The notes under the pieces are model-generated. The model saw only the letters and a program-made list of their open reading frames with translations, ran no database searches and was not told the origin of the DNA. A stretch of DNA of 64,000 bases from Macrostomum lignano. Lineage: Eukaryota. This document shows positions 1 to 64,000 of the stretch, one piece after another (within the stretch, counting starts at the first letter, position 1; each line of letters opens with the position of its first letter). The translations under genes and the position numbers were made by a program. The stretch covers positions 434,001 through 498,000 of the forward strand of contig NIVC01000247.1 in the NCBI GenBank assembly GCA_002269645.1. Direction: 5' to 3'.

Positions 1-241
1 TTTTGAAAATTCTATAATTTGAAGCAAATACATATTTTTAAACTTTGGTCAAGATAATAATTAGTAGCTAATATGATTCTATAATCATATCATCTGTATA
101 CTCAAAGTCTTGAATGACAACTCTTGACTAACATTCTTTATGCAATGTTATATACTTGTCATGCTTTTGGCACTGCCACCTTTCAATGGCAATATAACAT
201 GTAGTACTGCCCTGCTCTTCAACTTTATAACATAATATGAC

Positions 242-512
242 CAGGGGCGTAGCGGGGGGGGGGTATCGGTATATCGGCCGATACCCCCAAATTTCCAAAG
301 CAACATTTTTTTCCTTTTTTTAGTTGCAATTGTGACCAAAGAGAAAGGAAGAGAAAGGTATCCAAATCAAAAGAATAACAATTAACAAACAAATAGAGTA
401 ATTATATGTATTATGCACTAGAAATACATTAAGGGGATATGTAGATCTCAAGCCCTTGCTTTCTGATAACAGCTAACCGATACCCCCCAAAAAAATCCTG
501 GCTACGCCCCTG
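242..512. mobile_element. Non-autonomous hAT-type MITE (~270 bp) in NDUFA10 upstream intron
   Basis: Terminal inverted repeats CAGGGGCGTAGC (242-253) / GCTACGCCCCTG (501-512). Sub-terminal CGATACCCCC motif near both ends. Flanks AATATGAC (234-241) and AATGTGAC (513-520) form an 8-bp TSD with 1 mismatch. CAG termini plus an 8-bp TSD are typical of hAT elements. Confidence 0.75.
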
Positions 513-1761
513 AATGTGACATTTTAAATTTTGAAAATGTGACAGATAGCTAGCCATCTGCTATTTGTTAAATTATTCTAATATAGATTTTCAAGTTGCA
601 TCCAATGAGCAGAAACAAGGCTGTATATATGCTTAGTTTGAGTAAGGTACAAATTTATATATTTATGATATGCAAAAAGGTAGCAATTATACTACAAATT
701 GATATAACCAAAGTATATTAGGTTTTTTGCTGGCATTAAAATGCAAAATTGTATCCAAGGCCCAATTTAAGAATGCAATCTGGAAAGTCAAGATAATACA
801 TGATATCCCCAATGCACAAAAAATAAAATTAAATACATAGGCTTTAAACCATTGTTGAAGTTATGTTCTAGGGGTAAATGTTCTATCTTGAAAAAGAATC
901 CCAAAAATCTATCATCAAGTTGTACTAGGGTTTTTTGCTTCTACCCTTAAAAAACTTTTACCCAAATTTGTACCAATGGTTCTAATGTAGTCTAGTAGCA
1001 TTTTCATGTATTTTGGTTTTTATTGATACATTTTGTTTGAACTGCTTGAGATTTAGTTCACAAAACAAGTTAGTTTGATGGTTTTGTTTAACAAAAAATC
1101 CGCCTATGTATAGTTGTTTTCTCCCAAATGTTTATAACAAAAAAGTAATTCCCCAAAATATTTTGTGTTTTTTTTGCATTTTAAAACAAGTTTTGATTTT
1201 TTTTAAACAAAAAATATTTAGCCTCTTGCATAAGTTCAATTTAGTACAAATAATTTTGTTTTTTAATACAATAGTTGAATAGCACTACCTTAATCAATAT
1301 ACCAAAGAAAAAAGAGCAATTAGATTATAAGCCACATATCAATGCTAGTGAAGTTTTGGGCTAGTAAACAATTTAAAATTTTTTATCTTTTAAAAGGGGC
1401 CTATTTAGGTTTAGGTATATCTAGAACTCATTCTTCATGTTTTCTGATATTAGACTGTCTTTTTAGATTGTTTTTTAGTCTATGCTTGTAAGTTATCAAT
1501 CTGTACCACTTTTTTTCAAGGCTCTTTGATTTTTAAAGTCAACTGTGTTTTAGTGATTACATCAAATATACCAACATCCTTTAAACTGCTAAGCCTTTCT
1601 GATCCCCAGATGTTTTAGATGTCTGCAGATTCAATGTTAACAGATTACTTAAATTAAAAAATTGAGTGTAAAGCGTGAATCAAAATTGATATATCATGAC
1701 ACATGGTATGACACAAACCCATCTGACTTCAATGCTGATCATTTTTGCCCCCCCCCATCAG

Positions 1762-3587
1762 GCCAAGGCTTTGTGATGAACCGCAGTCCATTCGCCACGT
1801 ACGTTTTTGCCCGAGCCATGGCCGAGTGCGGCCTTCTGTCCAGCGATGCCCGAGACTGGCTGCAGTACTATGACAAGCACGTGAGCTCTGTACTGTTCCG
1901 GCCGCACCTGATTGTCTACCTGCGCTCCCCAGTTTCACTCAGTAGGCGCAATCTGGATAAGCGTGCCGTGCCCTGGGAGTCTGGCATCACTGACAAGTTC
2001 TTGGAGGTGATCAAACAGGTCTATGAGAGCGAGTATCTGGATAAGGCTACCAGGTATGCTGCTTTGTGATGTCTATGGCCATAACTCTACTTAATAATCT
2101 GATTCGTCTGTCTTGAGCACCTTGTCTTAGTCTAACCCTAAAAGATACTAGAATATCTAGGTGGACCACTCCTGGGCATATATACTTAGCAAAACAGCTT
2201 TCTACTTTCAGTTCAGTAGCAAAGAAGAATACATAAGCTATTTTATAAAAATAAAGTCAGCTGAAATGACTTTGATAAACTTAGAAGCCCAAAGCTTGCA
2301 GGCGCAAACAACTTGCTAATTGGTTCAGCAATAATGTACATTAGCCAGTCCACGGAAATGTACATGGCAGCTTTGGGCTGGAATTCCGAGTAAGGCAATC
2401 AAAATTAGGGTAGTGAGGAAAGGCGCGGTTGGAGGATTTAAGCTAGGGGATACTAAGAGCGAATAAATAAGCCTTGGATTTGAAAATAAATTAAAATACT
2501 TCATGTTAAACTTACAACTGAACTGAAAGTAGCTTACACGCAAATATGCTGAGTAGCCCATCTAGTTATTCTAGCATCTGTGGTCTACTAATCCAACTTA
2601 CATCCCCTAGGTTCTCCGAGGTCACCACCATCGATGTTGAAGATTACGATTTCAATGACGAAAATGACGTCACATACATTGCCGAGCAGCTGTGCAAAAT
2701 CGATCTGGACCAGAAGCACCTGTCAACCGATATTGACACTAAGCTGATCCACTGGCGTCAGGCCATGTTCAATACTGACTCCAAATACTTCAGCAGAATG
2801 CGCTTTTCCAACACCAGGGTTTGTATTGAACGGCTGTTTGGAATCCAGGTTTGTATTTTTTGTTTATGACCTGGCCATTTCCTATGACCTAATCCACGTC
2901 CCATGACCTGACCCTTTTCCCATGGACCCTGACCCATTTTCCATGACTCGGACCCTTTTCCCATGACCTGACCCATTTCCCATGACCTGACCCATATCCT
3001 ATGATTCTGACCAATTTCCTATGACCTGACCCATTTCCCATGAACTGACCCATTTCCCATGACCCTGACCCATTTCTTATGACCTAACCCATTTCCTATG
3101 GCCTGACCCATTTCCCATGACCTGACCCATATCCTATGATTCTGACCAATTTCCTATGACCTGACCCATTTCCCATGACCTGACCCATTTCCCAGGGACC
3201 CTGACCCATTTTCCATGACTCTGACCCTTTTTCCATGATCTGACCCATTTCCCATGACCTGGCCCATTTCCCAGCATGACCCAACCTGACCCCTAGCTGA
3301 CACCCCCTGACCCGTAGGTCCCAGACGACATGCCAGAAGGCGGCCTGACCATGGCGGAGGCCAAGCGAGTGGTAACTCTGCTGAAGCGGGATCCCAGAAT
3401 GCACCAGTGGTCGGTGCTGAACCCCTGGGACGGCGGCTCCACCTTGGACGTGCTGCTTGGCCGGGTTCGGCACAACCCGCTGCGCAGGACCTACCGCTAT
3501 GACGAGGACACGCTGAAAGAGATGGCCATGTATCGGTCATTCGGCTATTACAGCCGCACTGTGGAGCCCGTGTACGCGATAGACTGA
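1762..3587 (+). CDS. NDUFA10: NADH dehydrogenase (ubiquinone) 1 alpha subcomplex subunit 10 (deoxynucleoside-kinase fold), 5'-partial; join(1762..2053,2611..2848,3318..3587)
   Basis: Exon 1 reads GQGFVMNRSPFATYVFARAM...RPHLIVYL, matching NDUFA10 GQGVVLERS.YSDFVF.EAM and PHLVIY. GT-AG junctions are phase-consistent (CAG|GC; AG|gtatgc..tag|G; CAG|gtttgt..tag|GTC). Stop at 3585-3587 and AATAAA at 3667. The N-terminal P-loop exons were not found in the window. Confidence 0.85.
2866..3292. repeat. ~19-bp minisatellite (CCATGACCTGACCCATTTC)n filling an NDUFA10 intron
   Basis: Directly visible tandem units running almost to the 3317 acceptor. They generate the spurious MGQV/WEMGQ ORFs. Confidence 0.95.
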
Positions 3588-4280
3588 ACTGCTTTGGACT
3601 ACTGACAGTAACTAGACTGGTGTTGAACTGGAGTTCTTTATAGTAGTTACTAGCCTAATAAATTTAAATAAATATTAATAACAGTTAGATGTCAAGTTTG
3701 TCAAAATAATCTTTAAACCAACTCTGCTAACTTGCACTCACTCTGCCCATTGCTGTCAAAAAAGAAGTTTGGGAATCCAACAAATATATGATAAATATAT
3801 TCGTTTGTAAAAAAGCTAGCTTAGAATTTTATTCAAACAAAATAGACAGAAACTTGTGTTCCTACTGTCAGTAGGAAAATTAGCAAATCGCTTCCAGTTT
3901 TTTCCGTAGTGTTTATATTTTTGCTTTTTTGAATTATCAAAAAGTAACTAATGGCGCGCTCAACAATAGTAGAGATGGATGGCAGAATCTGCTGTACATG
4001 TATTATTTATGATAATAAGCAAATATGGTAAAATAGGGTAGAAAAGAGTTTAAAATGCTTAAATATACAGTGTAGGAAAAACGTATACTGGCAGTTTTTT
4101 CTCAGTGTCTGAAAGGGCCAAATGTACTTTTTTACAGATGCGCCTACTGCTCGTCTTTTGTTGTCCACCTAGGAACTGCCTCTGCAGCCTGCATTCAATT
4201 CTGCAGCCTGAGCCATGTACAGTCAGCTCTCATTATTTGAAGAGAGAACTATCAGAGTGGCATAATCATTTAGAATGAGC

Positions 4281-4682
4281 GAAACAAGGTGCTAAGTGGC
4301 GCCAAAACTAGAGCTAAGTAGCGCTGAAAGCTGGGTGCTGAGTGGCGCCAAAACTAGAGCTAAGTAGCGCTGAAAGCTGGGTGCTGAGTGGCGCCAAAAC
4401 TAGAGCTAAGTAGCGCTGAAAGCTGGGTGCTAAGTGGCGCCAAAACTAGAGCCAAGTAGCGCCGAAAGCTGGGTGCTAAGTGGCGCCAAAACTGTTGCTA
4501 AGTGGCGCCAAAACAGCGGGTGCTAAGTGACACGAAAACTTGGTGCTAAGTGGCGCCGAGACAGGGTGCTAAGTGGCGCCGAAACTGCTAAGTGGCGCGC
4601 AAAACTGGTGCTAATTAAGTGGCGCGAAAACTGGGGGCTAAGTAGTGCCGTAACAGGGTGCTTGCTAAGTGGCGTCAAAAAA
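4281..4682. repeat. Degenerate ~20-44-bp tandem array (GGTGCTAAGTGGCGCCAAAAC core)
   Basis: Repeated core visible, with a 44-bp higher-order unit near 4290-4470. Confidence 0.9.
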
Positions 4683-5329
4683 GGGTCCAAAATAGCACAA
4701 CCAGCTCCGCTAGCATGCAAAGTAGAACAGCGTTTTAATGGCAAGGATATAAATTATCAATATTAACGCATTTTATACGCATCTGCCAGCAGCCAAGCAA
4801 TAATCGAGTCTTTAAAGCATTTCCCGTTGAGTGCAGCAGCAGCAGCCAGTATACCTAGCCATATTCCTTTCCTGTGCAAATACAATAAAACTCGATGCTC
4901 CACCCTAAGCCACCCCATTGCCCAAGTCGCTGGGCATCAGTCAATAAGGCAAAGGTAAGCTATACGCTTTGTGTCTCTAACGGGGAATATTGATTCGCTC
5001 GATGGCCTCTGTCATGCGTGAATCGCTGGGACGAATTGGGAAAGGGGATGAGGCTAAGCATCAAGGGGCGCTACTGCTGCTGCTTCTGCTGATTATTATT
5101 GGGCTTTGGGGTGAGACCAAGAGGATGCATGGTAAGTCGTTGAGGGTGGTGCCTGACTGACTGACTGACGCGCAGTATTGACACACGCGCTTATATCAAT
5201 ATATTATACTTCTGTTCCTATTGCATTCCATATAAAAGTACACTCGTTGAGCAGGATTTACCAGTGGCAAGCTCCTGCGTGGGTGTGTCAAAAAATGACT
5301 ACATTTTATTTGATTCATTGTCAGTCAGA

Positions 5330-5833
5330 GGACATTTTTAGTATACACACTTATTTATTACTCTACAGTTAGTTTTTAGTATAGTGGACTAGCAATCTTG
5401 TGCCCCCCTTCGGGGCTGCCTATAAGCAAAGGACGAAAATTATTTGTGTATCCTACATGTATTTATTTGCCTTCACATCTCAGCAATTCCCCCAAGCCTA
5501 TTACATGATTCTTCTTTGATGTTTAAATGCCGCTTATTTTATGTTTTACATGGTGCCTTTTCATATCTTTGCATTACGCTTCTTTTATTTTTCACATGGT
5601 GCCTTTTCATATCTTGCATTACGCTTCTTTTATGTTTCATGGTGCCTTTTCATATCTTGCATTACGCTTCTTTTATGTTTCACATGGTGCCTCTTTTATG
5701 TTTGACGAGATTCTTTTTTATTTTTTACAGGATGTTTTATTTATTTTTTACATTGCAGTTACTCAGAACACATTTTTAGTATACACGCTCACTCGTTTAT
5801 TACTCGATGACTCATTTTTAGTATAGTGGACTA
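5330..5833. mobile_element. Probable non-autonomous Helitron-like/rolling-circle element fragment with an internal ~45-bp tandem repeat
   Basis: The end motif TTTTAGTATAGTGGACTAG occurs at about 5374-5392 and 5815-5833. ACATTTTTAGTATACAC...TTATTACTC is duplicated (about 5331, 5771). The internal repeat CATGGTGCCTTTTCATATCTTGCATTACGCTTCTTTTATGTTT occurs about 3.5 times (5548-5700). Confidence 0.4.
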
Positions 5834-6420
5834 GTTAGCTATTTTTGACTCCCCCGTCGATTAGACAACAAAGAAAGAAATAACTTTTTATAAGCCCATG
5901 TAGGAGTGTAATTATATGCAGTTAAAAAAAGTTAAGGTCAAAAAGGTTTCAACCTTGTTAACAATCGACCTACGCTTTTAAAGTACACCTGAGTAGTGGA
6001 GAGCAAATACGGGCAAGTTATAAAATTCAAAATAAGCTTTGCTTTTACTGTTGATATATATCCGCAGCCGATGTCCTTTCTGCAAATAAATAGCTAGTAC
6101 ATTCTGCTCAACCGAGACGAGAAGTGACTCCTCATCTGATCCTCAATGCCAGTTCCAGCTGATCAGAGAAGCCGGTCCTCACAACACAGCAAAGCTCAAC
6201 TTTGAAGAATCCAATAAAGAAATATGACAGAATTGGCGCGGGAATGATTGAGAAAATCTCTTCACGCTTCCGAGTCCCATTCTGACTTGTCCAGGCTTTT
6301 AGCTGCGATGTAAAGCTGCGATATTGACATAAGTGACGACATGTACTCGTAATTACCATTATGCAGAGGCATACCCGAGGGGGTTGGCGGGGTCAACAGG
6401 GATGGAACGTAGTGCACTGT

Positions 6421-6665
6421 TTTTTGTGCCATGTAGCACCCCGTTTTTGCGCTATTTAGTACACGGTTTTTGCGCTATAGTTTAGCACCCTGTTTTTGCG
6501 CCATGTAGCACCCTCTGTTTTGGCGCCCTGTAGCAGCCTGTTTTTGCGCCATGTAGCACACGGTTTTAGCGCTATAATTTAGCACCCTCTGTTTTGGCGC
6601 TACGTAGCAACCCTGTTTTTGCGCTATTTTAGCACACGGATTTTGCGCTATTTAGCACCATGTTT
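6421..6665. repeat. Degenerate ~22-bp array (GTTTTTGCGCCATGTAGCACCC), reverse-complement relative of the 4281-4682 array
   Basis: GTTTTGGCGC..TAGCAC units are the reverse complement of GTGCTAAGTGGCGCCAAAAC. Confidence 0.8.
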
Positions 6666-7576
6666 TGGTGTCTTGATTCCCGGGATAGAATGACGTCAAA
6701 TATGTACTCAGTTTGGCCCTTTCTGGGACGAAACATTTCTGCTACCCATTTGACCCTACTATCTATTTAAATTCTTTGTCAGGATTTACAGCCTAGACTC
6801 ACTCCGAATCCTGCGGCCAGGGCCCGGCGGTGCATGCCTGAAATTGATCTAGCAATTTCATTTTCTACCCGAGGATTAAAGCGAAGGGATTAATTTTGTA
6901 GAGCCGAAAGCCTCGCAGTGCAGATGAATGCCTGAGCTAATACTTGAGGTCTCTGGAGAGGGGGCTTGTGCTCGACTCGGTTTTGCTGCAGAGGAGCTCG
7001 TTCACTCCCGACAAGCAAATTGCATTTCCAAATGAATATATATATTTATGAATTGATAAAATTGGAACCAGTGGGATATTATTTCTATATATATATTCGA
7101 TCGTAAATTGGAATAGCCTCGCAAGGCGCGCCCGGGGGCCCCGAAGGTCTTGGAAGTCATTTTTCTTGTTTTGTTTTAATCATGCGCTCACTCAAACATG
7201 AGGTATCTGTAAGGGCCTTTTCTAACAGTATAGATCCTACGGAGCTAAATTAGATCAAAATTTATTGTGTGCTTAAATAAACGAACCGTACACATTTATT
7301 TATTGACAATCAATCAAGCTTAGAGGAATTTGGGTGCACTGGATCAAAAATAACAATAGAGATGATGGTATAACGGGGTGCATCTTGGCGAACTTTTAGT
7401 TATTTGTACCAACTACCTGGTCTAAACAGTGTGCCAAGGACAGTGTTTCTAGTCGTGATGGCTGCACATAGCTTCGACATATTTATGATAAAGTTAGTGC
7501 GTAAACTTTACTGCACAGCGTATTAAAATCAAGTAAGTACTACATGGGTTCCTTTGTATTCTGGTAACTGACGTTT

Positions 7577-9658
7577 TCAGCCGCTGCTGCCACCTTGAGC
7601 TCCGGCCGCGTCCTCCTGTCGCTTCCTCGTGTCGATGATACGAAAGGCTTCCAGGAACTCGTTGAAGTCGATGTACCCATCGCTGTTGAGGTCCATCGAG
7701 CGGGCCATGTCGCCGACCTCCGCCTCGGTCATCTGACGGCCCGTGGCCTGCGTCAGCACGCGGCAGGACTCCTGGAACTCGTCCAGACTAATCTGGCCGC
7801 TGTTGTCTTTGTCCATGATTCTAAAGATGGTCTCCAGCTCCTCTTTGTTTTTGTACACTGCCTCAGTGAGCGAGCCAGCGACCTCTTTGCCAGCGCTGGC
7901 TCCCAGCTTGGTCTGGATGCTGACGCAATCGAAACTGGTCATGTACAGCAGTCGGCCGTCCTTAGCCAGCTGGGCCAGGTGCGGTCGCAGCGTCCGCCAC
8001 GGCAGGCCCAACCTCAGTGTCTGCTCCATCGCTTCGCACCAGTCGGCCAACCGGATGGAACCGGTTTTATCCGGATCAAAGCGCTGAAAAGCGGCGGTCA
8101 GTTCTGTCTTGCTGGCGATTACCTTGGCCCGAAGGTCCTTCAGCGCACCCTCTTCAACGGTGGACAGTCGCCGGCCTACTGGCAGCTTCCGCGCCTTGCT
8201 GGCCATGTACTGGACGATGTGCGGCTTGCCCTCCGCGTCAAACTTTGCATAGGCGCCCTTGTTGCTACCGTCCTCGTAGTAGTTGGAGGCGGAGAACAGA
8301 GTCAGCACGGCGCCGCCGTGGCAGAACTCCCAGCCGTCTGGTTTGCACTCGTGCGAACGGACAAGCAGCGAGAACTTGTGCTTTCGAAGAAACGCCTCGG
8401 TGATATTCGGCCCGAAGTAGCAGCCGCCACCGCGGAAAGTGTTCGGTGCGCAGCCGGCCTGGGGCTTTGGGTCGCTCCAGAGCAGGTCCAACACCTGACG
8501 CCACTCTTTGTAGTCGACCTTTGCGTTCTCGTTGTCGCTAACGGGCGGTTTCAACGCCGACAGGTACTGATGCCTGTCTAGCTTCTGAACACGCTCCATG
8601 TCCACCTTGTCGGAGATGCCGCCATGAGTCACTAGGATTTTGTCGTCGATATTTGTCGCCAGAGGCAGCCAGGAGAAGGTGTCGCCAAAGAGACGTACAA
8701 TCTTATTAGCAGGCGTCTTATACTTGGCTTGCACCTCCTTGATGAAGCCGTAGCGGCAGTTCATGAGGTGGTCCTCGTGGTTTCCCCGGTTGATGAACAC
8801 GGCGCTCGGCCAGACCAGCAGGCAGGCGAACAGCAGGGCCGCCGTCTCCACCGAGTTTGCGCCTCGGTCCACGAAGTCACCGTTGAATACGTATGGGTTG
8901 GTGACGTCCGGCAGTCCGTTCTTGTAAAATATCACCAGTAGGTCGTCTAGCTTGCCATGCAAGTCGCCAACAACGGTGACCTGTCGCGAGATGCTGGTGC
9001 TGGCCTGGTACACGTTCGGCTTGGTCTTCAGCAACAGGCGAGCCTCGTGCAGCAACTGCAGCAAGTAGCGCGAGTGCAGTTGCGTGCCCTGACGGAAGCT
9101 GTCAATCAGTACCTGCACGTGGCTGGCGCTTAGCGGGAAGCTTAGATGGGGACCGCGATAGCTCTTTTCAACTTGGATGCCTTCGTAGCTGGTCAGTTCC
9201 AGGAGCTCCTGGTCCTCCTCTTCGAGGCTCTTCTGGCGAAGCCGTTCGGCGAAGCGGTTGTTGGCAGGGTCGCCGGAGCCGGCGGGACTCAGGTGCTGCT
9301 GCTGGGGCTGCTGGGGCTGCTTTCCGTCTGCAAGCTGCATCATGTCGCTGAAGAAATTGTACAGGTGCAGCTGGCTGGCCTCGCTTGAGTACTCGATGCT
9401 CTGGTAAATCATCCAGGTGGTGCGGCGTCTGGCCTCGAGGCGGGCCTTGTACCTGCGGTACCACTTCTGGATGAGCAGAGCGGATTTGATGCTCAGAGCC
9501 TCCACAGAGGCATCGGTGACGTCTTTGCCGCCAGTCTGCGGCGACTTCGATCGTTTTTGCTTGCCATGTTTCTTGCCGTCGTCTTTTTGCTGCTTCTGCA
9601 GCGGTTGCTGTTGCTGCTCCGAGTCGTCATCGGCGCTGGAGCTCGGCCCGCAGCCCAT
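7577..9658 (-). CDS. PPEF: Serine/threonine protein phosphatase with EF-hands (PPEF/rdgC/PP7 family), single coding exon, 693 aa from MGCGPS
   Basis: N-terminal MGCxxS acylation motif and IQ motif (IQKWYRRYKAR). PPP motifs GDLHG, GDFVDRG, GNHE, HGG, RSHE and SASNY are present. C-terminal EF-hands DPDKTGSI, DKDNSGQISLDEF, DLNSDGYIDFNEF. The track ORF starts at TTG 9772; the first ATG is at 9658. Confidence 0.95.
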   Translation of the reverse strand: MGCGPSSSADDDSEQQQQPLQKQQKDDGKKHGKQKRSKSPQTGGKDVTDASVEALSIKSALLIQKWYRRYKARLEARRRTTWMIYQSIEYSSEASQLHLYNFFSDMMQLADGKQPQQPQQQHLSPAGSGDPANNRFAERLRQKSLEEEDQELLELTSYEGIQVEKSYRGPHLSFPLSASHVQVLIDSFRQGTQLHSRYLLQLLHEARLLLKTKPNVYQASTSISRQVTVVGDLHGKLDDLLVIFYKNGLPDVTNPYVFNGDFVDRGANSVETAALLFACLLVWPSAVFINRGNHEDHLMNCRYGFIKEVQAKYKTPANKIVRLFGDTFSWLPLATNIDDKILVTHGGISDKVDMERVQKLDRHQYLSALKPPVSDNENAKVDYKEWRQVLDLLWSDPKPQAGCAPNTFRGGGCYFGPNITEAFLRKHKFSLLVRSHECKPDGWEFCHGGAVLTLFSASNYYEDGSNKGAYAKFDAEGKPHIVQYMASKARKLPVGRRLSTVEEGALKDLRAKVIASKTELTAAFQRFDPDKTGSIRLADWCEAMEQTLRLGLPWRTLRPHLAQLAKDGRLLYMTSFDCVSIQTKLGASAGKEVAGSLTEAVYKNKEELETIFRIMDKDNSGQISLDEFQESCRVLTQATGRQMTEAEVGDMARSMDLNSDGYIDFNEFLEAFRIIDTRKRQEDAAGAQGGSSG

Positions 9659-11055
9659 CTTGCTCGGGTCGCCTCCGTCGTCTCTTTTGCCGCCGGCGCC
9701 TTTGCTGCCACCCGCCTTGTCGCTGGACGACTTGGACTTGCGAAACCTGAGCGAGGTGAAGTGTTGTTTCAAATCACAAAGTATCAGTTTACGAGCATTT
9801 TATAGGCGCTTCAGCAGCTGCTTCAGCCAGGTAGTCCGAATTTGAGATGATTTAGGAAACATGGGTTGAGAACTCTACTTTTCTTTCCTGCTATCGCGAA
9901 TTTAAAGGGGCGAGAGCAGTCCTGCCTCGCCTCGATTGGCTGCTAAAATTGACAGATCGCGTGACCCGCTCAACTTTTCTGCTTCCGTGGCTTCTCAGCT
10001 CCGTCTCTGTCATTTATATCTATCCCTCAGCCATCAATTCTTTCGTTTGTCTCTCTCAACAGCGCATCTTCCTTGCTGTGCTCAACCGGCTATAGGGAAA
10101 ACAAGCAGTCTCAGTGAGCCGGCATTTGCTAAGCTGTTGAATGAGACTGGCGGGTGAAAACGCCTCTCAGGGCTTCCCCCTTGCACGTAAATCCGGGAGC
10201 TCCACGACCTTCTTTAAAGACTCGATTTTTTGTGCTCTTGTATATTTCTACTGCAGAGTGGCCGAGACTCTATTGTAGGGCAGAGATAGACTCCCAGCTT
10301 GCAATCCCTGAGTAGTTTTATAAACGGTTGAGACAGCCGTCTACTCTGGGGATTTCGTCTATCGTCGCAGGCTTTCCCCACGAGAGCGAATTTCGTGGAA
10401 ATAGGGACTTAATACTGTACCCACTTAGAGCTGTCAACCACATCGCTGGGTAAAAGGCTGCAACTTCTCCGTGCCCGTAAGTTCGACAAAATGAATATTG
10501 ATAGATTCGAACGTCCTGAGTCAGAATTTGACTACAGGCACTTAGGATTGCTCTACAGACTTTCATTACTTTTTCCCTTTGACCCTCCCTCCGTTGCTCA
10601 GTTCGTACCCTAACCTCCTGCTCAGAGCTCAAAGTTATTTCTCTTAATGAAAGAATCCGTTGAACTGTAAACTATCTTCAGCCATCGAACTGGAGTTTTT
10701 TCAATCGATTTGATCTGACAGTTAATCAAGTAAACAAGATTGAGTGTCTTTGTGACTAACAGGGAGCCTAAATCATTAATCCTGAATTTGTTTTCACCGG
10801 AAACTAATTCTTATTAACGTGGTACGAAAACTAACTAACAATCTTAAGCATTATTGAATCTAAATACTAAAGGCAATTACTCATGATTTGCAAATTACAA
10901 CTGGGGAGTCCTGCGTAGATCTGCAGATTATGAATACATGTACTAGATTTAAATACTTCTTAGTTTTATTCAATAGTTAAGTTAGTCATAGTCATCAAGT
11001 TACTTAGTCATAGATAGGTTGGTGTTCTTGTCCATCTGCCGCTGTGTCTGTTTAT

Positions 11056-11872
<817 letters not shown>

Positions 11873-12603
11873 CTTTCCGACACATGGCAACTTCTGACAC
11901 TCTATACTGCAAAAGCAAACAGATACCATCCATTAATTTATGTACATGATGCTTATAGGTGTGAAAATGAGGCCTAATGAGGGTTAAAAATCTATTAATG
12001 CAGATTCCTGCCAGCTGTCATCAGGAGAAAGGCATAACTAGTATCCTAATTTCTACATTATTATTCAGCAGGTTTGGTCTCTAATTTAAGGTCAAATTCA
12101 GTAGATGAAATCATTCATTAGCAAGTCGACTACAATATGATGCAGATTGAACCCTCTGTTACAATGCATGTCTCAGAAGTCTAAGGGCTCGTCCAAACTA
12201 GATGAGTCTTCAAATCACACGACTGAAGCACACAAAGCGCTGTAAAATTAGAACTTCGAATCCTTTTATAAAGACAATTCGTCCTGTGATACTACTTATA
12301 GTGGTACTTACTTTATTCGTGCATTTATTTCTACGGACACCTGATACGTGTTATTTCATGGCTGTTTTGAACGGATTTGAGATATTCTTTTTGCTGTTTG
12401 ATGCTTCCACAAAGCTGGAAATTCAATCCGCGTTTCTCAGCCTGTTTGAATTGCTTGCGAGGAAGCACAGGTGATATTATAGTACCTGTGTCCCACTGCT
12501 TTATTTATATTTGATTAGCATGGCTTTTGACATTCAAAGTTACGAAAACGGACATTCAAGCTGCAATCCTACAGAACAAAGACATGTAGATTGGGCCAGA
12601 GAG

Positions 12604-13161
12604 CAGAGGCGTCGATTTTATGGTGTGGGGGACAAAGCCAAGGATTCTGCATATTGTAAATGTACATGAAAAAATTCCTACATGTACATTAGTTTCAGAA
12701 TGGTGCTATTTTAGCGCCACAAGCACTCATTTTAGCGCCGCAGGCACTCATTTTAGCGCCGCTGCAGGCACTCATTTTAGCGCCACTGGCACTCATTTTA
12801 GCGCCGCAGGCACTCATTTTGGCGCCGCAGGCACTCATTTTAGCACCAAAGGCACTAATTTTAGCACCAAAGGTACTTATTTCAGCGCCGCAGGCACTCA
12901 TTTTGGCGCCGCAGGCACTCATTTTAGCGCCGCAGGCACTCATTTTGGCGCCGCAGGCACTCATTTTAGCGCCGCAGTCACTCATTTTTGCGCCGCTGGG
13001 CACTCATTTTAGCGCCGCAGGCACTCATTTTAGCGCCGTGGGCACTCATTTTAGCGCCGTGGGCACTCATTTTAGCGCTTCAGGCACTCATTTTAGCGCC
13101 GCAGGCACCATTTTAGCGCCAGAGGCGTCGCGTGCCCCCCCCCCCGGTAGCGACGCCCCTG
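12604..13161. mobile_element. hAT-type MITE carrying an internal 21-bp minisatellite (GCAGGCACTCATTTTAGCGCC)n
   Basis: TIRs CAGAGGCGTCG (12604) / CGACGCCCCTG (13151-13161). Flanks CCAGAGAG and CTAGAGAC match at 6 of 8 positions (degenerate 8-bp TSD). The internal array spans about 12708-13122. Confidence 0.65.
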
Positions 13162-13782
13162 CTAGAGACCAGCTTTATACTCTTTATACTCTATGAGAGC
13201 TTTATACTTTATACTCTTTATACTCTATGAGAGCTAGCATGCAAGTTGGACAGGTTAAACTTGCCATTTTTTGGTCACAGGGTTTTGTTAAAGACTGAGA
13301 GCTAGCATGCAAGTAGTTCAAGAATGCGACCTTGTGTTTCTATTCGATGTCAGAGTTTTGCGTGTTGTCTCTGGCCCAACCTATCTTTGGTCTGTAAGAT
13401 GTTAACTAATCGTCCATTATATATTTTCTCGCGATAGAGTTTTAAAACTAGCTGTAACCCTCAGTAAATTTGAGGCAATGGTTGAAAACGGGGTCAGGAT
13501 CAGCTGATCGAAATTCTGGACGAGAAAAATTTCTAGGATGGAACTCAGTTGCTCGCTAGTAATATTTTATCTTATTTTGCTACTCAAAGTCTTAAATTCA
13601 TGCCTGACGGTTTTGAGAAAGTGAGATAAACGAGAGCTTTAGGCAGGATTCGGGACAGTTAATATTTTTTTACTTAGTGCGTCTTTCGTTTGGCACGCGA
13701 ACAAGAATAGCGAGGCTGGGTAACACCTGCAGATGATGTTAGCAGAGGCTTCAGTAAAGCATGAATTTATGCCGAGGAATTA

Positions 13783-14272
13783 GCACACTCACTGAGGTAG
13801 TAGCACACTCACTGAGGTAGTAACACACTCACTGAGGAAGTGGCACACTCACTGAGGTAGTAGCACACTCACTGAGGAAGTAGCACACTCTCTGAGGAAG
13901 TAGCACACTCACTGAGGAAGTGGCACACTCACTGAGGTAGTAGCACACTCACTGAGGTAGTAGCACACTCACTGAGGAAGTGGCACACTCACTGAGGAAG
14001 TAGCACACTCTCTGAGGAAGTAGCAACACTCACTGAGGAAGTAGCAACACTCACTGAGGAAATAACGCGCTCATTGAGTAAGTTGCGCACTCAATGAGGG
14101 AGAAACACTTACTGAGGAAGTAGCACACTCTCTGAGGAAGTAGCAACACTCACTGAGGAAGTAGCAACACTCACTGAGGAAATAACGCGCTCATTGAGTA
14201 AGTTGCGCACTCAATGAGGGAGAAACACTTACTGAGGAAATAACACGCTCTGTATAAAGAGAACACTCACTG
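13783..14272. repeat. ~20-bp minisatellite (GTAGCACACTCACTGAGGAA)n with a duplicated 120-bp block
   Basis: Units visible directly; about 14000-14119 is repeated at 14120-14239. Confidence 0.92.
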
Positions 14273-15444
14273 AAACACAAGAGCAAGTATTAAGGCCCTC
14301 TCTGAAGAATAAGTGAGCAGCTAACACGCTAATTTCCCGACCGATCATGACTGATTTATGCATAGCACAAAGCGATGGCTCATTCTGATGCTGTAATTAT
14401 TCCTTATTTAAATGACAGCTGCCGTAGTTGCTCAAAGAAACCTTCGCTATCTCAGAGTATTCATGCCTAAAAATATTCTGTAAGAGTTGCATTGAAAAGC
14501 ACTTCGTTGCCAAATAACTACACGTTGTTGTGCTCAAAGCATCTCTACCCTACCCTACTCTACTGAGCCTCCGACATTATTGATTGGTTGATTTACAGAA
14601 CTAAGGAATTTAAATTTAACAGAAATAAGTTGGTTTCATTTTGGCATCCAGGATCCTAGTCACAAAAACCCGTACAATGGCCAACTCCAAAGACACTTAG
14701 TGTACATGTCTGGCGATTTGAAAGTCAAAACCTTTAAAAGTGCTCAGGGTTCAGTGGAACGGGCATGACAGCTCATTCAAAATAAAGCAAAACCTCGATA
14801 ATAATAAATCATCAATGAGGCTGATTAGTGCAGCGATTACTTACCGGCTAAACATTGCCACTGCACTCGGAGTTCGAACGGACTGTTGACTTGTATTGCT
14901 TCAGTGAATGAAGCTTTGCGTTTGTTTTCACTTGCTGTTTGGCTCAATTGAAAAAAAAATTGCCAAGCTTTCGAGTCACTATAAATACTAGCTATAAGGG
15001 TGCTCATTCGAGAGCAAGATACACGACCGAAGCTCCGAGCCCTTCTAGCCAAATACTCGTAAAACAGGAGATAAGAATTTGGGCGGAGGCCTGCGATAGG
15101 TTTTCCTGACTGGCCACTCTCCCCTTCTCTCCGTTCCTCCCTCCCTCCTTCCTCTCAACAACTTGCGCGCACCTGTGACCCAACGAGCACAGGTCGAGAG
15201 AACATTTCACCTGTCCTAATCTATCGAGACATTGAGAAAAAGTGAATTATTATCATGGTAGCTACTACTGATAAACGACTGTAAACGAGAAACAACGGAA
15301 TGTCTTGAATTTCGCCTTCGAAAATCGAAGCCTTGAGTTCTCATTTGCTTTGGCATCGAACTGACTTAACTCTGAAACCTGAAACTCACAAGCAACCATC
15401 ATGACTTTTCTGCAAATCATCTAGGATCTCAAATACACTAAGAC

Positions 15445-16495
15445 TGACACTAAAACAGACTGAAACTAAGACAGACTGACGCTAAGACACTGACACTACG
15501 ATGGACTGACACTACGATGGACTGACACCAAGGCACTCTGCCACTAAGACACACTGTCACTAAGACACACTGTCACTAAGACACACTGTCACTAAGACAC
15601 ACTGACAGGGGGCCGTAGCCCAGCGGTAGCGCAGCTGCTCTGGTGTGCCAGCGACCCAGGCTCGATTCCAAGTGCAGTTACATTAATTTGGGGCTGAATT
15701 GGAATCTCGGCTTGGCTCTGCTCGTGCAATTAACGGCCTTGAGAGCCAACCCCCTAAGGCGCAGTGAAATGTACATGCCTAACGATAATATTAAGTTAGG
15801 GCCGCTGTACACTCCTGTGTGAGTGTGTGTGCCTGCGTACGTATCCGCGCGCTTGTATGCCTGCTCAGGGGAGTCGGCGGAATGGGCAGTAATGCCTCTC
15901 GACGGTTGTGTGCCTATGTCGCTTAAAGTGCGCCAGGGTGCACACAACCCCCCTGCCTCTAATAAAAAAAGACACACTGACACTAAGACACACTGACACT
16001 AAGACATACTGACACTAAGACACGCTAACAATAAGACACAGACACTAAGACAGACTGACACTATGACACACTGACACTAAGACAGACTAACACTAAGACA
16101 CACTGACACTATGACACACTGACACTAAGACAGACTGACAATAGGACAGACTGACACTAAGACACACTGACACTAAACAAACTGACAAGAAGAGCACTGA
16201 CACTACGATGGACTGGCATTAAGACACACTGACATGACACTAACACATACTGACACTAAACAAACTGACACTAAGAACACTAACACTATGATGGACTGAC
16301 ACTAAGACAGACTGACACTAAGACACACTGACACTAAACAAACTGACACTAAGACACACTGACACTACGATGCACACTGACACTAAGGCACTGTCAGTGT
16401 GCATCTGTCTAGGGCACTGTCTAAGGCACTGTCAGTGTGCCTTAGACTGACACTAAGGCATACTGACACTAAGACAGAGTGACATTGCTAGCCTC
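15445..16495. repeat. Minisatellite (GACACTAAGACACACT)n interrupted by a SINE
   Basis: 16-bp-like units on both sides of the SINE at 15608-15970. Confidence 0.9.
15608..15970 (+). mobile_element. tRNA-derived SINE family A, copy 1 (~360 bp)
   Basis: Head GGGGGCCGTAGCCCAGCGG (A box) and GGCTCGATTCC (B-box-like). 3' stem GGTTGTGTGC/GCACACAACC and A-rich tail. TSD AAGACACACTGACA on both sides. A second copy lies at 34215-34567. Confidence 0.85.
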
Positions 16496-17516
16496 AGCGT
16501 TACTTGTACACAGTAATGGCAGCGGATCTGAAACCATGATCAGATTTAGCGTTTCGCCACCCTCAGACTTCCACTAACAGATCTACTGGACGACTTTTAG
16601 CCCTTTTAGTTCGACAGACGAAGCTCTCTGCACCAGCCAGTAAGCTTTCCACTGTTTCGGCTTAGGGAATCCGAAGCCCCTCAGGAAACCCGAGTGTCTT
16701 TTAGGAAAGTGAAAGCTTCTTCTGACTAATGAGAGAGCATGAAGCTGAGCTGCCTTCTCTCTTTCCTATGTCTTGACCGCGCACACAGCACTGACATCGG
16801 TTTCTTGCTTCAATTATTTCCCTCCGGCAAGATGCGAAGAAAATGAGTAAGTTGAACTTGCTCAACTGTGCTCTCCCACTCTCTTGCTTTGCGTCTGTTT
16901 TCGAGGCTCTGCCGTTTTTTCCCTTGAGCGAATTCGGCACGAACTGCTCAGCAAAGCAAATTTCGAATTGGTTGTCCTCGGGAAGTACACATACAACTTC
17001 ACAAGTCGGTTGTCAACCGATGCACATTAGTAATAAAGTCTAGTGTTCTTAGCCCTATCTTCCCTCTTTTAGTCCCATTTTTAAGCTATAAATAGAGTTT
17101 ATAGTTGAGTTGGCTAATTCAGTGCTTTCTATAATAGGTTCGTCTGCAAGTAGTGATATCTCAAAATGCAATGTTTTGTAACGAAAAAGGCTATTAGCAC
17201 TACTTTTGACTGAAAATCTCAGTAGAAAGTTGAAAGAATTTTGTCTTTCTGACGCTGTCTGAATTTCCCTATGAAGACATTGAATTCAAGTTAGAGATGT
17301 TTAGACTTGTTACACGGATCCATCGAGTGTAACAAATTGTCCAACAGCATACCTAGATGAAGTTACAGTATATTACCTGTAGGTGATCAAGATATGAACA
17401 CTTGGCATATTTACAATCTTCAACTTTGATCTTTCGTGTTTTGATATATAGCAAGACTTTCTTTACACCTGGAGCAGAATCAGGCTTGTGCGGAATAAGT
17501 TAGCTATCTAATAGTT

Positions 17517-19565
17517 ATGACTTTGCTAACAGAGTTGCACAGGTCTAGGCTGGCTCTACTGCTGCTGTGCTGCATCAGCGGTGCTCTGGGCCGAGATTTA
17601 ACCATCGGCGGCCGGGCCTACATCCAGTCAACCAGCCGATGGCTGCCCCTGTACCCGGTGCCCAGGCTGCCAAGTGTCAAAGAACCATCCGAGCCTCGTA
17701 ACATTCACCTGTCATTTGGCGACACAGAGCGCGACATTGTGGTCACCTGGAGCACGGTGTCGAAAGTCTCCTTGCCCCTAGCGCGATTCCGTGCCTGTTT
17801 AGCTCCACCTCATCAGCCGTGGCAGCTGGCCACTGCTCGATCTACGAAGTTCGTCGACGGCGGGCCTCTAAAATCGGCGCAATGGATTCACCGAGCCAAG
17901 CTGCTGAACCTGTCGTCAGGCGAGAGGTACAACTACAGCGTGAGCAGTGACGGCTCAGTCTGGTATCCAGTGATGGAATTCCGAGTGCCGAATGTCAGCC
18001 AAGCTCACCGCAGTTTCGCCGTGTTTGGCGATTTCGGCCTGGCCAATGCGCAGTCTTTGCCGCGACTACTCGATGACGTCACCAGGCAGCGGATGTACGA
18101 CGCAATTGTTCACGTCGGCGACTTTGCCTACGACATGCCGGACGAGAACGGGGCTGTTGGCGACCGGTTCATGCAGATGCTGCAGCCCATAGCCAGCCGG
18201 GTGCCGTACATGACCTGCGTTGGCAACCACGAGGAGAAGTACAATTTCTCCCACTACCGGAACCGGTTCAGCATGCCCGGGAGCAGCGAGAATTTCTTCT
18301 ACTCCGTCAACATAGGACCCGTGCATCTGGTGAGCCACTTCTTATACTCGTATAGGTAATCCAAGATTTATATAATCCAAATAGAACGAAATGCAAGCAA
18401 CACAAGCTATTTCAACTGAATCTAATCCAAACTGTAAACAATATCAAAACTGTGTGATATCAAAACTGTAAACAATATCCAAACTGTGTAATATCCAAAC
18501 TGTAAACAATATCAAAACGGTGTGATATCCAAACTGTAAACAATATCCAAACTGTGTAATATCTAAACTGTAAACAATATCAAAACTGTGTGATATCCAA
18601 ACTGTAAACAATATCCAAACTGTAAACAATATCCAAACTGTGTAATATCCAAACTGTAAACAATCTTCAAAGCTGTAAACAATATCCAAACTGTAAACAA
18701 TATCCAAACTGTAAACAATATCCAAACTGTAAACAATATCCAAACTGTAAACAATATCCAAACTGTAAACAATATCCAAACTGTAAACAATATCCAAACT
18801 GTAAACAATATCCAAACTGTAAACAATATCCAAACTGTAAACAATATCCAAACTGTAAACAATATCCAAACTGTAAACAATATCCAAACTGTAAACAATA
18901 TCCAAACTGTAAACAATATCCAAACTGTAAACAATATCCAAACTGTAAACAAAATCCTACAGGTGAGCATCAGCAACGAGTTTTACTTTTTCACCAACTA
19001 CGGCACCGCCCAGCTCGGCCGCCAATACCGCTGGCTGGACGCCGATCTGCGCAAGGCGAACCTCAACCGCACGGCGGCTCCTTGGATCGTGCTCATCGGC
19101 CACCGGCCGCTGTATTGCTCAAACAATGACAGTCGAGACTGCGACTGGGGTGCCCGAACTCTGCGCTCGGGATTCAACGGGCACCGCTTGGGTCTGGAGC
19201 CGCTGATGTACAAGTACGGAGTGGACTTGGCCTTCTGGGGCCACGAGCACTCGTACGAGCGCACATGGCCAGTGCACAACGGATCTGTTGTTGGCAAGAC
19301 AAGCGACACAAAGACCTACACGAATCCGCGGGCAACAGTTCACGTGATTACTGGGTCGGCTGGCAACAAGGAGAAGCACGCCTACTTTGTTGACAAGGCT
19401 CCGGAGTTTTCGGTGTTTCGCAGCACCGACTATGGCTATACGAGGGTGACATTCTTCAATGCCAGCCACGCCTTGTTGGAGCAGGTGAGCGACGATAAGC
19501 AGGGCCAAGTGATTGACAGCTTCACCGTAGTGCAGAAGAGGCACGGACCCTTCGGCTGGAACTGA
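17517..19565 (+). CDS. ACP7: Secreted purple acid phosphatase (ACP7/PAPL-like); join(17517..18329,18963..19565)
   Basis: Signal peptide (RLALLLLCCISGALG) and FN3-like N domain. Metal-ligand motifs GDFG, GDFAY, GNHE, GHRP and GHEH. Phase-0 intron CTG|gtgagc...ctacag|GTG gives GPVHL-VSISNEFYF. AATAAA at 19611. Confidence 0.92.
18425..18952. repeat. 18-bp minisatellite (ATCCAAACTGTAAACAAT)n in the phosphatase intron
   Basis: Near-perfect units ending just before the acceptor at 18962. Confidence 0.97.
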
Positions 19566-20861
19566 TCTGATCGATCCGTGATTGAACCCGCACTTGTTAA
19601 TTGCATCAATAATAAAAAACGATTCAACATTAATCTCAAAATCAAGAACTTTTTGAAGGCCTGAATTCAACTCTAATTGCTGGATTGACAACGATCGCTT
19701 CGTATAATCCCAATACAAAATGAAGCAATTCTCTCTATTTCAATCCTATGCTCTATTGATTTTTAGATAGAACTTGATAATTGCACTAATAGATCAGAAA
19801 TTTTTACAGAATCTATAGATGCCTGTCTCGCTCTGAGATTGTTTTATCCGAAGTGAATTTCACATGTATGTTCTTGATGGTTTCAATGTGAAAGAAAAGT
19901 TTATCAAATGCATAGAAGTTTTTTGATAATTAGTTAGTTAACGAACAATGAAAATAAGCAGATTTTTCACCTCTTGAAAGAGAAGCATTGCTGGAGGACA
20001 ATAACGCTACACAAAGAAAGACATGCGATATATAGTAAACTGCAACCACCCTGTATTTTGAGTCTAATTGTAACAATGGTAGCTCGTAGTTATAGTATGT
20101 GCAAATATAACTTCCAAATAACCCTTTGTGCTAAGAATTTAGGAGCGTATTTACATAAAATCATTAACAAATGGAAACCTTTTGAAACTTTTTTGTTTTA
20201 TTGAACCATTCTCGGTTGAATGCAATTATACGTTACTGTTGCGTATAAATCTGTGAATTTTCGGTATATTTGTGATCAATAGATAATGCCATTTCAAGCG
20301 AAGCAATTAATGCCTGTGAGGAATAGTACGTTGAAGCATTAATGAACAGTCATTGCGTAGTGAAACTCGGATTCCAAATTGCACTTTTGGATTTTCTGCG
20401 AATAATGACCATCAAAAACAGATAAATAGAAAGTTAGTTGCAGGTAGTAAAACAAGACGTTAAAAGCGTTTTCATTAAATCAAATCAAGTTAGTAATTTG
20501 AGGCATTCAATACGATAGCCGCTTCATTTCCTCAGCTGGGTTAGCCAGTATTCTTATAAAAGCAAAAGTGGTTCAAGGTAACGACTTTATTTCTCATTGG
20601 GTAAATTTCCTGAGTATTACCAGGCTTTTTAACATGCATGAATGTTTATCAACCGGTCAAGCTTCGCTAGAAGGTCAACTATCAAACAATTATGAAAATT
20701 TAACCGATACCAATATTCCGTTTTATAACGCTTTAATATCACGGTTTAAAAAAATGTCATTACTGAACGTTCTTTGATTTTATCGAATTCAAAATCTGTG
20801 GATTTTTTTGTTATATTAATTTGAAAATAAATACGAATTAACTAAAGGAAAAGCAAATTCG

Positions 20862-23800
20862 TCACCACAAATTGTAGCCGATCCAGTACACAACATTGAA
20901 CAGAACGAATGCCAGAGGGAACAGCTTCCTGGCCAGCTTGTCAATCACTCTGGCTCGTTGACGCATCTCCTCGCGTCGGATGTGCGCTTGTCGACGGCTG
21001 TACGCGCTGAATGGACCGCCTCTGACGCCTTCGCCATCGCTGTTGCCGCCGCCACCTCCAACGACGTGTCGTCGCATCGACATTGACATTGAATCGTGAG
21101 GATTTTCGTCCCAGAAATTTTCCTGCCGACGATATATTTAGGGATGCATTGGTGTCCGGTTTACTATTTAGGTAGTTCACTCTGTCTCTTTTTACTAGTT
21201 ATTTATAATCTACATTAAAATGTAAGCAATTTTTATGGAAATTTAGTAGCAAACAAGTTCGAAGAAAATCGGTTGAGCCATTTTCGCTAAAATCGATCAC
21301 ATACCCATATACCTACCGACAAACCATTTTTAGTATATGGACTTAATTTTTTTACTATACAAACAGATTCTATTAAAAAATTTTCAACAAAGTTCATTCA
21401 TTTAGTCAAAACTTGGGTGTTGTTCTTTAGAAAATTTGATGCTACATGTCACCTAACGACAATACACTGTGATTTCATTCTCGACCATAGTACATGTAGT
21501 AGAAAAAATCGTACAGTCTGGCGCACGTCGCTGATTGGCTGGTCAATTAGCGAGGGGAGCCAATCAGCGATGGGGAGGCCCCGGAGGCGGGGTGGGGCAG
21601 GCCGGAGGCGGGGTGTAGCAAGCCGGAGGCGGGGTGTGGCAGGCTGGAGGCGGGGTGTGGCAGGCCGGTGGCGGGGTGTGGAAGGCCGGAGGCAGGGTGG
21701 GGCAGGCCGGAGGCAGGGTGGGGCAGGCCGGAGGCAGGGTGGGGCAGGCCGGAGGCAGGGTGGGGCAGGCCGGAGGCAGGGTGGGGCAGGCCGGAGGCAG
21801 GGTGGGGCAGGCCGGTGGCGTGTGGCAGGCCGGAGGCAGGGTGGGGCAGGCCGGTGGCGGGGTGTGGCAGGCCGGAGGCAGGGTGGGGCAGGCCGGAGGC
21901 AGGGTGGGGCAGGCCGGAGGCAGGGTGGGGCAGGCCGGAGGCAGGGTGGGGCAGGCCGGAGGCAGGGTGGGGCAGGCCGGTGGCGTGTGGCAGGCCGGAG
22001 GCAGGGTGGGGCAGGCCGGTGGCGGGGTGTGGCAGGCCGGAGGCAGGGTGGGGCAGGCCGGTGGCGGGGTGTGGCAGGCCGGAGGCAGGGTGGGGCAGGC
22101 CGGTGGCGGGGTGTGGCAGGCAGGAGGCAGGGTGTGGCAGGCCGGAGGCAGGGTGTGGCAGGCCGGAGGCAGGGTGTGGCAGGCCGGTGGCGGGGTGTGG
22201 CAGGCCGGAGGCAGGGTGTGGCAGGCCGGAGGCAGGGTGTGGCAGGCCGGTGGCGGGCTGTGGCAGGCCGGAGGCAGGGTGTGGCAGGCCGGAGGCAGGG
22301 TGTGGCAGGCCGGAGGCAGGGTGTGGCAGGCCGGCCGGAACGTTGGAATATTGTTTGGCAAGTCAGTGCTAATCAGATATAAGTAATAAAAATTTGCGCG
22401 ATGTTGACTGCATGCAGCATTAGCAAGACAGCTCGTAAAATACAATTCGGCGGTGTAAACTTTAGGTTAATAATGTAAATATAGCTCGTCACACGGCTGT
22501 TTTAATTTGGCAATATTATTTTTTTCTGTAATCGAACTGAAAAAGCAATGCAGTTGTTACCGGTGCTTTCCGAACTCTGGCGGAACCAGACGATTTTATT
22601 GTTCTCGAAATTCGAGGTTTTATGGCCATGGATGTCAGGGCCTGCATATATGCGATGCGGTCCGTTTGCCGAAATATGAGGCTTAGTTTTCAACAAAGTG
22701 ATGCGAGTACTGAGAAATTTGAAAAGAAACAATAAGGATAATAATGGACCCTAAGCAAGTTTAGGCAAAGCCAAATTAACAGGAAAAATCCAGGAGAAAA
22801 AGGTTAGTTGAAAAAATATTTTCTGAATAAATGGAAAAAACTTCGAAGCAAAAAGGTGACCAGTGCAGCATTACCTGCTTAGATTCTGCACCGCGGGCAT
22901 ACTGCATGAATTGATTGTTTTGTTATTCTTTGAATGTCGTTAATTTACGACTTACATGATAACTTCGGGTATCAATACAGAAATATTGCTTAAATAGAAT
23001 CGCATTGGACTCACCTGAGCGCATATCAAATCCTCAAAGTCTTTAGCTGTCTCAGACAGAATACTTAAGCCCTGAGACTTTTTTCGAATTTCTTTTCGGC
23101 TGAACACGTTGACAACTGCGAATTCGAGCAGGGAGGCAAACACGAATAGCAAGCAGATGCTCATCCACACGTCCATAGCCTGCCGATCCGATTAAATGGG
23201 AATAGAATTGAAGTGTTTTTTACCGTGAACTTTATTTATAAATATCAATAGAATGCTTGTTCGAGGCCAGGGGACTACTCAAGTAGTAAGACGGGAAGAA
23301 ATACGTAATTTTTTGAAAAAGTTTAGGAAAGACAGGCTTTTCCGAATCAAAACCTTCTCTCTCCGTAATGTATTATTGTTGGTAACACCTGCCTCGTAAA
23401 ATTCTACATGAGTAGCCTTGGTTCGAGGCTGCTCATCAGACAAACCTTAATATAAGATACTCGTGGCAGGCTGGCTCTTGCTGTCGCGCTCTGAGTAGTC
23501 ATGGTGAGCACAGTAAGCAAACCGATGGTCACCCGGGCCGGTATGGCATCGATGGAGATCCAGAAAGCCACCCAGGACAAGATCACGATCAGTACGGATG
23601 GAACGTACAGCTGAATGAGGTAATAGCCAATGTTGCGCCTGAGTACAAACTCCACCTCTAGACATGGGTAATCGCCTGTGGAGAGTTAAGGACACAACTA
23701 TTGTCACAGTTTATGCTAGTGTTTAGAAACCTAAAGTTGCATTTGTTCAGAGCCCTACTACGCTGTAACTAAGCTAAAATCAAAGGAGAACTTCAAAGCA

Positions 23801-25706
23801 GTTACCAGTAGCGTAGGTTTGCTGACAGTTTTTCGTATTAGTTGCGTGCAGCTCAAACTGCGGCAGAATCAGTTGCTCATCCTTTTCAACTGGACCCGGC
23901 CGCCATTGGTAGACGTTCGCTTTGACGGTGTGACCGACTGCAGGAGCAAAGCGCGAGACTGTTGTGGATTGAAATCCTTGCCTAATGGTTGTTCATTTCT
24001 TGAGGATTTGCCAAATTTTTTTTAAAAACTATTCGTCAAATTTAATACTTATCAAATTTTAGTAGTGAGTAGTATGCTCAAATACTTTGTTGTTTTTCCA
24101 AGAACTTTTCAGCTATAAATAAGAAAATGAACTTTCCCAGAAGATACTCAAATATGTCTGAGTCTGCAGCCACTGAACCTCCCACCTCCCCCCCCCCCTT
24201 ACGCGATGCTCGCGATATCTCAAGTGTCACACACCGCAAGCTGCTTACACGACTCAAACTGGATGGGGCAGACCTGCGTGTCCAGGGGATACTTGTGCAG
24301 CTTCATCTGGCACGAGAGGGTGGCCGTGATTCTGCAATCGAAATTAGTTCAGTCCATTCGGGTTTTTGCGTTAAACGTGTGCATAAAACCGGTGCACAGA
24401 AAGTGAGCGCGGATGAGTCTGTTGATGGCGTGAAATTCAAGAATACGAAACTTCCGCGAGTGATGAAGTGAGAAAAACAAGGATGCAAAGCAAGGACGTG
24501 AGCAGCATCTGTCGTATTTTATTAAACGTGGCTCTACGCTCTCGCTCACGTCAACTGGGTGCCGTAGAGCCTTAGTCATGGAGGCGCCTGCTTGTTTACA
24601 GCAATCACGGGTTTATGGCCCCAGAGATACCAATACAATGACCCTGGCTTCAGTTTGGTCTCTGATCACGCAATTTTATTCACGTGTGGCATTGGCAGTG
24701 ATTAAAAAAGGTCAGGCCAAGGATGATTGTTCAGCTAAATTTGGGACCCATCGAATTCAACTGGATAGTATCATAAGCTACAGTTTGAAAATACAAAGCC
24801 CTTGGCCTTTTGAATGTATTTTGCATGGGTCATTGAGAATCCATGAGAGTTTAGATTTCGAAGTCAGTTGATATGAATAAACACTGCTGTATGAACAAAT
24901 TTGCACTAAAGTACACGTAGATAAACTCTTTCATTTTTACTTGGCAGCGTAGTAAACTGTGCCGTTCGGGTAGAGCCGCATGAGCCGATTTGGTAGGGTA
25001 ACCTCGTGAAATGTCGCCTTCTTCTCGTTTCTGAAATGTACACGAAAAGGGAATAAAATTGCCAACTTGACTCGGTGTTTTCTTAACTGTCTTAAGATGT
25101 GGAGCGCCTATAGATATGATATGATTTATATAACGCTCCTGGGAGCGTCTATATGTCTGGAGCGTCTATAGATTTGGAGCGTCTATAGATCTGGAGCGTC
25201 TATAGATCTGGAGCGTCTATAGATCTGAAGCGTCTATAGAATTAGAGCGTCTATAGATGTACGGCGTCTATGAACTGGAGCGTCTATAGAACTAGAGCGT
25301 CTATAGATTCAAAGTGTCTATAGATCTGGAGCGTCTATAGATATTGAGCGTCTATACAGTAGATGTAGGGCGTCTATAGATTTGGAGCGTCTATAGATCT
25401 GGAGCGTTTAAAGATCTGGAGCGTCTATGTCTACAGAAAGAATCACAATTGTGAAAGTAGCTGTAGCAGCATGTCGGAAAAGTGTATGCCAAACAAACCT
25501 GAAAAACACATCCGGAACCCAGATTTTATCCCAGGCTCGGTCCGGCAGCTTCATGAACTCCATGCCGCACATGTGACTGCGATTGAAGGCCAACCGGGGG
25601 TCCCACCACTGCTCCCGCATGTACAGGTTGATCTCGTAGTCCTGGGTGGTAGATGGTGTTGGCGCAATCATTTTTTTGCGGAAGTGAGCCTGTCTATCCG
25701 TCTTAG

Positions 25707-25739
<33 letters not shown>

Positions 25740-25866
25740 GTCTTAGTGTCTTAGTGTCTGTCTGTCTTAGTGTCTTAGTGTCTTAGTGTCTTAGTGTCTG
25801 TCTGTCTGTCTGTCTTAGTGTCTTAGTGTCTGTCTGTCTGTCTGTCTTAGTGTCTTAGTGTCTTAG

Positions 25867-25950
<84 letters not shown>

Positions 25951-26480
25951 GGAGTGTCTGTCTGTCTTAGTGTCTGTCTGCCATCTTAGTGTCTGTCTGT
26001 CTGTCTGTCCGTCGGAGTGTCTGTCTGTCTGTCTGCCGTCTTAGTGTCTGTCTGTCCGTCTTAGTGTCTGTCTGCCGTCTTAGTGTCTGTCTGTCCGTCT
26101 TAGTGTCTTAGTGTCTGCCTGTCTGTCTGCCGTCTTAGTGTCTGTCTGCCATCTTAGTGTCTGTCTGTTTGTCTTAGTGTCTGTCTGTCCGTCTTAGTGT
26201 CTTAGTGTCTGCCTGTTTGTCTGCCGTCTTAGTGTCTGTCTGTCCGTCTTAGTGTCTTAGTGTCTGCCTGTCTGTCTGCCGTCTTAGTGTCTGTCTGCCA
26301 TCTTTGTGTCTGTCTGTCCGTCTTAGTGTCTGTCTGTCCGTCTTAGTGTCTGTCTGTCCGTCTTAGTGTCTGTCTGTCTGCCGTCTTAGTGTCTGTCTGC
26401 CGTCTTAGTGTCTGTCTGCCGTCTTAGTGTTTTTCTGTCCGTCTTAGTGTCTGCTTAGTGTTTGTCTTAGTGTCTGTCTG

Positions 26481-26517
<37 letters not shown>

Positions 26518-29500
26518 GTCTGCATTCGAGTCTGTACTACAGTTCTGTTTTTTCTGCATATGTTTCCTCTCTCTATTAATGAAACTGGCCTTACAGAAGC
26601 ATTAAAAGAAAAACTGCAAAACGTGAATATTTGTCTGAAATTTATTGTCAACGTGGCGCTTCCAAAATAAGTGAGTAGGCTGAATAATCTGTGATAATTT
26701 TCCTATTGCCTGCCTATAGCCGTAGAAATGAGTACAGAGTTACATGTGGTGCTACTCAGAATGGCTAGCTACATTTAGTGAGCTGCTCAACTCATAAACT
26801 GATATAATATACCTACTTAATTACGTATCTAGGGACAGACAATGGACCTATATGATGCTGTTATTTTCAGCAGCCCCCGAGAGCAGTTGTAGAATCAAAG
26901 AAGCATCAATCTCACCCCGGCACGTGATGATTATTAGATTATAAAATGGCATCAAGGCTACCCAAAATAGCATTCTGAACATCCGTGAGGTTGCTCACCA
27001 TTGATTGCTCGCTAATATAATTGAATCCGTTTATGTAGATGCCAAGAAGAATAATGGTAGGACCAGCTGAAAACACGAAAATAATAGCATAAATAAGCCT
27101 TTTACATTAGTTTATGCTCATAATAAATAAAAAACCAGAAGTTTTAATTAAACCAAAAGATAATTAACAGAACAAATCACAAAAAAGGAAAATATTCGTT
27201 CCTTAACCACTGTCTGTGGCTAAAATAATTACACAAGCAGAGTACAGGCCAGTCATATAGACATTTTTATGAGTATTTCGGAAGTTGGTTTCATGCATAT
27301 AATGAATTCCACTTCATGATGGCTGTTATGACTTCGGCCATAGAACCATATCTATGCGAATGTGTGTATATTTTGAAAATTAATAGTACATTAATACCCA
27401 TGCTTTGTGGGCGTTAATGAGAAATCCTCGGACAAGGCCATACAGCGCCATAGACATTTGTGTCCTGGACAATTAGTGGGACAGAATAATCGGGCGTTAA
27501 ATGTCATAAAACCACTTTAAAGCTCACTTTCAGGGAGGTTATTGACATAGATTTTATTTCGCGGGATTTAATCGATCACTTTCCCGGACATATTGCAAGG
27601 ATTATTGTATGTATCCAAATAAGCGAGCTTCTCTCTTCTCTTACTTCGTGACTCAAGAAATTTCTTAATGAAATTTTGTCTATGGTAAGAATTTGGGGCT
27701 TCGCCCCCACACCCCCATCCCCAACTTCAACCATAGACATACAAGTATGGCTGCGGGATTTATCTGAATACATCCCGCAAAATTAAAGTAGTTTAAATAA
27801 GATATTCTATGGGTTTTTCGGTCGGATACCGACCTCAAACCCATAGAATATCTTATACTTAACTGCCCGCTAATTTGCATTAAAGTAAGTTTTTTAAGCA
27901 TTAAAGTCCTGCAAACGGGCTTAAATGTAGTCTATGGCATTAAAAGGCAAGAATAAGTGCCCAGCGGGCACAAAGGTCATGGTACAATTTAATTATATGG
28001 CCTTGTTTTAGCCGGATCAAAACGTTAATTTTGTCCTCATATGTCCAGAACCGATACTACAAGCTACATTAAAAAACTTAATACCTAAAACCAACAGAGC
28101 CATTGAATTAATTATCATTACAGATTTTAGAATTGCCAGGTCAAGTGGAAATTAGCCTATCAGAGCGCTTCCCAATATTAGCCCACATTGTTGCGCAATC
28201 ACAACGATGGATATAACTTGGACAGAGCAGCTGGGCATAAAGAGTACGAGCGTAATACACAGAATGAGTCTGCTACTTGAAATGACTATATGATTGCACT
28301 GGACTTGGTCTTTTTGCAACTAGTAATTTTTCTACCTGACCAGAGGAACCTATATCAAACTTCAAATCTCCAATCCAACACCTCAAACACGTTCAATTTA
28401 ACATCTGGCATGCGAACTCTCTCTCTATCTCTCTCTGCAATAAATTAGTCTCACTCAAACTCGGATGCGTTCTCTTGTTATAAGCGCTTGAGTCGACCAG
28501 TTTTTTGTAGAGTTCATAACTGAAATAATAATTATTAGACAAAATTAGACAGAAGATGTACAGTTCTAATAAAACACGCGATAAGCCGGTGCGGTCGTTA
28601 TTACGGGTGCAAAGTAAATTTACAACGACTATACAGTGCAGTGCTATGTATAAAAACTAAAAACTAATTAATTTTCTGCTGTTAATAGCAGGTGACACTG
28701 TGTGATAAACAGGCCGTATGAGCAAAGTTGTACCATTGGTCACAGGTCAATGCTTCTGCTCTGAGTTAGAGCAAGTGCTCAATTTTTGTATGAGCGTGTG
28801 AACAAAGATGTAGCTATGTGGAACTTTGAGCAAATTCTCATTCACCCGAACAGTTGCTCAGTTAATTGGAACCATAGACATAAATAGGTGTGAAAATCAA
28901 CTTCCTTTTCTTTACGGTTTAAAGTTCGCATTGGAAGCAAGCTGGTAGAAGAAATGTCGAGTCAAGACGAGAAGGACAAGATTTTCGTTCGGGCAGGTGG
29001 CTCTTCTTTTTGCAACAAATAACTCAGTCATGCTGACAGAGCAGTAGGAAATTATGATGCTGCTTATGGCCTGGGCAGGCCGTCGACTTTTGACTGAGAA
29101 AATGCGAAAAAATGCATTAAAACTTTTGTCTATGGGGCAGCGGTCGAAAAATTGTCTTATCAAAAGGGTCAGATAGAGAATCCAGAGCAAGACTGCAGCC
29201 AGAGGAGGGGAGAGAGAGGAATGGGAATAGAGAGGGGATAAGAGAGATAGGAGAAAGAGAGATGAGGGAATAGAGGAGAAGAGAGGAGAGGGGAGAGAAT
29301 GGTATGAGAAGGGAAATAAGAGGAGCGAAGAGAGAAGGAGAGGAGAGAAAAAGAGGAGAGAAGGAGAGGAGAGAAGGAGAGGAGAGAAGGAGAGGAGAGA
29401 AGGAGAGGAGAGAAGGAGAGGAGAGAAGGAGAGGAGAGAAGGAGAGGAGAGAAGGAGAGGAGAGAAGGAGAGGAGAGAAGGAGAGGAGAGAAGGAGAGGA

Positions 29501-30773
29501 GAGAAGGAGAGGAGAGAAGGAGAGGAGAGAAGGGAGAGGAGAGAAGAAGAGGATAGAAGGAGAGGAGAGAAGGAGAGGAGAGAAGAGAGAGGAGAGAAGG
29601 GAGAGGAGAGAAGAAGAGGATAGAAGGAGAGGAGAGAAGGAGAGGAGAGAAGGGAGAGGAGAGAAGGAGAGGAGAGAAGAGAGAGGAGAGAAGGGAGAGG
29701 AGAGAAGGAGAGGAGAGAAGGAGAGGAGAGAAGGAGAGGAGAGAAGGAGAGGAGAGAAGGAGAGGATAGAAGGAGAGGAGAGAAGGAGAGGAGAGAAGGA
29801 GAGGAGAGAAGGGAGTTGAGAAAGCAGAGGAGCGAGGAGAATAGAGAAAATAAGAGAGGACAGGAGAGAAGTGGAGTAGAGAGAAAAGGGGGATAAGAGA
29901 GGGAGAGGAGAATAGAGATGGGAGAGCCAAGAATTAAGAGGAGATTTGACTAGGGAGCAGAGAAGAACCAAACCTTGAGCGGCCCGGATTGCTATTTTGA
30001 TGTTTCAAAGGACCAGAGTTTATTCACACTGATGCGAGTCTCTACTCAGTCACAGGGCACTTGATCAAGATGTGAGCAGTGGCGTGATGATAGTTCTACT
30101 AGCTCGTAATATAGAAAAAAATAAGGAGAACAGATTTACAACGAGCATGCAAAGAAGAGTCTAGCAGATCACGCTAGCAACTGACTTTTATTCGGCGAGT
30201 TTCGCTTGTCGTACTTGGTTTCCGCAATAAAGCTAAAAAATGAACGGCTTTGTTTGGTCAAACTCCAATTCCGCAACAATTTCCGTGTTAGCTCAGTTCG
30301 CGTCTGCATTTTCTCATTTCCTTTCAAACGATTTTTAGGTAGCTTTATAAGCCTTATTTTGCCAAGTAGGTCGTTATTTACTGCCAAAAATCTTAGAACT
30401 GAAAGCGAACTGCTTGAATCCAATGAATATGAGAACGATTCAATGCAGTATAGAGACCATGCAGTTTTTTCCAGTGTCTGTGAGTTTACTTGAGAATAGT
30501 CATGTAAGCATGGATTAAGATAAATGAATGTCAACATAGTTCTTCTATCATATTCAATAAACAGACCTTTACAAAACTTTATTCAAAACTTTACACAAGA
30601 TTATCATTATGGGCAAAATTAAACAACACAAAGCAATGAATGGATTTAGCTTACCTTGTTATATTCATTACGCATTCTGCCGAGGCGCGGGAGAACAGAA
30701 TGCAGCAAATACCAACCACTGACAGCCTGATTGTCTGGCAGGGGCCGCTTGATTGACAGCTCCGGCCGTTCAT
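20862..30773 (-). CDS. Anion-selective Cys-loop ligand-gated ion channel subunit (glycine-receptor/GluCl-like), ~451 aa; complement(join(20862..21122,23015..23179,23446..23675,23806..23937,24249..24331,24941..25030,25499..25641,26999..27066,28455..28519,30655..30773))
   Basis: Signal peptide ([17 protein letters not shown]), YNKRTHP helix-1 motif, loop [12 protein letters not shown], Cys-loop [15 protein letters not shown], loop [15 protein letters not shown]1 [25 protein letters not shown] anion filter, TM3 [14 protein letters not shown] and TM4 [13 protein letters not shown]. All 9 introns are GT-AG with compatible phases. The 68-bp and 83-bp exons match sizes familiar from GABA/Gly receptor genes. 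Confidence 0.93.
21575..22335. repeat. G-rich 21-bp minisatellite (GGCAGGCCGGAGGCAGGGTGG)n in the last channel intron
   Basis: About 35 units with GGG/GGGG runs; source of four low-complexity pseudo-ORFs. Confidence 0.97.
25090..25430. repeat. 17-bp minisatellite (GAGCGTCTATAGATCTG)n, intronic
   Basis: Units visible between the channel exons at 25030 and 25499. Confidence 0.93.
25700..26520. repeat. Compound (TCTG)n/(GTCTTAGT)n satellite, intronic
   Basis: TCTG runs interspersed with CTTAGTGT; reverse-complement relative of the 15445-16495 array. Confidence 0.93.
27448..27937. mobile_element. Two adjacent probable MITEs bounded by CCATAGAC...GTCTATGG (27448-27685 and 27731-27937)
   Basis: Inverted 8-mer termini in the correct orientation, about 240 and 210 bp apart. 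No clear TSD. Confidence 0.4.
28872..29135. mobile_element. Probable MITE bounded by CCATAGACA...TGTCTATGG
   Basis: Same termini as 27448-27937, 264 bp apart. Confidence 0.4.
29200..29960. repeat. Polypurine satellite (GAGAGGAGAGAAG)n
   Basis: 13-bp purine units; gives LLSSPS/ERRRGE pseudo-ORFs. Confidence 0.96.
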
Positions 30774-30811
30774 TGACAGGTCGCTGAGGGATGGAGATAA
30801 GCTTGCTTGCT

Positions 30812-31075
<264 letters not shown>

Positions 31076-34000
31076 TTATATCTGTCTGTAAATTGGAACT
31101 ACACGACCAGCATGTCTAAATTTGACCCCAGAGGGACAAGTCAAATAAAGAAATTAGCTGCCTCGCTCCTGGGTGGTGTAATCTTGCATTCTGTAGTCAT
31201 ATTTTTAACAAACAATCTTAAAGAGTAAAGAGAATGGAAAAAGACTTGTAGGCCTACTAGTCGCCCAAGCAAGAGACCGCAATTTTGTTTGACTGTACAG
31301 ATTTCAACGCTCGAGCACAGGATTGTTGACCAGCCGAGGGCACACAGCGCGGCAATATTTGCCGGTCAAATTCGATCGAGAATGGGAGAGAAGACTAAAG
31401 ATAGGAGCGAACATATTGGCCCTGGCGGCAATGCTCAGAGGAAAGCCGACCCAGTCCACTCTGTTCAGGTTTCAGTCACACTATATTAGTCTCCCTGTGC
31501 CTTACTCTCGCAGCCAAATGGTCTTCCCTTATTTTCTGCTTTTAGATCGAGCTGTTGAACTGCGAGTTAGTTGCCTGCCTAATAGTGCACAGTGTAATTT
31601 CTGTATTGGTTTGCTGTTCTGTGCTTTTTTGGGCCTATGGTGTATTGTATATTGTTAAACCCTTAATACTTTAAAACGGAGTAAGATGCTCAAATGATTA
31701 CACTTCTGAGCATAAGTCTGAATCACCGATTCGCAGAAAGTATATTGGTATTTTTTGCTGTAATACACGCGAGACGTATTGAATATTCTAACGTTACTCG
31801 ATTTGAGGCCTTGTTATATGAAGTCTGACCATAGACTGAGACATTTTCCGTAGTAAGCGGAACATCCTACGGAAAAGAAGGGCCTACGGGAAAAAAGCTA
31901 GGTTAAATTCTAATTTGCATACAACTACAAGCTATGCATGCACTGTATAGTTTATTAAAGAATATACCAAATTATAGCAGTCCATATTTGAAAGTGCGCG
32001 CTCTTAATGGAAGCAGAGTTGTAGAAAAATTCTAATTTCTATCACCCTTTGGGAATTCGTTATTGACCTCTTAAATTCTGGTAGAAATTGCTTCAAGATA
32101 TCCTTTCCGCCTAATCCCATCTAACTCGGCAAGTTCGTTGAGCTGTTTGAGAAATTTTCCTTCCCCGGAGCGGGCAACAGTCATCGGGTCAAAGCCTCAT
32201 TTTGGCGCTAGTTTGAAAACTCGAGGATTAGAAATATTGTATCCAATAGTGAACTTGCAGTTGCGCGATTGGCGACCCCGTCGCAAGGAGACCCGGAAAC
32301 CAGAACCTGGAGTAAAGAAAATCTTCTCCCAGTCAAGTTTCTGTGTTGTATTTGACCCAATCTGTCTTTAGGTTCTGTTGGATTTGCATGTAAGCTTTGA
32401 TATCCGTTTTCTAACTTTGGCCCATAGTTTTCACAGACAGAGATTTGGAGAAGATCTGCTGCTCCAGAATCTGCTTCTGGGTGTCCTTGCACAGAGTCGG
32501 CAGGGGTGGACTGTGACTTGGGATATGAGGGAAGAAAAAAGATGGCGTGACTGAGGAGCCAAAGGGGAGCGGGGAAGCCGAGCACTTCAGTAGCCTTTTT
32601 TCGGCAAGAATTTCATGTAGGCAGAGAAAACCGCAGATCCCTGATATCGGCAGTAGAGATGACCCTGATAGCTGCATGGCTTGGAGCTGTGACGGGAGAA
32701 AAACGATTGTACCAATAAAGTCCTTAGCTTCCCATTGCAACGTTGCATTCGAAGCTTTTCGACTGGAATCAGCCCTGTCAAGGAGGTTTAGAACCAGATC
32801 TGGAGTAGGAACTCTAACCTCAGTCTATAATTTTTGCACGGCAGACAGCCGAATTTTTTTAATTCATTTTTTTGTTAAAATTATAATTTACTTTGAGTGA
32901 TTTATTACAACTAGGTCTGATTTGAAATCTGAGAGCTAGTTTAAACAAACCCAGAGAAAGTAAAAAGCCTACCATATTGAAATTTTTTGTTGAAAATTCC
33001 AATATTTCTTAAATTATTTTATTTGTAAAAGTTTCATTGGTAAATCTTTCGAATTTGAGAGTTGAGAGTTTGAGAGTTGCTATTCCAGGTTCTAGTTAAA
33101 GAACTTCTTGATCCAGAATCTTCGATAGTTGCTGCCCGCAGCAGCAGTGATTTATGACACCCCCGATTGGCCCTAGGAAGCTCAGTCTGGCGTGAAAGAC
33201 GGCCGGATATGTCTGTGAGTCGGTGGGAAAAAACTAAAATAGAACGGACCTACTAGCGCAATCCTTTGAATTGCATGGTTTTCTGCACTTATGCATGCGA
33301 TGCTTGAAACTGCCTGATTTTTTAATTGCTCTCTAGGGAATATTTCACAAATCAAGATTTTGGGAGATTATCCGCAAAGACGGATTAGAAGCTATATTAT
33401 GCCGGTAGCTACTCTTTGTAATAGATCGGTCTCTAAAAGCTGGGAAGAGTGCAAAATAATTTAACCTTTTTAACGTTGCCTCACAATATTGTGCAATGCT
33501 ACAGTAATTCTAATTCAGCACATTTCTCTTTTAAAGCATTTCAATAATCATTTTTATTGTATGAATAAACCTCCTGAGTATAATATTAATAAATTCCTAA
33601 TTTGAAAAGCAATTATTACAATAATCATATTAATCGTTTTATAAAGAAATAAATTGACAGAAAAAAATCTCTATTTTAAATGTTTTTATTTGTTTTAATA
33701 GATCCAAAATACTCGTAAATTCAGCCATCGTAGATCTTTGTGTAAGCTTCTCTGAATCGATTTCTTAGAATCGAATCATAAAATAATAATAAAGCTATAT
33801 GTGAATAAATTTTGGATTCATCACCCAATTGATGTTTTACTGCGATTTTTTTTCGTTTTAGGTATTCCATTGGAACTTTCGAATCGTCTTTAATTGAGAC
33901 TGTCTTTATACTTTTTCCGGAATTATGTACGAGTATATGTAAGCTAGTTTTCTATTGCGTTCAAACTAAAACCAGTGAAATTGGAACGGAGGAAGAAGTA

Positions 34001-34214
34001 TTGCTTTTGTCAAAGACAGAGAAAGGCAAACCTAGATCATGGCGTACTGTCTGTGGCCCAACCTATCTTTATCCGATGGGATTTTAACTGTCCGCGTTGA
34101 ACTATAACTTAGCATGACGAAAGTAATATTTATAGACTCAACCAATCAATGTAATTGAAGCGGGACTTTCCAAACAGTTGGGCCATAGCTATTTCGCAAA
34201 TGAGCAATCCATGA

Positions 34215-34567
34215 TTTTTTTTTTTTAGAGGCAGGGGGTTGTGTGCACCTTGGCGCAATTTAAGCGTCATTGGCACACAACCGGCGAGAGGCCGCCGACT
34301 CCCCTGAGCAGGCATACAAGCGCGCGGATACGTTACGCAGGCACACACTCACACAGGAGTGTACATGTACAGCGGCCCTAACTTTATCAATTGTTAGGCA
34401 TGTACACTTCACTGCGCCTTGGGGGGGTTGGCTCTCAAGGCCGTTAATTGCACAAGCGAGCCAAGCCAAGATTCCAATCCAGCCCCAAATTAATGTGGCT
34501 GCACTTGGAATCGAGCCTGGGTCGCGGCACACCAGAGCAGCTGCGCTACCGCTGGGCTACGGCCCCC
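34215..34567 (-). mobile_element. tRNA-derived SINE family A, copy 2
   Basis: Reverse complement of 15608-15970. Poly-T (A tail) at 34215-34226. Exact TSD AGCAATCCATGA(T) at 34203-34215 and 34568-34580. Confidence 0.9.
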
Positions 34568-35929
34568 AGCAATCCATGATACTTCTTAATCTATGCTCAT
34601 GGCTTGGCTACTCATCGTGAAAACTCAATGATTGTCTGTCTCTAAAACCATAGAAACAATCTACCATTGTGGACATTGATATATAGATATAGAAAAAAAT
34701 ATAAAACGTCTATGAAATACACAGACTGTCTGTCACAGACAGATTTTTACTATTGCTAATATTGTAGATCTCTCAATGACCCCCGTAGAATTTTCCATCC
34801 CCAAAAACTCTCCCTTTACTAAACTTTCCCTTCATTATCCAGGGATTTTAGGCATTAAAAGCAGCAAATTACCTTGAACAATAATCATGATAAGAGGGAC
34901 GTCAGGGAGTGCCTGACGGGTGTCCAGAGTTAGACTTTACGCAAGCACTCTCTGGTACAATTAATCATTAATGAGCTGGTGAGCTGGTAGGCTGAGTGCC
35001 ATCCAGTGGTGAGTTTGACTTGCGGGGGTGGCTTTTCAAAACTTCAATGGGAAAAGCGAAATTAGTTCCGTTGTATTAGCAGCAGCAATGGCAGCTGACC
35101 AGTTGCAGAAAAGTCTGAGGAATTGCAAGTTAAACAGCTCAAGCTGCCTGCTGTCTCACTCCCGCCCTTCTGTGTCTCTGTTGGACTGATGGACTCAGGG
35201 CTGTGGGTGTAGGTAAGGGATGAGTTTGAAGAGCTGAAAGAAAGACGCCTAAAATAGACATGGCAAAGGCGGCAAGTGGGTCTGAGCAGATCCCAAGAAG
35301 GAGGCCTTGAGTAGATTAGAGCTGAGCAGTCATTGCTCACGCGAGCTAGATGTCTTTCGTCACGCAACCCTCCCTCCTTCCCTCTCGCGTCTTCAACAAG
35401 CGGCACTTGCTGGCAAAGAGTGGGTGGTGGGCCACTCTCCACACCCTGCTTGCTCCGATTCTCAGCACTAGGGTGCATGAGGGGCGACTCAAAGTGCGAC
35501 TCACTACCCCGACATATGACCGGACTCTTCGTTTGCTCATTTTTTGTTTCCGAGACTTCGGAACTCTTGGGCGAGACCGGCTTGATTTGGCGGGCTTATG
35601 AAATCCATCGCCTATGGGAGGTGGGCACTTAACTGGGCTGCCTGCAGACGCTATAAATAAATATTCTGTTAGTGCTGTGTACTCTCGTTTCGTTCTCTGG
35701 TAGCTAGCGAGAGAAATAATTGAACAGATATGCAGAGCTGAATCTGTTGTGTGTAGAAATAAATAAAAAATTCGCCAATTAGAGACAAGTACTATAAGAC
35801 AATCAAACAGAGAGACAGACAGACCGACAGACAGACAGGCGGACAGAGAGACACTAAGCAAGGACCACTAGGACAAATATTTTTGCACGATTTGCAAGTG
35901 TTGCGTCCTTCAAGTCTAGTAGTCCTTGA

Positions 35930-36480
<551 letters not shown>

Positions 36481-36754
36481 CGACAGGCAAACTCAATCTT
36501 GACTCAATGGATCCAGTTGGACTTTAAACTCATGCAGTGATTGAATTTAAAACAACACTTCTTCATCCCGTTTTATTGATTCAACCAGACATTGGGAAGC
36601 TGACGGAAAACTTTCCAAACTAAATCAGATTTAAGTAGAAAAAAGTTTGTTTGATTGATCATCCCACTGTTGGCCCAGAATTTATTCGGTGGAAGTTTGA
36701 ATTCACACATGGACTCTCTGACTGTTTACCTGCCTATCTTCCTGACTGCCTGCC

Positions 36755-37150
<396 letters not shown>

Positions 37151-38787
37151 CGTTTGTCCAGCCCTTCAGCAGTCTCGAGAATTTGCTCCAGCTGCACGCG
37201 GTGTCAATTGGCCAGTTCTGAAGCAACTCAACTAAAATCGATCAAGCCGCTTCAGCAGCTAACAAGTGGCTAATTAGAAAGTCGAGGTGAATCGCATCGC
37301 ATTTCCCGCGCAGAGCATCCAGCCAGCGACCTCTCTTGGTTAAATTAGTCCTCCGTCAAAAAGTGAATTCTACTTAGAATCTAAGCTTCAGATCTTTTTT
37401 ATTCTTAGCTAATAAGTTTCTCAATAATTGCTAAAGTTTTAATTAGGCATGTCGATGAAAAAAAATTGCGAAAAGAGGATCCAAGCCAGCCCACCGGGAA
37501 AAAAGTTAGTTTGGATTTTCTTTCCAGCGTGACTGCTTTTTGGACACAGGGAGCGGGGAGTTTCTTTCCGCCCTGTTTTTTTTCCCGCTGGTGCAGATCT
37601 GGGCCACCTTTTTCAGGATCCCAGCGCAGTCAGGGAAGTCACTTGAACTGCGGGACAACTGTTTATCGGGGGAAGAGAAAAGGAAAACTGCCGTCAATTT
37701 TTTTCCCGGCAGAAAGCTGGGATGCCGCTGCGTTCGTTCGCTTCTCCGTTTAGTGGAAACTGCATCCTTGCTGTCCGTTCCGGATCTGGCTCTGTGGCTT
37801 AAATGGGAGGAAAGCGAAAGCAGCGAAAATTAGCTGGCCATGTGTATCGATTTTTCAAGGTGCAAGTGGCGGATTTGCGCTAAAGTTTGTCTGTCGCCTG
37901 GCAGTTGCACCGCTCAGTGGGTTATGCAACACTGGGTATGTCCAGATTGTTACATACTAAAGCCATTATGTATGCTTTTGGTCCTGCTGCTTGCCTGTCT
38001 CTGTTTTAGTCTAAATATTGTTCTTCTTAGTCTCATTTCGTCTCTGGGTATCGATTTTCTAATGAAATTGTTTTCAGATACCCAAGGCCCACGGTGCCTT
38101 GTGCAGCTTCAAGTGTAGCCCCATCAGTCAATATTTACCCAGTCTCACCTTCTTAGCTAAACAAGAACCGACTGAATGCTCCCACACGGAGCGCCTGTAA
38201 TGTACTTGGCTAATTGATTCTAATAATAATATTGCCTATGCTGAGAGTCTCAAAACCCTAACTAATTAAAACCTTCCATAAGTTGAGTTTGTCAACTAAA
38301 CATTGGTTGCTTTGTTAAGGATATGTGCCCTCATACCAACTCAGCTGCGGATAGATGTTAAGCCACAACTATCTGTTATCCTCTTGAGTCCGAGTCTTAC
38401 CCTATACGGTTTTGCTGATATTGATTTGCACGAGTAAGCCAAATCCGTCAATGAGCTGTTGCAGATCCCACGGAGCCCAGAGCCGTCTCAACCCGAGGGG
38501 CGGTGAGAGACACACACACACTGATTAGTACGAGTACAACTCAAAGCTGGGGAATTAGCTCCCTCCGCGTGAAAGACGGATAGAAACTGCTCAACAATAT
38601 TGTCGATACGGGCTGGCAGGAAGCCACTAGAGCTACGCTTGAGTTTATCCTAAGCAGCGGCGATCGAAAAAAGACGATGGGAGAAGCTTTGTTTTACCCT
38701 CCTATTTCTTCTCTTTTATCCCGTCTCTTCCGCTCTTCTTTTACCTTGCCAGTACTACATGTATAATAGGCAAATATTTATTTTTAC

Positions 38788-39025
38788 TGTAGCCTAGTAT
38801 TAGAGCGTCGGAGTCACGACTTGATGATCGGGGGTTCGATTCCCGATCCAACAATTTGTGTCCTTGAGCAAGACACTTAACTCTTGCATTGATTTAGGTT
38901 CACCCAGCTGTCAAAATGGGTGCTAGGATTTGTCACTAAATGTGTGGCGACCACCGCAGTCCTTGGACTGAACAGCAGCTGCGGCTGAGCTGTCGGTTGC
39001 ACATCTGAAGGTGTAATCAATTATT
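38788..39025 (+). mobile_element. tRNA-derived SINE family B, copy 1 (conserved-core type)
   Basis: B box GGTTCGATTCCC, central GTCCTTGAGCAAGACACTTAACTC...CACCCAGCTGTCAAAATGGGTG core, ATT-rich tail. An inverted homologue lies at 40190-40487. Confidence 0.75.
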
Positions 39026-40189
39026 ATTAGTATCACTGTGATAGACATGCATGCTTGCCTAGTCACTGGCTGCGTGTTCGCTGGTGTCTCGGATCTACGC
39101 TCGTAAAAAGCTCACTGACGAATAACTAACTAAACTTGCCTTCTCAACTTCTCGAAGCCTAACTTAACACCGATAAAAACTAGCTCGAGAAGAGTTTTAC
39201 TATCGTGAAGAAAGTGATGAAAATGCAGACTAATACATGTAGTTCACGAACTGGCATGGCTTGGCATGGTGGTATTGGAGGAAGAGAAGGAAAGGGAAAG
39301 GCCTAATTTTGGGTAATTTGTCTTTGAGAGGCCAACAGTACAGTCTGCTCAGGAAAGGTCATTATCCATGAGCCGCACAGCAACTAAGAGTGTTCTTCTG
39401 CATTGGTGGCAGAACACTTTCGGCATTCATGTCAGAGGATAATTTTCCCCTTCATCCTGGTTTCATCATCACATCGCTCTCCTATCCCAAATTTTTTCTT
39501 CACGCGGCGGGTTCATTGGATTTTTCATCCGGTTCGGCATGTCGGGCTGGTTAAGTTTCCTGAAAAGTGCTGGCCCGATCGCTAGACAAGATCCCTGCAC
39601 CCGCCTTGGTTCCGTGGGAGCGGCGGCGCTGCATTTCTGTTAGAGAAGGAATTTGTGCATGCAATGCGCAGTTGCTCGGGGGATTGACCATCTATGAGAA
39701 AAATGAGGATCAGCAACAGCACGTTGCCTATGGCCTTATTTTCGGCGAATCTTTGAAATAAATATCGACATCAAAATTTATAGTCCTGAGATACATATGA
39801 TTGAATTTTGAGCTAGATGACAATTCAATTCTTACTCACAAAGTAACTAAGAGCAGTACGATTTTCTTAGAAATGAGATGTAGGCCGGTAAGTAATGTGG
39901 GCTCTCATTTTTTGCTGACCCCGAGGACACACTCACACGCAGATATACACTGTAGTTAGTTCGGTAGTGAACATTATAACATTCTGCACTATGCAAAGTG
40001 GTGATGCTACTTGCAAACGCTTTCATGAACCGCTGTTAACATTTTCACCTCTCTGAAACCGGGTGCACTTGTGTTGGCTGCTGCAAGTATAAATTATGTA
40101 GACAGGCACATAAATATACGCAAAATGATGTATGGCACTACAAATCGCACATCAAACTGATTTTTTGAACAATAATGATGATTAATAAT

Positions 40190-40487
40190 AGCTGATTGCA
40201 TCTGCCCTAATGGGCAGATGTACAACCGACCGCTCAGCCGCAGCTATTTTCGCGGCTTATCAGAAGGCTGCGTACGGCTGTTCAGTCCAAGGACTGGGGG
40301 GTCGCCACACACACTCTTAATTAGCCCAGCTAATGCTGGCACCCATTTTACAGCTGAGTGAACTGAAACAGAGTTAAAAGTATTGCTCAAGGACTCAAAT
40401 TGTTCCGAGTGGAATCGGATCGGGAATCGAAACCCCGACCTTCAAGTCGTGAGTCGATCCGACGCTCTAACCACTCTGCAAATTACT
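40190..40487 (-). mobile_element. tRNA-derived SINE family B, copy 2
   Basis: On the - strand it reads TTGCAGAGTGG (A box), GTTTCGATTCCC (B box) and GTCCTTGAGCAATACTTTTAACTC. 3' hairpin CATCTGCCC-TAAT-GGGCAGATG (40199-40220) followed by an ATT-rich tail. Confidence 0.78.
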
Positions 40488-42401
40488 GTGACCGCGTTTG
40501 AAATCAAACCGATCCTTTTGTAGAAACGATATTTAACTTACGACAAAGATTGTTGTCAGGATGGACTAAATTTTGATGACAACTCGGGTGACAGCTTGCC
40601 AACTTTGTCAAATTTGATCGCGAACAGGAATTGTCAATTCAAAGCCTGCAATTGCTTCCTCAAGAGAAAGGAATTCGCAGTCTTCTTGTAGAGCTCCGGA
40701 GCTGCCGAGTTTCACCGCTTTGCAGATGTCACCATGTCAGCTCAGATCTTCCTCCCGTTCTCTCAAAGTCAAAGACAAATTCTGCAACTCTACTCTCGTG
40801 CTGCTTCTTCTTGCTCTGCGTGTCTTCCTGGGTCTTTCTGTCGGGGGAATGCAGAACTTAAAAGAATCGGGCTGTCTAAGGGACTGACTATACACGGGAA
40901 AATTCTTAAGAAAACAGGACAAAAACACTGTTGTGCACAATAAAAAATTGGAAAGCAGAAGTTGAGGGGTTGGAAATGTAGGCGGAGGGGGGAGAGACTT
41001 ATTGTTGTCTTTTCTCAATTGATTTTCTATTCCGCCTCAACGTATTTCTCTCTCTGGAGGGAGCTTCCAACTGACTTTCAGGTGCTCGCTTCCGTCCTGT
41101 TCAAAGAAGAGAAATGTTTTTTGGTCTTGAAGGACTCCTGACTTATTGGCGGAGCCGAATCTTTCTTGGCCGTGACTAAGATTTCTTTGTTTCAGAATTA
41201 CAGTAGCTCCAGAGAGTCCCATAAACAGCTTCTATAGCCGAAGCAACATCAAAAATGGTTATTATATTGGCAAAAGCCCTCACTGGAGAGTCCTGGATTT
41301 CGAAAGATCCTCATTGGTCAGTCAGGAGATTTTATTCAAACAGGGCATTTCGATAGTCAGATGCAAGCGTGTCGTCAGTTTCCACCAATACTACTTCATG
41401 GCTATTAGTCAGTAGAATGACTGAACCTCGACTTGAATTTGGATGCGAAAATGCTTGACTCCGACACTAAATAGTAACAGAAAATGACTGTTTTAAAACT
41501 TTCACCCGAAAAGTAGTTGATTTGTTTATATAATTGTCAATTTTGTTCAAATAAAACAGTGGAGTAAGGTGCACTAAGTGCTATTTTACTGTTTTTAACG
41601 GGCATTTATATAAAAAATCGTACTCTGTAACGTTTTTGTCTGGTCAAGGTTCAGACCAGTAAATCGGGTTTTTAGAACAGAAAGATTTTGAATTTACTAC
41701 TTTTAAATAGTTTAAAAAGAGTGCAGAATCGTAGGAGAGAGCAAATAACGTACTAGCTGTGTACATGTAAAAGTTCAATGAGTTAGCTCTTAAAAAACAT
41801 CTTTAATGCAATAAAAAAAACAAGGAAAATACCAACAGACAGAAACATTTCAAATCTTTGTACTCGTAAAAGTTAAAATTTATGGCAGTGCATTTTAAAA
41901 AAAAATTCATTCGGGAAAGTTTACTGAATTTAAAAACTCATATGTCGTAGAAATTAAAGATTTTGGCGCTTTTCAAATACAATAGGATCGTTTAAAATTT
42001 CAAAAATAAACAGCGATGCAAAAAATTTGTTGAGAAAAAAGTTTATTAGCGTCCCCATGGATGAACGAATGGTTTTGGTTAAAAAAAATAGGCTCATTAA
42101 TAAATTGAATCGCACCTTAACTTTTGTTATTCTAGAGCTATAAGCCACATGCAGCTAGCGATTTTCATTTAAACCACTGCATAAAATGAAAATAGTCAGA
42201 TAGAAGTAATTCAAAGGAAGGACTTGTTTGTGCTTTTATGCTTTTCTTACTATGCTATTATATAACATGCCCATCAACAGATATTAAAACACGAAGCAAC
42301 CTTCGGAGAAGTTTCAATATTTAAAACAGCTCTTTGTCCTTGGCGTATCTTCCTGCACTTTCAACGTACTGAATAATATCTAATCCGATAGCCGTGTAAA
42401 T

Positions 42402-45400
42402 TCAACCGGTGCTGGTGATGCGGCGCTGCTGGGCCAGATTGTTGAGCATCTTCTCACGCTCGGCCTGCACCTCGCTGAGCGACAGTCGCCGACTACGCAG
42501 ACGGGCTGTCAGGCTCTTGATGACGTCGAAGGCGAAATCGACGTCTTTCTGTTCGGCGTGCGAGGTGCACACGAAGCGCAGGTAGTAGGTTGGCGGGTTG
42601 CCCGTCTCGGCCGCATTCAGGTGGATTCGTCCGTCGTCGCAGATCAGATTGTACAGCAGAGCGTTCACCGCGTCCGTGTCCTGGAGTAGTGGAATAGGCT
42701 GGTTGAGTCTTAATTGCTGGGATTGGGTCGAGCCAGATCGCAACTATAGTTTGAGATCAGCCTCAAAAGGTCAAGTTTGATATGAACATGCTCTTTCATG
42801 TTTACTGATTGCACAGACCAATGCTAATCCAACGGAGGTGCAATTGAGAGCAAAACTTACTCTTCAGTAAGCATTAGACGCGCCACTTACTAAAACTCCG
42901 GAGCCTGCGGACGAGCCATCTGGTCTGATGGGAAGCTGAAAGCGTGCGTGTGAGTTTTCGCTATAATGCTCATCTGTGTTGGTTGGATCAAGGACCACTA
43001 TAGTTAATAGCAGTAGTAAATCTAGTCTTAGTAGTCCTTGCACTGTGACTATTAAGTGCTGAAAAAAAGCTCTAATTACGTGTAGATGGATGGAAGATAT
43101 TGGTACTTGTGTTCGCAGTTGCTACGACTACAGTAATTTGAAGATTTGCTACCCGCGTAAATGTGTATGATTTATGCTCTATGAGCGTAGTTCTAATGTT
43201 TGCTAAAACCTTTCAAAGCTCAATTCCTGAGCGCATTGATTCAGCCTCACCTTCACCCGAAAAGTCACCAAGCCGAGACTCTTGGTCAGCACCTCGAACT
43301 CGGGGTCGGCACCCATTCTCTCTGCGAAATGGTCGGCCATCTGGACATGATGTCGCAGCGACTTGCGAAGGCCCTGCAGGCCCATGCTGCGCAGGACGAA
43401 CCAGATTTTCAGGGCGCGAAATCGACGACCCAGTGGAATTTCCCAGTGCCGATAGTCTGGGATGCCCTGCTCCTTGAAGATCTTCATCAGCTTTAGCCCC
43501 GACAGCAGGTCCTCCTGTTATGTTGATGAGAATGCCCCTAGATTATATACTCAGAAAAAACAATGGCTAATCCCACACCCCAGTAAAAGTAACGGGCTTT
43601 TTGTGCTAAAGCCCGTGGTGCTAAAGACCCTGGTGCTGGCGCCCCTGATGCTAAAGACCCTTGTGCTGACGTCCCTAGTGCTAAAGACCCGGGTGCTAAA
43701 GCCCCTGGTGCTAAAGCCCCTGGGCCACTAAAAACCCTGGCTAACCCCAACCTGTTGAACTACAAGTCTAAGCTAAAGGGTCCAAACTCTCACCTTCAAA
43801 CCGTCAAACAAATCTTCCACGCATCGCAGGAACAGTGCGGAGCAGTCAAAGTTGACGTGCATCATTTTGTGCGGATTGAAGTTGAAAGAATCGGCGTATT
43901 CAATGCCACGCATCAGCGGTCGGTATTCTGGGCAGAATAGGAAAGCTCCGGCGTACGCAGCGTCGATGTGGAGCCAGATGCGCTCGGACATGCCTGTAAA
44001 TAATTGATTAATGGCGCGGAATCGATAAGATGAGGCTCTCTACGAAAATTAACCTACAGGAATATGTCTCTCTGCATAACAATTAGAAAATCTTCTGTTG
44101 ATATATTTCTTGTGCTAAAATGGCTTCTTACTCACGTAAAAATCTGAAATGTATTCAATTTTTATTAGCTCTACTCACAGACAGGTCCAATCTCCTCAAC
44201 TGGGTCAAAGTCACAGCTGCTGGTGGTTCCAAAGCTGCCGCACACCTGGGCGGTGGTCATTAAAAAGTTGCAGTAAAAAAAGGGAAACAAAAAGTGTTTT
44301 GTTTTCGCAACACAGATTGTAAACACGCAATACTACTATCAAAGTAAAAGAGTAGTGTGCTCAGGTAGATATCTTGTTAGGCCAGTTTTCTGTGGCAATG
44401 AATGTCAAGAACTCGTGAGGTACATGCAGATTTCTTTGTTGCTAAAAATAGAAACCCCAAAATTGTTTGCATTAGTAGCCACATGCGAAACATGGTTTGG
44501 GAAAAGTTCCTGTATGAATCATAGTCTGTTGATTAAAGCTTTTTGTAACTGTTCGCAATGTCATGAGTGCTATGAATCAAAACTGAATTTGAGCTGACGA
44601 CAATCGAGCGCATGTATTTTTAGGTGTTCCCATGACGAAAGAATAATAAATAGACTTCAATTTTGCTAAAGTTTTTTGCTAAAAGACAGTTCTATCTCTG
44701 AAACTCAACTGCAGCCATGGGCAGCTCCGTTTTCTCAGTGGGTGGCAAGCCTTGACCAAGAAATGCAAAGAGAGGTTAAGAAGAGTGTGAAAGCTAAATA
44801 CGTCAAGAGCCTTTCAGCCTTGGACATTAAAGGTACATTGGGAAGGACAGAGGGGACTGCTTTGAGCTCGGAGACTATCATGGATCAGCTGAAAAAGCGT
44901 GGCACTTGAGAATGCTAAGCCGACCTGGCAGTCATGACGAGCCCTGAGACTCGGACTCTGTTTGAGGCCCACCCCTGCAGCCTCGGAGCGCCGGAGCTGA
45001 GTCTGCGCGAGAACGAGTTGTGAGCTCACTGTCTAGTGAAAACAGAACTCAGGCGCCTTCTTTGGCTGTCTGGGAGAAAGGACGGGGAGAGAGAAAATAG
45101 AGGAGGGGGACGAGTACCGCCGCCAGGGTAAAAGCAAACATTGCATTAGGCAAACAGTGCGTTATTTCAGAGACGGAGAGAGAGAGAGAGAGAGCTGTGT
45201 TGTCTGTCTCCTAGACGACTGCTTTCCAAGCAATATCGTTGCAGCAGAACAACAGAAGACGTCATTGGGGGCACTCTGTTTGAGATAAGCCAATCAGACA
45301 TGTGCTTTTTTCTGTCACTAAAGTAGATGAGAATAGTCAAAGTATGCTCAATCCATTATGTCTGAATTATGTCCCGAATGGTAAAGTATTAAAAGAACAT

Positions 45401-47218
45401 TCACGCTGCTTTAAGAACTGACTAATTAATTTTGTTTTAAAAAGGACGACGAAAGTTATTCTGAATACTTAAGAGTGGAAATTGAATGATTTAGATGGCT
45501 CATTATTCTTTCAGCACTAAGTACGTCAGATAAGCATAAACCAGGCTAGTTTAGTTAAGAAATCGTGGTTAATTATTCCTGTTCAGAATATTTTTTTCGT
45601 AAATATCAATAATATTCTTGTCATTTTTGGTGGTTTCTAAACAGACTGCAATCATGTTTACCCACTCACGAAGAAGGGAATTCGTCCCTTGGCCTTGTCC
45701 TCTTCCACAGCTTGGACAAATTCCTTTCGATTTAGCGAAGTTCGGCCTTCCGGCAGATGCAGACGACGAATCTCGATGCCAATGAAGGAGGCGTTTCGAA
45801 CGATCATGGAGTGCGTCTGCGATGGAGATGAGGGAATTGATGGGTCAGTTTTATTCCAACTCCGTCGATTGACCGATTTCGACCGTAATTAGGAAGAAAA
45901 TCTAGATAATATTTTACCTGATCGGTTGAGTAGCAAACGAGTCTGGAGAAGGCATCGAAATATCCGGATTCCGGATGCTCCTTCAGCCAGTCTTTGATAG
46001 CCCGCTCTCGAGCAGCCAGCATGCAGGTGAGAGTCGACTCAGTCGCAGTTCCGTGTATGACAGCACCGCCTGTTTCCGAGGTGGACAAGAAGTGACTCGG
46101 CAGGTCCATGGCCTTCACCATCCAGTCGCAGACGATGACCTCAAGCTCCGTGGCAGCCGGGCTGGCGATCCAGGAGAAGCCTACGCAGCCGATGGCCGAC
46201 GAGAGCAGATCGCCAAGGATTGATGGATAGGAGTTCAACGACGGATAGTAGGCGTGAAAGTTTGGGTGGTTCCAGTGGGTGATCTGCGGTGGATCGTGTA
46301 GTTGAAATTGGTTTTTTTGAGTTGAGTTTACAATTTTGCATGTTTTAAACATCAGTCGCTAGAACATTTGTTTTGCTTTGGTGTCTTTGGAACACAGTTT
46401 TTGAAGTTAAGTAAACTTCAAAAATATTTTGACAATTATTTAGTTTCTTCTATCCGTCACATATTTGCAGGATTTGTCATGTTGATAAGGACAACCCGAG
46501 GCACAGAGTTCGCACATATCAGACGACGAGAACAATAACGACTGAAGTACTTTTTTATGTCTAGGGATTAGAAAAATGGCAATAGCTTCTTGTCTTCTTA
46601 GTGGCTGCGGGTCTCCCTATAAGCGTCAGTACACTAAAGCCCCTGCGAAAAAAACTGACAAAAATATGAGACAAAGAATAGATGCAATCCTTAAGTTTGG
46701 AAACAACAAGCCATGGTTTGCTTCTGCGAGCAGGCCCACAACCAAGCAAACTATTTTGAAGACGTTGGAGAATACAAAAGTAGCCTTGAATAACGCACCC
46801 CGGGCATGATCTTGGACTCTACGTCCTCCATCACTTTTTCGAAGTCTTCGGGCCGCTCTGGCGCGGCGCCTGGCAGCAGATCGCGCAGGTAGCCCGGCTG
46901 CACATTGGGCAGTACGGGCCGATCGCCAATGTTCTCCAAGTAGTCAGCCACGTAGTCCACCATCTGCTTGCCGACGCGCCGAAAAGTCGCCGTGTCCATG
47001 CCGCGCTTGATGTCCACCTTGACGTCGTTTTCCTCGCCTCCGTTTTCGTCCGCCGTCGGATCCGGCAGCGCGGCTTTGGCAGACTCGGCGGAGTCCAGAC
47101 CTAGGGCGGCCATGGAGTGCGACAGGCCGTTCTGACTGCCGTTCAAACTGCCGTTCTGGCTGACGACAGCAGCAGCAGCAGCCTCTTTCTGTTGGTTTTG
47201 GTTGGAAACAGATGTCAT
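42402..47218 (-). CDS. Group II PLP-dependent aromatic-L-amino-acid decarboxylase family protein (DDC/TDC/HDC-like), ~580 aa; complement(join(42402..42680,43251..43514,43794..43993,44179..44245,45670..45816,45918..46283,46799..47218))
   Basis: MDTATFRRVGKQMVDYVADY...V.PGYL; ITHWNHPNFHAYYP; GFSWIASPAATELE; GTTSSCDFD; WLHIDAAYAG; PLP-lysine motif NPHK; DYRHWEIPLGRRFRALKIWFV; LVTFRVK; YYLRF. All six introns are GT-AG and phase-compatible. Confidence 0.93.
43603..43745. repeat. ~16-bp array (GGTGCTAAAGACCCT)n in a decarboxylase intron
   Basis: About 8 units; shares the GTGCTAA core with 4281-4682. Confidence 0.85.
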
Positions 47219-48859
47219 TACAGGGAAACTTCCGGCTTCAAGCAACTTGATTCTTTAGTACTCAGAATTTTGTAAAAAGTAGACAATTTAGCTGAGTGAG
47301 TCAATACCTACCAAAAGGTGCGAAAGTTGGGCCTTATATATGATGAGTCGTGCCCCCGAATCCTACCATCCCACCCACTCAAAGAAGGAGCTCAATTCCA
47401 TTCGCAGAGAATTGTTTGCTCGCTACAGCGCGAATGCGTTGGGTCGCTGTGAAGGTTAAACAAAATTTGACACCGAGAGGTCGCAGGGCGGCTATCAATT
47501 TTTTGAAATGCTTGGCAGCAAAAAGACAACCCGGCTCATATTTCAGCGCTTAGAGATGTTTGCATACTTTATTCAAGATGCGAGTAGTTTGTGCTCCCTC
47601 TTGAAGATGTATTGTTTTTTAATTTTCTTTTGTTTTCTTAGCATACGCAAATATCTATATGAGCTACTTTGGGTGAAGAATGATTTTATTAAATCTGAAA
47701 TCCGGCTTTCACCAACTTACCTTCATCTTGGAATACATAGTCAAACTTAAAATTAAACTACCAAAGTCTGTGTTAAAAAATCTTGTTCAGTTGAAACCTT
47801 TTCCCTGCGATGCTGTCGGAACTCTGATGCGTCTGTTCTCTGACGGACTTCGCGATCAAGTCTATTTAAACTAGTCTCATAACCCGACCGTCTCTCTTTC
47901 TCAAGCCACTTGGTCACAGGGGCTCCTGTCCGATTGCTTTGCGAAAGAATGAAGCCTGGTCGGAGCTCGCTTGAAGAGAGAGAGGGAAATATACACAAAA
48001 AAGTTTGACGTATTTGACTAAGAAGGACTCGGCTTCCAAAGCCCACGTATTTGGACTTATAAGACTGATGACTAGAAACCCAAGAAGGTACGTTACTTCA
48101 AGTGGTTACAGAGTAAACTGCTAAATACACACGATCAGATGGCCCAAGAGCAGTTCAAACAGAGTAAACTGATTCTTCCCTGAGAACTGGCTGCCTCTAT
48201 ACCGGGTGCTCCGCCCCATCTGTGTGTAGAGTTCTCAGAACACAGTAAAGTGGCATCCATTAACAAGCACTACAGCCTGATGCCTGCTCTTCTCAAGTAC
48301 GGGTATTATGCGTTACTAAACCGATTCCCATGAAACTAAATCAAGCAAGTTGCTTCATCTTGATACCCACTCATACTTATCTTGTCTCGGTGACATCAAC
48401 ACATTTTCTTTTGCCAAATTTGGTATCTATTTTTGCTATCGTGAAAACTAGTGGATGTCGCCTCCGTGGATTGGGGAGCTGTCATGTCAGTTGCTTTTGG
48501 TGTAATTTACAATATTCTTAGTATATTTTCTTTTTAAAACATGAGTTCGAGCAGGATTTCTTTTTTGACGAACGTAAAGCAATGAATACAGTGGAAAATA
48601 ATGAGGCATGTAACATGGGTCTGCGCCGTGTCAGTTTGTGTCGAATGATGATGATCGAGCTTTTCGGATCTCGGTGCAGGCACCATTTATCCTAAATTTC
48701 TGGGATCCTATCCTAGTTGTAAGAATGTGACTGGGGCTACTTAAACTCTAGGCAAAGTTTTTATCTGCCTACGGTTGCTACATGTACGAGCACCGTACGA
48801 GCAACTCGTATATTATAGCATTTTCCAAGCCAGTCGATCCTAAGAACAAGCAATGATAG

Positions 48860-49660
48860 TTTGTGTCTATGGCATTGTATTAGTTCGATTGTGTCTGTGG
48901 CTCTGTATTAGTTAGATTGTATCTAAGGCATTGTATTAGTTAGTTTGTGTCTATAGCTTTGTAAGTTAGATTGTGTATATGTCTTTGCATTAGTTAGATT
49001 GTGTCTGTGGCTTTGTATTAGTAAGATTGCGGATTTGCGTCTATGGCTTTGTATTAATTAGTTAGATTGTGTCTGTGGCTTTGTATTACTTAGATTGTGT
49101 CTATGGCATTGTATTAGTTAGATTGTATCTATGGCTTTGTATTAGTTAGATTGTGTCTATGGCATTGTATTAGTTAGATTGTGTCTATGGCATTGTATTA
49201 GTTAGATTGTGTCTATAGCATTGTATTAGATAGATTGTGTCTATGGCTTTGTATTAGTTAGATTGTGTATACGGCTTTGTATTAGTTAGATTGTGTATAT
49301 GGCTTTGTATTAGTTAGATTGAGCCTGTGGCTTTGTATTAGTTCGATTGTGTTTGTGGCTCTGTATTAGTTAGATTGTATTTAAGGCATTGTATTAGTTC
49401 GATTGTGTCTGTGGCTTTGTATTAGTTAGATTGTGTCTGTGGCTTTGTATTAGTTAGATTGTGTCTGTGGCTTTGTATTAGTTAGATTGTGTCTATGGCA
49501 TTGTATTAGTTAGATTGTGTCTATGGCTTTGTATTAATTAGTTAGATTGTGTTTATGGCTTTGCATTAGTTAGATTGTATCTATGGCTTTGCAATAATTA
49601 GTTAGATTGTGTATATGGCTTTGTATTAGTTAGATTGTGTCATTAGTTTTGCATTAGTTA
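48860..49660. repeat. 28-bp minisatellite (GTATTAGTTAGATTGTGTCTATGGCTTT)n
   Basis: Directly visible, about 28 units. Confidence 0.95.
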
Positions 49661-50050
49661 GACAATGCTAGCTCGTAGATTGCGTCCTATGCTTTTGGAG
49701 CTCGAGTGACTAAAATCAACAATTTTTCATCTATAAAAAATCATATGCACAAGCACAATGTTTCACAAATGTGTTTTAGTTAGCTTAAATAAAGATTTCG
49801 GAGCGAGCTAGTGTGGGGCAAGCTCATACTGACTCCTTTGATTAGTAAGAGCTAAAGTGGACATGCACCGACATCAACCCATGCTAACTTCAATTTGATC
49901 AATACAAAGTATAATACTCGTATGTAAGGCACAATCAACTCCAATGCTGGATATTAAGTTACATTAGTGGCTGTGTCAGTCTGAAATGTGTCTATCAAAT
50001 GAATCAATGAATCAAGGGAACAGTAAGAGTACCACGTACTCGTCACAAAA

Positions 50051-51288
<1,238 letters not shown>

Positions 51289-51964
51289 CAAGCTCTAATG
51301 CTTTATACACCAAAGGGGGCAAAAGAATAAGTAATTAGTGCTATAAGTGCTATATGATACCAGTAAGACGGCAAGTGAGCCACCTGTGTAGAACCCGTAC
51401 AGTGGTGAAACCTTAAGCCAGTACAAAAAAGCAATTAGTCCCAGCAAGCGTGCGGGTGTGAGTTATGAAATACGGAGGCAGCAATTCATAAGCAAATGCC
51501 AGCCTGCGCTGTTAGTGAAACCTTCTGCGCAGCAACGCAAAAACAAATCTAATTCGTACACAGGAGAGACTAAAGGCACCATTGTAAGTCGTTATGGTTG
51601 CTTTGCATATTACAATTTAAGCCTGCGAGGCAAATAATTTAGTAACACAAAATCAACAAGTGGTTTTTGCATATACTGCCAGAAGACAGGGTTGAGAGAG
51701 AACCTGATTCGCACACTCCTGCGTTTACTATAACAGTTTGAAAGGACCCAATAAACAGGAAAGCATTGACAAGATTCCAAGGTCATGAACAAATTCAATC
51801 CACGTTACGCTAGATCAATTACAGCTTTTAGCCACCTTCAATAATAGCAATTAACAATTTCTTATGCTGATAATTATTTAGTGGCAAAAAAATTTGATCA
51901 CTGGTTGTCCAAGTTCAAACTTGAAAAACTCAAAGTCACATTCTCTTCTTTCTTTTACTATCTC

Positions 51965-52700
51965 TCTTACTCTCTCACTCTCCCTCTCACTCCCCTCCAC
52001 CCTCTCTCACTCTCCCAGCCGCCCCTCTCTTCCTCCCTCTCTCCCTCTCTCACTCTCCCAGCCCCTCTCTTCCTCCCTCTCTCCCTCTCTCACTCTCTCA
52101 CTCTCCCTCTCTCCCTCTCTCACTCTCTCACTCTCCCTCTCTCACTCTCTCCCTCTCTCACTCTCTCCCTCTCTCAATCTCCCAGCCCCTCTCTTCTTCC
52201 CTCTCTCCCTCTCTCACTCTCTCCCTCTCTCACTCTCTCCCTCTCTCACTCTCTCTCTCTCCCTCTCTCACTCTCTCCCTCTCTCACTCTCTCCCTCTCT
52301 CATTCTCTCACTCTCCCTCTCTCACTCTCTCCCTCTCTCACTCTCTCCCTCTCTCACTCTCCCAGCCCCTCTCGTCCTCCCTCTCTCCCTTCTCCATCTC
52401 TCACTCTCCCACTCTATCTCTCTCTAACTCTCGCACCCTCTCTCACCGTCCCTCGCTCTCCCTCTCACTCTATCCCCGTCACTCTCTCCCTCTTCCTTTT
52501 GACTCTCTTCCCCTCCCACTCTCACTCTCCCAGCCTCTCTTTCTCCCTCTCCCTAACCCCACTCTCCCTCTCTCTTCCCCCACTCTCCCTCTCTCTTCCC
52601 CCACTCTCCCTCTCCCTAACCCCACTCTCCCTCTCCCTAACCCCACTCTCCCTCTATCTTCCCCCACACTCCCTCTCCCATCCCTTTCACTCTCTAAGCT
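51965..52700. repeat. Polypyrimidine (CT-rich) low-complexity array
   Basis: CTCTCTCACTCTCTCC-type units. Confidence 0.95.
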
Positions 52701-53343
52701 CCAGTTTTCCTTCTGTGCCAGGAAGAATTCCTAAGCTCACCTTAGTTTAACAACTGGGAGCTGAATGCACAGAGCGAGTTCAGCTATTTTCCCACCTTGA
52801 AACAACACAGTGGTAGTGAGTAACTGTCAAGTGACGGGGTCTGTTTGGAAAATCCTACCTGGGTTTCATTTATTCTCTTTGCTCACTCGCAATTGCATAC
52901 AGAATCTATTAGAGTCTGCCTGCCTGCCATGACTACGATTCTAGTTGCTATAACAACTTCCCTTAGTAACCAAGCCGATTCTGCTGTAGCGTAGAGAGGT
53001 GAGAATAATTGCAGAGGCCGGGAAAGAGAATATGGAATTCTGAATATGAAAGCAGACTCTGTCACACATCTTCCATGTACAGGCGAGCCAAGCACACAGC
53101 GGGCAAACAAAGCTCTTAGCTAAATGTATTCGTGAATTTAATTGCTAAGGCTGGCTGCAGAAATCCGGCTGCTCTTTTATCAATTTTTTGCGTAACTGGC
53201 TGCCTCGTAACGGCCAGAACAAACAGAGATCGACTGTCAGATAGTGAATGATTCCTGCAGTTAATGCCGCTGGGTTTATTAGAAACCAGCAGCATTCACC
53301 TGACTGCCTCAGTGAGCTGCCGGCCTTGCTGTATTCGCTACGG

Positions 53344-53770
<427 letters not shown>

Positions 53771-54984
53771 GCTTACCATTGGAGGAACTGAATTAAAAAC
53801 TTTCAAGGCCTGATCTTTTCCTGAACTCAAATGTTTGATCCGAGTTTATTTTCTTGAAACTAAAGAACGACTTGGACTAATGCAGCCAAAAGTACAAAAG
53901 TGAAATCGCTCAGTTTAGAAGCCAGTTAGCAAAGAGAACAATTTTTTTCTTAAGATTATTTTCGCCCTAATTCAAATAATTATTATCAGTTTATTTGCTT
54001 AGTTCTTAATTTTACAAAGGAGCTATGATAAAGTATAATATAGAAATTGATTTGCATAATTTGAATCTATAACAACAAAAATTATTATTTTGGGCCATCA
54101 TGATGTGGATTGGCAGTTTTTAGCGTATTGCACAGCTGCTTATTGCGTCACTTTTTGTCAACTGGTGCACGTTGTATATATAGTGTTTATAAAATATAAT
54201 AGGTTTATTGATAAGAATAATAACAAAGGATATTGCAGGTTTTGCAGGCTATTGAATAGAAGCTTCTTATTGTTATTGTTAAGGCGACTTGTTGTTTAGT
54301 ACGGGGCAGCTGGGTATATCTGAAGCACAGCTTGATTTCTATTTTGATAATAATCTAGCTCAAAAACAATTGTTGGCAAGCCTAACAAAGACTATATATC
54401 GGTATAATTTTATCACTAGGGTGGTGGCTGAGAATATAGCAAAAAATTTTAAATTGAAAAAACCTGCAAAATTGACAAAGCGACAGGCAGAACACCAAAA
54501 AAAGCGAAGTTTCTACGCAAAATTCCAAATAAGTTATTTTAGAGAGAAAAAAATGTTCTGACAAATTATTGATTTAGTTATAAAATCAGATTCCCCAATA
54601 AGAGCTGGACTTGATTAAATTTTAGTCGCAAAGCAGTTAAACAAAACATCGATATAACAAAACTGCGAAATAAAATCAAGCACGAATTTGAGGGCTCGCG
54701 GACACGCTTTTGGTTAAAAAACAAGACAAAGACAACTATTTTGACCAGAGTTCATTGCCTTTCATTATTAAGGCCTATATATATTATTGCTTTTAGTGAC
54801 TAAAAATTAGTAAACAATTGATAAATATGCTTTATGCTTGAAGAGTTGCTGTTTATGCAAAGTCAATAAATATTATTCAAGCGAGCCTTGTGAAACAGAG
54901 CTTGATCGGCGGGGCTGAGGGGCAGGCTGAACTGAGAGAGCCAGAGGCATAACTAACCAGATTAGAAATAGTTGCTATGGGGAT

Positions 54985-55424
54985 TCATTCTCGCTCCACC
55001 ACCTGTCCACCGGGGCTCATCTCCTTCACCTCCTGGGCGTCCTGCACCAGCGCGCACAGCGGGCAGCAGAGGTGCACGAAGAAGTCGCCAATGAAGCTGC
55101 CGTTGATGCCCTGCTTCTCGCGGATCTTGCCGCGGACGATGGCGCCAACGCAGGGTGAAACGAACAGGAAGGCCAGGCCGCACAGAACGCAGCTGTCTCC
55201 GACGGCCTCGGCGTTCTTGCCGAAGGTGTAGCAGGGCACGAAGTAGGTGATGATGCACAGGCCTGACCGAATGTGGAATCATAGAATTTTGACAATAAAT
55301 TGAGTTACTATTTCAAAGTTTGAACTTTTCAATTTTACAATATTTTACAAAGGCCTAAGACTCGGACTTAAGTCTCACCGCAGTCATCGAAGCATCCACA
55401 GAGTCCGTGCTTGAAGTCCGCCAT
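54985..55424 (-). CDS. PLAC8/cornifelin-family cysteine-rich protein, 107 aa; complement(join(54985..55262,55379..55424))
   Basis: MADFKHGLCGCFDDCG|LCIITYFVPCYTFGKNAEAV...RGKIREKQGINGSFIGDFFVHLCCPLCALVQDAQE contains the family motifs (GLCGCF.DC, CPC.TFG, R.KIR....I.GS...D, CCP.CAL.Q). Phase-1 intron G|gtgaga...ggtcag|GC. Confidence 0.92.
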
Positions 55425-55504
55425 TGATCCTGCTTTCTGTATTGTCAATATTAACCTTCAAGGCAGGTAGAAGCTACGAAGTCCTTCGTGTGTGGCCGGC
55501 TGGA

Positions 55505-55695
55505 ACTGGAAGGCGGGCAGAGCGGGGATCGGGTCGGGGAATTTCGCCGCCCCACTTGGCTTTTTCAAGTCGCCCGCCCCTGGTTGAGGTGGGGAGGGGG
55601 TAGCGACCGCACTGCCTCAGGAGGGTGAGAGCTTGGAGCGGGAGAGAGCAGGAAGGAACGGGACAGGCTGATTTCGTACGTCTCCATTGGTGAGT
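55505..55695 (-). promoter_or_regulatory. Putative promoter of the PLAC8-like gene (GC boxes, CCAAT box)
   Basis: CCGCCCC/CGCCCGCCCC motifs (about 55547, 55571) and ATTGG (about 55685) in a CpG-rich patch just upstream of ATG 55424. Confidence 0.35.
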
Positions 55696-56919
55696 TTTTC
55701 TATCGTTGGCGTGTGCTGCACGCTGGCTGGGCTAAGAGGAGGCGGGGAGGCCCGCGCACGACGCTCCAAGCCTCTCGGTTCTGGCTAAGAAGTTCGAAAA
55801 CCAGCTGTCTGGGAAGGGAAAGTCGCTTGAAATTCTGCTGCTATGCAGTCGGTGAAGGGTTGGTAGTCTACTTGTCTTTCTATCGTGCACCAGCAGGTTC
55901 TGTTTTCAAATTCAGAAAACAAAAATTGCGCAGAATTTAGCATACATAAATCATATCTGAGCGTGTCATCAAAAGCCAAATGCAAGTGTGATGCTCAGTT
56001 TTAAACTGAAGTGAACGGTTTCAAAAACAGCTCGACTTTGTCAATTGTGCAGACGTTCTGCCTCGATTAGGCAATAACAATTCGCTTTAAGAACAGTTTC
56101 TGGTTTCCACTCCATGTCTTCAATATTAGAAGCCCATGGCGCAGTCCCTTCCAGGCCTGACTTAAAGCCAGTCTTCCCCTTGTGCAGCGGTTCCTGTAGC
56201 CGTGCCTTTTCATTCTGCAAGGAGAAGGTGGAGGAAGGGGAAGAAGGACAGCACACGCGGCTCCTAGAGGATTTTGAAGCGGAGGGGGTGTCGAAGGATT
56301 AATATCGATCCGATCGGCCTTGGCTTGGGAGCAGAGGAGGCAAGAGGATTGCTTCGGAGGGCGTGACGAATATCCCTTGGCTGCTCTTGCCCGGGGTAGG
56401 GGCTGAGGGGAAGAGTTGGCGGGGAAGGGATTACGGAGGGAGTGTACAGTACGCAGGCACTGATCTGGCGGGTGCCGGCTGCAAGGCACCGAGTGAACCT
56501 CCTTCCCCCAGGCAGCCCAGCCAGCAGAGCCGAAGCTTGACACAAAACACTCCGAGAGAGTGCGCGGAGAGGCCCTGCCGCCCTAACTTGCTGTCTGCCA
56601 GCATAGGCAGCTTACACAGGAACAAATAACCCAAGAGCAATATGATACGGGCAAGCCTGCTGCAATTGTGTATGCTTGAGTAGGCTAAATCAGCTTTCCT
56701 TTTCTGCTGAAATTTCTCTATTAGTGTAATTTTTCGATGTTCGTGCACGCGATGGCAACTGAGAATTGGATTGAAACTTAATCGGGCTGGGATTCAGTTA
56801 ACGAAGTGCATGTTGGAAATGATGATTTAAGTAGAGACGGAGGTGGTGCCAACGCGATGAGAAATTAGCCTAAAAATAGCTTAGATTTGAAGCACTTAGA
56901 ACTACTTAGAAGTAGACAG

Positions 56920-57835
56920 AAGTCAACACGATAGATAGAGTAGTCAGGAATAGATACGAGTAGGAGTAGACAGGAGTAGACAGGAGTAGGCATAAGTAGA
57001 CAGGAGTAGACAGGAGTAGGCATAAGTAGACAGGAGTAGACAGTAGTAGGCATAAGTAGACAGGAGTAGGCATAAGTAGACAGGAGTAGACAGGAGTAGG
57101 CATAAGTAGACAGGAGTAGACAGGAGTAGGCATAAGTAGACAGGAGTAGACAGGAGTAGGCATAAGTAGACAGGAGTAGACAGTAGTAGGCATAAGTAGA
57201 CAGTAGTAGGCATAAGTTGACAGGAGTAGACAGGAGTAGGCATAAGTAGACAGGAGTAGACAGGAGTAGGCATAAGTAGACAGGAGTAGACAGTAGTAGG
57301 CATAAGTAGACAGGAGTAGGCATAAGTAGACAGGAGTAGACAGGAGTAGGCATAAGTAGACAGGAGTAGACAGGAGTAGGCATAAGTAGACAGGAGTAGA
57401 CAGTAGTAGGCATAAGTAGACAGGAGTAGGCATAAGTAGACAGGAGTAGACAGGAGTAGGCATAAGTAGACAGGAGTAGACAGTAGTAGGCATAAGTAGA
57501 CAGGAGTAGGCATAAGTAGACAGGAGTAGACAGGAGTAGGCATAAGTTGACAGGAGTAGACAGGAGTAGACAAAAGAAGTCAGAAGTAGACACGAGTAGA
57601 TAAGAGTAGACACGAATAGACACGAGAAGTAGTCAGGAGTAGACATGAGTAGACACGAGAAGTAGTCAGGAGTAGACATGAGTAGACACGAGTAGACACG
57701 AGTAGACACGAGAAGTCAGGAGTAGACACGAGTAGACACGAGTAGACACGAGTAGACAAGAGTAGACACGAGTAGACACGAGTAGACACGAGTAGACACG
57801 AGTAGACACGAGTAGACACGAGTAGACACGAGTAG
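56920..57835. repeat. 10-bp-based satellite (GTAGACAGGA/GTAGGCATAA/GTAGACACGA)n
   Basis: Mixed 10-mer variants; gives YSCLL pseudo-ORFs. Confidence 0.96.
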
Positions 57836-58271
57836 TCTGCAGTTGACAGAAATAGATAAATTAGATTGCAGCTAGTAGACACCCAAGAATTAGAATCCCA
57901 AACCCCATGTGATTGACGACGAGCCTTTCCCTAAATTATTCGACCCCCTGATGAAGCCAGCAGGCCCAGTGAATGGTCTGCCCGCTTCCCAGTTCTTGGC
58001 CTGGCTGCTGGGCACGAATGCCGCGGCCCCCAAACCCATTCGAATGAAGGCAGGCATTCTTTCCTCGCCTGTTCGTCTCGACTCCGTGGCTGCGGACTGC
58101 GTGGTTTTAAGCTGCCTGCCTGCTGGGAGTTTCTGGCGCTCTCGCACGCATTCAGCAGGCAAGCTGATTAAGGGTCAGTCTGCGCTTTTCCTGTTCTCGT
58201 CAATTGTCCTCTGTCAGTAGCATGAGTATCTACTCATATCTCATATCTACTCATAAGAGTGTCTACTCTTA

Positions 58272-58525
<254 letters not shown>

Positions 58526-58919
58526 TACTCAAGGCCAGGCTGAGCGAATGGCCAACCTCCTTCCTTCCCGCTCCTTCCACTCTTCCAGCAGAATAGTCCC
58601 AATCCCTGGGGAAAATCGATATTGTATGAATACAGAGAATTTGTTGACTGGACTCGACTGGGAGTTCGTTTTTCTGGACGAAAAAAACTGGAAATGCCAA
58701 ATTCTGCGCGATTCAGTTGAGCCAGTCGCGTTTCCAACACGCGATTGGAGCAGCTTAGTACCTTAATCGAAACACCCAGCAAGCCCCATAGGCAGAGTAC
58801 TTTGCCTAATCAGTCGTAAATGCAGGTGAATGCAGGCGACGAAGCTGAATTTGTGGAGTTCAGCCACCGCCTTTGAATGAGTCCCCCTAATTTTACTCAC
58901 TGAACTGCATCCAAGTAGC

Positions 58920-60010
58920 TTCTCTACCCTCTCTCAGCTGTCCTCTCTACCCTCTCTCAGCTGCCTTATCTACCCTCTCTAAGCTGCCTTATATACCCTC
59001 TCTCAGCTGCCCTCTCTACCCTCTCTCAGCTGCCTTAGCTACCCTCTCTCCGCTGTCCTTTCTACCCTCTCTCAGCTGCCTTATCTACCCTCTCTCAGCT
59101 GCCTTATCTACCCTCTCTCAGCTGTCCTTTCTACCCTCTCTAAGCTGCCTTATCTACCCTCTCTCAGCTGCCCTCTCTACCCTCTCTAAGCTGCCTTATC
59201 TACCCTCTCTCAGCTGCCCTCTCTACCCTCTCTCAGCTGCCTTATCTACCCTCTCTCAGCTGCCTTATCTATCCTCTCTCAGCTGTCCTTTCTATCCTTT
59301 CTCAGCTGCCTTATCTACCCTCTCTCAGCTGCTTTATCTACCCTCTCTCAGCTGCCCTCTCTACCCTCTCTCAGCTGTCCTTTCTACCCTCTCTCAGCTG
59401 CCTTATCTACCCTCTCTCAGCTGCCCTCTCTACCCTCTCTCAGCTGTCCTGTCTACCCTCTCTAAGCTGCCTTATCTACCCTCTCTCAGCTGCCCTTTCT
59501 ACCCTCTCTCAGCTGCCTTATCTACCCTCTCTCAGCTGCCTTATCTACCCTCTCTCAGCTGCCCTCTCTACCCTCTCTCAGCTGCCTTATCTACCCTCTC
59601 TCAGCTGCCTTATCTACCCTCTCTCAGCTGCCCTCTCTACCCTCTCTCAGCTGCCTTATCTACCCTCTCTCAGCTGCCTTATCTATCCTCTCTCAGCTGT
59701 CCTTTCTATCCTTTCTCAGCTGCCTTATCTACCCTTTCTCAGCTGCTTTATCTACCCTCTCTCAGCTGCCCTCTCTACCCTCTCTCAGCTGTCCTTTCTA
59801 CCCTCTCTCAGCTGCCTTATCTACCCTCTCTCAGCTGCCCTCTCTACCCTCTCTCAGCTGCCCTCTCTACCCTCTCTCAGCTGTCCTTTCTACCCTCTCT
59901 CAGCTGCCTTATCTACCCTCTCTCAGCTGCCCTCTCTACCCTCTCTCAGCTGCCCTCTCTACCCTCTCTCAGCTGCCTTATCTACCCTCTCTCAGCTGCC
60001 TACTTTACCC
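58920..60010. repeat. 23-bp minisatellite (CAGCTGCCTTATCTACCCTCTCT)n
   Basis: About 47 units visible. Confidence 0.97.
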
Positions 60011-60669
60011 TCCATCAGCTGTCCTCTCTGCACTCCCAAAGCTGCCTTCTTTACCTTTCCAACTACCACCTCATCTACTCCATATTTTTCTACTGAAGTT
60101 CTAAATGCACCTTACCAACCTGAACATACACACTCCGTAGCAATAAAAGTCACACTTCTGACTGACTGAGAGAGGGAGATTGAAATGTGTGCAATCAGTG
60201 TAGCCAATAGCAACCGCTTCGCTTGAAGAAAAGCACTTTTACTTTAAAACTCTGTCACTCACTCACTACAGCGTCACTGCCTTGCCTGGTCAGTAAGGCT
60301 GCACTGGGAAACTTGTGGAAATGGGTCCGGTAAAGACTCACTCGCATTCTACTCAGCATAATGACCACTCATATTTGGAACTGCTCTCACTCCTCACTAT
60401 CTTGACTAGCTACTCTCTCTCTCTCCCAGTCTTTTTTGACCAATATAGAAGAGAGAGCGGTTCTGAAAATAACAAAACTAGACTAGCGTTAGCCCAAGGC
60501 TGGAGTGTCCAACACTTTAACTTCAACCCAATCCCTCTCAGACACTTTAAAGAGCCAATGCATTCTACTCAATGTTGGAGTTTATGAGGCTCGGTTTCTT
60601 AAATTTTTTTATTCTTATTCCTTATTTTATTTTAAATTAACTAGCATAAACGGGCTTAGTAGGAAGAGT

Positions 60670-61830
60670 CAAATGGGAGACGGAGGGAGAGTCAATAGGG
60701 AGACGGAGAGTCATATGGGATAGGGAGAGAGTCTTATGGGAGACGGAGAGTCATATGGGAGACGGAGAGTCATATGGGATAGGGAGAGAGTCTTATGGGA
60801 GACGGAGAGTCAATAGGGAGATGGAGAGTCATATGGGATAGGGAGAGAGTCATATGGGAGACGGAGAGTCATATGGGAGACGGAGAGTCATATGGGAGAC
60901 GGAGAGTCATATGGGAGACGGAGAGTCATATGGGAGACGGAGAGTCATATGGGAGACGGAGAGTCATATGGGAGACGGAGAGTCATATGGGAGACGGAGA
61001 GTCATATGGGAGACGGAGAGTCATATGAGAGACGGAGAGTCATATGGGAGACGGAGAGTCATATGGGATAGGGAGAGAGTCATATGAGAGACGGAGAGTC
61101 ATATGGGAGACGGAGAGTCATATGGGAGACGGAGAGTCATATGGGAGACGGAGAGTCATATGGGAGACGGAGAGTCATATGGGAGACGGAGAGTCATATG
61201 GGAGACGGAGAGTCATATGGGAGACGGAGAGTCATATGGGAGACGGAGAGTCATATGGGAGACGGAGAGTCATATGGGAGACGGATAGTCATATGGGAGA
61301 CGGAGAGTCATATGGGAGACGGAGAGTCATATGGGAGACGAAGAGTCATATGGGAGACGGAGAGTCATATGGGAGACGGAGAGTCATATAGGATAGGGAG
61401 AGAGTCATATGGGAGAGGGAGAGTCATATGGGAGACGGAGAGTCATATGGGAGACGGAGAGTCATATGGGAGACGGAGAGTCATATGGGAGACGGAGAGT
61501 CATATGGGAGACGGAGAGTCATATGGGAGACGGAGAGTCATATGGGAGACGGAGAGTCATATGGGAGAGGGAGAGAGTCATATGGGAGACGGAGAGTCAT
61601 ATGGGAGACGGAGAGTCATATGGGAGACGGAGAGTCATATGGGAGACGGAGAGTCATATGGGAGACGGAGAGTCATATGGGAGACGGAGAGTCATATGGG
61701 AGACGGAGAGTCATATGGGAGACGGAGAGTCATATGGGAGACGGAGAGTCATATGGGAGACGGAGAGTCATATGGGAGACGGAGAGTCATATGGGAGACG
61801 GAGAGTCATATGGGAGAGGGAGAGGGAGAG
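60670..61830. repeat. 19-bp minisatellite (GGGAGACGGAGAGTCATAT)n
   Basis: About 60 units; MGDGESYGRRRVIWETESH pseudo-ORFs. Confidence 0.98.
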
Positions 61831-62319
61831 TAGCAGTAGGCTCAGACAGACACATCATTAAAATCATTATAAAAACATGCTCAGTGGAGTGGCATAGGCA
61901 GTGGAGCTGAGCTCAGTCTCACAGAGCAGCCGTCTGAATACCAGCAGGAACCGGTTTAGGAGGTCATAAAGAACTCAAAAAGATCCGTCCCTTGCAGCAG
62001 TCGGGGCTTGAGCATTCCAGCGCCAATACTCATAGTGCAATGTCAAATGTTCTCTGGGTAAGTGCAGCTGGAATCCAACAGCCATTAGCAGAAGTAGATA
62101 GAGCTTAAATATCCCATTAATTTATTTTGATTTACTAAGAATTTGCTATCCGTGTTGAGTATTTTCTCACTCCTACTAATGAACTGAGGTGGAATGTAGA
62201 ATGTTTTTTAGCTAACGTGGAAGGTCGAAGTGACGAGTAAACGGTTGGAAGTTGAAGCAGACTGACAGGAATGCAAGTTTTTACAGCAGGGGCTGGCTTT
62301 TGTCCCACTCAAACAGAGA

Positions 62320-63365
62320 GGGGCCAGAGACGGAGAGGGAGAGAGGGAGGGAGAGGGAGAGGAAGAGGGATAGAGAGAGGGTAAGTGAGGGAGTGGGAGA
62401 GGGAAAGGGAGAGGGAGCGGAAGAAAGAGGAAGAGGGAGAGGGGGACGGTGAGTGAGAAGGAGAGGGAGCAGGAGCGAGAGAGAGGGAGAGGGAGCGGGA
62501 GAGAGAGAGGGAGAGGGAGCGGGAGAGAGAGAGGGAGAGGGAGCGGGAGAGAGAGGGAGAGGGAGATGGAGCGGGGGAGAGAGAGAGAGGGAGAGGGAGC
62601 GGGAGAGAGAGAGAGAGGGAGAGGGAGCGGGAGAGAGAGAGAGAGGGAGAGGGAGCGGGAGAGAGAGGGAGAGGGAGAGAGGGAGGGAGAGGGAGAGGAA
62701 GAGGGATAGAGAGAGGGTGAGTGAGGGAGTGGGAGAGGGAAAGGGAGAGGGAGCGGAAGAAAGAGGAAGAGGGAGAGGGGGACGGTGAGTGAGAAGGAGA
62801 GGGAGCAGGAGCGAGAGAGAGGGAGAGGGAGCGGGAGAGAGAGAGGGAGAGGGAGCGGGAGAGAGAGAGGGAGAGGGAGCGGGAGAGAGAGGGAGAGGGA
62901 GATGGAGCGGGGAGAGAGAGAGGGAGAGGGAGCGGGAGAGAGAGAGAGAGGGAGAGGGAGCGGGAGAGAGAGAGAGAGGGAGAGGGAGCGGGAGAGAGAG
63001 GGAGAGGGAGAGGGAGAGGGAGAGAAAGGAGGGGGAGAGAGAGAGGGAGAGGGAGCGGGAGAGAGAGAGAGAGGGAGAGGGAGCGGAAGAAAGAGGAAGA
63101 GGGAGAGGGAGACGGTGAGTGAGAAGGAGAGGGAGCAGGAGCGAGAGCGGGAGAGGGAGAGGAAGAGGGAGCGGGAGAGAGAGGGAGCGGGAGAGAAAGG
63201 GGGGGAGAGAGAGGGAGAGGGAGAGAGAGAGGGAGAGGGAGATGGAGCGGGGGAGAGAGAGGGAGAGGGAGAGGAAGAGGGAGCGGGAGAGAGAGGGAGC
63301 GGGAGAGAAAGGGAGGGAGAGAAAGGGAGAGGGAGAGAGAGAGGAGGAACGAAGGGAGCAAAGAG
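62320..63365. repeat. Polypurine (GA-rich) array with a ~335-bp higher-order period
   Basis: Block GGACGGTGAGTGAGAAGGAGAGGGAGCAGGAGCGAG recurs at about 62443, 62780 and 63110. Confidence 0.93.
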
Positions 63366-63689
63366 ATGATGGCAGTAATGACAGGGAGAACGAGCTCAAC
63401 TGAGTCCCCGATAAAAGCCTACACAGCTAATGCAATCGCCATCTATATAAATTAAACGACTGGGGTTTCCATCCTTACTGCGGTTGCCAATTCAGTTCAT
63501 TCACTGATAGCGAAGGCTATGCCTCCAGATCGACTCACTCCCTGTGCACTCGCTCTGGCTTTCCGCTCGCACTAGCAGTTGGTGTAACTCAGCACATAGG
63601 GCACAGTGGGTGGACGAAACCTCAGCTATTACCCAAGGAAAATTATGCAAAATTATCGATAATTTACTGCTGACTTCGATTGAACACCC

Positions 63690-64000
63690 ATTTTGGGATT
63701 TCAGATCATCGATTTGGATTTCAGATTATCAATTGGGATTTGAGATCATCTAATGGAATTTGAGATCATCTAATGGGATTTGAGATCATCTAATGGAATT
63801 TGAGATCATCTAATGGGATTTGAGATCATCTAATGGGATTTGAGATCATCTAATGGGATTTGAGATCATCTAATGGGATTTGATAGCATCCATTGGGATT
63901 TGAGATCATATAATAGGATTTGATAGCATCCATTGGGATTTGAGATCATCTATTGGAATTTGAGATCATCTAATGGGATTTGAGATCATTTAACGGGATT
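63690..64000. repeat. 20-bp minisatellite (GGGATTTGAGATCATCTAAT)n, runs off the window
   Basis: Directly visible. Confidence 0.96.

What the first reader, a model, noticed from the sequence alone, without database searches (positions are those of the whole stretch)
43440..43880. Aromatic amino-acid decarboxylase homologue with no tyrosine in the catalytic loop: candidate aldehyde synthase/oxidative deaminase or pseudo-enzyme
Seen: the spliced product from the PLP lysine onward reads NPHKMMHVNFDCSALFLRCVEDLFDGLK|EDLLSGLKLMKIFKEQGIPDYRHW, with no Tyr between NPHK and DYRHW. The 279-bp intron is mostly a tandem array and showed no plausible extra Tyr-coding exon. Established: DDC/TDC/HDC carry an essentially invariant Tyr in this mobile loop (human DDC Y332, ..DPTYLKH..) that protonates the carbanion. 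Tyr-to-Phe there turns these enzymes into aldehyde-producing oxidative deaminases (DDC Y332F, plant aromatic aldehyde synthases). Inference: depending on alignment the equivalent residue here is Phe (KIF) or Ser, while the PLP Lys, DAAY Asp and His192-equivalent are intact. The enzyme probably binds PLP but may not make a biogenic amine.
Basis: partly seen in the sequence, partly recalled or inferred. Interest (0 to 1): 0.75.

Follow-up and report, generated by a model that had tools for sequence, protein, structure and literature searches.

The report
Flatworm DOPA-decarboxylase paralogue without catalytic tyrosine
The flatworm Macrostomum lignano keeps, under strong purifying selection, an extra copy of the dopamine/serotonin-making enzyme whose mobile active-site loop has been rewritten and has lost the tyrosine needed to finish amine synthesis, so it probably makes something other than an amine, most likely an aromatic aldehyde.

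Summary
The window is Macrostomum lignano contig NIVC01000247.1. On its minus strand lies a complete GT-AG gene (42402-47738). It encodes a 576/580-aa group II PLP decarboxylase (Pfam PF00282, E 1e-119; pig, human and fly DDC, E about 1e-141).

The exon 5/exon 6 junction at 43794|43514 is the one used in the RNA-seq-derived GenBank annotation at all three genomic copies. The 43 residues between NPHK and DYRHW contain no Tyr. All 112 full-length and 27 short homologues examined have it.

No hidden exon can restore it. The intron is a length-variable 15-nt minisatellite (279 nt in two copies, 472 nt in the third).

Every other catalytic or PLP-binding residue is kept: K303, D271, H192, T246, N300, H302 and G354.

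The gene is not decaying. Across the three copies the enzyme domain carries 17 synonymous and 0 non-synonymous differences (dN/dS about 0.03).

The loop carries a tandem octapeptide (EDLFDGLK|EDLLSGLK) that straddles the only intron not shared with the canonical M. lignano DDC. No orthologue above 48% identity exists in about 15 billion proteins.

The most likely function is a decarboxylation-dependent oxidative deaminase (aromatic acetaldehyde synthase). This would be reached by a route different from plants (Tyr to Phe) and insects (His to Asn). It is untested.

The parts
47721..47738 (-). Annotated first coding mini-exon (MYSKMK), donor AAG|GTAAGT
   Evidence: Joined to 47188-46799 and the downstream exons it reproduces P0001 exactly. 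An in-frame ATG at 47218 inside the annotated first intron would give a 580-aa variant.
46799..47188 (-). Exon 2 of the annotated model: a disordered low-complexity N-terminal extension, then the start of the DDC fold (MDTATFRR..IMPG)
   Evidence: AlphaFold pLDDT is below 50 for residues 1-61. All 3 non-synonymous differences between gene copies fall here.
45918..46283 (-). Exon carrying the substrate pocket (W144, Y152, Y153, S155, V174, F176) and the phosphate loop (T219-A220-T221)
45670..45816 (-). Exon starting with the small-loop His264 (human H192; codon 45811-45813) in the diverged motif THSMIVRN (consensus AHSSVERA)
44179..44245 (-). Exon with T319 (human T246)
43794..43993 (-). Exon 5 of the 7-exon model: DAAY Asp344, N373, H375, the PLP Lys376 (43866-43868) and M377 (human W304). 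It ends with the first octapeptide EDLFDGLK; donor AAG|GTGAGA.
43515..43793 (-). Intron in the catalytic-loop coding region, 279 nt. It is the only intron of this gene not shared with the canonical M. lignano DDC paralogue.
   Evidence: Its length is 279/472/279 nt in the three gene copies; the 193-nt difference is not a multiple of 3.
43603..43723 (-). 15-nt minisatellite inside the intron (unit GGGKCTTTAGCACCA on the gene strand, 8.1 copies)
43251..43514 (-). Exon 6. It begins with the second octapeptide EDLLSGLK, then LMKIFKEQGIP (rewritten large loop, no Tyr; K408 at 43491-43493, L409 at 43488-43490), then the conserved DYRHWEIPLGRRFR.
   Evidence: AlphaFold pLDDT is below 50 for LSGLKLMKI.
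42402..42680 (-). Last exon: the C-terminal small domain plus a roughly 30-residue helical tail absent from ordinary DDCs, and the stop codon

Best explanation
This is a transcribed, selectively maintained paralogue of aromatic-L-amino-acid (DOPA) decarboxylase, so far seen only in Macrostomum lignano, where it has three near-identical genomic copies. Shown: it keeps the full DDC fold, the PLP-binding machinery (Lys376 Schiff base, Asp344, His264, Thr319, Asn373, His375, phosphate loop) and a DDC-type aromatic pocket (Trp144, Tyr152, Phe176, Gly429). Its mobile large loop has been rewritten. An octapeptide from the anchoring helix is present twice (EDLFDGLK|EDLLSGLK), a lineage-specific minisatellite intron sits between the two copies, and the catalytic Tyr is gone, with Lys/Leu at its column. 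Inferred mechanism: the enzyme still forms the external aldimine with an aromatic L-amino acid and decarboxylates it. Without the loop Tyr the quinonoid carbanion is not efficiently protonated at C-alpha. It then reacts with O2, giving the aromatic acetaldehyde (for example DOPAL or 4-hydroxyphenylacetaldehyde), NH3 and H2O2. That would make it a decarboxylation-dependent oxidative deaminase (aromatic acetaldehyde synthase). The sequence route differs from plants and fungi (Tyr to Phe) and from insects (His192 to Asn).
For: Gene and junction: clean GT-AG exons. They are identical to a GenBank model that was built only from RNA-seq assemblies. The same loop is present at three loci. Family and fold: PF00282 E 1e-119; DDC structures E about 1e-141; AlphaFold model pLDDT 83, TM 0.93-0.96 to DDC, HDC and DHPAA synthase structures. 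Catalytic residues other than Y332 are all conserved. Tyr is present in 112/112 and 27/27 homologues. Among 147 diverse 50%-cluster representatives there are 115 Tyr and 11 Phe (the known aldehyde-synthase state), with only a handful of aliphatic residues. Purifying selection: 17 synonymous and 0 non-synonymous differences in codons 74-553 among the three copies, P about 2e-11 under neutrality; dN/dS about 0.03; intron divergence 0.9-2.6%. Established chemistry: DDC Y332F abolishes amine formation and yields DOPAL plus NH3; plant Tyr/Phe swaps interconvert decarboxylase and aldehyde synthase.
Against: No enzymology and no expression pattern are available. The loop is rewritten, not point-mutated. 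Proteolytic or structural loss of loop function in DDC also lowers decarboxylation itself (my recollection of the DDC literature, not checked here), so turnover may be very slow. His264 is intact, and some authors regard this His as the proton donor in insect and plant enzymes. Three or four loop lysines could serve as a substitute acid. The protein deviates at 36 of 180 columns that are at least 90% conserved, the most of the 113 sequences, so substrate or reaction may have shifted further than the analogy assumes. No orthologue is available to show that the Tyr-less state is old.
Confidence: 0.4

Rival explanations
1. It is still an amine-forming decarboxylase. Another group, such as His264, a loop lysine (Lys400, 408, 411 or 414), Cys391 or water, protonates C-alpha, possibly with a new substrate preference.
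For: His264 and the whole pocket are conserved. His192 has been proposed as the proton donor in insect and plant AAADs, and His/Asn swaps give mixed activities. HMMER and BLOSUM alignments place a Lys exactly at the Tyr column. Strong purifying selection is compatible with any catalytic function.
Against: Y332F in mammalian DDC abolishes amine formation although His192 is present. All 139 closer homologues keep Tyr, which suggests it is not easily replaced. The flank of the small loop that positions His264 has itself diverged.
Confidence: 0.25
2. It is a selected but catalytically dead or single-turnover protein. It could be a PLP- or substrate-binding pseudo-enzyme, a regulatory partner that heterodimerises with the canonical DDC, or an enzyme that protonates C4' and inactivates itself to PMP plus aldehyde, as in GAD65-like abortive transamination.
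For: The loop is rewritten and predicted with low confidence. The count of deviations at conserved columns is the highest in the family sample. N- and C-terminal extensions are absent from ordinary DDCs. Under anaerobic conditions Y332F DDC converts PLP to PMP.
Against: Every PLP-contacting and substrate-contacting residue is retained with zero non-synonymous change among copies. That is hard to explain for a protein that needs no chemistry.
Confidence: 0.2
3. It has a different reaction or substrate class altogether, for example oxidative deamination of pre-formed amines or a non-aromatic substrate. The helical duplicated loop would then act as a new lid.
For: DDC itself oxidatively deaminates aromatic amines as a side reaction. 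Coordinated changes occur at W304M, S194M, E196V and A198N and in the loop.
Against: Pocket residues that define aromatic specificity are DDC-like (W71, Y79, F103, G354).
Confidence: 0.1
4. It is an artefact or a dying gene: a mis-assembled or mis-spliced model, a hidden Tyr-coding exon, or a pseudogene.
For: One copy (g3) has a 1-nt deletion in exon 1. An older UniProt model (P0008) shows frameshifts. An alternative in-frame acceptor exists at 43466.
Against: Three independent loci give the identical loop. The annotation is transcript-derived. The intron has no DDC-like open exon and varies in length by 193 nt between copies. tblastn finds no match to the human loop anywhere in the 64 kb. dN/dS is about 0.03.
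Confidence: 0.05

Closest known systems
Animal DOPA/aromatic-L-amino-acid decarboxylase (human/pig DDC, Drosophila Ddc; PDB 1JS3, 3RBF, 3K40)
   Same: 47% identity over 474 residues, the same fold (TM 0.93-0.96), the same PLP and pocket residues including G354, and the DYRHW..PLGRRFR motif. Five intron positions are shared with the canonical M. lignano DDC.
   Different: The large-loop Tyr332 is absent and the loop is 2-5 residues longer with a duplicated octapeptide. W304 is Met. The small-loop flank reads HSMIVRN. There are about 70 extra N-terminal and about 30 extra C-terminal residues.
Plant and fungal aromatic acetaldehyde synthases (AtPAAS 6EEI, Rr4HPAAS 6EEQ, Petunia PAAS) and the engineered DDC Y332F / HDC Y334F
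   Same: The catalytic loop has no Tyr hydroxyl while the small-loop His is kept. This is the state shown experimentally to divert the quinonoid to O2 and give aldehyde, NH3 and H2O2.
   Different: Those enzymes have a conservative Tyr-to-Phe change in an otherwise normal loop. Here the loop sequence is replaced, with Lys or Leu at the column and Phe413 4-5 residues away. The protein is an animal DDC relative, only 35-40% identical to the plant enzymes.
Insect DHPAA synthase (alpha-methyldopa-resistant protein, PDB 6JRL)
   Same: An animal DDC paralogue that makes an aldehyde instead of an amine. Similarity to the window protein is comparable (E 5e-134).
   Different: The insect enzymes keep the loop Tyr and change His192 to Asn (SDQSNSS in P0121 and P0127). 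The flatworm protein does the opposite.
Orphan AAAD paralogues of unknown function in other invertebrates (for example C. elegans hdl-1)
   Same: An extra AAAD-family gene beside the neurotransmitter-synthetic ones, with no assigned product.
   Different: No orthology is shown. hdl-1 was not compared residue by residue here.

Membership tests
Group II PLP-dependent decarboxylases (Pfam PF00282), AAAD/DDC branch | Full-length match to the Pyridoxal_deC domain and to solved DDC sequences | tested here: met
   PF00282 E 1.2e-119, profile positions 1-375 of 375. 1JS3, 3RBF and 3K40 at E about 1e-141.
Group II PLP-dependent decarboxylases (Pfam PF00282), AAAD/DDC branch | Schiff-base Lys in N-P-H-K, Asp binding the pyridine N, His stacking on PLP, Thr246, and the phosphate-binding residues | tested here: met
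   K376, D344, H264, T319, N373, H375 and T219-A220-T221 align with human K303, D271, H192, T246, N300, H302 and S147-A148-S149.
Group II PLP-dependent decarboxylases (Pfam PF00282), AAAD/DDC branch | Catalytic Tyr on the mobile large loop (human Y332, ..DPxYLKH..) | tested here: not met
   There is no Tyr between NPHK and DYRHW. K408 or L409 sits at the column. Tyr is present in 139 of 139 closer homologues.
Group II PLP-dependent decarboxylases (Pfam PF00282), AAAD/DDC branch | Fold-type I, DDC-like three-domain architecture | tested here: met
   AlphaFold pLDDT 83.4, pTM 0.81. Foldseek TM (target-normalised) 0.93-0.96 to DDC and HDC.
Group II PLP-dependent decarboxylases (Pfam PF00282), AAAD/DDC branch | Produces an aromatic amine plus CO2 | not testable with these tools
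   Needs an enzyme assay.
Aromatic acetaldehyde synthase, plant/fungal type | Phe in place of the large-loop Tyr in an otherwise conserved loop | tested here: not met
   Lys or Leu sits at the aligned column. The only Phe of the loop proper (F413) is 4-5 residues downstream, and the loop sequence is unrelated to ..P.FL...
Aromatic acetaldehyde synthase, plant/fungal type | Small-loop His retained while the loop Tyr hydroxyl is missing | tested here: met
   H264 is present and the loop has no Tyr.
Aromatic acetaldehyde synthase, plant/fungal type | O2-dependent formation of aldehyde, NH3 and H2O2 from the amino acid | not testable with these tools
   Needs an enzyme assay.
Insect DHPAA synthase (AMD) type | Asn in place of the small-loop His192, with the loop Tyr retained | tested here: not met
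   His264 is retained and Tyr is absent. AMD-like hits show SDQSNSS plus IYLKH.

The most novel reading that the evidence does not exclude
This would be a third, independent evolutionary route by which an animal AAAD stops making amines. Replacement of the whole catalytic lid by a duplicated helix segment, linked to the birth of an intron, would give a flatworm-specific aromatic aldehyde synthase or an enzyme with a still different PLP reaction. A possible role is protein cross-linking or sclerotisation (eggshell, stylet) or a non-amine signalling metabolite.
Probability: 0.35. Interest if true: 0.65.

Novelty: new variant of a known kind. Interest (0 to 1): 0.5.

Why it matters
The loop Tyr is the best-established switch between amine synthesis and aldehyde synthesis in this enzyme family. 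Natural Tyr-less members are characterised in plants and fungi, and animals are so far known to use a different switch (His to Asn in insects). A strongly conserved, transcribed, Tyr-less DDC paralogue in a genetically tractable flatworm (transgenesis and RNAi are available) offers two things. It is a direct test of whether animals also use the loop route. It is also a test of what a wholesale lid replacement does to PLP reaction specificity. It warns as well against counting every 'aromatic-L-amino-acid decarboxylase' annotation as a monoamine-synthetic gene when neurotransmitter repertoires are inferred from flatworm genomes.

Tried and rejected
1. Hidden Tyr exon. All in-frame AG..GT segments of the intron were enumerated. 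The only ones with Tyr are 61-66 aa of repeat-derived GALAP.. sequence ending KARYFYWG. tblastn with human DDC finds nothing for residues 329-342 anywhere in the window. Rejected.

2. A second AAAD gene in the window: none.

3. Orthologues that share the loop. Three word-index searches (full length, C-terminal half, 86-aa loop segment) and one exhaustive HMMER scan of 1.84 billion representatives found nothing above 48-55% identity outside M. lignano. Whether related Macrostomum species share the loss could not be tested, because their genomes are not in these collections.

4. Phylogenetic placement. NJ with Kimura distances put the protein on a long branch (0.50 against a median of 0.12) next to TDC-like sequences. 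Only 25% of bootstraps made it sister to the canonical M. lignano DDC. Shared rare residues gave no clear partner. Raw identity is marginally highest to the canonical paralogue, at 51.8%. Unresolved.

5. Expression data. Mlig023106 appears in no paper text and in none of the supplements I could search.

6. Fossil-codon idea for the intron start: suggestive statistics but a confounded reading. Left as unexplained.

7. The P0008 model with a frameshifted exon 6 was judged a flawed model from the older assembly, not evidence of an isoform.
Full report
**What is at the coordinates**

The finding lies in a minus-strand gene. Reading 42000-50500 on that strand and joining seven exons gives one open 580-aa frame. 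Every exon is bounded by canonical AG|..|GT. The exons are 47218-46799, 46283-45918, 45816-45670, 44245-44179, 43993-43794, 43514-43251 and 42680-42402.

[quoted passage not shown] GenBank PAA87139.1 (BOX15_Mlig023106g2, here P0001) is 100% identical. The locus is on contig NIVC01000247.1 of assembly GCA_002269645.1.

The annotated CDS uses an upstream 18-nt mini-exon (47738-47721, MYSKMK) spliced to 47188. With that exon my reconstruction equals P0001 residue for residue. Residue numbers below follow the 580-aa model; P0001 numbering is 4 lower.

**The observation**

None of the 43 residues between NPHK and DYRHW is Tyr.

The junction is more than an ab initio guess. The GenBank annotation of this assembly was produced exclusively from RNA-seq (StringTie/TACO assemblies plus a mapped de novo transcriptome, with ORFs called by TransDecoder; PMC5730564). 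The models at all three genomic copies use the same junction.

The intron is 279 nt. A 15-nt minisatellite (43603-43723, 8.1 copies) occupies 121 nt of it, preceded by degenerate older units.

**Could a Tyr be hidden?**

- tblastn with human DDC finds all exons of this one gene and nothing for human residues 329-342 anywhere in the 64 kb.
- Among the in-frame, stop-free AG..GT segments of the intron, the only ones containing Tyr are 61-66 residues of repeat-derived GALAPGALAP... ending KARYFYWG. They have no resemblance to a DDC loop.
- The intron is 279, 472 and 279 nt in the three gene copies, because the array differs in copy number. The 193-nt difference is not a multiple of three, so the intron is under no coding constraint.
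- An alternative in-frame acceptor (cag|GGC at 43466) would give ..DGLK|GIPDYRHW. A weak donor after Cys391 would remove the first octapeptide. Neither adds a Tyr.

**How unusual is it?**

In an alignment of P0001 with 112 full-length homologues, all 112 have Tyr in ..DP[LIV]YLKH... These include DDC, TDC and AMD-like sequences from many phyla, and the canonical M. lignano DDC (P0030..ADPIYLKH..). All 27 short homologues retrieved with the loop segment have it too.

In a much more diverse sample of 147 representatives of 50%-identity clusters from an exhaustive HMMER scan, the column breaks down as follows:

| State at the Tyr column | Count |
|---|---|
| Tyr | 115 |
| Phe (the known aldehyde-synthase state) | 11 |
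| Leu | 2 |
| Val | 2 |
| Ile | 1 |
| Ala | 1 |

The remaining rows are gaps, mostly truncated models, a few other residues in badly diverged loops, and the query itself.

The residue aligned with Y332 depends on the method. It is Lys408 by HMMER and BLOSUM62, Leu409 by MAFFT, and Ser405 only if one counts gap-free from NPHK. Phe413 is 4-5 residues further on. This is not a Tyr-to-Phe switch.

**What is conserved**

- The protein matches Pfam PF00282 over the whole profile (E 1e-119). It matches pig, human and fly DDC at E about 1e-141, insect DHPAA synthase at 5e-134, and HDC at 2e-126.
- Pairwise alignment to human DDC gives 47% identity over 474 residues. Retained residues are K303, D271, H192, T246, N300, H302, the phosphate loop (TAT for SAS), W71, Y79, F103, G354 (Ser in HDC and TDC), R347, R355, R358 and R447. 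T82 is Ser, F80 is Tyr and I101 is Val.
- An AlphaFold2 model built on the 113-sequence alignment has mean pLDDT 83. Most of the core scores above 90. The first 61 residues are disordered. An extra C-terminal helix is predicted. Confidence is low (below 50) exactly at LSGLKLMKI.
- Foldseek gives target-normalised TM-scores of 0.93-0.96 to DDC, HDC and DHPAA-synthase structures.

**What has diverged**

P0001 departs from the consensus at 36 of the 180 columns that are at least 90% conserved among the other 112 sequences. That is the highest count in the set. The median is 3, and the canonical M. lignano DDC scores 16. The departures cluster in three places:

- the flank of the small catalytic loop (AHSSVERA becomes THSMIVRN);
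- just after the PLP lysine (W304M);
- the large loop.

The loop contains a tandem octapeptide, EDLFDGLK followed by EDLLSGLK, with 6 of 8 residues identical. Such an adjacent repeat appeared in 0 of 5000 shuffles of the domain sequence. The intron lies exactly between the two copies. At the DNA level the copies share only 13 of 24 nt, so the duplication is old or the similarity is maintained at the protein level.

Mapping the canonical paralogue (Mlig011750.g2, locus L004) shows two things. Five of the six domain introns of the window gene lie at positions shared with it. The loop intron does not. The canonical gene instead has an intron at DYR|HW, 22 codons downstream. The loop rewrite therefore coincides with a gene-specific intron.

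**Is the gene alive?**

The assembly holds three copies: g1 on NIVC01001377.1, g2 in this window and g3 on NIVC01003130.1.

- Exons are 98-100% identical.
- In codons 74-553 there are 17 distinct synonymous differences and no non-synonymous one. The three amino-acid changes all lie in the disordered N-terminal extension.
- With 23% of sites synonymous, 17 of 17 has a probability of about 2e-11 under neutrality. For g1 against g2, dS is 0.029 and dN is 0.00075, a ratio of about 0.03. Intron divergence is 0.9-2.6%.
- The loop peptide is identical in all three copies, and one of the synonymous differences lies inside it (Phe396, TTT/TTC).
- Copy g3 has a 1-nt deletion in a CCC run of exon 1. This may be an assembly error or an inactivated copy.

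The protein is under strong purifying selection, which rules out a decaying pseudogene.

**Relatives**

Nothing closer than 48-55% identity exists outside M. lignano in three word-index searches and one exhaustive search. Distance trees place the protein on a long branch without a stable sister. I cannot say whether it is a recent Macrostomum-specific duplicate of DDC or an older paralogue. I also cannot check whether sister species share the loss.

**Mechanism**

Established knowledge comes from papers read here. In AAADs the large-loop Tyr closes over the external aldimine and protonates the C-alpha carbanion, assisted by the small-loop His. [quoted passage not shown] Tyr/Phe swaps interconvert plant decarboxylases and aldehyde synthases. 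Insects and some plants reach the same outcome through His to Asn. HDC Y334F structures are listed in the PDB.

My inference is that the flatworm protein binds PLP and an aromatic L-amino acid, decarboxylates it, and lacks the normal proton donor. The most likely products are then the aromatic acetaldehyde, NH3 and H2O2. I give this 0.4. The alternatives are:

| Alternative | Probability |
|---|---|
| A substitute acid (His264 or a loop Lys) preserves amine formation | 0.25 |
| A selected but non-catalytic or self-inactivating protein | 0.2 |
| A different reaction | 0.1 |
| Artefact | 0.05 |

**Comparison with the known, and verdict**

It works like an AAAD/AAS. It belongs to Pfam PF00282 and the DDC branch by sequence, fold and cofactor residues, but it fails the defining catalytic-Tyr test. 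It is not a member of the plant-type AAS group (no Phe, rewritten loop) nor of the insect DHPAA-synthase group (His retained). I rate it a new variant of a known kind and of moderate interest. It is worth an enzyme assay and an in situ, but it is not categorically new.

Noticed in passing
window 43770-43793 (minus strand), the first about 30 nt of the loop intron: Reading through the donor gives K|VRVWTL*LRLVVQQVG in frame, and LDPL in the +2 frame. GTT tg GAC CCT t TAG CTT AGA CTT resembles the canonical V-D-P-L-Y-L-K-H with the Tyr codon as TAG. A composite nucleotide pattern for this occurs twice in 128 kb of both strands (null 0.62), once exactly here. The ungapped 8-mer scores in the top 0.28%. 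The same stretch also looks like degenerate units of the 15-nt minisatellite, and a neutral relic should have decayed if the rearrangement is old. It may be a fossil of the ancestral loop codons or chance.
   Followed up: partly
window 43794-43817 and 43491-43514 (minus strand): The tandem octapeptide EDLFDGLK|EDLLSGLK straddles the intron (6/8 identical; 0 of 5000 shuffles), but only 13/24 nt are identical. Its origin is unexplained. Candidates are a duplication of the anchoring-helix end replacing ..VDPLY.., or selection for an amphipathic repeat.
   Followed up: partly
L002:6004-6475 versus window 43515-43793: The loop intron is 472 nt in gene copy g1 and 279 nt in g2 and g3, because the 15-nt array has more copies. 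It is a minisatellite polymorphism between homeologous copies.
   Followed up: yes
L003, exon 1 (CDS nt 309): Copy g3 has a 1-nt deletion in a CCC run (GTACTGCCCAATG to GTACTGCCAATG). Its GenBank model therefore starts at a downstream Met and is 451 aa. It may be a real inactivation of one copy or an assembly error.
   Followed up: no
window 43466: An alternative in-frame acceptor (gagcag|GGCATC) would remove EDLLSGLKLMKIFKEQ and give ..DGLK|GIPDYRHW. An older UniProt model (A0A1I8F9A8, P0008) seems to use it on a frameshifted assembly copy. No read-level evidence is available.
   Followed up: partly
window 55060-55577 (minus) and 24940-32512 (minus): The neighbours on the same strand are a PLAC8-domain gene upstream and a Cys-loop ligand-gated ion-channel gene downstream. 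Older UniProt models fuse each of them to the decarboxylase (P0006, P0278). This probably reflects the polycistronic transcriptional units described for this species.
   Followed up: partly
window 7577-9772 (minus) and 17517-18359 (plus): A long single ORF encodes a PPEF/rdgC-type Ser/Thr phosphatase with IQ motif and EF-hands. A second ORF encodes a purple acid phosphatase fragment.
   Followed up: no
whole window, e.g. 50050-51288 (AACT)n, 48857-49662 (28-nt unit), 11045-11872 (TGTC)n, 60686-61824 (19-nt unit): The window is packed with micro- and minisatellites: 42 TRF rows with score at least 200. This fits the 15% tandem-repeat content reported for this genome.
   Followed up: no
proteins P0354, P0380, P0327, P0362, P0415: A few unnamed AAAD-family cluster representatives from other organisms also have an aliphatic residue (Leu, Val, Ile, Ala) at the catalytic-Tyr column with His192 kept. 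They may form an uncharacterised class of Tyr-less, non-Phe AAADs.
   Followed up: no
window 46999-47188 and 42402-42500 (minus): About 70 N-terminal residues are disordered and Ala/Asn/Gly/Ser-rich. About 30 C-terminal residues form a predicted helix (SLSEVQAEREKMLNNLAQQRR). Neither has a counterpart in ordinary DDCs.
   Followed up: no
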